From Macrostomum lignano (lineage: Eukaryota): a stretch of 64,000 nt of DNA. Positions 1-64,000 of this stretch are shown piece by piece. The DNA lies in assembly GCA_002269645.1 (NCBI GenBank), contig NIVC01000503.1:1-64000 (forward strand), read 5' to 3'. Position 1 is the stretch's first letter. Every line of letters starts with the position of its first letter. The notes below the pieces were generated by a model. It did no database searches. It was given only the letters and a program-made list of their open reading frames with translations, and was not told the origin of the DNA. Both the position numbers and the translations under genes were made by a program.

Positions 1-138
1 TGTAAAATGGGTGCCCAGTCCTTGACTGAACAGCCGTACGCAGCATTCAGATGCGCTGCGCAGTAGCTGCGGCTGAGCTGTCGGTTGCACATCTGGCCCA
101 ATTGGGGCAGGTGTAATCAGTTATATTATTATTATTAA
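1..138 (+). mobile_element. Possible 3' end of a SINE/non-LTR retroelement with an (ATT)n tail
   Basis: Begins TGTAAAATGGG (CORE-SINE-like motif, recalled) and ends in TTATATTATTATTATTAAA. Truncated by the window edge. Confidence 0.25.
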
Positions 139-2725
139 AACCTTGAGCTTTGTCAAAGCTTTCGTTAAATTTAATTGAACTCACGTCTCGCTACTAAACT
201 ATCACAGTAGTGTCGACCGTCTTTACTCGATATTTTATGGCACAAAATGTCAGAATTTAACCATCCATAACAGCTTTTATAATCACGTATACTTTTGTCT
301 GACTACATCAACTGCAATCAAGCAAGGACTATCTGGCACATTTACGAGCTATACTTTTGGATTGCAATTCAAACCACAGTGGTTAAGTCATAATAAATAG
401 CCAGCAGGCAAGTTTATTTTTCTTTACGAATTATTCCCAACAAAGAATCACATTGAACTTAGCTCCGGCCTAGCTAGTTGCTTTAATAGGCACAGTGTAA
501 AGGTAAGGTATTAGGTGATATTGTTGATATATTGTAATGAGAGATAGTAACTTTTTAAGGCATAAGAAATGCCCACAATTTTAAACGCTACAAATTGCTT
601 TAGAAATAGTGCAGCCCCGTCACCATGCAAAACTAGCTAGCTGGCAGAGTCTATATCGTTTAACGACACTCATGTAACTTCCATGGAAATGCTCTCATTT
701 TGGAATGTACAGTACAGCATGAAAAATGTACAGCAAAGCCTATTGCAGTGTCAAAATACATCGCCAAGATACGCCCCCTTCAACTAACTGAAGTGCTTGA
801 TGCAAGAGGACAACGACAAAGTCAAAACTCTGCATGGAAAATTCCATTGGCTAGTATTTTTTACGATGGAAAATTACTAGCATCCAGTTGCAACTGGGGA
901 AAAACTCAATCGATTAGCTTTACCATAAAGAAGAAAAATTTCCTGCAATCTAAAATTTCTGTCCGTCAGGACTGTACGCAACTCTATAGGCATCAAGATA
1001 TTAACTTCTGTTAACAGTAGAAAGACCCACGCTACATGTATTTTTCACTTTATGGTGAATCCATATTGGCTCAATAATCTGGGTCCATCTGTCGTCGAGG
1101 CCTTTGTTCTCAGCATCCCAGGCACCAGTATCCTCTTCATCACCGTCTGGAGCATTGACGGCGACCGTCGGGACTTTCAACGGTGTGCCACCACGCGGCC
1201 CTGACGAGCTGACACCCCGAACATCGTGATTTCTCTATCCAGGCACCAAACTAGGCATGTTTGCATATTATAAAATGGTCCTGAACCATGTTCAGCATTC
1301 AAGCTCTGTCTGGACGACCTTCGGGACCTTCAACGGAGTGCCCTGACGAGCTGGCACCACCAACATCATGCTTTTTCTATCAAGGCCGTGTGGTAGAACT
1401 CCGTTGAAGGTCCCGAAAGTCGCCTGTATATCTACAGGTCAGCCTAGAGGGTCGCCATGATTGTCCATTTCATTCACCGATTATGTATACTGACTGAATG
1501 CTGCATGCAGAAGAGGATTTGATGAAGGGGACCCTGGTGCCTGGGATGCTGAGAGCACGTCCCTGCGACTGACATGCATAGGTTGTTGAGCCGATGTGGT
1601 TTCATGATGAGATTTTGTGAGCAGAAAAATTTTGCCAATGTTGGAGGTTTTTGCCACCGGACACCCCGAGGAGAATTTTTAATATCTCGACGATGCCGAT
1701 TTTTCGTTATTCTCGAAGTTGCTTCATCGAATAGAGAGGAAAATTTTAGCACGTGTTTTGGATTTTCATGGCAATTGGCTGAATATTTTTGGAGATCCAC
1801 CAAAGGAAAAATGTGTGTATTTGAAATACATTTTCACATTGAAACTTGTGGTGGCGAGCTTATGCATTAAATATACTTGACATCTATCATAATCTTTTAG
1901 ACAAAAACGGTTACAGTAAAACAATACCAAGATTAGGTGTATATTCCAATTTTTTAACCGCTGAATCGATTCGAATGGCTACCAGAGCAATATTCGAAGC
2001 TGATTGACAGGTGCATGTGTACTGTGGTGGCGAACAGGCATAATCAAAGCTGGAAAATGTCAGATTTTCGTTATTTCAGTTTCGCGTGCATCAAAGAAAG
2101 TACCTTGTTTTAGGAGCTTTTGCCTCAGCTTGCTTGTGCTAGAATATTTGTGCCTCAGTCAAATATGGCTGCATCTGATCTCGTTTGAGTACATGCTCAA
2201 AAAAGTCTTGCTCTCTCGAGACTGAGGCTATCCTTTCGTCTATGACGCCCACTCAGCCTTAAGTCTTAGGCCCAGCAAGTTGCCTGAGAAGCATGACGAC
2301 TTGAAGCCTTATTATTCCAGAAAAGGTTTTACTCTGTATGAAGCGTCACCTGAGTCATGCAGTGAAGTGGGCGAGATAAAAGTCTACGAAGAGGAAGAAA
2401 ATTTAGTAGAAAAGCGAAACTGGGGAAACGCCTAAAACAAATAAAAAAACTTCTGCACAGTTGAGAAAGTCAGAAAGTCAGAGAGTAGCATCCCTCCGTG
2501 GCTGGACGTACAAAGCGAATTGAAGTGTACTGCAGAGACCGGAGTGGGACAGAGACACTGAATCTATAACCTCGCGCGCCTTGACAACGGCTCAGCAAAA
2601 AAATCAACAGAAGGGCCTCTGAGAAAATTTTAAACAGTAAAGATTTGTGAGCGGGAAAAAGCTCCTCGTTCCAATTCGGACGCACAATTCCAGTACTGAG
2701 AGACGGCAAACACACAACTTTCGAG

Positions 2726-5700
2726 ATGCGTCAGTCGAAGACATTGCTACTCTTTGCCATCGGTTTCTGCTGCGTCATGGTCTCCGAAGGTGTGTGATGA
2801 AGTTGATTTTTTGCTCTAAAATAGTTTATCAGCAAAATATATCCAGGTTTTCGTGGCAAAGAAGTACTTTGAATAAATAAGAACTGCTATGGCGAGGCAA
2901 GTCTTCCAGATCCGGCTTGCTTTTTTAATTTGTAGCGAGACGATATCTAAGAAGGCGATGATTAAAGATAAACGATACTTCATTTGCTTTTGCCTTTTGA
3001 AATTATTCTTCTCAGGGCGTCTAATAACTAGAAATCCTATAGGCCTCTTGAATCCCATCTTTGCGTCTCGGGGTTGCCTAAGTTTATACTTGAAACTGTT
3101 TTACCAATGGTCAGGTGATATGCAGAATACGACTTTGCCCCCCCCCACTCCATGTTGCAATGTAGGCGCTTGCAACCGAACTCGCTATGTGCAACACAAC
3201 GGCGTCCTTGTTGTCAACTCGACCATCAGTAGCCAAGTCCTGAATGCCTCCGGAGTGACTTCAGTTGAAGCATGCGCCATGCTGTGCGGAATGAAATCCT
3301 GCTCTGCCGCCGTGTTCTGGAAGAGCAGCGATCTGTGCCAGCTGGTGACGGTGTCTCGCGAGCCGGGATTTGCTGGAAACAACGAATGGAGACTACTGGG
3401 CTCGGAGACTGCTGAGGCGGTGGTGATGAAGCTGGAAAACTTCGAAGAACTGATGAAGCCTCGTATTATAAATGTCACTCGAGTGTTTACAAGTGAGAGT
3501 TCAGCCGCATGTAAATTTGCATAGAGTATCGCACACTTGGTGCACTTTTTCCGTCTTCTTTAAGTCGGCTCGAGCTGGCCACAAGTTCCTAATTTGCGCT
3601 ATCCCATGTTCGTTTTAAATTCAATCCATATGAGCATATTTGAGTCAGCAATAACTAATTGAAACATGCATGGATTTCAGACAATGGAACGGGTCGAATC
3701 GGCTCTGTCCAGCTGGTGACCATCGACATTGCCGGCTGCTACCGGATCCAACTCGCTGGTGCCAAGGGCGGCGACAACACGTATGTCAGTCCTGACGAAC
3801 TCGGCGGCAGGGGAGCTCTGGCTGCTGGAAACGTCAGTTTGTCAGTCGGAGTTCAGCTGTCGATTGTTGTCGGCCAGGCCGGAGGTCCGTCGCAGAGCAG
3901 CGGCTACTCTAGCGGCGGCGGCGGCGGAGGCAGCTTCGTGTACCGGACATCGAACAATGAGCTGCTGATGGCCGCTGGCGGCGGCGGCGGCGCCTCGTAT
4001 GGGTATTCCGGTAAGCATGCGATTTTTATTGTATCTTAACTGAGACGTTTGATAGTTGCTTTTGCCATATTGTCGTATGCAGCTATTCAATAATGTATTT
4101 GTGAAAAGTTTCAAGAAACTGAAGCCGGTAAACAGTTTAGGGAAATGGCGACTTAAGTATCTTTTATCAAGTATATTTTTAAGTAGTCCTTGAACCAGGG
4201 ACGAAACTACACTGAAGAATGCCTCAGTCTACTGGCGCATTTCTATTGTAAAATTGTGAAATCTTCATGGATCTACAGGCCAGAGTTCATTGATGGTGCA
4301 GGCTGCCAGAAATATTGCAGAATTTTTTCTGCTTCACAACACTTTAGCCGAGACAGTCTTCAATTGACGACGATCGCATGCTAAAATTCTTATGAAAGCA
4401 AAAGTTGGCACTTATATATACATTCGGAAAAGTAGAGTGAGCAGTATATGCTCGTAACAACTTTGAAAAAAACAATTTAAAGTTAAAAAGTTTTTGTTGT
4501 TGCAAAACTTTAAGGTACGCTCGTACTCAGCAACATGGTTAAATTTCCAGCCCGAAAACAGTTGTCAACTATTCTCGGATCTCAGTCTTAAGTGACGCAA
4601 TTCACAACACACCTGCGGTTCTCGTCTCAAAGCTGTGGGTGATACAGCTTAGGCTGGTGAGGGGACAGTGGAGAGTTGTGGCTTGAGCTGCATTACAGCT
4701 GCCACTTGTTAACCTCTGGTTTCGTGAAAACGTTAACATGATATCTGCGTATTTAAGGTTGGTTCAGCTATAGAAATTTCTGAGCCTTACCTTCTCCTGC
4801 AGTAGATTGGGTGAATGAGCGATCCCTGCAATGAATGAACTGACTGTAAATGAATTTCAGGTCGACCCGGAGAGGCGGGCACAGGAGGCTCAAACTCGTT
4901 CGGGACTGATGATGTAAGTTCTACAGATTGTTCGATTCGAATTAATTGTTTGCTGCAATTCAATACAGTTGACATCTCAGCAATGGCAAGTAATTAGCTA
5001 AATAAAGCAGATTGGACACTGCAACAGCGCTTCTTTGAATTTCACTTTAGTCGATTTTTGCTGCAATATAGAGCTATGTAGATACTTTTACATCTTTTCA
5101 ACAAAACAATTTGACAATTACCTTCCGAAATTCACAATTGCAAATGAAGCCTGCATAAGTATGCGATGTGTTTTCCCGGATTTTCATTTACACTGTAAAT
5201 GCTTGTCCAGCTATTTTTTAGAAATGCTATGGAATACGTAAGTTATTCGAATCGCATTAGTGTATTGTGAAGACTTCTTTCTCAGACGGTTCTGTTTTGA
5301 CAGCACGGTTGTATGTCGCAGTCCCAGCTGGTGCAGCTGTTTATTTTTATACATACGTACATAGAAACTTTTCAGGTTGAGTTATTTAGAGATTTCCGAT
5401 TTTAATTGAAGTAGCTACACCTGTACATGCTTCTTAGTCTGCGCCGGCACAGATAAAAGGCTTTCGTTCCTTTTCAATCTGGAGCCGTCTAGTAGAGTAG
5501 GTGTAGTGCTGCTACCAGTCCCTTCGGGTCTCAGCCTTCACATGACAAGGGGAAAGCGGCCCACCAATGAAGCCGCTAATGACCGCTAGACAAGAGAACA
5601 AGACACCCAGGCACTAGTGCATCCACTAGTGCCGCTGCACAAAGAGCAAACCAAGAGCTGCAGGCTGAGCCAAGCTGCCCAGCGGCTGCAAATAAGAGCA

Positions 5701-6265
5701 CAAGGGAAACTGCTGACGAGTGAGACACCAAACAGTAATCCTAATGGCTCACTGCATAATCTTAGCGTCATTCCGCTTCAGTTCTACAGAAAGCAAATGG
5801 TTTCAAAAACATACTCGACATCGCTTGCAGGCAGCCCAAACTGGCATCGGAGGCGTTAACGGACAGCCGGGCAGCAACGACCAAAGCACTGCGGCTACCG
5901 ATAGAAACCCTGGAGGCTGCGGAGCCGGCTGGCTTGGCAAGCCTACCGCCGCCCGCACAAGCACCGAATACGGAGACAGAGGCGGCAGTCGCGCCGACGG
6001 CTGGGTCGGCGGCAGAGCCGGAGACACGAGTCCCGCCGACGGCGGCTTCGGCGGTGGCGGAGGCGGAGGCGCGGCCACCACCAAAGGAGCGGCAGGAGCC
6101 GGCGGAGGCTACAGCGGCGGCGGAGCTGGGGCTCGCAGCGACCACGCCGGAGGAGGCGGCGGCTCCTTCTGCGGCGGCAACGGCTGCGTGGCCACAACGA
6201 GTGGCAACACGGGCAGCGAGCACGGCTTCGTGCTGCTGCAAATGATCGGCAGCGGCTGCGCTTAG
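2726..6265 (+). CDS. Secreted PAN/apple + ALK/LTK-type glycine-rich domain protein, paralog A (402 aa, 5 exons)
   Basis: Exons 2726-2789, 3166-3492, 3681-4010, 4861-4913, 5831-6265; all GT-AG, phases compatible, 1209 nt total. Signal peptide MRQSKTLLLFAIGFCCVMVSEG; PAN-like SVEACAMLCGMKSCSAAVFWKSSDLCQL; glycine-rich domain motifs FTNNGTGRIG, YRIQLAGAKGG, LSIVVGQAG, GGGGGSFVY, LMAAGGGGG, GGFGGGGG, GGGYSGGG, GGGGGSF, HGFVLL. No TM segment or kinase. Confidence 0.85.
5495..5734 (-). mobile_element. Internally deleted fragment of the LTR-element family seen at 8215-9081, in intron 4 of paralog A
   Basis: GGGAAACTGCTGACGAGTGAGACACCAAACA (to 5734) resembles the LTR end GGGAGACTGCTGACAAAGTGGGACGCCTAACA (to 9081). 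GTAGTGCTGCTACCAGTCCCTTCGGGTCTCAGCCTTCA (~5504) resembles ~8231. Intron 4 is 917 bp in A and 393 bp in B. Confidence 0.55.
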
Positions 6266-8214
6266 CCGTCGATTTTGAAACGCAACTCATCTTTTCAAGC
6301 GAAAAAATGAAGGTCAAAGGAAAAACTTACTTTCGTTTTTGAGGTTTCAGTGGTTTTAAGGATGCTCTATTGTTTGTTTTTTGGATACAACGTTTATTAT
6401 TTCGAATGTACGTAGTTAGACAAAACTTTTTTTCTCCCTTTAAAAGTGGGGATGTGTGTTTGAATTTCTATCGGACTGATAATCTGTGGGTTTAAGTTAG
6501 CACAATGCTTACATTTACTATATGATTCTAAATACAGGGGCTAGCTTGTCGTGGGATTTCTGCCCCATGAGGTCCATGAAGAACTACTCTCTAGGCACAG
6601 AGTAGCTACTTATCTCGATAATTCATGCAAATATGATTTTCTATCTGAAAGTGTTCGACATGTTTCCTTACCAATTCAACTCTAAAGCTTTTTTGATTGT
6701 TTACTTACTATTGCACTCTCTGGTTAAAGTTTTATTTTTTTCAAAAGGCAGAGCATTTTTTTGACACGTGAAAATCTTAATTCAAGTTCACAATACCCTC
6801 TACCATATAGTTACGGAAATAGCTCCGCGGATTGAAGATTGCTCAGATGAATTGAACGATTGGCCTTGAGCCAACTACATGAACGCTCGTAGTTACATCG
6901 ATTTGAGTAGTCTTCTACAAGCGGAGCTCTGGCCTTTATGAGATGAATTTTGTATTTGCACGCCTACTTTTTAGTTGAACTGGATGCATAATGTGCAGTT
7001 TTATCCAATGTTTAGCAATTATATTGTTTCATTTTGTTTTACTGTGTGACAGTGTCAAAATTCATTGATTTGTTATACTCGTATATACAATCGCATATAC
7101 GAGCCTATTTTGACGAAAAGTCACCGTCCTGAATATTGTTTGGATTACAACTTGTAGTTTTACGTTTATAGAATCTATCGGTCTGTACACTGTTTGTTAT
7201 ATTCTGTCTGAATTTATTTATTCAATTTTCTATTTAAGCTTCTAAATATACCATCGCTTATTTATTCAAGTAGAGCAATTCCTTCGTGAAATATAAAAAA
7301 ACTAAAAATTTTTTTTCTGAAGTATTCTTGTAATCAGTTGTTGGAATACTATATTTAAACAGCTAATATTCAGACCTGGAATATTATTCCACCTAATTCT
7401 CAAATGCCTAGGCAACACTTTTTCCTGCGCTGTTCTTCTGATAATTGTAGTTTAGTGTTGGCTCACATTGCTCGACTTGACAACTGTATTTTGCCTTGCG
7501 AAAAGCAACAAAAATGAGTTTTTTCTGAATCATAAAAACTAATATCCGTTTAACAATTGGAAATCGATCGCTTATGCTTCTAGCAATTAATGGCTGAATT
7601 TTTTTAGAGAAATATCCATTTAGCGGCCACGCAAAAGAACAGCATGCGGGATATCAGTTGTCCTGAAGAACGAAATCGAACTGAAGAAGTTTAGGAGTTA
7701 CGTGTACGAGCCATGAAGAGGCGATGCTTCAAACTTAAAGGGCTTGCAAAGTACATGCATGTATGCAGTTCCACTGAAGCCGTTCATCCCTTGTTTTAGA
7801 CTTACACTTTAGAGTGAAATGCTGCTTTAATAGAATCCAAGCCATGCAAAGCCCTTGCAGCTTCTCCAGGCCAACTGTATGTAGACTCTGTTAGCATCTT
7901 TTTGTTTCTATTACGCTCGTAGTTGCCAAGTGATCAAGAAAATTTCTCACGATCAAACAAAAAATGTCGGCGAAATCGATTCTCCGAGCTAAAACGAGAA
8001 TGCGATAGTCACGTACTTTGTGTTGTACAGCCAAAGACTTGGGCTTCCAGTTGTAAGCGCACAGTTGCTTTTGTTGTACTTGGGGTTTTCTCGGGGTGGC
8101 CTGGTAGGTCTTTGAATCCCACCGCTGCCACCAATGTTGTACCTGTGCTTCTCCTGCTGTACAGCGCAGTGATTTGGGCTCTCCGTCTTCTCACTCGGAA
8201 GCCTTCTTAGCTCT

Positions 8215-9081
8215 TAGTAGCTAGCGTAGGTAGTGCTGCCACCAGTTCCTTCAGGTCTCGGCCTTCAGTGAGGTGAGCTTCCCGTCGGAACGAAATAACG
8301 AAGTCAACGAACACAGCACCAAGTGCAGATTTGCAGTTCAACGTACTAGGCGTCTCGTCAGCGGTACCTGCCGGGCTTGGTTGGTAGAGGGAGGGCTGAG
8401 TTAGCCCCTCGTAGGCTTGGGGCGCTTGAGTCGGGACTCAGTCAGACCAATAAGAACAGAACTTAACGCACACAGATGGGCTGACACTCAGAACTCGCGG
8501 TCTCGGGAAAACGACTCCTTGACGGAAACAAGGGGGAGAGGGCTCCTATTTATAGCCGGGAAACACCCACGCACAAGACCTCGTGACTCGTTCTATTTTT
8601 AGAACTGACGTCACTTGAGAGTCTTGGGCAGGGTACAAGCGTGCGGAAGACCTCGTGACTCTTTCTATTTTTAAAACTGACGTCACTTGAGGTCTCCGCC
8701 AGAGTACACGCGGCTGTGACTCAGTTGCTATTTTAGCAACATGAGTCACTCCTCTCCTTAGAGAAGGGAGGGGTCCGAAAGCACGTGATTCTCCCGGTAA
8801 ACAGGGCCAACGAGTGCAGTAAACATGTTTACTGCACTTTAGGACTCGAAGAACGCAGAGTCTGTCATGTGACTTGCTCACATTACAGAGGAAAACGGGA
8901 CGGGAACGAAACAGAGACAGCCCACAGCAGAGAAGCTGAGGGCTGAGAACAGAGACGCAGAAGGGCAGAACAGGCCAAGGGCAGCAACAGACGGGCCAAG
9001 GGGGGCGGGAAGCTGACCAGCGGCAGACAGCAACCCAGGGCGAGGGCGAGGGAGACTGCTGACAAAGTGGGACGCCTAACA
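8215..9081 (-). mobile_element. Truncated LTR retroelement: one ~758-bp LTR (8324-9081), putative PBS and start of the internal region
   Basis: Minus strand starts TGTTAGG at 9081 and ends ...TGCA at 8324, followed after 2 nt by TGGTGCTGTG (resembles a tRNA-His-type PBS). TATAAATAG box on the minus strand near 8550; short tandem repeats with TGACGTCA upstream of it. No gag/pol or second LTR seen. Confidence 0.5.
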
Positions 9082-9912
9082 TCAACTAGCGGATCACTAC
9101 ACTTTATTTATATTTTAGTCACACTACAAAAACTACACGATCGATATTTTAGAGCCAGAGATGTCACGTGCTCAATTATACATTATACAGATAATTTATC
9201 AACCTACTTTCATGAAAGTGGCGGGGACAAGAATAATATTAATACTGTTAGCATTTACGTTATACCATACTTATAGTAGAAATATCAGCGGAACAATTAT
9301 ATTATCGTTAAGTTAACCCCTCAATATACGATACAAAACTGTTTGAATTCGTTTTCTTTACACCCAATTTTTTCTGGTCATACAAGCTACAGTCTGCATT
9401 GGAGCGTGATAGTATAATAGAGGCCTTTATAGACATCGACGGATATTGCTTTCGCAGGCGGCATTCAAGTGAACCAACGTGCACTTCACCAATACGAGGC
9501 TCACATAATGTGGCAGTACCATTTTGCATGCAAACAAATTAAAACTATTGTTTACCATTTCAGTTATGATGTTAGAATAGCTCTCTACAATTCTCTATCG
9601 AGTGCTCAAATCAAATCAAACAAGTACGCAAATATTGCCATAAAAGCATACCTCTGAAAGCTTGGATTCATTTTTTCCAACAATTTAAGCTTTAGTTTAA
9701 GAAAAAGTCTTGAAACGAGAATTAAGCATTGCACCAAATACGGAATGCTGTAAAGAAGGATTTTACAGAAAGGTACTTGTAGCAAGATTCGTACTATTAT
9801 TGTCTTGTTCAGACTTTTGTATAATTCAAACGAACAAAGAACAACTGCTCCTTTTTGCAAGCAAGCTTCAATTAGTTCAGTATGCTGTTAGAGAAGTGAG
9901 GCCTCCTTGGTC

Positions 9913-10231
9913 TCAAGGACACGAGCCAAGATTCACCAGACTCAGCAGCACAGAGCCGTGCTTGCTGGCCGTGTTGCCGCCAGCACTGCCGGTGCAGCCG
10001 CTGCCGCCGCAGAATGAGCCGCCGCCGCCTCCGCAATGGTTGCCGTAGATACCGGCTCCGCCGCCGCTGTAACCGCCGCCAGCTCCGGCTGCGCCAACGA
10101 AAGAGCTGAAGGCCGTACCAGCACCTCCTCCACCGCCGAAGCCGCCGCAGGCGATGCTGCTGCCACCGGCGCTGCCTCCAGCCCAGCTGTCGGTTTGACT
10201 ACCGCCTCGATCGCCGTCGTAGCTGTTGTAC
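9913..10231 (-). pseudogene. Orphan terminal exon of a third ALK/LTK-type glycine-rich paralog (106 codons, open)
   Basis: Minus frame YNSYDGDRGGSQTDSWAGG...GGFGGGGGAG...GAGGGYSGGGAG...GGGGGSFCGGSGC...GGNTASKHGSVLL...GSCP* aligns with exon 5 of A/B. Preceded by a CGCAG acceptor; no upstream exons found. Confidence 0.7.
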
Positions 10232-10694
10232 CTGCGAATTATTGATGCTCTGTGATTTTATTGACAACTAGATCAGTGATGTGACGAAAGGAATTCAGCA
10301 CTGGACTGTCTCATAATATGAAATTTTCAGCAGTAAATAAAGCAAATTTGTTTTTCGCGTCACAAAGTTGATTTGAGAGTCAATCGAACTCATCTTTTGA
10401 TATCCAGATCCAAACATATATATGCCCAGTTCCGGAGAAAATTGCTAAACATTTTACAGGTAAATGCAAAAACCTTTATGAAATATTTTATGATGCGATT
10501 TTAGGGCCCGTTTTACTGGCTCTGTAATCGGTTTTACCTGATAGGGGCCCGGTGCCTCTGCCCTCTGGGTGGGGGGGGTGCGGTGTGCGTTGTGCGTGAT
10601 GTTGTCAAGGACGACTTAAGTAGAAGGGCGGGAAACCTCGTTTCTTAGAAAAGTTTTGAAGGCACTTTTTCCCGAAAAAATACACTACGGAGAT

Positions 10695-11220
10695 AGGAAG
10701 TTTTCATTTTTTCAGCACAAAAATTGTTATTGCGTTTGATAGGAGGCAGATCCAAAGTTCATCTTTTGATATGTTATGCCTTTTTATTGCTCTATCGATA
10801 TTTATAAAGCTTTTCGTTCAGAAAATTAGGATTCTATGTTTCCTAACATACGTTTATTCTACGTATATTTCCTGTATCTAAAAATCACAAAAATGCATGA
10901 CACAGCTCCAATATTTGGTTTTATGAACCTATTTTATCATCTCTGTTACAAATATTTGCTACACAGTCGGGTAAGAATGATAAAATAGACTCATGAAACC
11001 AAAGAGCCGAGCCGTGGCATTCTAATGTATTTCAAGCACAAGACACGCGAAAATATACGTAGAATAAAAAATTAACATAGAATCCTAATTTTCTGAACGA
11101 AAAGCTTTATGAATATCGATTGAGCAATAAAAAAGGCACAACATATCAAAAGATGAACACTAGATCTGCCTCCTATCAAACGCAATAACAATTTTTGTGC
11201 TGAAAAAATGAAAACTTCCT
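10695..11220. mobile_element. Foldback/MITE-like element with ~145-bp inverted repeats
   Basis: 10695-10840 (AGGAAGTTTTCATTTT...GGATTCTATGTT) is the near-perfect reverse complement of 11074-11220. A further inner IR lies at ~10852-10870/11052-11070. No clear TSD. Confidence 0.7.
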
Positions 11221-11862
11221 GCATGCTTGCATGTGTAGCTAAAGGCTGAATATCCATCAGATAAATCTGTAACGAAGCCATCAGAATATCTTTTTAAAAA
11301 ACAGTAAATGAGGCCTAGCTATTGCACAAATGCAGATGCAGGAAATTACAAAATGGAATATTGTTTAGGATTATATAATGACCGCATTTACATGTAGTAG
11401 CACCATGGCACCCAATTATGGTAATTTAGATTTAAACGATTGCGATTTGAAAAAGAGAAGAAGAGAGAAAAATATCTGATAGCAAACACTGTGACGATGA
11501 TTTCTGCTAAAACTTGAATAATAGCTTTCCACTTGAATAACAGAATTTTTCGATTGCTAATTGAAGAGAATGTCAAAAGTCCAATTTGGACACTCTTACA
11601 ATTTTCATAGCTGGCAATGGAGGACCGCAGGTGGCGGTGGAGTCTTTGCCATCGTCTTGGAATAATCACGATAAATTCTATCTTATATTTTTTATGTATT
11701 GTTATATTCAGGAAAGCCAGGCAACGTATAGAAAATAATGGAAGAAATTAAACTGGACTCCTTAGTTGCTCCACTTCAACCAGAAATGGAGATCTTGGAG
11801 GTCTTCAACAATCCAAATAGCTCCCCTCATAAGTTTCTTGATGCTGTGCATCCGAGGCGGGG

Positions 11863-12693
11863 TCAGGTCGATGGCGACCGAGGCGAAAGTGTTGCTGGAT
11901 TGCTTAGCAATTGCGGTTTCGGTGGAGGCGGTGGTGGAGGATTCGGCACAGGCTCTAGCGATTGCGGTTTCGGTGGAGGCGGTGGTGGAGGATTCGGCAC
12001 AGGCTCTAGCGATTGCGGTTTCGGTGGAGGCGGTGGTGGAGGATTCGGCACAGGCTCTAGCGATTGCGGTTTCGGTGGAGGCGGTGGTGGAGGATTCGGC
12101 ACAGGCTCTAGCGATTGCGGTTTCGGTGGAGGCGGTGGTGGAGGATTCGGCACAGGCTCTAGCGATTGCGGTTTCGGTGGAGGCGGTGGTGGAGGATTCG
12201 GCACAGGCTCTAGCAATTGCGGTTTCGGTGGAGGCGGTGGTGGAGGATTCGGCACAGGCTCTAGCGATTGCGGTTTCGGTGGAGGCGGTGGTGGAGGATT
12301 CGGCACAGGCTCTAGCGATTGCGGTTTCGGTGGAGGCGATGGTGGAGGATTCGGCACAGGCTCTAGCGATTGCGGTTTCGGTGGAGGCGGTGGTGGAGGA
12401 TTCGGCACAGGCTCTAGCGATTGCGGTTTCGGTGGAGGCGGTGGTGGAGGATTCGGCTCAGGCTCTAGCGATTGCGGTTTCGGTGCAGATGCGGCGGTTA
12501 CAACGGTGGTGGAGTCGGTCTGTGTGGCGGTCAGGCCGGTGGCGGCGGCTCGTTCTGCAGCGGAAATGTTGGTAGAGAGCAGGACCGAGTAGTTCTGCGT
12601 CTGCTGGCCGCTCACCCAAACAGGTGATGACTGCGCTACTATTTTTGCTCGATCCAAGAGTTTGTCCGTTGATTCTTGTTCAAACGTGTTCAT
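11863..12693 (-). CDS. Candidate Thr/Ala-rich + proline-rich repeat protein (276 aa); coding strand ambiguous
   Basis: ATG-started ORF with a GC-rich, coding-like unique 5' part (ERAAATGLTATQTDSTTVVTAASA) then (PKPQSLEPVPNPPPPPP)n. Competing + ORFs at 11738-12592 and 11766-12575. Confidence 0.35.
   Translation of the reverse strand: MNTFEQESTDKLLDRAKIVAQSSPVWVSGQQTQNYSVLLSTNISAAERAAATGLTATQTDSTTVVTAASAPKPQSLEPEPNPPPPPPPKPQSLEPVPNPPPPPPPKPQSLEPVPNPPPSPPPKPQSLEPVPNPPPPPPPKPQSLEPVPNPPPPPPPKPQLLEPVPNPPPPPPPKPQSLEPVPNPPPPPPPKPQSLEPVPNPPPPPPPKPQSLEPVPNPPPPPPPKPQSLEPVPNPPPPPPPKPQSLEPVPNPPPPPPPKPQLLSNPATLSPRSPST
11915..12485. repeat. 51-bp tandem repeat, 11 units, open in several reading frames
   Basis: Unit GGTTTCGGTGGAGGCGGTGGTGGAGGATTCGGCACAGGCTCTAGCGATTGC; only three variant positions across the array. 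Confidence 0.95.
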
Positions 12694-14059
12694 ATTGAAA
12701 GAGAGGCTTCGAAATTAATCCATGTACATATGAAATCTACTTTTACCAACTTCCTAAAACCTTTTGCCTGTTAAGAATTTGTTTTATTGACTCATTTCTC
12801 CATACTAAACTAAAGCAGTAGTGTTGACCGTCTTTGATCGTTATATTTTGCAACGGATTGTGAGTAATTTAACCATCCATAACAGCTTTTATAGTCACGT
12901 GTACTATTGTCTGAAACTGTATCGTAACTTCTACACATAAATTGTATCTGACACATTAATATAATGATGATGATGGATTTGTAATGATCGTACATGACCG
13001 GTAATCAGTGATGACCTTTGAAAATTTAACTTCCATTACCGTACATTCCATTAGCGTACTTTAACTTTTCCGCAAAATTCTAGAACGTTCCATAGCGCAA
13101 TAAAATATCTTTAAACAAATCAGATACAAAATTCATAATATAAATGCACTTCTCCTTTATTTCAGTGAAATAATGAAACTATATTTTATGTAATTGATTT
13201 GCTATTACTACAATTTTCCCGAACATTTCCCGAACAGAATATTTTACGGCTCATCCAGTATAAATTTACAGCAGGTATTCAACGACACCAATGTAACTTT
13301 AATGGAAAATGCCCTTATTTTGTAGTAAACAAGTGAGCCAATGAGCTAAGCTTTATATACCAAAACCCATTGCAATGTCAAAATAGCAGCCTTACATCGC
13401 CAAAGATGCGGCCCTTTCAACTAGCTGAGCGGGTGAAGTGCTTGAGACAAGAGGGTAAGGCAAATCCAGGCCCTTCATGAAAAATTGCTAGCAAGCAGTT
13501 GCAGCTGGGAAAAAGAAAAACTCAATCCGTGAGAATTACCTTAAAGAAGGAAAAGTTCCTGCAATTTAAAATTTCTATCCGTCAGGACTGTATGCAGCAC
13601 TATATGCATCATGATATTAACTTTTGTTAATAGCATTAACGGTTGGTATTTTAATTCTTTCGTTTAAAAAATTTGCATATTTAACCTTGTGACTTAGAGC
13701 TTATACATTAAATATACTTGAAATCTATTAATCTTGTAGACTAAATGGGTACAGTAAAGCAGTGCCAAACTTAGTTATGAATTCAAATTTTGTAGCTGCT
13801 ACATACATAGATTCGAATATCTACCAGAACAATATTTGAAGTTTATTTACAGCTGTACATGTGCTGTGCTTGGGAGCAGAGCTGGAAAATGTCAGTGTTT
13901 CGTTACTTTAGTTTCGCATGCATCAAATAAAGTACCTTATATTAGGAGCTTTGCCTCAGCTTGCTTGTGCTAGAATATTTGTGCCTCAGTCAAATATGGC
14001 TGCATCTGATCTCGTTCTGAGTTCACGCTCAAAAATAAAAAAATCTTGCTCTCTCGAGA

Positions 14060-14262
14060 CAAGGAGTACAGAAAACTCAGGACGCAGAACTTAAACTTGG
14101 TATGACTTTTTACCATTCTAAGATCTGTTATATTGCTAACCTTGAAAATTTATTGTTATGCTAATTAGTTAGACTTTTTACCATAGAGAATGCTTTCATA
14201 CGCGCATTGGAAAATTTCTACAAAGTTTAAGTTCCGCGTCCTGAGTTTTACAGTAGTCCTTG
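14060..14262. mobile_element. MITE (~200 bp) with ~39-bp imperfect TIRs starting CAAGGA(G/C)TAC
   Basis: CAAGGAGTACAGAAAACTCAGGACGCAGAACTTAAACTT vs reverse complement of AAGTTTAAGTTCCGCGTCCTGAGTTTTACAGTAGTCCTTG. Absent from copy A. Abuts the Harbinger MITE. Confidence 0.7.
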
Positions 14263-14454
14263 GGCCGTATGCAGAAAGCCTAGTCCAGACTAGCTAGTCC
14301 GGACTTGGGTAGTTCAGTCTATAGTCTATGGTCTAGCTAGCCTAGTTCTGCTATAGTAGACTGGTCTAACTTTGTATTTCTGCATACCAAATCCAAGTCT
14401 AGACTAGCTTTTCAAGACCGGACTACCCTGGACAGAGCTTTCTGCATACGGCCC
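14262..14454. mobile_element. Harbinger-derived MITE (193 bp)
   Basis: Perfect 18-bp TIR GGGCCGTATGCAGAAAGC...GCTTTCTGCATACGGCCC, the same as the large element. Absent from copy A. No clean TSD. Confidence 0.9.
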
Positions 14455-14793
14455 ATAGGCTTAGCAAATAGCCCGAGAAGCATGAGGACTTGAAGACTAA
14501 TAGTTCAGAAAAGGGGCCGTATGCAGAAAGCTTAGTCCAGACTAGCTAGTCCGGACTGGGTAGTTCTGTCTATGGTCTTAAAATCGGTATGCACAAAAGC
14601 TAGTCGCGACTACCGAGATTCGTCTAGGCTAGACTAGTCTAAGCTAGACAGAGCGCCCAACTTTAGCGCCTAGTTTTAATGATTTTTTTAGTTCTATGGT
14701 CCAAACCCCTGTAAATGCTTTCTGTTTATATACTGGGTCGCTAACTTAACCGTTCCTATACTGGTTCTCTGTGCATATGCGTATGCTTCTGAA

Positions 14794-15071
14794 ATGTCAG
14801 CGACAACAGACTACGAAACAGTTCTTCTTGACATTCTACAAAGACATTCGGCTTCAATTTTGTCGAAGGGCCAAACGCCTGCATGCAGGCAAAGAAGTGC
14901 AAACGCTTGGGAAGACGTAACATCTCAAGTAAACGACCACTTCAAGACCAATTACACGGTCGACCAGGTGCAGAAAAATGGAAAAACATCTTGCAACGAG
15001 TTAAGGAAAAAGGAAAAGGTTAAGGAAATGTCCTCTAATGACTTCAAGGTGTTGGAGGTAATTGGTGAGGA
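14794..15071 (+). pseudogene. 5' part of the Harbinger Myb/SANT-like gene (left arm, truncated)
   Basis: MSATTDYETVLLDILQRH...AWEDVTSQVN..., nearly identical to the minus-strand copy starting at 17731. Broken by a frameshift (A5 at 14974-14978), a filler-containing deletion, and fusion to inverted transposase at AGGA 15068-15071. Confidence 0.85.
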
Positions 15072-15993
15072 AGATCATCATGAGGATCGTTCTGGGTGCG
15101 AGCGAAATTGTGTAGCTTACAACAGGTCACAATTAATGTTGGTACACGGTCTAGTGGTACGCGTAGGATGCTACCAACGCAGTTGAAACGGCGCTTTAAA
15201 ATTCCGAATGTCTGCTCGATTCGAACTCTCGCTCGGCTGAGTTCGCGATTGAATATTCTCTGCCGGCCATCTGGGTTTTGATATGGAGTGAGTAGAAAAT
15301 CGCAGAGTCGGTATCCAGAATCTCCGACAAGATAGCCCTCCCATTGGGCGTCTAGAAGCGATCCAAAAAAAAACTGTTGCGAAATATTCTCGAGTCATGG
15401 ACTGAACCAGGCCATTGAGCAGTTATTTCGAGAAAGAAGTATCTCGCATCGCAGACTGCTTGGACGTTAATAGAGTGGTAGTTTTTACGATTAATGAATT
15501 CATCTGGAAAGTTTTCATTAGATGGCCTTTGAATTCGTACATGCGTACAGTCGATAGCACCGATTACATCTGCCAGTTGACCAATTTGATTAAACCCCGT
15601 TGACACTCGCGTCCGCTCAACACCTGGATCTGGATAGCGGATGTTATTCAAGCGGAGATTCAGTATCCTGACCACTCCCCAGTAGCAGCGGGACATGGTG
15701 CTTTGGTCGATACCTCCAAGAGCAGACAGGTTCTGCTGAAAGCTTCCAGTGCCGAGATAAGATAGTGTCAGGCACAGCTGTAGCATGGGAGTCAGGCTTC
15801 TGTTACGCATTGTCGTCCGTTCGAGATCTGTCTCGACAAGCTCCACAAGTGATAGAAGTGATCTAGGTTCGAACCGAAACAGTCTTTTAATTTCAACCTC
15901 CGAGAATTGTTGAAGTGGCTCCAACCGATCACGAAATATGCGTTGTCGACGGAGGTCTCGCTGAACTAAATCTATCGCAACCAAAATATTCAT
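15068..15993 (-). pseudogene. Harbinger (HARBI1-like) DDE transposase, N-terminus to near C-terminus, C-terminally truncated
   Basis: MNILVAIDLVQRDLRRQRIFRDR...LCLTLSYLGTGSFQ...GAIDCTHVRI...NRKNYHSINVQAVCD...WPGSVHDSRIF. Frameshift at the 9-nt run 15365-15373; downstream frame GDSGY...IEQTFGILKRRF. Confidence 0.9.
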
Positions 15994-16040
15994 TTCTTTC
16001 AATCGTCTAAGGGCGAAGGTAATGCAAAATTAGCTATCAA

Positions 16041-16781
16041 GGGAGTGGTCAGGATACTGAATCTCCGCTTGAATAACATCCGCTACCCAGAGCCAGGTGT
16101 TGAGCGGACGCGAGTGTCAACGGGGTTTAATCAAATTGGTCAACTGGCAGATGTAATCGGTGCTATCGACTGTACGCATGTACGAATTCAAAGGCCATCT
16201 AATGAAAACTTTCCAGATGAATTCATTAATCGTAAAAACTACCACTCTATTAACGTCCAAGCAGTCTGCGATGCGAGATACTTCTTTCTCGAAATAACTG
16301 CTCAATGGCCTGGTTCAGTCCATGACTCGAGAATATTTCGCAACAGTTTTTTTTTGGATCGCTTCTAGACGCCCAATGGGAGGGCTATCTTGTCGGAGAT
16401 TCTGGATACCGACTCTGCGATTTTCTACTCACTCCATATCAAAACCCAGATGGCCGGCAGAGAATATTCAATCGCGAACTCAGCCGAGCGAAAGTTCGAA
16501 TCGAGCAGACATTCGGAATTTTAAAGCGCCGTTTCAACTGCGTTGGCAGCATCCTACTACGCGTACCACTAGACCGTGTACCAACATTAATTGTGACCTG
16601 CTGTAAGCTACACAATTTCGCTCGCACCCAGAACGATCCTCATGATGATCTTCCTGAGCATCTCGCAGCAGAATGGGATGATCCGGAGCCAGAACTAGTT
16701 AATTACAACGCCAATCAACGTAAACAGCAAAGACAAAGGAGAGGCCGTCAACTTCGAGACCAAATCAGCAATGCAATGTAA
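16041..16781 (+). pseudogene. Harbinger transposase, central to C-terminal part (right arm, 5'-truncated)
   Basis: GVVRILNLR...GAIDCTH...HDSRIF, then after T9 (16347-16355) LDAQWEGYLVGDSGYRLCDFLLTPY...IEQTFGILKRRF...CCKLHNF...stop at 16781. DDE residues are intact. Confidence 0.9.
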
Positions 16782-17009
16782 TATATTTATTGATTAACAC
16801 AAAGTATGACAACGTTATGCGAAATTAAGAAAACCTAGGGAACCCATTTTGACCATGTGCAATTGCTAACCTGAACCATCTAATCATTTAATAGTAAATA
16901 GTTACCGTATTAACAGTTATTCACTGTAACAGCTTCAGTTTTTGTAGTGAAATATTGTCAGTAGCTCATACGCGACTGCTTTTATCCGAGCTAAAAATAA
17001 ACCGAGTAC

Positions 17010-17731
17010 TCAAAAAAGACCAAAAAACTTTTGCTCGGAGTCTTTTGTCTTGTCCTTGGCACATCGTAACAGATCTCGAATCTCCTTCAAAACGTCGATC
17101 CTCTCCCGTTCTAGGGCTAGCTTCTCTTCCTTGAGTTTTAGCTTCTTTTGCTCAAACTCGATGAGCTCGTCAGAAAAGTTTTTTTCTTTGACTTTCTTCT
17201 TTCGCTGATGGCTGACTTCGCCCGAAGCCAGTGATTGTCGAGACGGATTCACAGGGACAGCATTGTCTGACTCCGATTGAGTGGTAGAGCCGCTAATTTG
17301 CAACGTCGATTGATCTTGTTGACTAGCGTTCGCGGATGCCCCAGATGGTGCCTGTGTCCTGGATGCATCAAGATGTTCCTTTTCAGTCAGGCCAACGCTC
17401 AATCCAAATGACAACGGTGTTAGGCGCGGGTTGTCCTCACCAATTACCTCCAACACCTTGAAGTCATTAGAGGACATTTTTGGAGCTGGCCCGCCTCCAG
17501 TCTTCTTCGTAGTTTTTTCCTTAACTCGTTGCAAGATGTTTTTCCATTTTTCTGCACCTGGTCGACCGTGTAATTGGTCTTGAAGTGGTCGTTTACTTGA
17601 GATGTTACGTCTTCCCAAGCGTTTGCCCTTCTTTGCCTGCATGCAGGCGTTTGGCCCTTCGACAAAATTGAAGCCGAATGTCTTTGTAGAATGTCAAGAA
17701 GAACTGTTTCGTAGTCTGTTGTCGCTGACAT
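17010..17731 (-). CDS. Harbinger Myb/SANT-like DNA-binding protein (240 aa if one A is restored at 17547-17551)
   Basis: AWEDVTSQVNDHFKTNYTVDQVQK(K)WKNILQRVKEK..KTGGGP..., with a C-terminal coiled coil EFEQKKLKLKEEKLALERERIDVLKEI. Convergent with the transposase, as known for Harbinger elements. Confidence 0.8.
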
Positions 17732-18603
17732 TTCAGAAGTATACGCATATGCAAAGAGAACCAGTATAGGAACGGTTAAGTTAGCGACCCAGTATATTAA
17801 CAGAAAGCATTTACAGGGGTTTGGGCCATAGAACTAAAAAAATCATTAAAACTAGGCGCTAAAGTTGGGCGCTCTGTCTAGCTTAGACTAGTCTAGCCTA
17901 GACGAATCTCGGTAGTCGCGACTAGCTTTTGTGCATACCGATTTTAAGACCATAGACAGAACTACCCAGTCCGGACTAGCTAGTCTGGACTAAGCTTTCT
18001 GCATACGGCCCTTTGTCTAGTCCAGACTAACTAGTCAAAGCTTTTATGCATACCAAAGTAAGACTAAACTACCATAGACAGAACTAGGGTAGTTTTTTCT
18101 ATGCTAGACCGGTCTAAATTTGTGTTTCTGCATACCAAATCCAAGTCCAGACTAGCTTTTCAAGACCGGACTACCCTAGACAGAGCTTTCTGCATACGGC
18201 CCAAGGTCTTACTATAAGAAGAAGCGTCATCGGATTCAAAAGGTGAAGTAGGACGAAAAGGAAGAAAATCTAGTAGAAAAGGGAAACTGAGGGAAAAGCC
18301 CTAACCAAACAAAAAAAACTTTTTGACAATTAGAAAGTCTGAGAGTCAGAGAAGAATCCCTCTCTGGATGGACGTAAAAATTCAGTTTAAATGTACTGCA
18401 GAGACATGACCTGAATGGGGACTGGGGACAGAGACACTGAATCTTACTTTGCGCACCTTGACAACGGGACAGCAAATAAAACAAGTGAAGGTCAGTTGAG
18501 AAAATTTAAAACAGTAAAGCTTTGGGAGTGGGATACAGCTCCTCATTACAATTCTCACTCACAATTTCAGTACTGAGAGTCGGCAAACACACAACTTTAG
18601 GAG

Positions 18604-21600
18604 ATGCGTCAGCCACAGGTATTGCTACTCTTCGCCATCGGTTTCTGCTGCATCATGGTCTCGGAAGGTGCGTATTGAAGTTGACTTTTTGCTCCTAACT
18701 AGTTAATTAATTGGAAAAGCATATCCAAGTTTTGACCTGAAAAAGAAGGACTTCAAATAGAAGGAGAACTAATCGATATGGCCAGCTTTTCCGATTGGCT
18801 TTGCTTGTTTCATTTTTAGCAGGGGCTACCTGAGGAGGACGATATTTAACAATCAACAATTTTGGTCGTATTAGTTTCGGAGACTAAATCTCAAAGCGAA
18901 AATTATATTGAAGACATCTAACGACGAGGCCCCTTGAGTTAAACGTTTCACCGCTGGACAGGTGATAAGCTGGCCCCCTCCATAACAATTGCCATGCAGG
19001 CGCTTGCAACCGAACTCGCTATGTGCAACACAACGGCGTCCTTGTTGTCAACTCGACCGTCAGTAGCCAAGTCCTGAATGCCACCGGAGTGACTTCAGTT
19101 GAAGCATGCGCCATGCTGTGCGGAATGAAATCCTGCTCTGCCGCCGTGTTCTGGAAGAGCAGCGGTCTGTGCCAGCTGGTGGCGGTGTCTCGCGAGCCGG
19201 GATTTGCTGGAAACAACGAATGGAGACTACTGGGCTCGGAGACTGCTGACGCGGTGGTGATGAAGCTGGAAAACTTCGAAGAACTGATGAAGCCTCGTAT
19301 TATAAATGTCACTCGAGTGTTTACAAGTGAGAGTTCAGCCGCATGCATAATTGCATAGATTATCGCACACTTGGTGCACTTTTTCCCTCTTCCTTAGGTC
19401 GGCTCCAGCTGGCCACAAGTCACTACGATTGTTTTGTTTTTGCTTTTCCTAATTTCCGCTTTTCCATATCAAGGACTACTCAAGTACATTATATATACTA
19501 AAGTTGTCCTTGTCCCGTGTTCGTTTTAAATTCAATCCATATAAGCATATTTGAGTCAGCGATAGCTAATTGAAACATGCATGGATTTCAGACAATGGAA
19601 CGGGTCGAATCGGCTCTGTCCAGCTGGTGACCATCGACATTGCCGGCTGCTACCGAATCGAACTCGCTGGTGCCAAGGGCGGCGACAACACGTATGTCAG
19701 TCCTGACAAACTCGGCGGCAAGGGAGCTCTGGCTGCTGGCAACTTCAGTTTGTCAGTCGGAGTTCAGCTGTCGATTGTTGTCGGCCAGGCCGGAGGCCCA
19801 TCGCAGAGCAGCAGCTACTCTAGCGGCGGCGGCGGCGGGGGCAGCTTCGTGTACCGGACATCGGACAATGGGCTGCTGATGGCCGCTGGCGGCGGCGGGG
19901 GCGCCTCGTATGGGTATTCCGGTAAGCATGCGATTTTTATTGTATCTTAACTGAGACGTTTGGTAGTTGCTTTTGCCATATTGTCGTATGCAGCTATTCA
20001 ATAATGTATTTGTCAAAAGTTTCAAGAAACTGAAGCCGGTAAACAGTTTAGGGAAATGGCGACTTAAGTATCTTTTATCAAGTATATTTTTAAGTAGTCC
20101 CTGAACCAGGGACGAAACTACACTGAAGAATGTCTCAGTCTATCGACGCATTTCTATTGTAAAATTGTGAAATCTTCATGGATCTACAGGCCAGAGTTCA
20201 TTGATGGTGCAGGCTGCCAGAAGTATTGCAGAATTTTTTCTGCTTCACAACACTTTAGCCGAGACAGTCTTCAATTAACGACGATCGCATGCTAAAATTC
20301 TTTTTATGAAAGCAAAAGTTGGCACTTATACTAACTGAAAAGTAAAGTGAGCAGTATAACAACTTCTAAAAAATAAAAAAGTTAAACATTTTTCTTGTTG
20401 CAGAACTTTAATATACTCAGCAACATGTTAAAATTTCCAGCCCGAAAACAGTTGTCAACTTTTCTCGGATCTCAGTCTTAAGTAACGCAATTCACAAAAC
20501 GCCTGCGGTTCTCGTCTTAAAGCTGTGGGTGATGCAGCTTAGGCTGGTGAGGTGACAGTGGAGAGTTATTGGCTAGAGTTAGATTACAGCTGCCGACCTC
20601 TGGTTTTGTGAAAAACTTTAACATATTGCTGAATGTATCTGCGTATTTGAGGGTGGTTAATTTAGCTATGGGAGATTTCAGAGCATTTCTTCCCACTCCA
20701 GTAGATTTGGGTAAATGAGCAATCGCTGCTTAAATTCATTAGGCTGTATGCAGAAAGCTTAGTCCAGACTAGCCAGTCCGGACTTGGGTAGTTCAGTCTA
20801 TAGTCTATGGTCCAGCTACCCTAGTTCTGTCTATAGTAGACCGGTCTAACTTTGCGTTTCTGGATACAAAATCCAAGTCCAGACTAGCTTTTCGAGACCG
20901 GACTACCCTAGACAGAGCTTTCTGCATACGGCCCAAAGAATGAACTGACTGTAAATGAATTTCAGGTCGACCCGGAGAGGCGGGCACAGGAGGCTCAAAC
21001 TCGGTCGGGACTAACTCTGTAAGCCAGCTTGGCCGTTCAGCAGATGTAGAAACTTTTATGTAAAAACTTTAGTCTTTTTTAACAAAAGAATTCACAATTG
21101 CATTTAAAGCCTGCAGGAGTATACGTGCATGCGTTTTCCAGAATCTTCATTCAAACGCTTGCCCAGCTACTTTTTAGAAATGCTACGGAATACGTTAGTC
21201 ATTATAATCACTTCAGTGTATATTGAAGAAGCTTTTCCCTTCTGAAGAAGTTCTGTTTCGAGAGCACAGCTGTATGTCGCATGTTGCGCTCTTCATTTTT
21301 CCTATCTCATTTTTTCCTGTAATGTTCGGAATCAGTAAAAAAGTTTAGCGTCCTTCTGCTTTAGTCTAAACAAAGCAAATGGTGCAAAAGCATAACCTAC
21401 ATGGCTTGCAGGCAGCCCAAACTGGCATCGGAGGCGTTAACGGACAGCCGGGCAGCAACGACCAAAGCACTGCGGCTACCGATAGAAACCCTGGAGGCTG
21501 CGGAGCCGGCTGGCTTGGCAAGCCTACCGCCGCCCGCACAAGCACCCAATACGGAGACAGAGGCGGCAGTCGCGCCGACGGCTGGGTCGGCGGCAGAGCC

Positions 21601-21846
21601 GGAGACACGAGTCCCGCCGACGGCGGCTTCGGCGGTGGCGGAGGCGGAGGCGCGGCCACCACCAAAGGAGCGGCAGGAGCCGGCGGAGGCTACAGCGGCG
21701 GCGGAGCTGGGGCTCGCAGCGACCACGCCGGAGGAGGCGGCGGCTCCTTCTGCGGCGGCAACGGCTGCGTGGCCACAACGGGTGGCAACACGGGCAGCGA
21801 GCACGGCTTCGTGATGCTGCAAATGATCGGCAGCGGCTGCGCTTAG
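18604..21846 (+). CDS. Secreted PAN/apple + ALK/LTK-type glycine-rich domain protein, paralog B (402 aa, 5 exons)
   Basis: Exons 18604-18667, 19000-19326, 19592-19921, 20966-21018, 21412-21846; each exon is the same length and phase as in paralog A and the frame is open. About 20 amino-acid differences from A. Confidence 0.85.
20741..20934. mobile_element. Harbinger-derived MITE in intron 3 of paralog B
   Basis: AGGCTGTATGCAGAAAGC...GCTTTCTGCATACGGCCC; body matches the 14262-14454 MITE. Absent at the equivalent site in A (~4825). Confidence 0.9.
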
Positions 21847-23924
21847 TCGTCGGTTTTTTAACTTTTTAAGGGAAAAAATGAAGGTCAAAAGAAAAACTTA
21901 CTGTGATTTTAGAGTTTTCAGTGGTTTTAAGGATGCTCTGTTGTTTGTTTTCTTGGATACAACGTTTATTATATCAAATGCACGTAGGTAGCTCGTAGTT
22001 AGACACTACTTATTTTTTCCACCCATTAAAAGTGCTGAGCTGGGATAAAGTAGCTCGACGGTGACCTGTTTGAGTTTCTTGTCGGACTGATGATCTGTGG
22101 GTTCGGTTTTGAACAATGGCTACATTTACTACGATTCTAAATCCAGGGGCTAGCTTGTGGTGGGATTTCTGCCCATCAGGTCCATGAAGGACTACTCTCT
22201 AGGCACAGAGTAGCTACTTATCTCAATAATTCATGCAAATAAGGTTTTTTGTATCTCTAACTTGTATTTCTAAATCAATTACTTTTTTGTTTTACCGTTT
22301 CACTGTGTCAAAATTCAATGCCTAATATTGTACGTATAATCGCATATACGAGCCTATTTTAAAGATAAGTCACGTCCTGAATATTGTTTAGATTAATAAC
22401 TTTAGTTTTTTGACGTTCTGTGAATAGCTAGTACTATTTGATATTTTCTGTATGAATTAATTTAATCAATTTTCTATTTAAGTTCCAAATATACTGGACC
22501 GATTTCTTTTTTTTAAGTAGGGCAACTCTTTTCTGAAATATAGCTCATACATGTAGTTGGACTAAATTTTTTCCTGAAGTATCTTGTAATCAGTTGGTGC
22601 AATCCCTAATTAGACAGCTAATATTCAGTTACAGACTTCGAATATTATTTCTTTTAATTCTACTAATGCAGAGGCAAAACTATTTATCTGTTGTTCTTCT
22701 TAAGTGTTGCCTCAACTAGATAACCTTTATTCCGCCATGCGAAAAGCTACAAAAATGTATGTTTTTTTTAATCAATTAAACTAATATCCGTTAACACCTG
22801 GAAATCGATCGCTTATTCTTCTGTCAATTAATAGTTTGTAATAATAAACCACATTCTGACGCTTGATCAGACGGTAGGTAGTATAGGTGGTCCAGACAAA
22901 CTGACTGAAGATTTACTGACTTTGCTTTAACTTTGACTTTAAAGCTGTTAAATAGAAAATATATTGAAATTATTGAGTACGTACATTTATATGGGATACC
23001 TCTATAGTATATATAACTATAGCTTGTAAATAAAAGCGTGAATTTACAGAACCCAAAACCATAGCAGCTTGAAATTGAATTAGGCTTACGCTCCAACGAA
23101 TGATGTAATAAAGACACATCTATTGATATATACCTGGCGTACTTAACTTGTCGCTAAGTTTACAGAAAATCTTTCTAACCTTATAAAAAACTTATAATAC
23201 CCTTCCTTGTATTTATCTATTCTTTTGCTTTAGGCTTTTCCAGATCGAGTCAGCTCAGCTAGTTTTTACCTTTCATATGCTAGGCCAGGAAAAATTACCT
23301 CAACTTTTTGGCGACAAAGCCTTGTGTCGATTAAATATTCATGATCAACACTGGGTAAATTTGTTAATTCCACAGCTTGTTCCACTCTAAAACTGGCTAT
23401 TCTGCTTTGCGCCAATCTTGCTTGAAGTAGACAGTTGAGTTGGGCCATCAAGCTGCAGGGATGCTTTGCAGTAAAGAGAGAAAGATAGGAGGTTGATAGA
23501 AAAAACTCAAACTTAATGGTTATGGAAGAGCGACGTAGACATCACGTGGTATCGGTAAGCAACCTTTCAATGTACGACTGCATGAGGTGAAAATTTACGA
23601 AAAACTCAACTAATGATAAATAATAGAAGTACACAAGCGCAAACAGGTGCTATGAGTAGTGTACGTTGCATCATATCGAAATAGCAAAAAATCTGCTGCA
23701 TCATTGAATTCTGTTACATCATAGTTGTCAAAAGTAAGAAAGTCAGACAAGATCGCTTTGATATGGTATTACACAACAGTATCAATTACTTTGATAGGTG
23801 TTATGACTATGAAATATGAGAAAGTCTTCATTGTTTAATATTCAACACAATAATTTAAACTTGCTAAATGTTCTCATAGTTAACTTGACTGTCATCAGAC
23901 AAATCCTAAAAGGTGACCCAAAGT

Positions 23925-25215
23925 CGCTTCTGTACAAGAGTAGCGGCTCCGGAAGAACAGCTGCCAAGCTGATGACAGTTTCTCAGTTAATGCTTCGAGC
24001 TGAGTTTACAAGAGTCGGTTGAAACTTCCAGGAACAGATCGGAACATTGTCAACTAGCTAATAACCAGCTGGTGCTGCCGGCTGCTACCAAATCGAGCTC
24101 GCTGTTGTGTCGACACTTTTTTTATTAAAACGAGCTCAGCGATAGGGGAGACGTGATAGCCGGTAAAGTCAGCCTGACAGCCAGAACTCAGCTCTCTATT
24201 GTCGTCGGTCTCTTTGTGTACCGGACATTGGGCACTGAGCTAAAGGCCGCCAGAATCATGGCTGATTCTTTCAAGATTTCATATAGCTTTTGGACTTGCA
24301 GAACTGTTTTGTGGACTTGCTTTTGCCCATAGACATTTCCTGCCTCTGCCTGCTGCTTTATCCTGGCAATCCTGGCATCCATTTGCAAGAGCCAGGTGTC
24401 TCAACGACAATCTTAATTAGTTTTTAGGCTTTTGTTTTCCTTTGTTTTTTTCTCCTTCCATCCTCTCCGTTTGTCTTCTTTCACTTCCTTTTTCTTTTCC
24501 TCTTCGTAGCTATAGGGGCACCATTAGTGCTGTTGGTCTTTGACCACTCTGATAGTGAGTTTCATATAATAAAAAAAGAATAATATTACATAATCCGCTA
24601 TTGGCTGCCATCGGCGTCGGTGGTGCATCTTCCGGACAGAATGATAGACGTTGAGTTTAGTAGTTCTAGCTGTACTGAGGCTGTACTGAAAATACATGAG
24701 ACATTTATATTCCAATCATGCAAATTTCAAGACTGCAAGGCAAAGCAGACACAATTGCGGCCTGCATGAACTCCTCCCATACCTCTGATGTGAGTCCCTT
24801 AAATCAACTTTACTAAAACGGAACCTTAGATGCAGGACAGGTTCGAGAGTGACCGTCTGATTGGTTGAGTTTTTATTTTGCAGCCTACATAATAGGACTT
24901 ATAAAATATTCCAGCCGATAAGGACTGACATTGGAGGTGCCAACAGTCAGCCTACACAACTTTGGTTGCAGCAGCAACCCGAGCACCGAGCACGGAGGCA
25001 GAGGCGGCAGTCGCACTGACGGTTGGATCGGCGGCGGCGGTGGAAGAGCCGGCTCGGTGCCACCAGCGACTTCCGGCTGGGCAACGGTCGGAGCCGATGG
25101 AGGCTTCTGCAGAGGAAGCGGCTGTGTGGTCACCATGGGCGGCAACACGGGCAGCAAAAGCGGCTTTGTACTGTTGCAAATGAAAACAACAATTGTGGTT
25201 GCGCTTAAAAACTGA
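23925..25215 (+). pseudogene. Degenerate fourth paralog of the PAN/glycine-rich family
   Basis: Remnants of exon 2 (~23925-23985), exon 3 (24068-24245: CCAGCTGGTG..GCCGGCTGCTACCAAATCGAGCTCGCTG, ATTGTCGTCGG, GTGTACCGGACA) and exon 5 (24925-25215: GGRGGSRTDGWIGG...GGNTGSKSGFVLLQM), with deletions and frameshifts. Confidence 0.75.
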
Positions 25216-26316
25216 GAAGATTTTATTCACGGGGTAAACCGTGATCGGCTTTCACCAATCAAGATTAGCGGTCTTGCTACCAGACAGACTTTCTTATACA
25301 TGTATAGCTCTAATTAATGGGATTAAAAGGTTGCTTATACTCTATAGTGGCTCCACCTGTGTAAGTGTATTGTTGCTAAATTATCACACTATTGTAATAA
25401 ACATTCCAATAAAAACACTACTAGTCGGAACGAGCACTGAATTACGGTTTAAACAGAAAGGGTCTTGTGAAGAGTGATTGGGAAACATCGATATCAAATA
25501 CTCCCCAAGGAGTCTGGTTGCAGATATCCATCTTATCTACGAACCTATTATAACAAACTAATGAATATATGCTAACAAACTTACGTGGGAATTTACGTAT
25601 GGTACAATTTTTTAATCGAACTCAAGAACAACAAGTGCGCATATGAACAAATTGAAATGGTTCGAAAAATCGCTCAAGCATTCTTCCTTGTTTATCATCA
25701 TTTGTTATAATATGTTTTAATTTGTTTGATTTTGCTTGTTAGACTTGTTAGAATTTGTTGTAAGATATTCTACGAGCGCACATAATTTTATTAAAAAATA
25801 CCTACTACCAAAAGCTTACAACTTTCGCGGTAACAAGTAAAGAAATTCAACGGCCCGTATTTTGTCTGCTAACTTGCATTTAGGATACTTTTTTCCGACT
25901 AACTACTTAAAGTAGTTTTAGTAGCAAAACTATTCATTTTTTATATTACAGCAATACTTCAAAAAACAATTTTACAAACTATGTATTTTTGCTATAACCG
26001 TAAGATTTGAAATACTTCGTAAAGTACACCGTAAACGCCGCGATTATTCGCAGCAAAGATAATTTATTTCATAAAAAAATGATAGTTACTCAATACTTGA
26101 TTTCTTAATTGTTTTACAAGCTAATCGCTATTGGAGCAGTTCTTGTTTTGTATTTTTATTGTTTTTCTTCTAGTACACCATAAAACAGTAATTGAATCGT
26201 GACAAAGCTCGTAAAATTGTTTTTTAACAGTTTGAAATAAAGCTTGCTAGGTAGGAAATACCCTGTGAGAACGGAGAAATCTTTGTCAAACTTTTGATAT
26301 CAATCAATTAGAAGCA

Positions 26317-27637
26317 TCATTCATCCTGCGATTGATTCATCCATTCGAGAAATTCTCGATAATTGATTCTACCGTCGTAATCCTTGTCGCTGTTGGCGAA
26401 GAACTTGTCCACATCTGCGGCACCAAACATTGAGCCGGCGCCCATCTCCTGGATGGCCTGCAAAGAGGAGGTACGGCTCGTAACAGGCAGGTAACTGGCG
26501 ATGAGCAGCCATTTCATCATTGACCAGGTGAGTTACTGGGAATACATCATCCCTGACCAAGTGAGTTACTGGAACTACATCATCCCTGACCAGGTGAGTT
26601 ACTGGGACTACATCATCCCTGACCAGGTGAGTCACTGGGACTTCATCATCCCTGACCAGATGAGTCACTGGAACTACATCATCCCTGACCAGGTGAGTCA
26701 CTGGGAATACATCATCCCTGACCAGGTGAGTCACTGGGACTACATCATCCCTGACCAGGTGAGTCACTGGGACTTCATCATCCCTGACCAGGTGAGTCAC
26801 TGGGACTTCATCATCCCTGACCAGGTGAGTCACTGGGACTTCATCGTCCTTGACCAGGTGAGTCACCGCATTCGTGTCACCCTGACCAGCTGAGCCAAAA
26901 CTAATCTACAGCAGGAGCATTAGCAAAAGCTGATCAGACCTGCAGCAGCTCCTGCTTGGTGATGAAACCGTTTCCATCTTTGTCGATCTTTTCAAACAGA
27001 TGCCTCCATTGGCTGTAGCGGAACACAATGGCTCTGAAGTTCGCGAAGGCAGATTAAAGGTCATTTTAAAGGACAACTAAATGCACTTGAAAAAATTTCA
27101 TGGAATAAAATATCATAAAAGTATTCCGTATAGCTGAAATTACATTTGATCATCAAAAAATATTTATAAATCAAGCTACTCACTGCCTTTGAGCTCGAGG
27201 AATCTCATTCAAAGTTTTTTGATACTCATCCAGCGTGATTTTGCCGTCGCGATTGCGATCAAACAGACGAAGATATTTCTAAATTTATAGTTAAAAAATT
27301 AGTAAGAGTGAGTTGTGAGATAACAATATTAATGCAGAAAATGATAGAAAATCTGTCAGATTTTGCGAGATTAAGAAGCTTAATCTTCTTCTCAATAAGA
27401 CCCCTTAAAATCGTTTCCCAAGTACTCGTATATAATTAATTCTTTTAATCCTAGCAGTGTTCAATTCGTCATGGAAATTTTTCGGGGTCCTTCACAAAAA
27501 TTTCTCATTACCTGCACAAATAGTTCGTTGTGCTGTCGCTTGTATAGGTACTCTCTCAGCTCATCAGCTGTGATAACACCGGCGCCTTTCTTGTCGATCA
27601 TCCTGAACGCTTTGAGTAGTTCCTCCTCGGTTGTCAT
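26317..27637 (-). CDS. Calmodulin-like 4-EF-hand calcium-binding protein (144 aa, 4 exons); resembles the flatworm 16-kDa/SME16 type
   Basis: Exons 27637-27512, 27278-27184, 27012-26940, 26457-26317 (435 nt, phases consistent). Loops DKKGAGVITADE, DRNRDGKITLDE, DKDGNGFITKQE, DKDYDGRINYRE. In-frame TGA shortly upstream of the ATG. Confidence 0.85.
26518..26890. repeat. 33-bp intronic minisatellite, 11 units
   Basis: Unit GACCAGGTGAGTCACTGGGACTTCATCATCCCT within intron 26458-26939 of the EF-hand gene. Confidence 0.95.
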
Positions 27638-28723
27638 GCTCAGCCGCTTCGGACTATGTCAAATGTCACGCTAGTATCCAATGGATGAAAATAAGCTACA
27701 TCTTTATGATGGGGCGGAGCGCAAGCGGCTTTTATGGCTCTGGGATGGGTTGGTGTGCTTAGAGAGGGAAGGAAACTGGGAGTTACAGAAAGCGGAGAGG
27801 ACTGTGGTTGGGACGAGGAGGATGAGGGAACAGAACCACCTGAGGCCGTGAGTACGTTCTAGTGGGATAACCCTTTGCGACGAGTCTACTTCAACTCGTA
27901 CTTGTTTTGCTGTGACGATTTATCGTAAGAGGAAGTCATGAGTTGAGAATCACAGAAGAGATTTTCGGTCCCTTTTGCAGCCTTTTTGCTTGATAAGTCA
28001 CGCCATGCAATTGCATGCATACAGTCAGGTTAGGGCCAGGATACTATCAAATTATTTTAATTGAGGCTTTCTAATCGATTGGCGCTCTTTAGCCCCATGC
28101 AAAGATGGTTTAATGAGGGCTTTTTAGTCATCTGGCAATCGCCAATCATCAAAACACGTTCTTTTCTCCTTTGTCTGCTCAAAGATGCACAGATAATGGC
28201 ACGCAATATGCAAATTGTTGCTACAAAAAACAATTGCAGGCCTTTTGCTTTTAGATTTTTTCATACAAGTATATTTTCGTTTGTCGAACGTCTGTTTTTT
28301 TGTTTGAAAAATCGCATAAACTAACAAAAACCATTTTTGATCGGTATTCAGTATTTTTTATTCAAACAGTTTAATTGCTCGATAAAATGTATTTATTCGG
28401 CTAACGGCTATATACTGTACACAATTAGTCAATTATGAATATCTATTCTAGCTCTGTTACGACGTAAATTTGATGTCAGCAAGCATTTCGTACAGGTATC
28501 ACAGAAAAAAATCGAAATAGATAAACAAAAATATAATAAATCTAACTTCCTACGGGGCTTACTGTAGCTACGGATTAACATTTTCTAGGAATTTTAAACA
28601 AAAATTTGAAACGAGATGGAACAGAATTTTACGCAATAATTGCTGTAGTAAGAGTACAGTGAGTAAGGTAAGAGGAGTGAGATTCGCTAATAGGCAACCG
28701 TGTCAATCAATTTGAATACCTGT

Positions 28724-29117
28724 GGGGTAGCGAGCTGTAGGGTAGGGTGCTGTAGGGTAGGGTGCTGTAGGGTAGGAGGGTGCTGTAGGGTAGGGTGCTG
28801 TAGGGTAGGGTGCTGTAGGATAGTGTGCTGTAGGGTAGGGTGCTGTAGGGTAGGAGGGTGCTGTAGGGTAGGAGGGTGCTGTAGGGTAGGGTGCTGTAGG
28901 GTAGGGTGCTGTAGGGTAGGGTGCTGTAGGGTAGGGTGCTGTAGGGTGGCGTGCTTAGAGTAGAGTGCTGTAGGGTAGGGTTGCTGTAGCGTAGGGTGCT
29001 GTAGGGTAGGGTGCTGTAGGGTAGGGTGCTGTAGGGTAGGGTGCTGTAGGGTAGGGTGCTGTAGGGTAGGGTGCTGTAGGATATGATGCTGTAGGCTGCT
29101 GTGCGGTAGGGTGCTGT
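28724..29117. repeat. G-rich 15/18-bp minisatellite (GTGCTGTAGGGTAGG)n, ~25 units
   Basis: Directly visible tandem array, with occasional extra AGG. Confidence 0.95.
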
Positions 29118-29343
29118 GATTTTTTCAGCTATTCATAGTTCATTTTAATTTACTGGTAATGTATTTAGGCTGAATATAGATTTTCTGAAAAATACATGTA
29201 ACTCTAATTAAAGTTGATTATCATACTTGTAGCAATGTAAAATTTGACGCAATGATTCGTCAAAAATTAAATAAATGATGGCGCCAACGCATGCCAACAA
29301 CGGGCAGAAAAGCCACTTGATTACAGATTCCGACTTGCTACTG

Positions 29344-31102
29344 CTAATAATCTGCTGGACGCCGCATGCCCATATAGTGATGCTGCTTCGGCTGTGGCTG
29401 CGGCTGCGGCGGCTGCTGGCGGTACAGTTGCATGCGACTGTGGGGCAGCACAGGCTGGAACGCGTGACCTTGGCCAAATTGACCACCATTGTCATCCATG
29501 AAGCCTCTTTGGTTGCGTCTGAAATTATTTTTTAATGAACCTTTACATAGTCAATGTACATCTGGCTATGTGCGAGATAATGGATGTCTTGGGAAGAACT
29601 TATTCCATAGCTCAATTTGGCCAGGGTTCATGACGAATTTTAGTATGATTAGATTTGGCTGCATTTCTGGGCGTGGCTTTTCCAGTGTGATTTTCAAACA
29701 TTAACTCAGGATTAGTACTCCAATTACTAGTCGCAGAGAGTGGCATTTCGAGTTTTGGGACGCAGCTTCAAAAACGTTTTTAATTACTGCGTTTTAAAAT
29801 CACTCACCGACCCTCATAGGGCAGCCCGGCTCCTCCCTGGTCCTTCACGGCACGAATTCCCTCGGCCTCGTGTTTGAGCAGTCGCATTCGCTCGTCCCAC
29901 AGGCGGTCAATTTCCATGCGCAGCGTTTCAATACGACTGTCGCGCTCCTCAATTTCGTGTCGCATCCTGCGTCCCGAGTAGGCGCCGCCGTTGCCTCGGG
30001 GATAGGAACCCTGGCCATCGTCGAGACCTGCTTCCATTTCGTTCTGATCGTCAAAGTAGCCGCCAGGCCGCTTCTCCATGAGGTTTCGCGGCCCCGTGTA
30101 GTCCTCGCTGTCGTACCAAGGCCGTCGCGTCGTAGCCAAATCGCGACGCTTCCGCGCCGAAGAATCAACTGCGTCGAGGCTGCGAGTCAGTTCAAACGGC
30201 GTGAGGTCGTAATCCGGCGGTGGATATTCATCATAGCCGCTCTGCCGGGGGCAGGTTTTTTGGGATGCAACAAGTGTTCGTTAAATGTTTACAAGCATTC
30301 TAAAGATTCTTAAATTCTGCTTTGTTAGCTTTGACAATTCGGTGAGGGAGAACTACTTTTAGATTAATCTTCTACTCGTAGATTTATTCTATTTTACATT
30401 GTGGCATCTGTGTGCGTCCAGTGCAGTCACTATATTTAGACTACATAAGCTGCTTTACCTTCGCACGGATTAAAAGAGACATATAAACCTTCAGCGTATG
30501 ACAGAACCCCCGAGATTAATGAAGTAGCTAATCTTCTTGTTGTTCCGTCTATTTTTTCTGTGCTTCAAAAATACTCCAGAAGCTTCTCAAACCTGTTGCA
30601 GATGTTGCTGATGTCTCCGTTGTTGCTGCTGTTGCTGCGGTGGTTGTCCGAAGCCGCGATTTCTGCCGCCTCCGCCACCGCCGGCTTCTTCAAAGAACAC
30701 GTCGTCGCTTAGCTGCGATTGAGTGTCGAATGTTACCAAAGCATTGCTGTTGTGGTGGTGGCGATGGTGTTGTTGATGGTTGTTACCAGGCATCGATGGC
30801 GCGCCGTTTGTCTGCGGATGACGCAGATGCAGCTGCTGAGGAAGCTGGGAATGATGAAGCGAGGAAGGCGCTTGCTGCTGATGGTAAACTGACTCAGCCG
30901 CGGCCGCCTGCCTCTCGCGCAGCCAGGTGGGCTCGGGCATGGCGGCCCTAGTCGGGGTCAGTCTGCGCTGGGCCGGTGGCAGCGACCTCCACGGATGCCG
31001 GTCGGCCACGTGCGTGCGCAGGCCGATCTCGGTGACAAAGTAACGCTTGGGAGCGCAGATTGGGCACTCGAACACCTCCATTCTGGCACTGGAGTCTGCC
31101 AT
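29344..31102 (-). CDS. C2H2 zinc-finger, Q/H-rich, coiled-coil protein (372 aa, 3 exons)
   Basis: Exons 31102-30593, 30241-29808, 29518-29344; GT-AG, phases consistent, 1119 nt. CPICAPKRYFVTEIGLRTHVADRH finger; coiled coil RHEIEERDSRIETLRMEIDRLWDERMRLLKHE. Confidence 0.7.
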
Positions 31103-31279
31103 TCAGTTCGACTGGAGGAAGGTTTTTCAACGCGCAATATAGTACACCCGGTTATTTAGACTTGAAACTTTCAATAAAGGCCGAGCAAATTATAATCCCA
31201 GGTAATGTCAGCTCTTTATATACTTATAGAGAAACTACGAGTAAAATACGAATTTCGATCTTTGTGTCCTGTCCTTTCA

Positions 31280-31784
<505 letters not shown>

Positions 31785-33480
31785 CTCTGTGTTAGTGTAT
31801 GTGTGTTTGCGTAGACTCTCCGTCGGTTTAAAAGCCTCGTTAGCGGGACCTTTCGATTACATGGACCCTTTAAGTGGACCACTTTAAATTTCCTCGATGG
31901 GAAGTACAGAGAGGGTTTATCTTGACTGACTGCATAGTCTGAAAGGCAGCCATTACTGTGGCCAAAGTCCCTCTACTTAAAGTAGTTTAGATTTTAAGTA
32001 TTGAGTATTTTAGTTTACAAGGACCTTTAACACAGTCCACCCAAACCACATCGCTGAGGTCCACCTAACCCGAAAACAGACAAATTTCACACATACATAG
32101 TGTATGTTTTGTTTGTATGAAAACTTATTTTTTATGATATAGCTCTTTAAAATGCGTGTTTAAGCACATTGTGGCATTTTTGAGTTGCAGAAGCAAGCTT
32201 ACTAAACAGGCCGAAGTGATTGGAATGTAAAATAGCTCGTAAAATTGAAGTTTCTGCTACAAACGAAGCTCCGATGTAGCCCATAATGACTAAAAATTCA
32301 CGAGATGGTTTTATTTATTACTTGTGGTTTCTGAAACAAAACTGTTCACTAATAGTCCTGTCGCTATCATACTTGGAATAAATGCTTCATCAAGTGTTGA
32401 TTTTAGAGAACCTAGATTGAAGGCTATGCATGACTACATAATTTCTCATGCTGCATTTGCAGCATTGCTTAATTTAAGGAGACATAAAGACAAGAAGAGC
32501 CTTGCTTACAGCACGAACTCCTAAAATAGTTTGTGTGCTTTATATTCAAACGTTTACAGCTTCGGCAACCGATAGGATAGGGCTGGATAATGAAACTTAA
32601 AAGCCGAACCATCCTGACTGAGGTCCAAGCAAACCCCAAAGCTCATCAGCCAATCCTGTGCTTAAACGGACAGTCAAGAATGGGGTGGTTTAACTTTCAT
32701 TCCTTACTGTCCGTCCGTTTGAACGTTGGTCATTTCCCTCTCTCCCTCCGAAGGGCTCTTATTGGTCTGTAGCTGGCTTATTCATCAAGGTCGAGGGTCT
32801 GAAATAGAGGGTCAACGTAAACATCTTCCTAATCACAAAAACAGACACCAATTCCCAACCTCAAACAAGACTTTAACTTGAATTAGTTGGCCTCACAAGT
32901 TGGTTCTGCCAACTGGTTGTCCTTAACACGCCAGCATGCAGAAAAAAAGCCCCAAGCTAGTAGGCGTTTCTACGTTGAAAGGATTATCAAGTGCACGAAA
33001 AGGAAGCTCTACATAAAGTGGAAAGGATATTCAAGGTGAGTTTCAAAAGACTTATTCACCACTGCACTCTATTTATTATATATACTAAGAGTTGTTTCCA
33101 TACGGCCATATCGGTTCGGCTAATAAACAGTGCTTTCATATTTTAGCAATCAAAAGTCTTGGGAGCCACGAAGCAACATACCAACAAGTGTGATTCAAAG
33201 TCTGCATTCATCTTGCGGTAAGAATTTTTAGTCATCACGTGTAATAATCTTATTAAATAATTGACCGTCTAACTTGTGTCAGATAAAAACTGACAATCTA
33301 ACTCTCTTTCAAAATCTACCAAACTCAAAACATTCCTGAAAAATGCTTCCCGCCGAACGAGCAGCAGAAAACGATGACGGTAGGAACTCCTGACTTAACT
33401 GTTACTTAGATGTATGCCACTTCATTCCGCAATCGAATCTTAAGGCACGATTTCATTCGAAAGCATTCCAATCTGAGAGG

Positions 33481-34434
33481 TGGGGTCCAGCTAAACCTTC
33501 ATTGAATGTCGTTCACATTGACTGTGGGTGCTTCAAGCACCGACTGCCAAACATACTTTCAGACATGGGGTCCAGCTAAACCCTCATTGATTGTCGTTCA
33601 CATTGAGTGTGGATGCTTCAAGCATCGACTGCCAAACATACTTTCAGACATGGGGTCCAGCTAAACCCTCATTGATTGTCGTTCACATTGAGTGTGGATG
33701 CTTCAAGCACCGACTGCCACATACTTTTAGACATGGGGTCCAGCTAAACCCTCATTGAATGTTTCACATTGACTGTGGGTGCTTCAAGCATCGACTGCCA
33801 AACATACTTTCAGACATGGGGTCCAGCTAAACCCTCATTGAATGTCGTTCACATTGACTGTGGGTGCTTCAAGCATCGACTGCCAAACATACTTTCAGAC
33901 ATGGGGTCCAGCTAAACCCTCATTGATTGTCGTTCACATTGAGTGTGGATGCTTCAAGCATCGACTGCCAAACATACTTTCAGACATGGGGTCCAGCTAA
34001 ACCCTCATTGAATGTTTCACATTGACTGTGGGTGCTTCAAGCATCGACTGCCAAACATACTTTCAGACATGGGGTCCAGCTAAACCCTCATTGATTGTCG
34101 TTCACATTGAGTGTGGATGCTTCAAGCATCGACTGCCAAACATACTTTCAGACATGGGGTCCAGCTAAACCCTCATTGAATGTCGTTCACATTGACTGTG
34201 GGTGCTTCAAGCATCGACTGCCAAACATACTTTCAGACATGGGGTCCAGCTAAACCCTCATTGAATGTCGTTCACATTGAGTGTGGATGCTTCAAGCACC
34301 GACTGCCAAACATACTTTCAGACATGGGGTCCAGCTAAACCCTCATTGAATGTCGTTCACATTGAGTATAGATGCTTCAAGCACCGACTGCCAAACATAC
34401 TTTCAGTCATGGGGTCCAGCTGAATCCTCATTGA
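33481..34434. repeat. 82-85-bp satellite array 1 (11 units plus a partial unit)
   Basis: Unit GGGGTCCAGCTAAACCCTCATTGA(A/T)TGTCGTTCACATTGA(C/G)TGTGG(G/A)TGCTTCAAGCATCGACTGCCAAACATACTTTCAGACAT. Confidence 0.95.
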
Positions 34435-34513
34435 GTCATAATATGTTTACATTGAGTATCAATGAGTACATATGAGTACATTGAGTAGTTCATCAAAATT
34501 AATCATTGTGCAG

Positions 34514-37300
34514 ATGGGCAGCGACGTGACCATCCCACAAGCAGAGGGATCTTCTGCTGATGCTGACGCTGGCGACAGCGAACCGTGTGCATCTCGCGAT
34601 GAGTCGAGTGTAGAGAAGGCGGCTACGAAGAAGACGACTTCCGTTCATAAGTCGCGTGAACAGCTCTCAGCATCAGCCAGGGTGACGAGAGCTACTCAAG
34701 AGGCAGCGGCTGCTGGACAAACCCGGAAAAACCATCCTGGAGACAAGAAGAGCTCTCCTAGTACCTTGGCGCTCCAGTCATCGAAGGAGAATGCTATGGT
34801 TGAGGAATCCGACTCAAGTGCTGCTGATCTCATGATCACGTCATCTGCTAACAAAATACAAGACCGGAAACCGTCACCACAGCGTCAGCATTTTGAATCG
34901 GTGAGCATTGCTGAGTTGAGTTACACTAACGCTGGAAGAGTGCATTCGCTTTACTTAATGAATATCATTTTTATTGGGCCAAAAAATGCTGCAGCTTTCA
35001 ATGTCTTAGTTTCGATTGTAAAAAAGCAAACTTTATCATGACGTATGCCAAGTCAGCACAGTCAATCAAATTTCAGCATATTTGTCGCGGGTCCAGCTAA
35101 ACCCTCATTGAATGTCGTTCACATTGACTGTGGGTGCTTCAAGCATCGACTGCCAAACATACTTTCAGACATGGGGTCCAGCTAAACCCTCATTGAATGT
35201 CGTTCACATTGACTGTGGGTGCTTCAAGCATCGACTGCCAAACATACTTTCAGACATGGGGTCCAGCTAAACCCTCATTGAATGTTTCACATTGACTGTG
35301 GGTGCTTCAAGCATCGACTGCCAAACATACTTTCAGACATGGGGTCCAGCTAAACCCTCATTGAATGTTTCACATTGACTGTGGGTGCTTCAAGCATCGA
35401 CTGCCAAACATACTTTCAGACATGGGGTCCAGCTAAACCCTCATTGAATGTTTCACATTGACTGTGGGTGCTTCAAGCATCGACTGCCAAACATACTTTC
35501 AGACATGGGGTCCAGCTAAACCCTCATTGAATGTTTCACATTGACTGTGGGTGCTTCAAGCATCGACTGCCAAACATACTTTCAGACATGGGGTCCAGCT
35601 AAACCCTCATTGAATGTCGTTCACATTGACTGTGGGTGCTTCAAGCATCGACTGCCAAACATACTTTCAGACATGGGGTCCAGCTAAACCCTCATTGAAT
35701 GTTTCACATTGACTGTGGGTGCTTCAAGCACCGACTGCCAAACATACTTTAAGACATGGGGTCCAGCTAAACCCTCATTGATTGTCGTTCACATTGAGTG
35801 TGGATGCTTCAAGCATCGACTGCCAAACATACTTTCAGACATGGGGTCCAGCTAAACCCTCATTGAATGTTTCACATTGAGTGTGGATGCTTCAAGCACC
35901 GACTGCCAAACATACTTTCAGACATGGGGTCCAGCTGAATCCTCATTGAGTCATAATATGTTTACATTAGTTCATCAAAATCAATCATTGTGCAGATGGG
36001 CAGCGACGTGACCATCCCACAAGCAGAGGGATCTTCTGCTGATGCTGACGCTGGCGACAGCGAACCGTGTGCATCTCGCGATGAGTCGAGTGTAGAGAAG
36101 GCGGCTACGAAGAAGACGACTTCCGTTCATAAGTCGCGTGAACAGCTCTCAGCATCAGCCAGGGTGACGATAGCTACTCAAGAGGCAGCGGCTGCTGGAC
36201 AAACCCGGAAAAATCATCCTGGAGACAAGAAGAGCAGTCCTGGTGTCTTGGCGCTCCCGAATTCTTCATCCGGACGTCCTCCCTTAAAGCAGTCTACGAC
36301 GACGAATGTTCCGTTGACGAATGAAGTTTCGAATTCAAGGCTGTCTGCTCTTAGAAGTCGTGTTATGAATAAGTTGCGATTTGGTGGTGCTCGATTAAAA
36401 AAATTAAAAGTTGACTTAGATGACAGCAACGAAAGCGAAGAGAGTGATTTCGATGACGAAGTAGAGTTTGAGAAGGTGATGAATTCCTGTGTGGAAGAAA
36501 GTGCTGCCTTTGGCAATGTAGATGATGTGCCTGAATTCGACTTTGGTGACGTCGAGCTCGAGGAGTTGTCGTCGGATCTACATCCAGCTCTTCAAATGAT
36601 TGCTGACGAAAATGAAAAATTGGAGTCGAATGCACAGAAGAAGATGAAGGGCCGATCATTTGAGAATAAGCGTCATAATTGCGTTTTCTGTAATGAGCTG
36701 TTTTCTAAAATACGCCGGCATATTATTCGTTGTCATAGTGATCAACTGGACGTGCAGCGCGCGCTATCTTATGGTTCTAATTCTAATGGTAAGCCTAAGT
36801 GAATATGCTTCTTACATCAAAACTGAATAAATAGTCCACTGGTTTTAGTATTTGGATATTTATAGTTTGATCTAAATGGTTAGGTTTTAGTTTTTTAAAA
36901 TGAAAACTAATTCTTTCAAATTTTGTCTGAAGCAAGTCAGAATTTACTCGTGCTTCAGTTTGGCACAATAGTTTTATTAGAACGCCTCTATATGTATGAT
37001 TTAAACTGTCAGATCGATTGATTCTTTTTTGTTGTGATCGTAAAGATTTATATTTAATTGGCTGCCTTTTTTAATTTCTCTGTTAGGTTACAATCGGGAG
37101 ATACACAGACTGCGACTTCTAGGCGATTTTCATCACAATATTGCTGTACTGAAGGATGAAAAGGACGGTAAAATTATTGTCTGTCGGGAGAAAAGCGTGA
37201 CCATGGAGTCTACGGAAGTACACACCTATCTTCCTTGTGTTCACTGCTTTGGATTTTTTACGGACGTGAAATAAGTCGCCACTGAGACCGCTGCAAATTT
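34514..37300 (+). pseudogene. Truncated Crypton-like (tyrosine-recombinase transposon-type) gene: N-terminal low-complexity and Cys/His exons; no recombinase domain present
   Basis: Exons 34514-34900, 35996-36788, 37087-~37300 splice in frame. Motifs HNCVFCNELFSKIRRHIIRCHSDQLDVQRAL, LRLLGDFHHNIAVLK, YLPCVHCFGFF match, from memory, the N-terminal region of animal Crypton(V)-type proteins. Frameshift at T6 (37254-37259) and a TGA follow. Confidence 0.5.
35088..35949. repeat. 82-85-bp satellite array 2 (10 units plus a partial unit)
   Basis: Same unit as array 1, followed by the same exon start TTGTGCAG|ATGGGCAGC. Confidence 0.95.
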
Positions 37301-37598
37301 AGATCTAACTGTTAAAACTGTTAAAAATCTTCGTTGCTCTAGATTTTTATATTGGTCCACAGTATATTGGTCCACGTACACCATCATGTTCTAAAGGTCC
37401 GTTTAAACCTGGTCTACCTAACAACATAGTTCGAATAGTTTAATTTACTCGAATTGAAAACCTTTTGAAATTAAAAAGGCAACAGTATTTTCCAAGCGTC
37501 TCAAATTAAGCTGGTTCCCCGATTTTCTAACCATAACTAATTGGTCCACCTAACGCATTGTCAGAACAACGGTCTATGTAACCACACATACACTAGTA

Positions 37599-37957
<359 letters not shown>

Positions 37958-38665
37958 AGACTTCTTCTACGATATTCAAACAGCATGGCAATTTTCTTTC
38001 TTGCTTAAAAGCACCCTGAACTGGAGGTATAAGTTTTATGGAGAATTTATAAAATAATTTCACTAGCTAGAAGACACTTTGCCACCTGTTCCTCATCATC
38101 TTGCGTGCGCAGGAAACCCATTAAAACTATTTTAAGTACTCACCTGTCTGCTCCTCGATTTAAGGAAAAATATTTCGTCGTCAAGTTGCTTAGTTCAGTT
38201 CCTGTTAGGATTCGAAAACATTTGTATCGATGAGGAATGGCTTTTTTGCATGGGCTTTTAGTCTTGTAAACCAGTTTGCTGTAGTAAATCGTCTGCAGTG
38301 CCAGTGCGGAACCCGTGTGCGAGAGAGAAAGACTTATAGAAGACACCACAGAGTGAATTGGGAATAAATCAATCGATACGACGGACCAGAGCATTGAGAG
38401 CGGAGCGCTTCGCCGTGTGCACGTTTTTCCTTTCCTTTCCCCTTCTGGCCCCCTTCCCTCTTATTTCATTTCTGGCCTCAGAAAAAAATCTTACTCTTAC
38501 TCCAAGTGCAACGCGCACAGCAAACTGCCAGCTTTGTTCGAAAGAAATATAAGACTGTTGCCGCCCAACATGCCGTTCCTTTCGTTGGTTTGAGCTGTGC
38601 AGTGTTCAGCAGTAGAATAGTTAGCTAGTTTACAAGCCATAGCTGTGTTAAATTTTAACTGCAGT

Positions 38666-38721
<56 letters not shown>

Positions 38722-38722
38722 T

Positions 38723-38786
<64 letters not shown>

Positions 38787-38814
38787 CTAGTTAGTTAGTT
38801 AGTTAGTTAGTTAT

Positions 38815-38868
<54 letters not shown>

Positions 38869-38869
38869 G

Positions 38870-38903
<34 letters not shown>

Positions 38904-38929
38904 CAGTTAGTTAGTTAGTTAGTTTAGTC

Positions 38930-38980
<51 letters not shown>
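38666..38980. repeat. (TTAG)n microsatellite between two ~40-bp direct repeats
   Basis: AGTTTACAAGCC(A/G)TAGCTGTGTTAAATTT at ~38627 and ~38978 flank the array. Confidence 0.95.
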
Positions 38981-38982
<2 letters not shown>

Positions 38983-39777
38983 ACAAGCCGTAGCTGTGTT
39001 AAATTTAATCTGGAGTGAAGACAATGAGACAAATCGAACTCTACCGACCGACAAACCATTTTTAGTATACGGATTAACAAAATTTGTTTGACGATACTCG
39101 TAATTGAGTAGTTTTTATTTTGTTTAGTTGATGCACAGCCATTCGAATCGATATGATTGGCTATAATTGATTTTTAAACCTGTATATTTATATTATAAAA
39201 AAGTTAGATGTTTAGTACAATTAAAATTAAAGTTTTCCTCTTTGGCATGAAAATAAAGGGCTAGGGGTAGCGGAGATATTAAAATAACGATTTATAAAAC
39301 TTGGCAATCTTCTATTTTTATTTTAAATTAATTGTATGTCGTGTAATTTTGTTATTAACAGCTATTTAGTTATAACTGTTCTTTCGTCTCAGATTGCCAA
39401 GCCTGAAAAAGTTTATGCTTGAGCTTTGAAAGGTAAGAGTACAGCAAAAACTTTTGTGCGAGCATATTTAACTCTTCAGTTTTGATAAATCCAAAGCAAG
39501 GTACACTAAAAATTAGAACTTAATGGAAAGATGAAAAATTGTTTTCAAGTGGAGTCAACCTTCCAACATTAAGATATTGATTCGGCGTTCTGTAGAATTT
39601 TTTTCCAGTTTTACATCTTTCAGAGAAGTGAGTTTAAAATAATAAAAAAATCCTTTTTGTTAAAATTATCAATAAGTCTGAAACATGCAATCGTAAGCAA
39701 ACTATAGAATACAAAGTAGCAGTGAAGCAAAAAACAAACGTCAACAAATGTACTTTTAGCACTGCTGTCAATCAAAA

Positions 39778-42700
39778 TCAGTCTGTCTTCTCGCACAACA
39801 GCGCCGCTCCCATGTTGATCCAGAAGTCCTGCGGTTTGTCGCTCGGCAGAGGCACCGAGACAACAAAATTTGTGGAATGGCCTGCAAAGTATTATTATTT
39901 GTTATTTAGACAATCAAGACCATTTATCTACTAGAAGTAGTCTACCGAATGAATCTATATTGTATTAAGCAAGCACTCACCGGTAGTGCTGAGCACACCA
40001 GCTCGGACCTTGGTCTTGTACAGCGGCGAGATGTAGTGAGACGGATCGGGTGTGAAGTCCATCTTGGGCTGCATGTGCAGCATCGGTAGCACGTCAAGCA
40101 TGACGTTGTGATGCGACAGAGCGGCCTGTATGTGATGAAATTGAGGAACGTCAATTGACGTCAGTCATCGAAATATCGAATCATACATTTTTCCAATGAG
40201 CCCCAAGCCAACTTCGGCCTTGGAATTTTTCACGGATACCTGGATTATTACGGTCCCTCACTGCATGTACTAGTATGAAATCGGGGTTAAGGAGTCAATC
40301 TCTCTTAAAACCGTCTTCGAAAAATGCTTCCAAAAATCCGAGCAATTACGCAAATTTTTCACTCAAACTGAATTTTCATAGCTTTCAAAGCTTCAGAAAT
40401 GTTTATTAGCTTTCTTAAAGGCTCTCAAAATTGAGTCAATCATTGAAGTCTCACCCGCATGGTCTCGCAGTCAAACCGGAAGCCGTCAGTGAACAGTCCG
40501 TGCACCAGAACTCCATCCTCTGGCCGTTCGATCTCCTGATCCTGAGGAATCTCTTCGCCGAATCCCACAGTTTGCATCGCTTTGTTGACCTCCTCCTGGT
40601 CGCGGTAGACCGGCTTCACAATGAACTCGAACGACAAGTGATCGATAGGATAATTGTACTTCCTGGCGTAGTTCTGCAGGGTGCCAGTCAGGAAGCCTTG
40701 CGGGAAGAAAAAGCCAGGCAGCCAGAATGACTTCGGCATGCCCTGCGTCAGCCAGTAGTGCACGAACCAACAACGCAGGATCAGATCCTTGATCCAGTTG
40801 GACAGAGTCTTCAGACTGGGATAGGCCACGTTGCTCCACAGCTTGGGCACCTGGTTGTTAATGAATGCCGTGTACACTGAGTCGAGCTCCTCCGACATTA
40901 CAACGAAACCTTTGATGGCCTTCTTCAGCTGCTCCAACGAGGTCTGGAAAAAACGGAATTATAAGCGGTAAAATTGCTTCCTGATGCGACTAAATCTGCT
41001 ATAAAACTTACCCTGATGACCGTCAACAGTCGGTTGTAGCGGTCAATCTCCTGAGTAAGCACGGTTGTCAAAGAGTTAAGCCGACCCTGCGAGTCCTCTT
41101 CAAACAGCTCAGGCTTGGCCAGATCCAAGTCGATCTTGGTCATGATCTTGCCAAGAATACTGTCGGCCAGCTCGTAGACAATCTCATCGTTCGACTTGCC
41201 GCCACCTCCAGACGCCACTCGAGGTTGGATCTCTAGGATTACCTCCACCATTGAGCGCGTCTCCTCGATCTGTAGAGTGATTTTGGTTCATTTCAAGATA
41301 CAAAGTATGTTATAAATCAAACAATTTTACCCTCAGAAAGATGTCATCTTGCCTTAATACGGCACCAGCGTAATTCAGCTACTATTTTACCTGGTAAGCC
41401 AAGTTAGCATTAGAATGAAGCCCGAAAATCTCGGGATCTTCAATCAGCGGCAGTTGATCAACGTAGTCTTTGTAGTCCTGCAGCGTGGGCTGGTCAGGTG
41501 GGTAGTACACTCCCGATGGCGAGTACTTGTAGCCAGGCTCCAGCGTTTTCGGGTGGAAGAACTGCGTCAGGATGGTGCGCAGGCAGCGCTGATCCCAGTT
41601 GTCTGTGACTCGGCCTCCGTAGGTGATCTGTTGGATTCCAAGTCAAATACGCTCGTAGTTATCATAATTAGAATAAATCTGATTCGCATGCCTGAAAAAT
41701 ATATCATCTAAAAGCAGGAAGTTTACCTCGCCAGTGATGTAAATGAGCGCATCCCAGGGAATCTCTCCCTCGGCGCAGAACATCTTCAAGTTGAGCAGAG
41801 CGCACTGCCTGTCGGAATCGTTGAATTCGTAGCGGATGTTCCAGCCGAGCGGCCCGAACTTTTTACGCTCGAGAATGATGCCGTGGAAGAAGCAAATACC
41901 AAATACGATCTTCTTCCAGTCCGTTCCGAGGATGTTAGTCTCGAATTCTTCAGGGCTCATTTCGGCGAATGCTCGTTTGATGTTGTTTCTAAGTCCCTTT
42001 GGAGGCTCGTTGGTGACTTTCACCGAGTTCTGCAGCACGGAAACTGGGAAAGCCTTGGCGGGCATTGAGCTGAGGAACAAGCGGAAGTCCTGGTTAATGT
42101 CTTCTGGCTTCTCGGCCATATCCTTCACAATGTTCTCTAGCGACAACATCCAAGATGCGGCGAGATGGCAGTTCTGCAGGAAAACCCAGTCTCCCGACTT
42201 GACCGCAGCGCTGATAAGCTTTTCAGCGACCACTCCCTGACCCTGACCCAGCGAAATAGCGTGGTACCTGTCGTCAAAGTTCTTTTCTTTGGCGAATCGC
42301 TGGAATGTATTCATTGGGTCGGAACCTGTGCTGAGTACAAAAACCAGCGGCGTTGTCTTGGACATGTCGGAGTAGAGAAGGTTAAGTTCGATCGATGGAG
42401 CCTCGACAAACTCTTTGCCGAGATTCTCCTTCACGAACTCGGTGATGGCTGGCACCACTTTCTGTTCCTGTAGCACCTTAATGAGCATCAGCTTCTGAAA
42501 GCTAGTCAACCGCTTGTCCCAGTGGCCACTGAAACGCTCAGCAACGCTTGGGTCGTCGCCGCGTGACTTGGCAATGTCTGCGTCAGAAGGCTCAGTCGGT
42601 GTTGGTCCGAAGCCGCTGAAGTCGGCCGGGTTCCCCTCGCCGGTGACCTCTCCAATGGTCACGCGAACCGGAGTTCGCAGCAGATCGGCCGTCAGGCTTC

Positions 42701-45700
42701 GGAAAATCGGGCTGAAGTCGGCCAGATCGATCACGTTCCGCCACACGGGATCGTTCATCCAAGTGATCTCTGCTGGTCGCTCGGGTCGCTTTTTCTCCAT
42801 GCCGCCCGCACCGCGCAGGAAGAAATTCCATTCTTCCGGACTGATGATCTTTGACTGCTTAAGAATCTCGATGCAGAGCAGGAAGCTGAAGACTAACTTG
42901 TCCTTCTCGAAGATTCCTCGAGCCACATTGTTGTAAGTGGAATTGGTGGTTGCGGCCAGCATAATCTGAATGCGCTGCTCCAGGTTGTCTGACTTCTCGC
43001 TGCTCTCAATGGTATTGTTAAATAGGTTCTTAAAGTACTTCAGCGAGAATTGGTACATCGGATCGATTTCAGCCATGTTGGCCACCACAAAGTACATGCA
43101 TGAGCCGCGCTCTGCCACTGGGATGTACTTTGATCGAGCTGCGCTGATTTTCTGTTCAGTGATTTCTGCTTCCGCCAACTTTTTCGTGGTCTCAGCCGAT
43201 GTAATCTTTGAGTCGTTAAGCGTCTTGATTAGCTCTTCGTTATCTAGGATGTTGCCCTCGGACTCGTACAGCATCTTGAGAATGTTGTCTTCGATGGCCT
43301 TCAACTTAGCGCGCTCATTATTGATCTTGAGAATGAGCTCATTCCGCTGCTTCTCAAGGTCAGGTCGCTCCAAACGAGTGACCTCGCTGAGCAGCTGATC
43401 CTCTAGACCCCTCGGTGTGACGGTGAAGTTGATGATGGTCACTTTGATGCAAACCTCGGGCAGGTAATGCGGATTCGATAGCTTGGAAGTCATGTAGAAA
43501 GCAAAGTTCTTGTCGTACTCAACATCTTTGTCACCAAGTCGAATGAGAAGCCGGCCGCCAGAGGTGTAGGTCTGCTTGAGCAGCACAGGCTCCAGCGCTG
43601 CATCAAGGCTCTCGCCTACATCCTCACAAAGAACTGGCATGCCTAGACGAATGGCATTCTCCAATGTGCGCAGGAAATTCGGGTCACTGAGTTTGATCAT
43701 CTGCAAGCCATTTCGAGACTCCTTGTTCTTAATCCAACGGTTGGCCTGTTCCTGCGGATCAATCATGAGGGGCCAGCGACGGCCGCGCGTAACCAGTATA
43801 GCATTCTCTGTTGACACTTGATCGCGCGGCAAGCCGTCCGTGTTCCATTGGCGCAGGGTGTACGGATTTCCCAGCACGTTGAACAAAGTGACATTCTCCG
43901 AAGTTGGTATCTTCAGCTCCAGACAGCGACTGACCCACATGTTGACCAGCTCGGCTCGGTATTCTGAAGTGAACGCACCGTAGTACGAGACGCAAGCAGC
44001 CGCAATGAACACGTTTCCAACGACGTCGCCAATCTCTTTGTTGAAATTCTCGACCGTCACTTCCCAGCGGTCTTTTTCATCCGCCAAGGCAGTTGTCAGC
44101 TTTCCGGCTCGCTTGAGTCGCGCTGCCGTCAGAGCCAGCTCGTGCTCCAAAGTCTTCTTCTCACCTACTGTGTCGTCGAACTTTTTCTGCAGGGTGGCGA
44201 TTTTGTCCTCAACCTCCTGCAGTTGAGCCTGCTTCTGGCGAAGAGTGCTCATCACCACGTTCAGCTCAGCATTGGCCGCTTCAAGCCTGTAAAAAGCAAT
44301 AAATTATTTTGAATTTATTTGTCATACTTTAAGTTGATACAGACTGAAAAAATAGCCAAGCAATACGGGTGACTTACTTTTTCTTCTTCGGTTCAACTGT
44401 TCGATAGACCTTGGCGTACATGTCCATAGCTCTGACCCACATGCACATCGACTTGCATGCCTTTGACACTTTCTCAACATTCGATGGTGTGAACTCAGGA
44501 TTTTCCATGTACTTTTTCAGACCGGCCAGCATCTTGTTGGTGATTTCATCTTTTGGATAGTCCATGAGGCGACGCAGGAAGTTTGTGTCACCCAGCACCT
44601 GCTTAGCAGAGGCCCAGTCGGTTCTGAAAAAGAATTAATTGTATGCAACAGCATTGCAAACATTCCGCTTGGAGACAGGCAGAGACTAAATACTCACTTG
44701 GAACCGAGCAGCAAGCAGACGGCTTCCATGACAGTCTGCACAAGCGGTGGCGGACTCGTGAAGACGCGAATCTCGGAGATGTCATTCTTGTCCAGCGAGT
44801 TCAGCGCTTTCACGGCCGCTTCGAGAGCAGGAAGAGCTTCGTCAAGATCCTTCTGCGCATCCTGCTGAATAGCCTCAGTCTCCATAGCCTTCACCTTGGC
44901 CACGGCTTCGTCTTCTTTGACCTTTGATCGGACGACATCCGCTTTTTCTTGATCGGCGGTGAGAACCTCCATCAGAGCTTCAACGTCTTTCTGCTTCTGC
45001 TCTAGTTTAGGCCGCATCTCGGTTAGGGTAACCTCCATGGTGCCTACCAGCTGGTTGGTTTCCAGAAGTTTTAGCAGGCCGTTCTTTACGCGATCTCGAC
45101 CGCCAGTCAGTTCGCTGTAATAGGTAAGAATTTTTTATGGAATCGGGTAGAAAAATATCATCCCAGACTAAAGCTGCGGGTCAATGGGATAAAAGAAAGA
45201 AGATTATGGAAGGGTACTTTCGCATCATTGTCAGCGTCAAAAAGAAGTATCAGGACCCCTAGAGAGGGTAGCAAAGCTATGATTTCTCAGATTCAACTCA
45301 CTTTTTCTTCGCGGCCAGCATGGACAAATAAAGGTTGATGAGCTCCAGATAGCTAGTAGGGGTTGTGTAAAACTTGCGCTTCAGCTCGTTATAGAACTTG
45401 TCGGCCATGTCCGTGACGCTGGTGTGAATCATGACGCACATCTCTGACAGCTTTTCCTGAGGAGAAACAAAATTCAAGAAAAAAGAATTCAGACCAGTGC
45501 AGAGAAAACTTAATCAGGCTTAAATGATACAACAAAAATACTGCGCAGCCATGCAAAGTATCTCAATAAAGCTGAGTAATCGAAAGCATTTTGCTGATTA
45601 ATAAACCATTTGAATCAGTATAGCTTTCAGTATTCAGTCACATCGATATAGAAATTTTTTAAAAATGAAACCTCATTGAAACGCGCCGGGTCAGAAAAAA

Positions 45701-48700
45701 ACTAATGCGTAAACGGGCTTGAATCATATACAGCACTATAAATTTTCACGCGATAATCAAATTTGCAAATAGAGTCAATGTGTCTCATATATCAAAGCGA
45801 AAGTAATAAAGTATATTTGATTTTTTGATATACTTTTTTGTGGGGTCTTAAGAATTAACTCACCAGATATGTTGGACCAAGTGAGCCTTGAAGAATGTTC
45901 TGTATTTCAGTGTGTACAAGCATAGCATATTTTTTATTTACTTTTTCTTTTAGTAAAACCTCCGGTACAAGCTATTTAGCAAAAAAATTAGTTAACGGAG
46001 TCTTTCGTAGTTTCACCTTCTGGTGACTCACCTTCAATTCGTCGTCTCCAACATCGGCTGTGCTGAAGAAGCTCTGCGCCACGCTCATGAGCGCCTCTCG
46101 CGGCCACTCGGTGAACCAGTCAATGGTGCAGCAGTTGACCAAGCTGGGGAACATTCTGCATCGGGATCGGAATGCATTGCCCACCGGGGACATGCAGAGC
46201 ACAATGTGCAGATTGTTGCGCACTCGGTTGATGCAGAAGTCGTAGATGGCGTCCCGGTTGCCTTCAGCGATACCGACCTCTTTGGCGGCGGGACGGCAGC
46301 CGATGATGAGGCGCTCTTTCTCGTCGGCCTCGAATAAATTCGGCACCTCGCCTGAGTTGAGAATGTTGTTGATGTCCTCGAGGAATTCCTCGACCACAAT
46401 CTGCGTGTCTGTGAAGAGGAACACGGTGTGCTGGTTTTCAACACCGGCCAAAGTGTAAAGCTGTTTGATGTCCTCGCGGAAGTCTTTGTAGCCGTAGCCG
46501 CGACTAAGCTCAATCTGGAAGCACTTGTAGCTGTTGATGTGCGCAGCCAAACGCGTCAGCGATTGCTTGCCCGTGCCACCAACACCGACTAAAAGCGCGT
46601 TGCCGCGTTCTTGCCGGATCATGCGGGCAATGCGAGTAACGTGTTCGATTGCGTCCATGAAGAATACGAGCTTCATCTCCTTGTTGGACACCATGTTATA
46701 GTCATCGAGGTACTAAAAATGTGGTTTTCGGACGTCAACTGAAACATAGTCGAATATTAAAGGCCATATAATTTAATTTTTATATATAGAAAGTACATAT
46801 ACTTACGTCTCCCAAAATTTGCTTCACTTTGTTGACGTCTGTCAGCTCTTCGTAAGCCGATCAGCTTTTTCTGCACCCATCTTCATGAAATCGCCAAACA
46901 GAATTGGTTTGGTGATGAAGCTCTCTGCGTCGACTTGCTCGCCAAAGTACTTGGAAGCCATCTCGCAGATGATCTGATGGAAGAACATCTTGTCCTCGGC
47001 GTTGATCAGGCGATCGTGGAACACGCGCTGAGTCTCGTGGCAGAACAGGCGGAAGAGCTGGCCCTTGTCGCGTACGCAGCCCGGGTCGGCTTGCAGAATG
47101 CCCTGCACGCACTTGGACAGGTCGCGCAGGTTGAATACGTAGTGGCTTTTTGCTGGCGTCGGCAGCAAGTCGGTTGCCATGCGGAAGTACAGCTCCACAG
47201 CAGAACGACAATGGCTCGCCCTGGCCCCGGATAGACGGCGGAAAGTCGACCAAAAAGCGGACCAAGATGCTGTTAAACATGTGCTTTAAAGTGTACTCTG
47301 ACGGCGGTGGCAGGCAGAACATGTTGAAATGGCGAATCAGTCTGGGCGTCACTGGATTTCGACCACCGCCAGGAGGGGCGCAGGCGGCGCCCAGAAGCAT
47401 GTCCTGCACGCTGATCCAGTAGAGCTTGTCGCGCTCATAGAAACCACCAAAGTCCTGGTATTGGCGCAAGAGCTCGCAGGGTGGCTGTGACCCGTAGGTA
47501 TCGAGCTTCGGCATGTTGAGATCGTCCACAAAGATGATGATCTTCTTGCCGGTTGGTGCACCGAGTACGTTTTTGCGCTTCTTTTCCAGCTTGTCCTCGA
47601 TCATCTCTTGAGTACGGTTGCTGCTCGTCTGAGCAGAAAAGTTAATGTAGATCGGCACATAGTTGGCTTTCTCCGCGATGCTGTTTAAGTGGCCTCTGGC
47701 GACTACGGATTTTCCAACTCCGGTGCCACCAGTAAAAAGAACAGAGCGTCCCAGAGCAAAGGACTTCTCCAGCAGGTAGCCAAACCTGACGGTATCGACT
47801 GTAGGCACCACCATTTCGAAAAATGGAATGCTCTTGTTATAGGTGAAGGCGGGAATGATTTTCTCCAGAGGTCCATTCGTTTCGTGTCCATGTCCACGTA
47901 GGAACTCCACAGGTCACCAGTGCTTGGCAGGCGAGCGTCGCCGTTGTCTTCAAACTGCTGGCGTACAAAGTTGTCGATGGAGTCCCAGTTGGCATCGATC
48001 GTGTTGCCACCGACACCCCAGAGGTAGGAGAACACGAAAGATGTACAGACGAGTGGCTTCACCTTGTTTTCATCACCAGCTAGGCTGGGGGCACCGGGGC
48101 CGCACAGCAAGCTTTGAAAGAGGTTGCACACTGTCATTACCTTGGCAATGTTGACTTGCGCCATGGCCTGGGTGCACTTCTTGTGAATAAATGTCAATCC
48201 AGGATCGATATACTTGTTGAATAGTTCAAATACATAGTCAACAAGGTCCTCGCGAAAGTTGTGCTCAGTAGTCAGCTTGGTCAGCCACGTGCGAACGTAG
48301 GGGCGCCAGCCCATATCTTCGGGATCGACGTAGACCATGCCGCAACGAGACACAGTGGCAGGCGAAGCGACCGCCAGATCTTGCACTTCAAAAAGCATGT
48401 GAATGAAAGGCGTTAGCTTGATTCGCTCAGAGTTGGCCAGGCAGAGCATCTTATTATCGTCTAGCACAGTGTTCATGTTCTCAATCCACAGCGCGTCGAC
48501 TGGACCGTCGCAGATGACCCATTGATGATCTTCGGTCTCGTCCTGAAAGAATCAAATGAAATTTACAGAGATTCAATTATTGTTTTGAATTTTAACTATC
48601 TTACAAGAAATAACTCTACTCACAGCGCAAGCGGTGCGGACGGAAACACCCATTAGGCCGTCGTGCCACTCCATTGTTTGGAGATTATAAGAGCCATACA

Positions 48701-51700
48701 GTTCTCCCATGGTTATTGACTTTGGATTGAGGACGTAGGTCTTTACTGGTTGGTACTCCGGTCGAGTTGGACTATTTTTCTTCAGGTTATCGAGAACGTC
48801 GGCGAGCACTTTGTAGACGGTGGTCTTGCCACCGCCAGTTGGACCAACAAGCATGACACCGTGACGTACCAGCAGTGTCTCCCAGAACTGAATCACTTTA
48901 AGCACTTGGGTGTCGTCGATTTGCAAGCCTCGGCTAGTGATGACACTGCAGATCTCTTCTCTGAAAAGGCCGTAGTCGTGTTCGGGCAGCTGGACACCGG
49001 GGAACAAGTCTCGAAGAATAGCCTGAAAAAATGAAACAAAAAGTATGTAATCCAAGTAAAGTCTACAACGAAGCGACCCAAAAATATAGCCAATTCAAAA
49101 AACTTACCTTGAACAGCACGGCATCCTGTTTGAGGAACTTAGGCAGATTGGAGTCCCTCAACGCGCGAATCAGCACCACGTCCTCGTGCTTGTCCGGATT
49201 CTCTCGCTTCAGAGCGCCAGCCATCACTAGCACAGACTTGAGGGCGCGCATGCCAAAGTCGTAGTGATCCTGCTGCGAGAGCTGCTCGCTGCACAGCTTG
49301 TACATCTGCGTCATTTTTAGTGCGAGGTTCTTCGAAGATTCAAAACCTTCCGAGTAAAGAATAACTTCGGCGATGAGACGGTAATCTGGCACCATCATCG
49401 AGATCGGACGGAACAAAGCCTTCAAGTTGTCTGGCAGCTCTGTTCGACCAGCATAGCCAGGATTCATGGTGATGAACGCGGCGCAGGTCTTTACCAGTTT
49501 GATCTCGCGACCTTCGAACATGAAGCGGAACATGTTCCCGGCTTTGGCCTGGCGGATTGTGATCAGCTGCTGGGCGATCACAGACAGCACCTCGATGTCA
49601 ATACGATTGAACTCGTCGAAGCAGCACCAGGCGCCAGATTGTGCCAGGCCGCTGAAGAAGCGACCCATCATCTTGTAGTCAAGACCATCAGAACAGTTAA
49701 AGACCACGCATTGCTTGGCGAGCGACTTTGCCAAATCCTTAGTGGTTTCCGTCTTTCCTGTACCAGCGGGACCAGCGGGAGCACCGCCCAAGTCAAGCTG
49801 CAGAGCTCCCATAAGGCACAGGTAGCAGCGATCTGTCAGAGGTGTGATAACAAGACGCGGAGAAGCGCCGAGGTACTCGTAGCCATAGTAGTAGCGGCTG
49901 TTTGACATCTTGACGATGCAATTGTCTTCGTCTTTGTCCCAATAATAGCGCAGCTGCTTTTGCCAGTCGAAAGATGCGACGTCATCAATCTCATTCTCGA
50001 CCATTTCAGTCACCATGTCTCGAGCGTGCACATCGATGGTGATGAGGGCGCATAGTAAGGCGCGCAGCAGTTTCGGCAAGTCGCCACGCACGACGGCTGC
50101 AAGCTTGTTTAGATCCTGAAAGCACTTCTGCTCGAACTTTTTCATGCCTTCGAGACGAGTATCCGGCTCACCGGACAGTATCTCCTCGATATCGCTGCAC
50201 CACATTGTCTGGCTCACCGTGAGCACAACCTGAGAGCAGTGGCGAGTCAGCCATTCTTCCCGCTTACTGTCCATGTAGTCTAGAAGAGAAGCCTTCGTCA
50301 GTTTGCGCAGATTGCTGAACATTGCCTCCTCAACTTTGCCTAACCAGTCCTCTACGTTGCCGCGGGCTTTCAAGCCTTTTCCGAGGGACACCTTCTCGCC
50401 CTCAGGTGAGAGCATTGCGTGAATGTCATTGCTGTAGGTCACCTCGTTTGGATCAGCGGCTGGCTCACCCTCCTGCGGAGTCTTCGGCGCCAGAATTCCG
50501 AACTCCAGCTTAGAGATGGCGTCGAAGCACTTGCGAAGGTGCGGCTGCACAGCCTGGGGGTTGCGCGTCTGAGCGAGTATTTCCAGCAGTTCATCATTGG
50601 ACAAAAAGTAAAATCGTGGGAAAACAACGCGCTTAGACTCCAAGTAGTCTTCCAGACACTTCTGAATTTCATCAAGCAGCAAATTGTTGTTCTTGAATGT
50701 CTCCAATAGACCAGCTTGAGTCGCATATCGCATGGCCATCGGAGCTTTGTGAGCCTTTCGCATGATCTCTTTGTACGACTTGTCCACCGACATGAAAGAT
50801 TTCGATTCTGATGGCAGCTGCTTCTGAATGTCCGGGGCGCTGAAAACGGACTCCAAGTACATCCAGTTGCGCTGGCAGGTTACCCACTCTTCTAGTGTCT
50901 TGCCGAAGAGCTCTAGGTTGGCCTGCCAGTCATCAACGCGGTGCTTGATTGGTCCGACGTGACGCGATGAGGCGATGGTGGCAATGTTGATGTTCGAGTC
51001 GTCCAACAGCTGCTGGATGTCGTCTGTACCGCCGAGCATATACACGTCTTTGTATAAGTGCTCTTTGTACGGCAGGATGATGAATTCCTGGGTTTTCCAA
51101 GCCTCTTCAACTCGCAACAAGATCTGCTCCAGACTGGCCTCAGAGCTCGCTTGACCAGAGACTTCTTGAAGCGCTTCGGAGTGCTCAAACGCCTTGATCT
51201 CGATGAGCGTGCCCAGAGTAAATGGCTCGGGCTGATCGCGCAAAGCTAACGAGACAATCTCTTCGATCTTGTTCCAGTGCCGGTCCTTTAAGTTTTCGTT
51301 TCTCAGGTCGGTCACCACAGGCAGCTTGGTGCGCATGTCGTCAACTTTCTCTTTGAGTCGTGGCACCACCGGATTTGGCGGTAGGCCTTTCTCTAGCTGC
51401 TGCACCGCCTTCATGTATTTCATCGTTGTGTTGCTTAAGTCTTCGACATCGAGCTCCATGAAGGGAGCAGCCTTCCACTGATCAAGGTACTTGTCCCATT
51501 CGTCAATGGAGTTCCAGAGCATTTCCTTGAGCTTCAGCTCGGCGAGGACCTCTTCCAACTCGTCAAACTTAGTCTGTTCAACCTTGAAGTTCTTCTGGTA
51601 TGCCTTGTACTGGTAGGCTCGCTTGCGAAGCTCCTCCATTCTTGTGAGCAGCTTAGCCACCTCTTTCATCACCTTGTCCTTCTCGCTGGTTACGTCCAGG

Positions 51701-54700
51701 ATCATTGGGTTTTGAGCTTCCTGCTTCACTTCGCGAACCTCCTTATTGATCTCGGCAATGTCGCGCTCCATGCACGATACAAACTTATCCACATTGGCCT
51801 CCCGCTCGGCCAGCGCTTTGTCAATGGCGTTCTTGGCCTTGTCGATGGAGGGGAACAGAGTCTGGAAAACTGCTTGATCCTCTGGTGGCACAGGAACTTT
51901 AAAGTGGTCAACCAGTTCGTACATCTCCTTAACCACCTCGGCCTCATTCTCTAATGGTTCAATTCGCTGTTGAATCTCGTCCAGGAATGTCAGAAGGTCC
52001 ACATAGTCGGTGGTGTCCTTCGGCTCCTGGAGCAGCTTGTACTCAGCGTCTTGGCTCTCCTTGACCAGACGATCAACCTCGCCTCGAGCCAGCCTTGGCA
52101 GCAGATCGTGTATAGCTTCTAGGCAGCGCTGAGGCGATGGAATCAGCAGCGACTTCATGTTTGCTCCGTTCACCAGCAGCATTCCGATGGGGCGCTCCTC
52201 CACGATGCCCGTGGCCATGCGCTCCTGTCGATTGTACCGCTTCAGAGCCTCGTGGAAGAACTCCACGTCTGAAAAACCGATTATGATTAATCAATTATGA
52301 TCCAATCAAGAAAGTTCAGCTCAGAGCTGATAAACGCAATCTAATAACAAGTTAAAAGTGCGCATTGTTTTGCTTTCTTGTGCAGAGCTTCCTAACAGCT
52401 TTAACAAGGCAAGATGAGTGTGTGTCTCAAACATTACGCTCGTATGTGTAAAAGTTCAAAAAAACTTGCACGTTCAAATTTGAACGATTTTGAAAAAGGA
52501 TGTGCTCTCAAAGAGTTTTTAAAGTTTTTAGGAAAAAAATTGCTGAAAATGAAAATAAATAACAAAAAATTCTCCATCAAAGAACAGCAGTAGCAAATAT
52601 ACTGTTAATTAAGGTAAAGTAGCTCGAAAAATAACGTCACCTCTGCGCATTTTCTGCGGTCCGATAAATCCTTCGTTAAAAGCTGTGTTGAGAGCATTGT
52701 TAGTTTGTTAAATCAAGATTTTCAGGATTTACAGTTAGTTTATTGCACTAAAAGTAATTGATTAATAATTATATTGTTCAAAGCAGGGGCTTAAAAAATT
52801 TTAAGTAATTAGACTATTGTTAGTAGGCGGTCAATATTAAACTAGACTGAAGCTAACTTTTCAATCGAACATACCGATTTGAGCCTGCTTGAACGACTCC
52901 AAGTCAGTGGCCTCGTTCTCTTGGTAGAACTTTCTGAACGGCTCGAACGTGTTCGAGTACTGATTGGCGGCGTTGAATGCGGCATCCAGGCTGTCCCGGA
53001 TTTGCTGAGTAATGGCGGACAGGTGTCTGTCGTCTTCGAACATGGCCTAAAGTTTTTTAATTCAAGGTTGATATTCAAGTTATTTGTAAGGCAATTTTGA
53101 ACCTGATGACTGGGAAAACTTACGTGCAGGCTGGGACCATCTCCGCACGTCTTTTCCTCGAACTTGTTGTTGATGATCGGTCGAGTGAACGCGTCGAAGT
53201 AAGCGTCTGGAACAAGATTCTGCACATTGAGCACTACATCCTTGAATGCGTCAACTATGACGCTGATCTCATCAACGAAGTCTTTGTTCGACGGTGCAAA
53301 GTCGATTTGAGAAAGGTCAAGCACGAATTCTGTAATGAATAGCGGCGGGACTTTTGCCACCGGCTCCTCAGCTGGGGCAGCAGCTGTGCCAGATTTTGGG
53401 CGCTCTTCTGGCGGCCCGGGTTGCTGCGCCGGGTCAGTCGGAGCCGAAGCTGCAGCCGCAGCAGCCTTCGCAGCCGCTTTCTCCTCGGCCTCATCGTCAT
53501 CGTCTTCGTCCTCCTGCCGATTGTAGGATTGAATCTCCTCGAGCGACGGCGTGTTGGCCAACTGCTCCTGCAGGTAGTTAAGCATTGTGGTCACGGAATT
53601 GACGGCTAGCACGTGCATCGTGTTCACAATCAGGTAGTCGGCCAGACGGATGAAGCAGGAGAGGCGCTGGCAATGGTTGCGCTTATTAGCCTGCTCCGTG
53701 TAGGTCATCTTATCAGGACTTTCCTCCGCGTAGATGTCCATGTCGTAGCTCTGCATCATGTAACTGCTGGCAGTTCCTGGCGGCTCCATCAGGGCTTCGT
53801 CAACAAAGTAGTCATCGGGTGTGAATCCTGCCTCCAGCAGAGCGGTTCGACAAGCAGTTCGAACAACCTCCTTGACCAAGTCGCGGAATTCTTTCAGTCG
53901 TTTCGACACTTCATCTAGCTGCTCCTGTTGGGCAGTCTTGAAATCCGGCAGTCTGTAAGTGCGACCCTTGTCTATCTTGCATAGGCCCATGTCGCTGATT
54001 CGGTAGCACATCTCGCGAACGTTGAGAATTGCCGGTCGCAGTGACCGATTGATAATGAACAGATTCTCTTCCAGGCCTTTCTTGGCTCGATCGATTTTTA
54101 ACCAATTAACTGTCTTCTTCCACGTCATGAAGGCTTTCCACTTCTTAAAGTCGAAGAATGTTCGGCGCTTCACGATCTCGCCGACGATGCTATACTCGTA
54201 GATGAACCGATCCAGCGGCAGGTACTCAATGTCGGTGTCGCCCTCTCGCATGCGCACGAAGCCGCCTTCGATGCTGAGAGTGGCATAGTCGCTCTGGTCC
54301 ATTTTGTTGTAGTCGACAACTCTGCGCGGGGAAACAAGCGGTTGTTGCTATTAGCGACATTCGATACGCAGCTAGCGAGGATGCAAACAGTTTTTTCTCG
54401 TTCTGTCTGCCCCTTAGCACCCACACAATAGGATTAAGAATCGTTAATTTCTGCGTACGACCCACCAAAAATCGGACGTTCTAACGCTAAGTTACTCGGT
54501 CTCCATTTCCCCAAGCTACACGTTGTCTAAATTGCTACTTACTTCAACTTGTACGAATTGAAACCGACGTTAGTGATTGGCACGGCCGGATTCAAATAAA
54601 AGAATTTGATCTTCGGATTGGCTCTCAGAACGTTGATCAACTTCATTATGTCGGTTTCGCCGTAGAATTGGGCAGCATCTGGATTATGTCGAATGATATA

Positions 54701-55736
54701 AAGTTGTTGAAAGATCTAATCTATCAGCTCATTCATTCAACAAAAATATGAAAGCTGTGATATTTGACGCATTCAAACTTTGAAATAATAAAACAATACA
54801 ACAAAAACCATCAAAGTATGATTGCTTGTGATCAATTCGAACTTTGAAGAATAAAAAATGTGACGGAAAATTGAAAGTTTCCCGAGCTTGTGACTTTGGT
54901 TCTATCCTTCGCGACTTTATTGATGTTACCTTTGGCTTCAAGCAATTAAGCTGATACACTTTATGGTTCTGAAAGCAATTCAAATGCGATATTTTACTAT
55001 TGCACAGAATATCTCGCATGGTCGAAGGCATTTTCCAGTTTGAGCAAAGCGACGTAGAACAGTTACAAGCAACCCGGTTCGCTCACCAACTTCGACCTTC
55101 GTTCGGCTGACGCTGGCCGATGCGGCGTGAACTCGGCCCTGAGCCGACGCCTTTCGTTCGTCTCCTCCATCCGGAGAGATCGAACCGCCGACCTCCGCAG
55201 CGGCGGCAGCGGCAGCGGCGCTCTGCGGCCGGCTCAGGCTCTCCTGGCGCTCCTTGAGCGGCTCGGGCAGCTCCGGCAAGCCGGCGCGCGTTTCGTCGGT
55301 CAGCGGCTCCAGGACGCCGGAGCGACGCAACTTTTTCGGATCTGGGCCGTCGCGCCATTGGCCCTCCTCTTGAAGCTTGTCCTTGGCCTTCTGCCGGATA
55401 TAATCCGGATGGCTGATGTGCTGCCGGTGCTTCAGCGTGGCCTGAAAAATTTAGCGTTGAGACAGTTGTCAGTATAAATTGAGGATGCTAATTTACGTCG
55501 GTAAGGCATTGGTGCAACACTCTACTCACCAGAGGCTCCAGGTAGTTGCTGGACGGGGCCGCCTGTGCCCTCTGCTGCGCTTTGGTGGGCTTCATCATGC
55601 GCAGCTGACTCTTGGCGCCAGGGAAACTGGCTTTGCCAGCGTCTAGCATGGTTCGGGTGGCAAGCAGGTCGGTGCCGTTGCCTGAATTGTTGGCGTTTCC
55701 GCCTGTGTCCGGTTGAAACTCATTGGTCACTGACAT
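39778..55736 (-). CDS. DNAH6: Axonemal dynein heavy chain, DNAH6-like (18 exons, ~4219 aa once four missing bases are restored)
   Basis: Exons 55736-55530, 55441-55087, 54678-54543, 54321-53124, 53046-52875, 52268-49108, 49022-48624, 48542-46807, 46712-46032, 45456-45302, 45114-44698, 44623-44378, 44286-41727, 41627-41391, 41269-41012, 40943-40455, 40125-39981, 39881-39778. P-loops [67 protein letters not shown] and the C-terminal GHSTNFVV recall DNAH6. Confidence 0.9.
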
Positions 55737-56641
55737 GGCAGTGACAGAAATAGGTTATGAAAATTAGTTATTATTATTAAAAACATAGTATGTATTAGCT
55801 TGAGCAAATAGAACTAGCTTCTCATCTTAATTAGAAGTTGAAATTGTCCCTAAAAACAGTCCATAATTGTTAATTATGCAAATGCAAAATAACTAGTAAA
55901 GAAAAAAATCCTAGAAAAATGAGTTATTTTACAATAAACTTCTCAAAAACTAAAGCTAATAAATTCGTATAAACTGATAAAGTTGAGAATTCTCAAAAAT
56001 CTGGAAATTTTGCATAAACGTCATATAGCTAAGCCAAAACATGTGTTATATTTCTCCTATTTTATATAAGTCCGAAAATTGCTGATAAGAAAATTAATAT
56101 GTTTTTGTTACAAGAGTATTTTGCAAACATTCAAAATATTTCTCTGCATTTAGAGGTTAAAATCTAAAAGCTGTATTGAACCTAGAAAGAGCAATAGTGC
56201 TATACAAATGCGAACCAAGAAGAAAAGAATGAACCAACCGTTTGAATCAATTGCGAGAAATAAAATACCACTTAAAAATCAAACTCAACCAAACCAGCAC
56301 AACAACACCATCGCAACAACCGCTATAACAAAGTTTAGATACGCAGTCAATATTTTCTGATTTTAAAATGCAATTAATTCTGCACTTTTCAACACTTAAA
56401 CTGAGTTAATTATTGCAAATCACAAATTTATTATCAATATAAATTATGCTTAAATTTACATTTTCGTAGAATGCCGATTTGTAAAGAGAAAGATTCTGTA
56501 AACTAAATTTGCATTTGTCTAGTTGGAATTGGAATTGCTTCATCTTATTGTTATTTTTGACGTAACTAGGCCTAAGTTTAAGTTTGCGTGAACCGCTGCA
56601 TCTATCTGATAATTTTTCCTAATTCTTTTTCAACTCTTACA
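55737..56641. promoter_or_regulatory. Putative bidirectional promoter between the divergent DNAH6 and NAPG start codons
   Basis: Only 905 bp of AT-rich DNA separates the two ATGs. TSSs cannot be seen from sequence. Confidence 0.5.
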
Positions 56642-59600
56642 ATGTCTTCGAAAATCGCTGAAGCTGAGCAGCACATTAAAGCTGCCGAGGACAGGTAGGT
56701 GTTAGTGTTATAATATTGTGTGCATAAATGGCAGTTGTTGTTGTTACGGCGACTGTATAAATAACAAAATGGTTATTTTTATGGTTAGACAGTATCTGGG
56801 CCTAGGGACCAGGGGTGAAGCGGCAGGAATTTCCAAGTCCTACAGGGGGGATACACCAAGGTGAATTTTCTACAGGGGGGATACACCAAGGTAAAAGTGC
56901 TATGACAGAGTCACATGGTAGCATGTATAGCAACAAAGGGCAACAAAAAATTTTTGGTCAGGCTCTTCAGGGGGATACATCCCCCTTATCCCACACTCCA
57001 GATCATGTAGTATATGCCCAATAATTTGGGTGTGTATGTGCATTGGCCTTTCATGCCAAAATTAGGCGTGCACAGTTGGCATGCATCACTCCTAAGAAAA
57101 TAGTATGCGTTGCACACCTGGTGTGTACTTTATAGAATCACGTGTAAGAGTTATTATGAAGTAGAAAAAAATATGAAAAAAGTTCATTTTAAGCACAAAT
57201 TTCAAGCTTTCCGGTTTTTTCAAGCTTGTAAAAGAGCATTTAAACAAATCTTTTCATGTAGGCCTATAAAATTTCCGCTGTAAATAGTATTGCTGAAAAA
57301 GCATAAAAAGCAACCAAATTATCTGGTAATAAAGGTCTATTATACAATTTAAAAAAGGTATTTTGTTGTCACCATAAAAAAGGTCATTTATTGTCGCAAC
57401 ACTGGCATATTTTTGAGAATGGGCATGCACTACATTTTTTTCGGCATGCATTTGTAATTATTCAATTTTTGTTTGGGTGTGCACCCAGCATAAACTGGAC
57501 TATGGCCCTTATCCCCCCTCCCTATGCCCTTGCTAAGGATACTATCTAGGCCTAGCTAGGCCTAGGGTCTTAACTTAATGTAACCATATATAGCAAAACT
57601 GTTACCATTGTCCATTTCATGCTTGGCATTACACCGGAAGAAAACTGATGAAATTTCATCATTTACGCCAGACTTATGCTAGGCTTAGTGCATACCAGGC
57701 ATAATGCCTAGACTAGGATGGAGGTGTCAGTGAGGCAGTTTGTATGAATATCTTTCATTTTTTTAATTTAAATAACGTTTCCATTTGTATATTATAATTA
57801 AAACTTTATAAACATATAAGTATTAAAAAGATAATAATGTAAAAGTTTTTGCATTACAGCACAATTTCTAGATTTTAAACTTTGTTTTACTTTTTTACAA
57901 ATAATAAAATATAATGTAGTGATTTAAATTCTCAATTGTATTCAAATACTGGAAATAAGCTATAGTCATTAAAACCATAGTCAATGTTTATTTCTGGTCA
58001 GGGAAACATGCCAAAAGATTATCTGTCTCAATTGTTTTTATGCTCGCCATTTATGCCAATCCATTTTTTACAGGGTATGGACAATAAATTGGCAGTAGGA
58101 CGAGAAAAAACTGTCTATTATAGATAAAAAATACTTTCACTCTTCCTATAGTTTTAATTACATAAATTGTTAGTCGCATGTTTGTAGGTTGTGTAGTGAT
58201 ACATCAGCAGCAATATTATTCAATAAATCTACTATTAGCCTTGACAATTTGCTCTAGCTGATAACAAAATTAGGAGTATGCATAGCAGATGCTATCCTTG
58301 TTGACTGTGGCTGTTTCCTATGTTATTGTCCTTGAGGGCAGCCACACTATTATGGTACATTCAGTTTGGGGCTCTCTCCAACATGTCCCAGTAAAAATAT
58401 TCCAATGGATTGGCATCCGGTGAATTTAGAGGCCATATGTCGGGAGTCTATACTAGGTCAATGTTGGCCTGCAGCCAATCTTAGATAGTCCAAGCTATGT
58501 GAGCTAGCACAGTCCTAGTCCTGCTAGAAAACATATAGCCTACCAGCTGCTACACTGTCAATCCATGGCTTCACAGCAGTCTAAAGCATTTTGAGATATA
58601 AATCCTTGCCAACTCTGGCTCATTGATCAAAGAAGTGCAGTGGCATTGCGTTACTCTCATTTAAGAGGACTGACAGCATTATCATAGATGCTGGGTACTT
58701 TGACCGCATCACAACTAGAATGTCTTCAATATGCTGGCATAGCCAATGGTCATTGCATTAGTTGAATTTGGCATCCAGAACAAAGACTTTCTCATTGCTA
58801 AAAAAGTGAATGCGCCCAGCCGCTTCATGCTTCAATGATGATAGCAATGACTGGCAGCGGGCAACATGCCTGTCTTTCTGCTGTGGAGTGAGGAGCTGGT
58901 GAACCTTTAGCAAGTAAGAATGGTAGCGCAAGTCTTCTAGCATTGCCTTTCGAATTGTCTTTTCATCCATTTCTAGCATTTAGGCCAGCTGCCGCATAGA
59001 CTGCAAAGGATCTTGATTGATAAGTCCTTGCAGCCTTTCAATGAATGCTAGTATCCTCATTCTGTCTGAACAGGGAGCATGCGCCTTGTGCTGAGATGCT
59101 AAAGCTTCTTCAGCATTATCTGCTTCTCAAAATTGCTTTGCAATTTGATACACAATGCACTCAGGGATGTTGTGGAATTGTACAATCTCTCTAGCTAACC
59201 TTCTGGTGTGCAGTCCTGGTATGATAGTAGCTATTGTCATATCCCTTTGACATTGCTAGTCATACATGCACAACCTCCAAAATTTGGTCAGCCATGCGAC
59301 TTAGTTTTAACAAAAATTAGTCTTGGCATAAATGCTTGGCATAGGAATTAAATGGTGGACGGTAAATTGGCAGTAGTTTTAACCATAGACAACTTTACTC
59401 TTATATAACCCATGGGCACCAAACTTTACACAAGTATTCTTCATGCAACTAAAATTTACAGCTATATGAGTCAGATCTTATTACACTAGCAACATACATG
59501 CACAACAGTTGGCCGAGTTGGCCAATCTAGCCAACCGATTTGGCGGCCAACCAAGGAAGTCGCAAAAATGCCCACCCGAAAAAACACCTAAGTAGTACTA

Positions 59601-62600
59601 AGTAGCTGACAAGACATTTTGGCTTAATAAGACAGTCATAGTTACTCCTGCCGTTCACCCAAAGTTGCGTCAATTTTGCTTTAGGGTTTTTTACATGTAA
59701 GTCGAATTTTTGTCTAGAATTATGCCAGGGATTTACAGCATAACTGTAACAAAATGGACTATGGAACTTATTTTTATAGTTACCATAGGTAGGAAAAAAA
59801 TAGCTATTTTTATGGTTGTGTAGAAGAAATTTCATTTAAATTCAATGTAATAGTTAACAATTACCTAAAGTAAGCTACTGTGACAAGGACCATTAGAAGT
59901 TACCATTGTATAAATTTATTTATTCATAACATTTTTCTTATTTTTAAATTTAACCATTTTAGTATTTGTACTGCAGGTTCATTACTTCATTTAGATGGTA
60001 TTTGTTTTAACTGTTAACTGTAAAAAGAACCATCTCAATATTTATACAGTCACCATAACAATAACAACTGCCATTATAAATTTGTCTTTATATACAGATT
60101 ATTTTTTAATATTTTGAATAAAAACTTGAAGATAGCTTAAAATATTCCTTCAATAGTGTTTATATTATCAATATACTATAGTGTCAATCCTGCCATGATT
60201 ATTTTAGTGTGATTTAAATAAAAATATAGTGCATAGAATTTTTATACATACCATACCATGTTTTGCTTTGTAACATTTTATGCCAATAGGATACCTTTCA
60301 TTTTCTAGTTTTTAGAAGTTTGAGCATTTTAATTTAAGCCAAGACAAAGAAGACATAATTTCAATTTCATAAAGAACGCCTAAATATATATTTATTTTAA
60401 TATGTTAATTAGGTTGATGATGGACCAAGGTGGCCACAAGGCAAACCTATTTCTTATTGCTTTGAAAGGAAGGCTAAAAGAAGGGTAAGGTATAGAAATG
60501 GAAGCTTTCTCTTGTCAATTCCTCTTATCTCAACCTGATTCTTATCTCATCTCTTATTTTAACTCATTCCTAATTCAAGGTCAAGGAAAGGCTGAGAGGA
60601 AAGTAAGGTATAGAAATAGAAACTTTTTCTTATTAATTCCTCTTATCTCAACCTCTAAGTCTATATCTTATTTGTCAAACTATATAGTTTTGGATAGGCC
60701 TAGCTTTTGAATGACTAATACTTAATACTATATTATTGACAATTAGGCCTATAACTTTAGGCCTATAGGCCTAAAGTATGTACTTGTTAAAACTAAAAAT
60801 GGTTTTGATTAGTGTTTCACCATAAGGAGGGTCTATATGCTATTGCTATAGCCATAAGCAAAACTATTGCTTATTCCAATTCTCCATATTCCATAGCCAT
60901 AGGGACCCCAATATTACTATATTCCCATAGTTCCCATAGCCATAGCCATAGTTTCAACAAAAAGTCTAGGAATCAAAATATTTTGACTCAAAAAGATAAC
61001 CAGGTTCTTAAACACCTTAAGATGGAAAATAAAACAAACCCTCAATTGCCTTTATAAGATTGTATTTCGTCTTTGACAAAGGGTAACAATACTTAATCAC
61101 TACTGAAAGTACTAATGCTGAACTTTTTCACATTAATAAAAGTTAGACTTTGCTAATGTTTTATTGTATTTTATTAACTATAATCTATATGTTTCTAAGT
61201 CTATAATACAGTTTTCCAAAGTATCTTTGTTTTACTCTACTTGTTTCTTATAGTTTTTTTAATTAATAACTAGGGCTACAGGAATCTATGGAATATGACA
61301 ACAATTATCATATTTCTGTAGTCATAGCTATAAAAGCAGCTATCTACCGTAGGCATATCTATAGTTTCCATCGGCAGGTCTATTTTACCATATTTAGGGT
61401 TTCTTTCATAGGTAAATCTCTTTTTTGGTCAAAAAGCAAGTTGCATGACCAGTATAAATCAGGGGAATTGCACATGTATGTTTAAATATGGTTCCAATTC
61501 TTAAATCACCAAATTCAAATTATATAAAAGCCAATTTCTACTGCTCATAGAGCAGAACATGGAATAAAGGTATGTTAACTTTCTAAATTTGTTCCTATTA
61601 TAATCCTATAAATTTGTGTACCTACATATACAATTGTGCACTTGACAGTGTCCATGTGTTTTTATATTGTGGCTATCATATTTATTGATATAAATATGGG
61701 AGAAAGTTTGTTACAGCTAAAGTTTATTTACATGTCACAAAATGCTAGCATAATTTTTTTGCTCCAAAATAATTTATAGTTTATTGCCTTCAATTCTCCA
61801 AAATTAGCCTATTTTTATAATCAAACTTGTTATAGTTTTAAACTATATATTTATTAAGTCTCATTGAGTATAAAGAGTAGAAATAGGATAGGCAAAATTT
61901 TTCCTTTATAAATAGTGTTTATTTTCTTAAAAATATATTGGCTACTTTAAATACAGAACCCAGAATTTTTTATCTAGTTCTGTATACCAGGTATAATTAA
62001 AATTCAAAACTATTATGGTTATTGAAGGCAAGCTAGTAAGAATACATTGCTATACATAATGTCAAAAACAGTATATTTGCCAGTTAGTAAGCATGCTAAA
62101 ATATGCCGCCATTTAACCCAGCCTGAAGACTGGACTGCTCAAGATGCGCCGCAGTCCAGATTACGACTCAGCTGCTGACGAGTATGCCAAAGCTGCCGCC
62201 GCCTTCCGTGCCGCTCGCGAATTCAAACGGTCCCAACAGATGCTGGTTAAAACTGCCGACATCACTGCCAACCATTTGAAGAACCTGTTCCACGCGGCTA
62301 AGCACCTGGAGACGGCCGCTCTTCTGGCTAAGGAGGTCAAGAACTATGAAGAGGCAGCGGAATGGCTGGCTAAAGCTGGTAGGATGCTGCGCGAGAATGG
62401 GAACCCGGATAGCGCCTCGCTCATGCTGGAGAAGGGGGCTAAGTGAGTCCTGGTCTTGAGTCATTTCTTTTACTGATTTGCAAAATAAATTTCTTGGAAT
62501 TGAATAGATTAGCAATCCACAGTCACAATTAATTGGATAGATTAGCAATCCACACTGTGTCACAATGAACTGGATAGATTAGCAATCCACACTGTGTCAC

Positions 62601-64000
62601 AATGAACTGGATAGATTAGCAATCCACACTGTGTCACAATGAACTGGATAGATTAGCAATCCACACTGTGTCACAATGAACTGGATAGATTAGCAATCCA
62701 CACTGTGTCACAATGAATTGGATAGATTAGCAATCCACACTGTGTCACAATGAACTGGATAGATTAGCAATCCACACTGTGTCACAATGAATTGGATAGA
62801 TTAGCAATCCACACTGTGTCACAATGAACTGGATAGATTAGCAATCCACACTGTGTCACAATGAATTGTCAATAGATTAGCAATCCACACTGTGTCACAA
62901 TGAATTGGATAGATTAGCAATCCACACTGTGTCACAATGAATTGTCAATAGATTAGCAATCCACACTGTGTCACAATGAACTGGATAGATTAGCAATCCA
63001 CACTGTGTCACAATGAACTGGATAGATTAGCAATCCACACTGTGTCACAATGAATTGTCAATAGATTAGCAATCCACACTGTGTCACAATGAATTGGATA
63101 GATTAGCAATCCACACTGTGTCACAATGAATTGTCAATAGATTAGCAATCCACACTGTGTCACAATGAACTGGATAGATTAGCAATCCACACTGTGTCAC
63201 AATGAACTGGATAGATTAGCAATCCACACTGTCACAATGAATTGGATAGATTAGCAATCCACACTGTGTCACAATGAATTGTCAATAGATTAGCAATCCA
63301 CACTGTGTCACAATGAATTGGATAGATTAGCAATCCACATTGTGTCACAATGAACTGGATAGATTAGCAATCCACACTGTGTCACAATGAACTGGATAGA
63401 TTAGCAATCCACACTGTGTCACAATGAATTGTCAATAGATTAGCAATCCACACTGTGTCACAATGAACTGGATAGATTAGCAATCCACACTGTGTCACAA
63501 TGAACTGGATAGATTAGCAATCCACACTGTGTCACAATGAATTGGATAGATTAGCAATCCACATTGTGTCACAATGAACTGGATAGATTAGCAATCCACA
63601 CTGTGTCACAATGAATTGGATAGATTAGCAATCCACATTGTGTCACAATGAATTGGATAGATTAGCAATCCACACTGTGTCACAATGAATTGGATAGATT
63701 AGCAATCCACATTGTGTCACAATGAACTGGATAGATTAGCAATCCACACTGTGTCACAATGAATTGGATAGATTAGCAATCCATACTGTGTCACAATGAA
63801 CTGTCAATAGATTAGCAATCCACATTGTGTCACAATGAACTGGATAGATTAGCAATCCACATTGTGTCACAATGAACTGGATAGATTAGCAATCCACACT
63901 GTGTCACAATGAATTAAGTGAGTTAATGACTGAAAACTCGAATCGGCAGGATGCTGGAGGAGCCGCTGCCCGAAGCCTCGGCCAGGCTGTACAGCGACTC
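56642..64000 (+). CDS. NAPG: Gamma-soluble NSF attachment protein (gamma-SNAP), first three exons; runs off the window
   Basis: Exons 56642-56694, 62122-62442, 63950->64000; phases consistent. MSSKIAEAEQHIKAAEDSLKTGLLKMRRSPDYDSAADEYAKAAAAF...LFHAAKHLETA...ENGNPDSASLMLEKGAK recalls NAPG (PDYDSAASEYGKAA, LFHAAKAYEQA). Confidence 0.85.
58270..59250 (-). mobile_element. Decayed Tc1/mariner (maT/DD37D-like) transposase remnant in NAPG intron 1
   Basis: Minus-strand fragments TIRKAMLEDLRYHSY..LLTPQQK..FFSNEKVF, KYPASMIML, VKPWIDSVAAGRLYVF*QD, WPLNSPDANPLEYFYW, with many stops. Confidence 0.75.
62504..63915. repeat. 37-bp satellite (~38 units) filling NAPG intron 2
   Basis: Unit GATTAGCAATCCACACTGTGTCACAATGAACTGGATA, with AATTGGATA and AATTGTCAATA variants. 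Confidence 0.97.

Follow-up and report, generated by a model that had tools for sequence, protein, structure and literature searches.

The window, by which we mean the whole 64,000-nt stretch of Macrostomum lignano DNA that was analysed (contig NIVC01000503.1, positions 1 to 64,000), contains a long palindromic transposon at 14514-18202, in which parts of a transposase gene and of a Myb/SANT-like gene are each present twice in opposite orientations. The transposon lies within a colinear segmental duplication whose two copies extend over ~170-7600 (copy I) and ~12780-22830 (copy II). Comparison of the two copies defines the limits of the inserted DNA, since copy I has an "empty" paralogous site at window positions ~2318-2330. 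The unoccupied site reads CCAGAA-AAG-GTTTTAC, whereas the occupied site reads TCAGAA-AAG-[14514..18202]-AAG-GTCTTAC; hence, 14514-18202 is a single insertion with a 3-bp target-site duplication (TSD), the one AAG at the empty site being matched by a left copy (14511-14513) and a right copy (18203-18205). The original prediction of one TSD-bounded element is therefore borne out by independent evidence. AAG differs from TWA, the classical target of PIF/Harbinger elements. Both flanks of the element are colinear with copy I, there is no host DNA inside the composite, and we found no sign that host DNA on either side had been re-replicated or duplicated in inverted orientation, as happens in sister-chromatid transposition.

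The termini of the insertion are formed by a 17-nt terminal inverted repeat (TIR), GGGCCGTATGCAGAAAG, which occurs exactly six times in the window; shuffled sequences are expected to give 0.11 matches with up to three mismatches allowed. The outer TIRs are perfect over all 17 bp (TIR-L, 14514-14530; TIR-R, 18186-18202), and a third perfect 17-mer lies inside the element on the minus strand (17995-18011). We considered whether the pure palindrome, 14514-18011, could be the inserted unit, and rejected this because it lacks a TSD (AAG vs TTT) and because the empty site fits 14514-18202. A TIR-like match at 54447-54463 has three mismatches and surroundings without MITE-like similarity, and we judged it to be due to chance.

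Two MITEs of the same family lie nearby: MITE A (14262-14454), composed of the element's left 66 bp and right ~128 bp, and MITE C (20741-20934), for which copy I has an empty site at ~4829. Neither MITE, nor the host element described below, is present in copy I; in all, there are four same-family insertions within 6.7 kb of the duplicated segment and none in the paralog. The window also contains an 871-aa dynein ORF, the best matches of which are 60-66% identical (molluscs, cestode). An Rfam scan of the whole window detected no family at gathering score, and a literature search for Harbinger elements in Macrostomum returned nothing relevant.

Two copies of one element

The internal organization of the insertion was interpreted by comparison with a relative, L001, the contig that encodes P0001, an intact 350-aa transposase. 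L001 starts at the family TIR; its positions 2-193 align to 18201->18012 (77.6% identity), and positions 254-1190 align to 16004->15069 (83.6% nucleotide identity). Since L001 is colinear with 18202->18012 followed by 16004->15069, removing 16041-18011 restores an ordinary element. Judged by this colinearity, the locus consists of a host copy, E1, split by a second copy, E2, which is inverted and truncated at one end; the fold-back of one element proposed in the original prediction gives way to two copies. L001 has ~25-30 additional nucleotides around the junction region, which could reflect an indel between subfamilies or loss of sequence from E1. We also considered whether 18012-18202 is an unrelated truncated MITE, and rejected this since its sequence runs colinear with the right end of L001 and adjoins the upstream side of the transposase.

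The left part of E1 (14514-16040, plus strand) comprises TIR-L, a 280-bp 5' region, the 5' half of the Myb gene, the junction of a 778-bp internal deletion, and the antisense transposase gene, and ends with 47 bp upstream of the transposase ATG, where E2 interrupts it. The right end of E1 (18012-18202, minus strand) consists of the subterminal region and TIR-R, which normally lie directly upstream of the transposase gene, and shares 88-92% identity with the family MITEs over their right halves. The deletion in E1 spans the 3' ends of both element genes; its junction (15068-15071) has a 4-bp microhomology, AGGA (TCCT on the other strand), within the sequence GGTGAGGAAGATC at 15064-15076. A 130-aa ORF (14794-15183) runs across this junction; exact look-up of seven ORFs of the window, this one included, gave no match in a sequence collection that apparently does not cover the ORFs of this genome.

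E2 occupies the 1,971 bp from 16041 to 18011 on the minus strand. Its outer limit is the exact TIR-L terminus at 18011, the internal 17-mer being its TIR-L, while its broken end at 16041 falls inside transposase codon ~105, with no microhomology at the 16040/16041 junction. Thus, E2 is an inverted, fractured fragment, exact at one terminus and arbitrarily broken at the other. It is not flanked by a TSD, its two edges reading CAA and TTT.

Each copy has part of a DDE_Tnp_4 transposase gene. E1 encodes codons 1 to ~309 (15068-15993, minus strand; ATG at 15993-15991), the C-terminus having been lost to the 778-bp deletion, and E2 encodes codons ~105-350 plus the stop (16041-16781, plus strand; TAA at 16779-16781), with a private R->K change and a 3-bp insertion. 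The Myb/SANT-like gene (Pfam PF13873) is represented in E1 by its 5' part only (14794-15071, plus strand, from three-frame translation), which compared with E2 has lost 20 bp at 15012-15026, and is full-length in E2 (17010-17731, minus strand; about 240 aa). It is convergent with the transposase gene, as it is in L002, a complete 2,540-bp relative bounded by GGGCC TIRs and an ATA TSD, and free of any internal palindrome. Two frameshifts are common to both copies: a 1-nt frameshift of the transposase in an A9/T9 run (15365-15373 in E1; 16347-16355 in E2), and one in the Myb gene (~14973-14978, an A-run, in E1; ~17548-17552 in E2). Therefore, neither gene is intact, and we infer that the composite locus encodes no functional protein.

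Full coverage of the Pfam models was reached only after correction of these frameshifts: PF13359 (DDE_Tnp_4) then matches over positions 1-158 of 158 (123 bits), and PF13873 (Myb_DNA-bind_5) over 10-77 of 78 (34.9 bits). Alignment with HARBI1-like proteins indicates that the DDE triad is conserved (D148 in AIDCTH, D224 in LVGDSGY and E259 in RIEQTF). A homology search with the frame-corrected Myb protein detected no match at E <= 1e-5. The two arms had been predicted to reconstruct a DDE protein of 351 aa; a composite of 350/351 aa can indeed be obtained, but only after repair of the 1-nt transposase frameshift that the arms have in common. With its DDE_Tnp_4 transposase, Myb/SANT partner, 3-bp TSD and short TIRs, the element is, by these sequence features, a non-autonomous derivative of PIF/Harbinger.

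Palindrome, predicted transcripts and folding

Together, E1 and E2 form a 1.17-kb near-perfect hairpin with a 612-bp inner stem, an outer stem of about 560 bp, and a loop. The outer arms, 14514-15071 and 18011-17434, differ by five substitutions and one 20-bp indel block (15012-15026 vs 17480-17513), and the inner arms, 15068-15679 and 16655-16041, differ by five substitutions and a 3-bp indel (16558-16560). Complementarity of the arms is ~99%, with a total of 10 substitutions (both transitions and transversions) and three indels; repeats of >500 nt that are 99% identical greatly exceed what chance would produce. Arm-specific differences include those at 15628/16092 and 15228/16492. The loop (15680-16040, 361 nt) is found only in E1, and consists of transposase codons 1-105 with the 47 nt upstream. 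The bulge (16656-17433, 778 bp) is found only in E2, and contains the transposase C-terminus, a 228-bp convergent intergenic region and the 3' half of the Myb gene. The two pairs of arms overlap by 4 bp at 15068-15071 because the bulge is flanked by the TCCT microhomology (16652-16655 and 17434-17437). This geometry agrees almost base for base with the arm, loop and bulge positions given in the original prediction, which had also correctly described each arm as keeping a TIR, the upstream region and an inward-pointing Myb start. Using L001 to polarise the differences, we assigned two derived private substitutions to E1, and three substitutions plus the 3-bp insertion to E2.

Whether such a palindrome can give rise to double-stranded RNA depends upon where transcripts start and stop, and promoter and poly(A) use are called here at the level of consensus sequences. 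The two Myb 5' ends do face inward, as had been proposed of the promoters; the promoters themselves are predicted rather than observed, a TATA-like sequence, TTTATATAC, lying at 14726-14734 by the E1 Myb gene. From the left Myb start as far as the distal TIR, the plus strand has a single canonical poly(A) signal (AATAAA), at 16996. The canonical minus-strand signal is at 16791-16786, and both signals are in the 228-bp convergent intergenic region of the bulge. A transcript from the E1 Myb promoter is predicted to include only the inner 612-bp transposase stem, and a transcript from the right (E2 Myb) promoter would include no stem at all. Given the positions of the two signals, the default dsRNA would thus match only the transposase (left promoter) or nothing (right promoter), and dsRNA against Myb and the TIRs would require read-through past a poly(A) signal. 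The earlier expectation that either Myb promoter gives dsRNA against both transposase and Myb is not upheld by these signals. RNA folding predicts a minimum free energy of -1458.7 kcal/mol, compared with ~-607 for shuffled sequences, with 607 pairs in the inner arms; read-through adds 295 outer-stem pairs to the predicted fold. Downstream of the element, a host PAN-domain exon is encoded on the plus strand (18975-19337), and host read-through in its direction is a second possible source of plus-strand RNA. From either source, the RNA would cross transposase codons ~106-309 first in antisense and then in sense before reaching the transposase poly(A) signal at 16996, and the resulting near-perfect 612-bp stem would be an RNAi substrate.

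Origin and silencing potential

We think it probable that the palindrome arose incidentally when one family member inserted into another, the locus being a real non-autonomous PIF/Harbinger composite. A deletion derivative, E1, in which both genes have lost their 3' ends to the 778-bp deletion, occupies the AAG target site. E2, from the same already-frameshifted lineage, interrupts the short stretch of E1 between the transposase ATG and the right end, presumably having entered by ordinary transposition in reverse orientation; the four same-family insertions within 6.7 kb, with none in the paralog, suggest local hopping. Such an insertion would create a long palindrome with a short centre, from which an asymmetric central deletion may have taken TIR-R of E2, ~264 bp of its 5' region and codons 1-105, and perhaps also a few bases of E1, leaving the 361-nt loop. 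The lack of a TSD around E2 is expected if one E2 end was deleted, but it leaves normal transposition a presumption. As in an ordinary nested insertion followed by deletion, the interruption lies in the subterminal part of the host element, an exact TIR marks the end of the insert, same-family copies cluster locally, and there has been a microhomology-mediated internal deletion, which is typical of non-autonomous derivatives. Unlike a simple nested pair, the insert is both inverted and truncated, yielding the 1.17-kb hairpin.

An alternative that we regard as unlikely is a replicative origin in a single event, in which the element received its own TIR-L end, or the one on its sister-chromatid copy, in its right subterminal region, and inward re-copying aborted in transposase codon ~105, with the broken end joined to 16040 by end-joining. 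Comparable processes are alternative transposition accompanied by re-replication and, in gap repair, fold-back template switching; on this reading, the 10 substitutions, the 778-bp deletion and both small indels would have come later. E2 does have the 'fractured' signature, a precise terminus and an arbitrary end without microhomology, that is seen in the maize Ac 'killer' composite insertions p1-ww-id1 and p1-ww-id4, in which 'fractured' 5' ends of the transposon stand as inverted repeats and are transcribed from a flanking promoter or from that of the element itself (bioRxiv 10.1101/2020.01.07.897926). The two shared frameshifts, and the presence of derived changes in both arms, as expected from decay after a duplication, are likewise consistent with such an origin. 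However, sibling copies of one defective subfamily account equally well for the shared frameshifts, and a single event would require three later indels, including the 778-bp deletion, within only ~1% divergence. The maize composites also involve large inverted duplications of flanking host DNA, formed by sister-chromatid transposition and re-replication, whereas here the flanks are unrearranged, neither duplicated nor inverted, and colinear with copy I; moreover, the arms described here diverge by ~1% plus three indels.

The original prediction went beyond structure, proposing a functioning, still-mobile 'killer' whose hairpin siRNAs and/or piRNAs silence the transposase and Myb genes of its family in trans, as does Mu killer (Muk) of maize. 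At the level of structure only, the comparison is apt, this being a TSD-bounded inverted duplication of the TIR, 5' region, Myb 5' half and mid-transposase, an architecture that also agrees with that of the maize Ac 'killers'. Like the locus described here, Muk arose naturally as an inverted duplication of an autonomous DNA transposon with part of its sequence deleted, and each of its arms, of ~1.2-1.3 kb, includes the TIR of the same side and the 5' portion of a transposon gene (PMC3440606). Muk differs in deriving from a plant Mutator element rather than an animal PIF/Harbinger element; the hairpin described here covers parts of both element genes, with a 778-bp bulge, and the locus keeps a normal right end and a TSD, making it a potentially mobile element. 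Muk was defined genetically, by transcription, siRNAs and dominant heritable silencing, whereas the present locus is known from sequence alone. Muk acts through plant RdDM.

Animal hairpin-RNA loci, such as the inverted-repeat esiRNA loci of Drosophila, share the long genomic inverted repeat with a loop, which once transcribed is a Dicer substrate (PMC5392987, PMC10317233). The Drosophila loci are defined by sequenced 21-nt siRNAs and by dependence upon Dicer-2/AGO2, in which they differ from a locus read from its DNA, and mostly target genes or drivers.

Killer function is plausible, because dsRNA-triggered RNAi and piRNAs exist in Macrostomum: soaking in dsRNA is effective in M. lignano (PMC11075559), and its piRNAs target its transposable elements (PMC4604429). 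Also consistent with a killer are the perfect outer TIRs and clean TSD, a predicted stem that is thermodynamically overwhelming, predicted internal promoters that face inward, the downstream host exon on the plus strand, and arm identity that is still ~99%. Nonetheless, we regard the proposal as rather improbable. Transcripts would normally end at the poly(A) signals, short of the outer (Myb/TIR) stem and, for those from the right promoter, short of any stem. We detected no intact target that is at least 98% identical: among the copies seen, all those with at least 98% identity are defective (E1, E2 and a deleted copy within P0108, a UniRef M. lignano gene model that includes a 98%-identical transposon fragment), and P0001, from another dataset, is at 86% identity the nearest transposase that is intact. 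Plant killers work via RNA-directed DNA methylation, of which no equivalent is shown here, and the long-hairpin model is disputed even for Muk (PMC3440606).

The perfect outer TIRs mean that the composite is in principle mobilisable, as had been proposed. It is quite improbable, in our estimate, that the locus is a TIR-bounded, trans-mobilisable hairpin whose transcript yields siRNAs or primes piRNAs against the transposase of its own family. If true, this would be an animal counterpart of Mu killer, able to transpose and to spread silencing, and a flatworm amenable to RNAi and transgenesis would allow it to be tested.

Long palindromes are a known class of artefact in long-read assemblies, but an origin in a missed-adapter palindromic read or a mis-join of two transposon copies is extremely improbable here, since the arms differ by 10 substitutions, the 778-bp microhomology deletion, and 20-bp and 3-bp indels, and so are not two strands of one molecule, the 361-nt centre is asymmetric, the limit of the palindrome coincides with a transposon terminus, copy I is colinear with both flanks around a clean TSD, and the two sides of the 16040/16041 junction share no sequence that could have led an assembler to mis-join them.

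We conclude that the locus is most likely a neutral rearrangement, perhaps one that contributes small RNAs, and not an established master silencer. To our knowledge, the initial recognition by a genome of a newly active DNA transposon is poorly documented outside plants. The locus provides a fully sequenced animal example of an inverted transposon rearrangement in which all junctions are resolved, and it brings its own internal empty-site control; full resolution of the junctions was never reached for Muk or for the Ac composite insertions (PMC3440606; bioRxiv 10.1101/2020.01.07.897926). If Macrostomum small-RNA libraries show siRNAs restricted to the stems, it would become a tractable test case; otherwise, it is one among the many nested or inverted transposon rearrangements to be expected in a repeat-rich genome.

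Boundaries and anatomy of the composite element

Self-comparison of the window identified a colinear, tandem-like segmental duplication (copy I, ~170-7600; copy II, ~12780-22830; 70-93% identity). The palindromic PIF/Harbinger derivative lies in copy II, and its site is empty in copy I (CCAGAA-AAG-GTTTTAC, versus TCAGAA-AAG-[14514…18202]-AAG-GTCTTAC in copy II). Comparison of the empty and filled sites hence defines the inserted unit as 14514-18202, bounded by the 3-bp TSD AAG, in agreement with the original prediction of a TSD-bounded element; it rules out the pure palindrome (14514-18011) as the inserted unit. Two 193-bp MITEs, MITE A (14262-14454) and MITE C (20741-20934), carry the 17-nt TIR of the composite, and each is made up of the leftmost 66 bp and the rightmost ~128 bp of the element. 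Both are absent from copy I.

All insertions of this Harbinger family are confined to copy II. The occupied site of MITE C (20729-20741; empty counterpart, 4829) has no clean TSD and holds an 11-bp filler, TTAAATTCATT, resembling an inverted copy of the adjoining flank, AATGAATGAAC; this may be a repair footprint. A PAN-domain exon is present in both duplication copies (2889-3521 and 18975-19337; 91% amino acid identity). A 526-bp stretch at 10695-11220 is its own reverse complement at ~80% identity and could be an old palindrome or fold-back element. Immediately next to MITE A is a second, small fold-back element (~200 bp, 14060-14262; arms 14072-14110 and 14211-14249, 87% complementary) with no relation to the Harbinger family; at the corresponding place, copy I differs in sequence. 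Minisatellite arrays occupy 11905-12485 (51-bp period), 26514-26866 (33 bp), 28720-29095 (15 bp), 33481-35949 (85 bp) and 62497-63913 (37 bp). Long ORFs of both strands (11738-12693) enclose the 51-bp array, and two (TGTC)n arrays ~6 kb apart (31280-31790 and 37599-37957) flank the 85-bp satellite; a (GTTA)n array lies separately at 38666-38981. On the - strand, 41646-54302 holds a DNAH6-like axonemal dynein heavy-chain gene whose exons are very long and uninterrupted (ORFs of 871, 1067 and 486 aa), and its best named matches, from molluscs and a cestode, are just 60-66% identical.

The predicted inverted-repeat arms are real and their coordinates accurate. A repeat search of the window recovered 15163-15679/16041-16557 (517 nt, 99%), 14507-15011/17514-18018 (505 nt, 99%), together with the segments that link them. 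In gapped alignment, the outer arms (14514-15071 versus 18011-17434) are distinguished by 5 substitutions plus a single 20-bp indel block (15012-15026 versus 17480-17513); the inner arms (15068-15679 versus 16655-16041) also show 5 substitutions, together with a 3-bp indel. The same alignment places the expected 361-nt loop at 15680-16040 and the 778-bp bulge at 16656-17433. TCCT borders the bulge in the undeleted arm (16652-16655 and 17434-17437); hence, the left arm simply carries a 778-bp deletion with 4-bp microhomology.

A 1,527-bp contig, L001, which starts with the family TIR, encodes the most similar intact transposase, P0001 (350 aa, 86% identity). Bases 2-193 of L001 align to 18201→18012 (77.6%) and bases 254-1190 to 16004→15069 (83.6%). 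Once 16041-18011 is taken out, the window follows L001 colinearly across the junction, where L001 is longer by ~25-30 nt. L002 (2,540 bp; GGGCC TIRs, TSD ATA, convergent transposase→ ←Myb pair), a complete but more distant relative, has no internal palindrome. We conclude from these two comparisons that the locus comprises a host copy, E1 (14514-16040 plus 18012-18202), which is the 778-bp deletion derivative, and an inverted second copy, E2 (16041-18011), inserted 47 bp upstream of the E1 transposase ATG. E2 ends at 18011 with an exact left TIR terminus and is broken at its other end inside codon ~105. The 16040/16041 junction is without microhomology, and no TSD flanks E2.

Origin of the palindrome

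We favour nested insertion, in which a sibling copy (E2) would have inserted into E1 in inverted orientation, and the new palindrome would then have lost the right end of E2 through an asymmetric central deletion. Such deletions are well known in long palindromes whose spacers are short. Copy II has four same-family insertion events within 6.7 kb, against none in copy I, a clustering that suggests local hopping. The main alternative is a single replicative event, either a fold-back template switch or self-insertion of the left TIR end in which re-copying was aborted, by analogy with the fractured-Ac composite insertions of maize; however, host flanks are not duplicated at the composite locus, and three later indels would be needed. 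An assembly artefact is unlikely: ten substitutions of mixed type and three indels separate the arms, derived changes, polarised by L001, occur in both (2 substitutions in E1; 3 substitutions and a 3-bp insertion in E2), the palindrome centre is asymmetric, and the flanking DNA keeps its colinearity with copy I and shows a clean TSD. Window ORFs had no exact match in a public collection, which is uninformative on this question.

Coding capacity and predicted transcripts

Both arms keep the start of the Myb gene, as predicted: Pfam Myb_DNA-bind_5 matches begin at 14794 (+ strand) and 17731 (- strand). DDE_Tnp_4 (PIF/Harbinger transposase) matches begin at 15993 (- strand) and 16041 (+ strand). 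E1 holds transposase codons 1 to ~309 and E2 codons ~105-350, which together span the proposed 351-aa protein; this reconstruction is conceptual only, since both copies are frameshifted. A 1-nt homopolymer frameshift is common to both transposase copies (A9, 15365-15373; T9, 16347-16355), where NSFLFGS of P0001 becomes NSFF^GS, and a second, in an A-run, is common to both Myb copies (~14973-14978 and 17548-17552). Once frame-corrected, the transposase spans PF13359 1-158/158 (123 bits) and Myb spans PF13873 10-77/78 (34.9 bits). These frameshifts could be homopolymer assembly errors, and identity between the arms does not decide the matter. Within E1 (14794-15186), the 20-bp deletion at 15012-15026 offsets the common Myb frameshift; the resulting 130-aa chimeric ORF, which begins at the Myb start, crosses the junction of the 778-bp deletion and continues in antisense transposase sequence, is probably a coincidence.

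It had been proposed that either Myb promoter would yield dsRNA against both transposase and Myb. Positions of AATAAA (+ strand, only 16996 from the left Myb start to the far TIR; - strand, 16791-16786) predict a narrower outcome. From the E1 Myb promoter (TATA-like, 14726-14734), a predicted transcript of ~2.25 kb would pair transposase codons ~106-309 in a 612-bp stem; RNAfold predicts 607 inner-stem pairs and an energy of -1458.7 kcal/mol, versus ~-607 for shuffled sequences. Only read-through would allow the outer Myb/TIR stem to form, with 295 predicted pairs. The E2 Myb promoter would by default produce an ordinary frameshifted Myb mRNA without a hairpin, and the E1 transposase is severed from the 5' region that belongs to it. 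On the + strand, 770 bp downstream of the composite, there is a conserved PAN-domain exon, making host read-through conceivable.

Comparison with killer loci

In Mu killer (Muk), both TIRs derive from one and the same element end, and two partial gene copies form an inverted duplication with an arm of ~1.3 kb (PMC3440606); its functional hallmarks are transcription, small RNAs and dominant heritable silencing. The composite matches Muk, and also the Ac killers of maize, in structure; the proposed Mu killer-like architecture thus holds at the structural level (same-end TIRs, partial gene copies, inverted duplication). For Muk itself, the long-hairpin model has been questioned (PMC3440606). M. 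lignano is amenable to RNAi by dsRNA soaking (PMC11075559), its TEs are targeted by piRNAs with a ping-pong signature (PMC4604429), and endo-siRNA loci based on hairpins have already been described in animals (PMC5392987, PMC10317233). We found no intact target copy of at least 98% identity in the searched protein collections, P0001 being the closest. A deleted copy of the E1/E2 transposase (98% identity) is contained in P0108, a UniRef M. lignano gene model. Taken with the axonemal dynein gene, this copy points to an animal source for the window, probably Macrostomum. P0108 is a chimera of an internally deleted Harbinger-family transposase and an ankyrin-repeat gene, indicating a further deletion derivative in or beside a host gene model. 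We consider it improbable that the composite is a genuine animal, mobile 'killer'; it is a well-resolved new case of a type of rearrangement that is already known.
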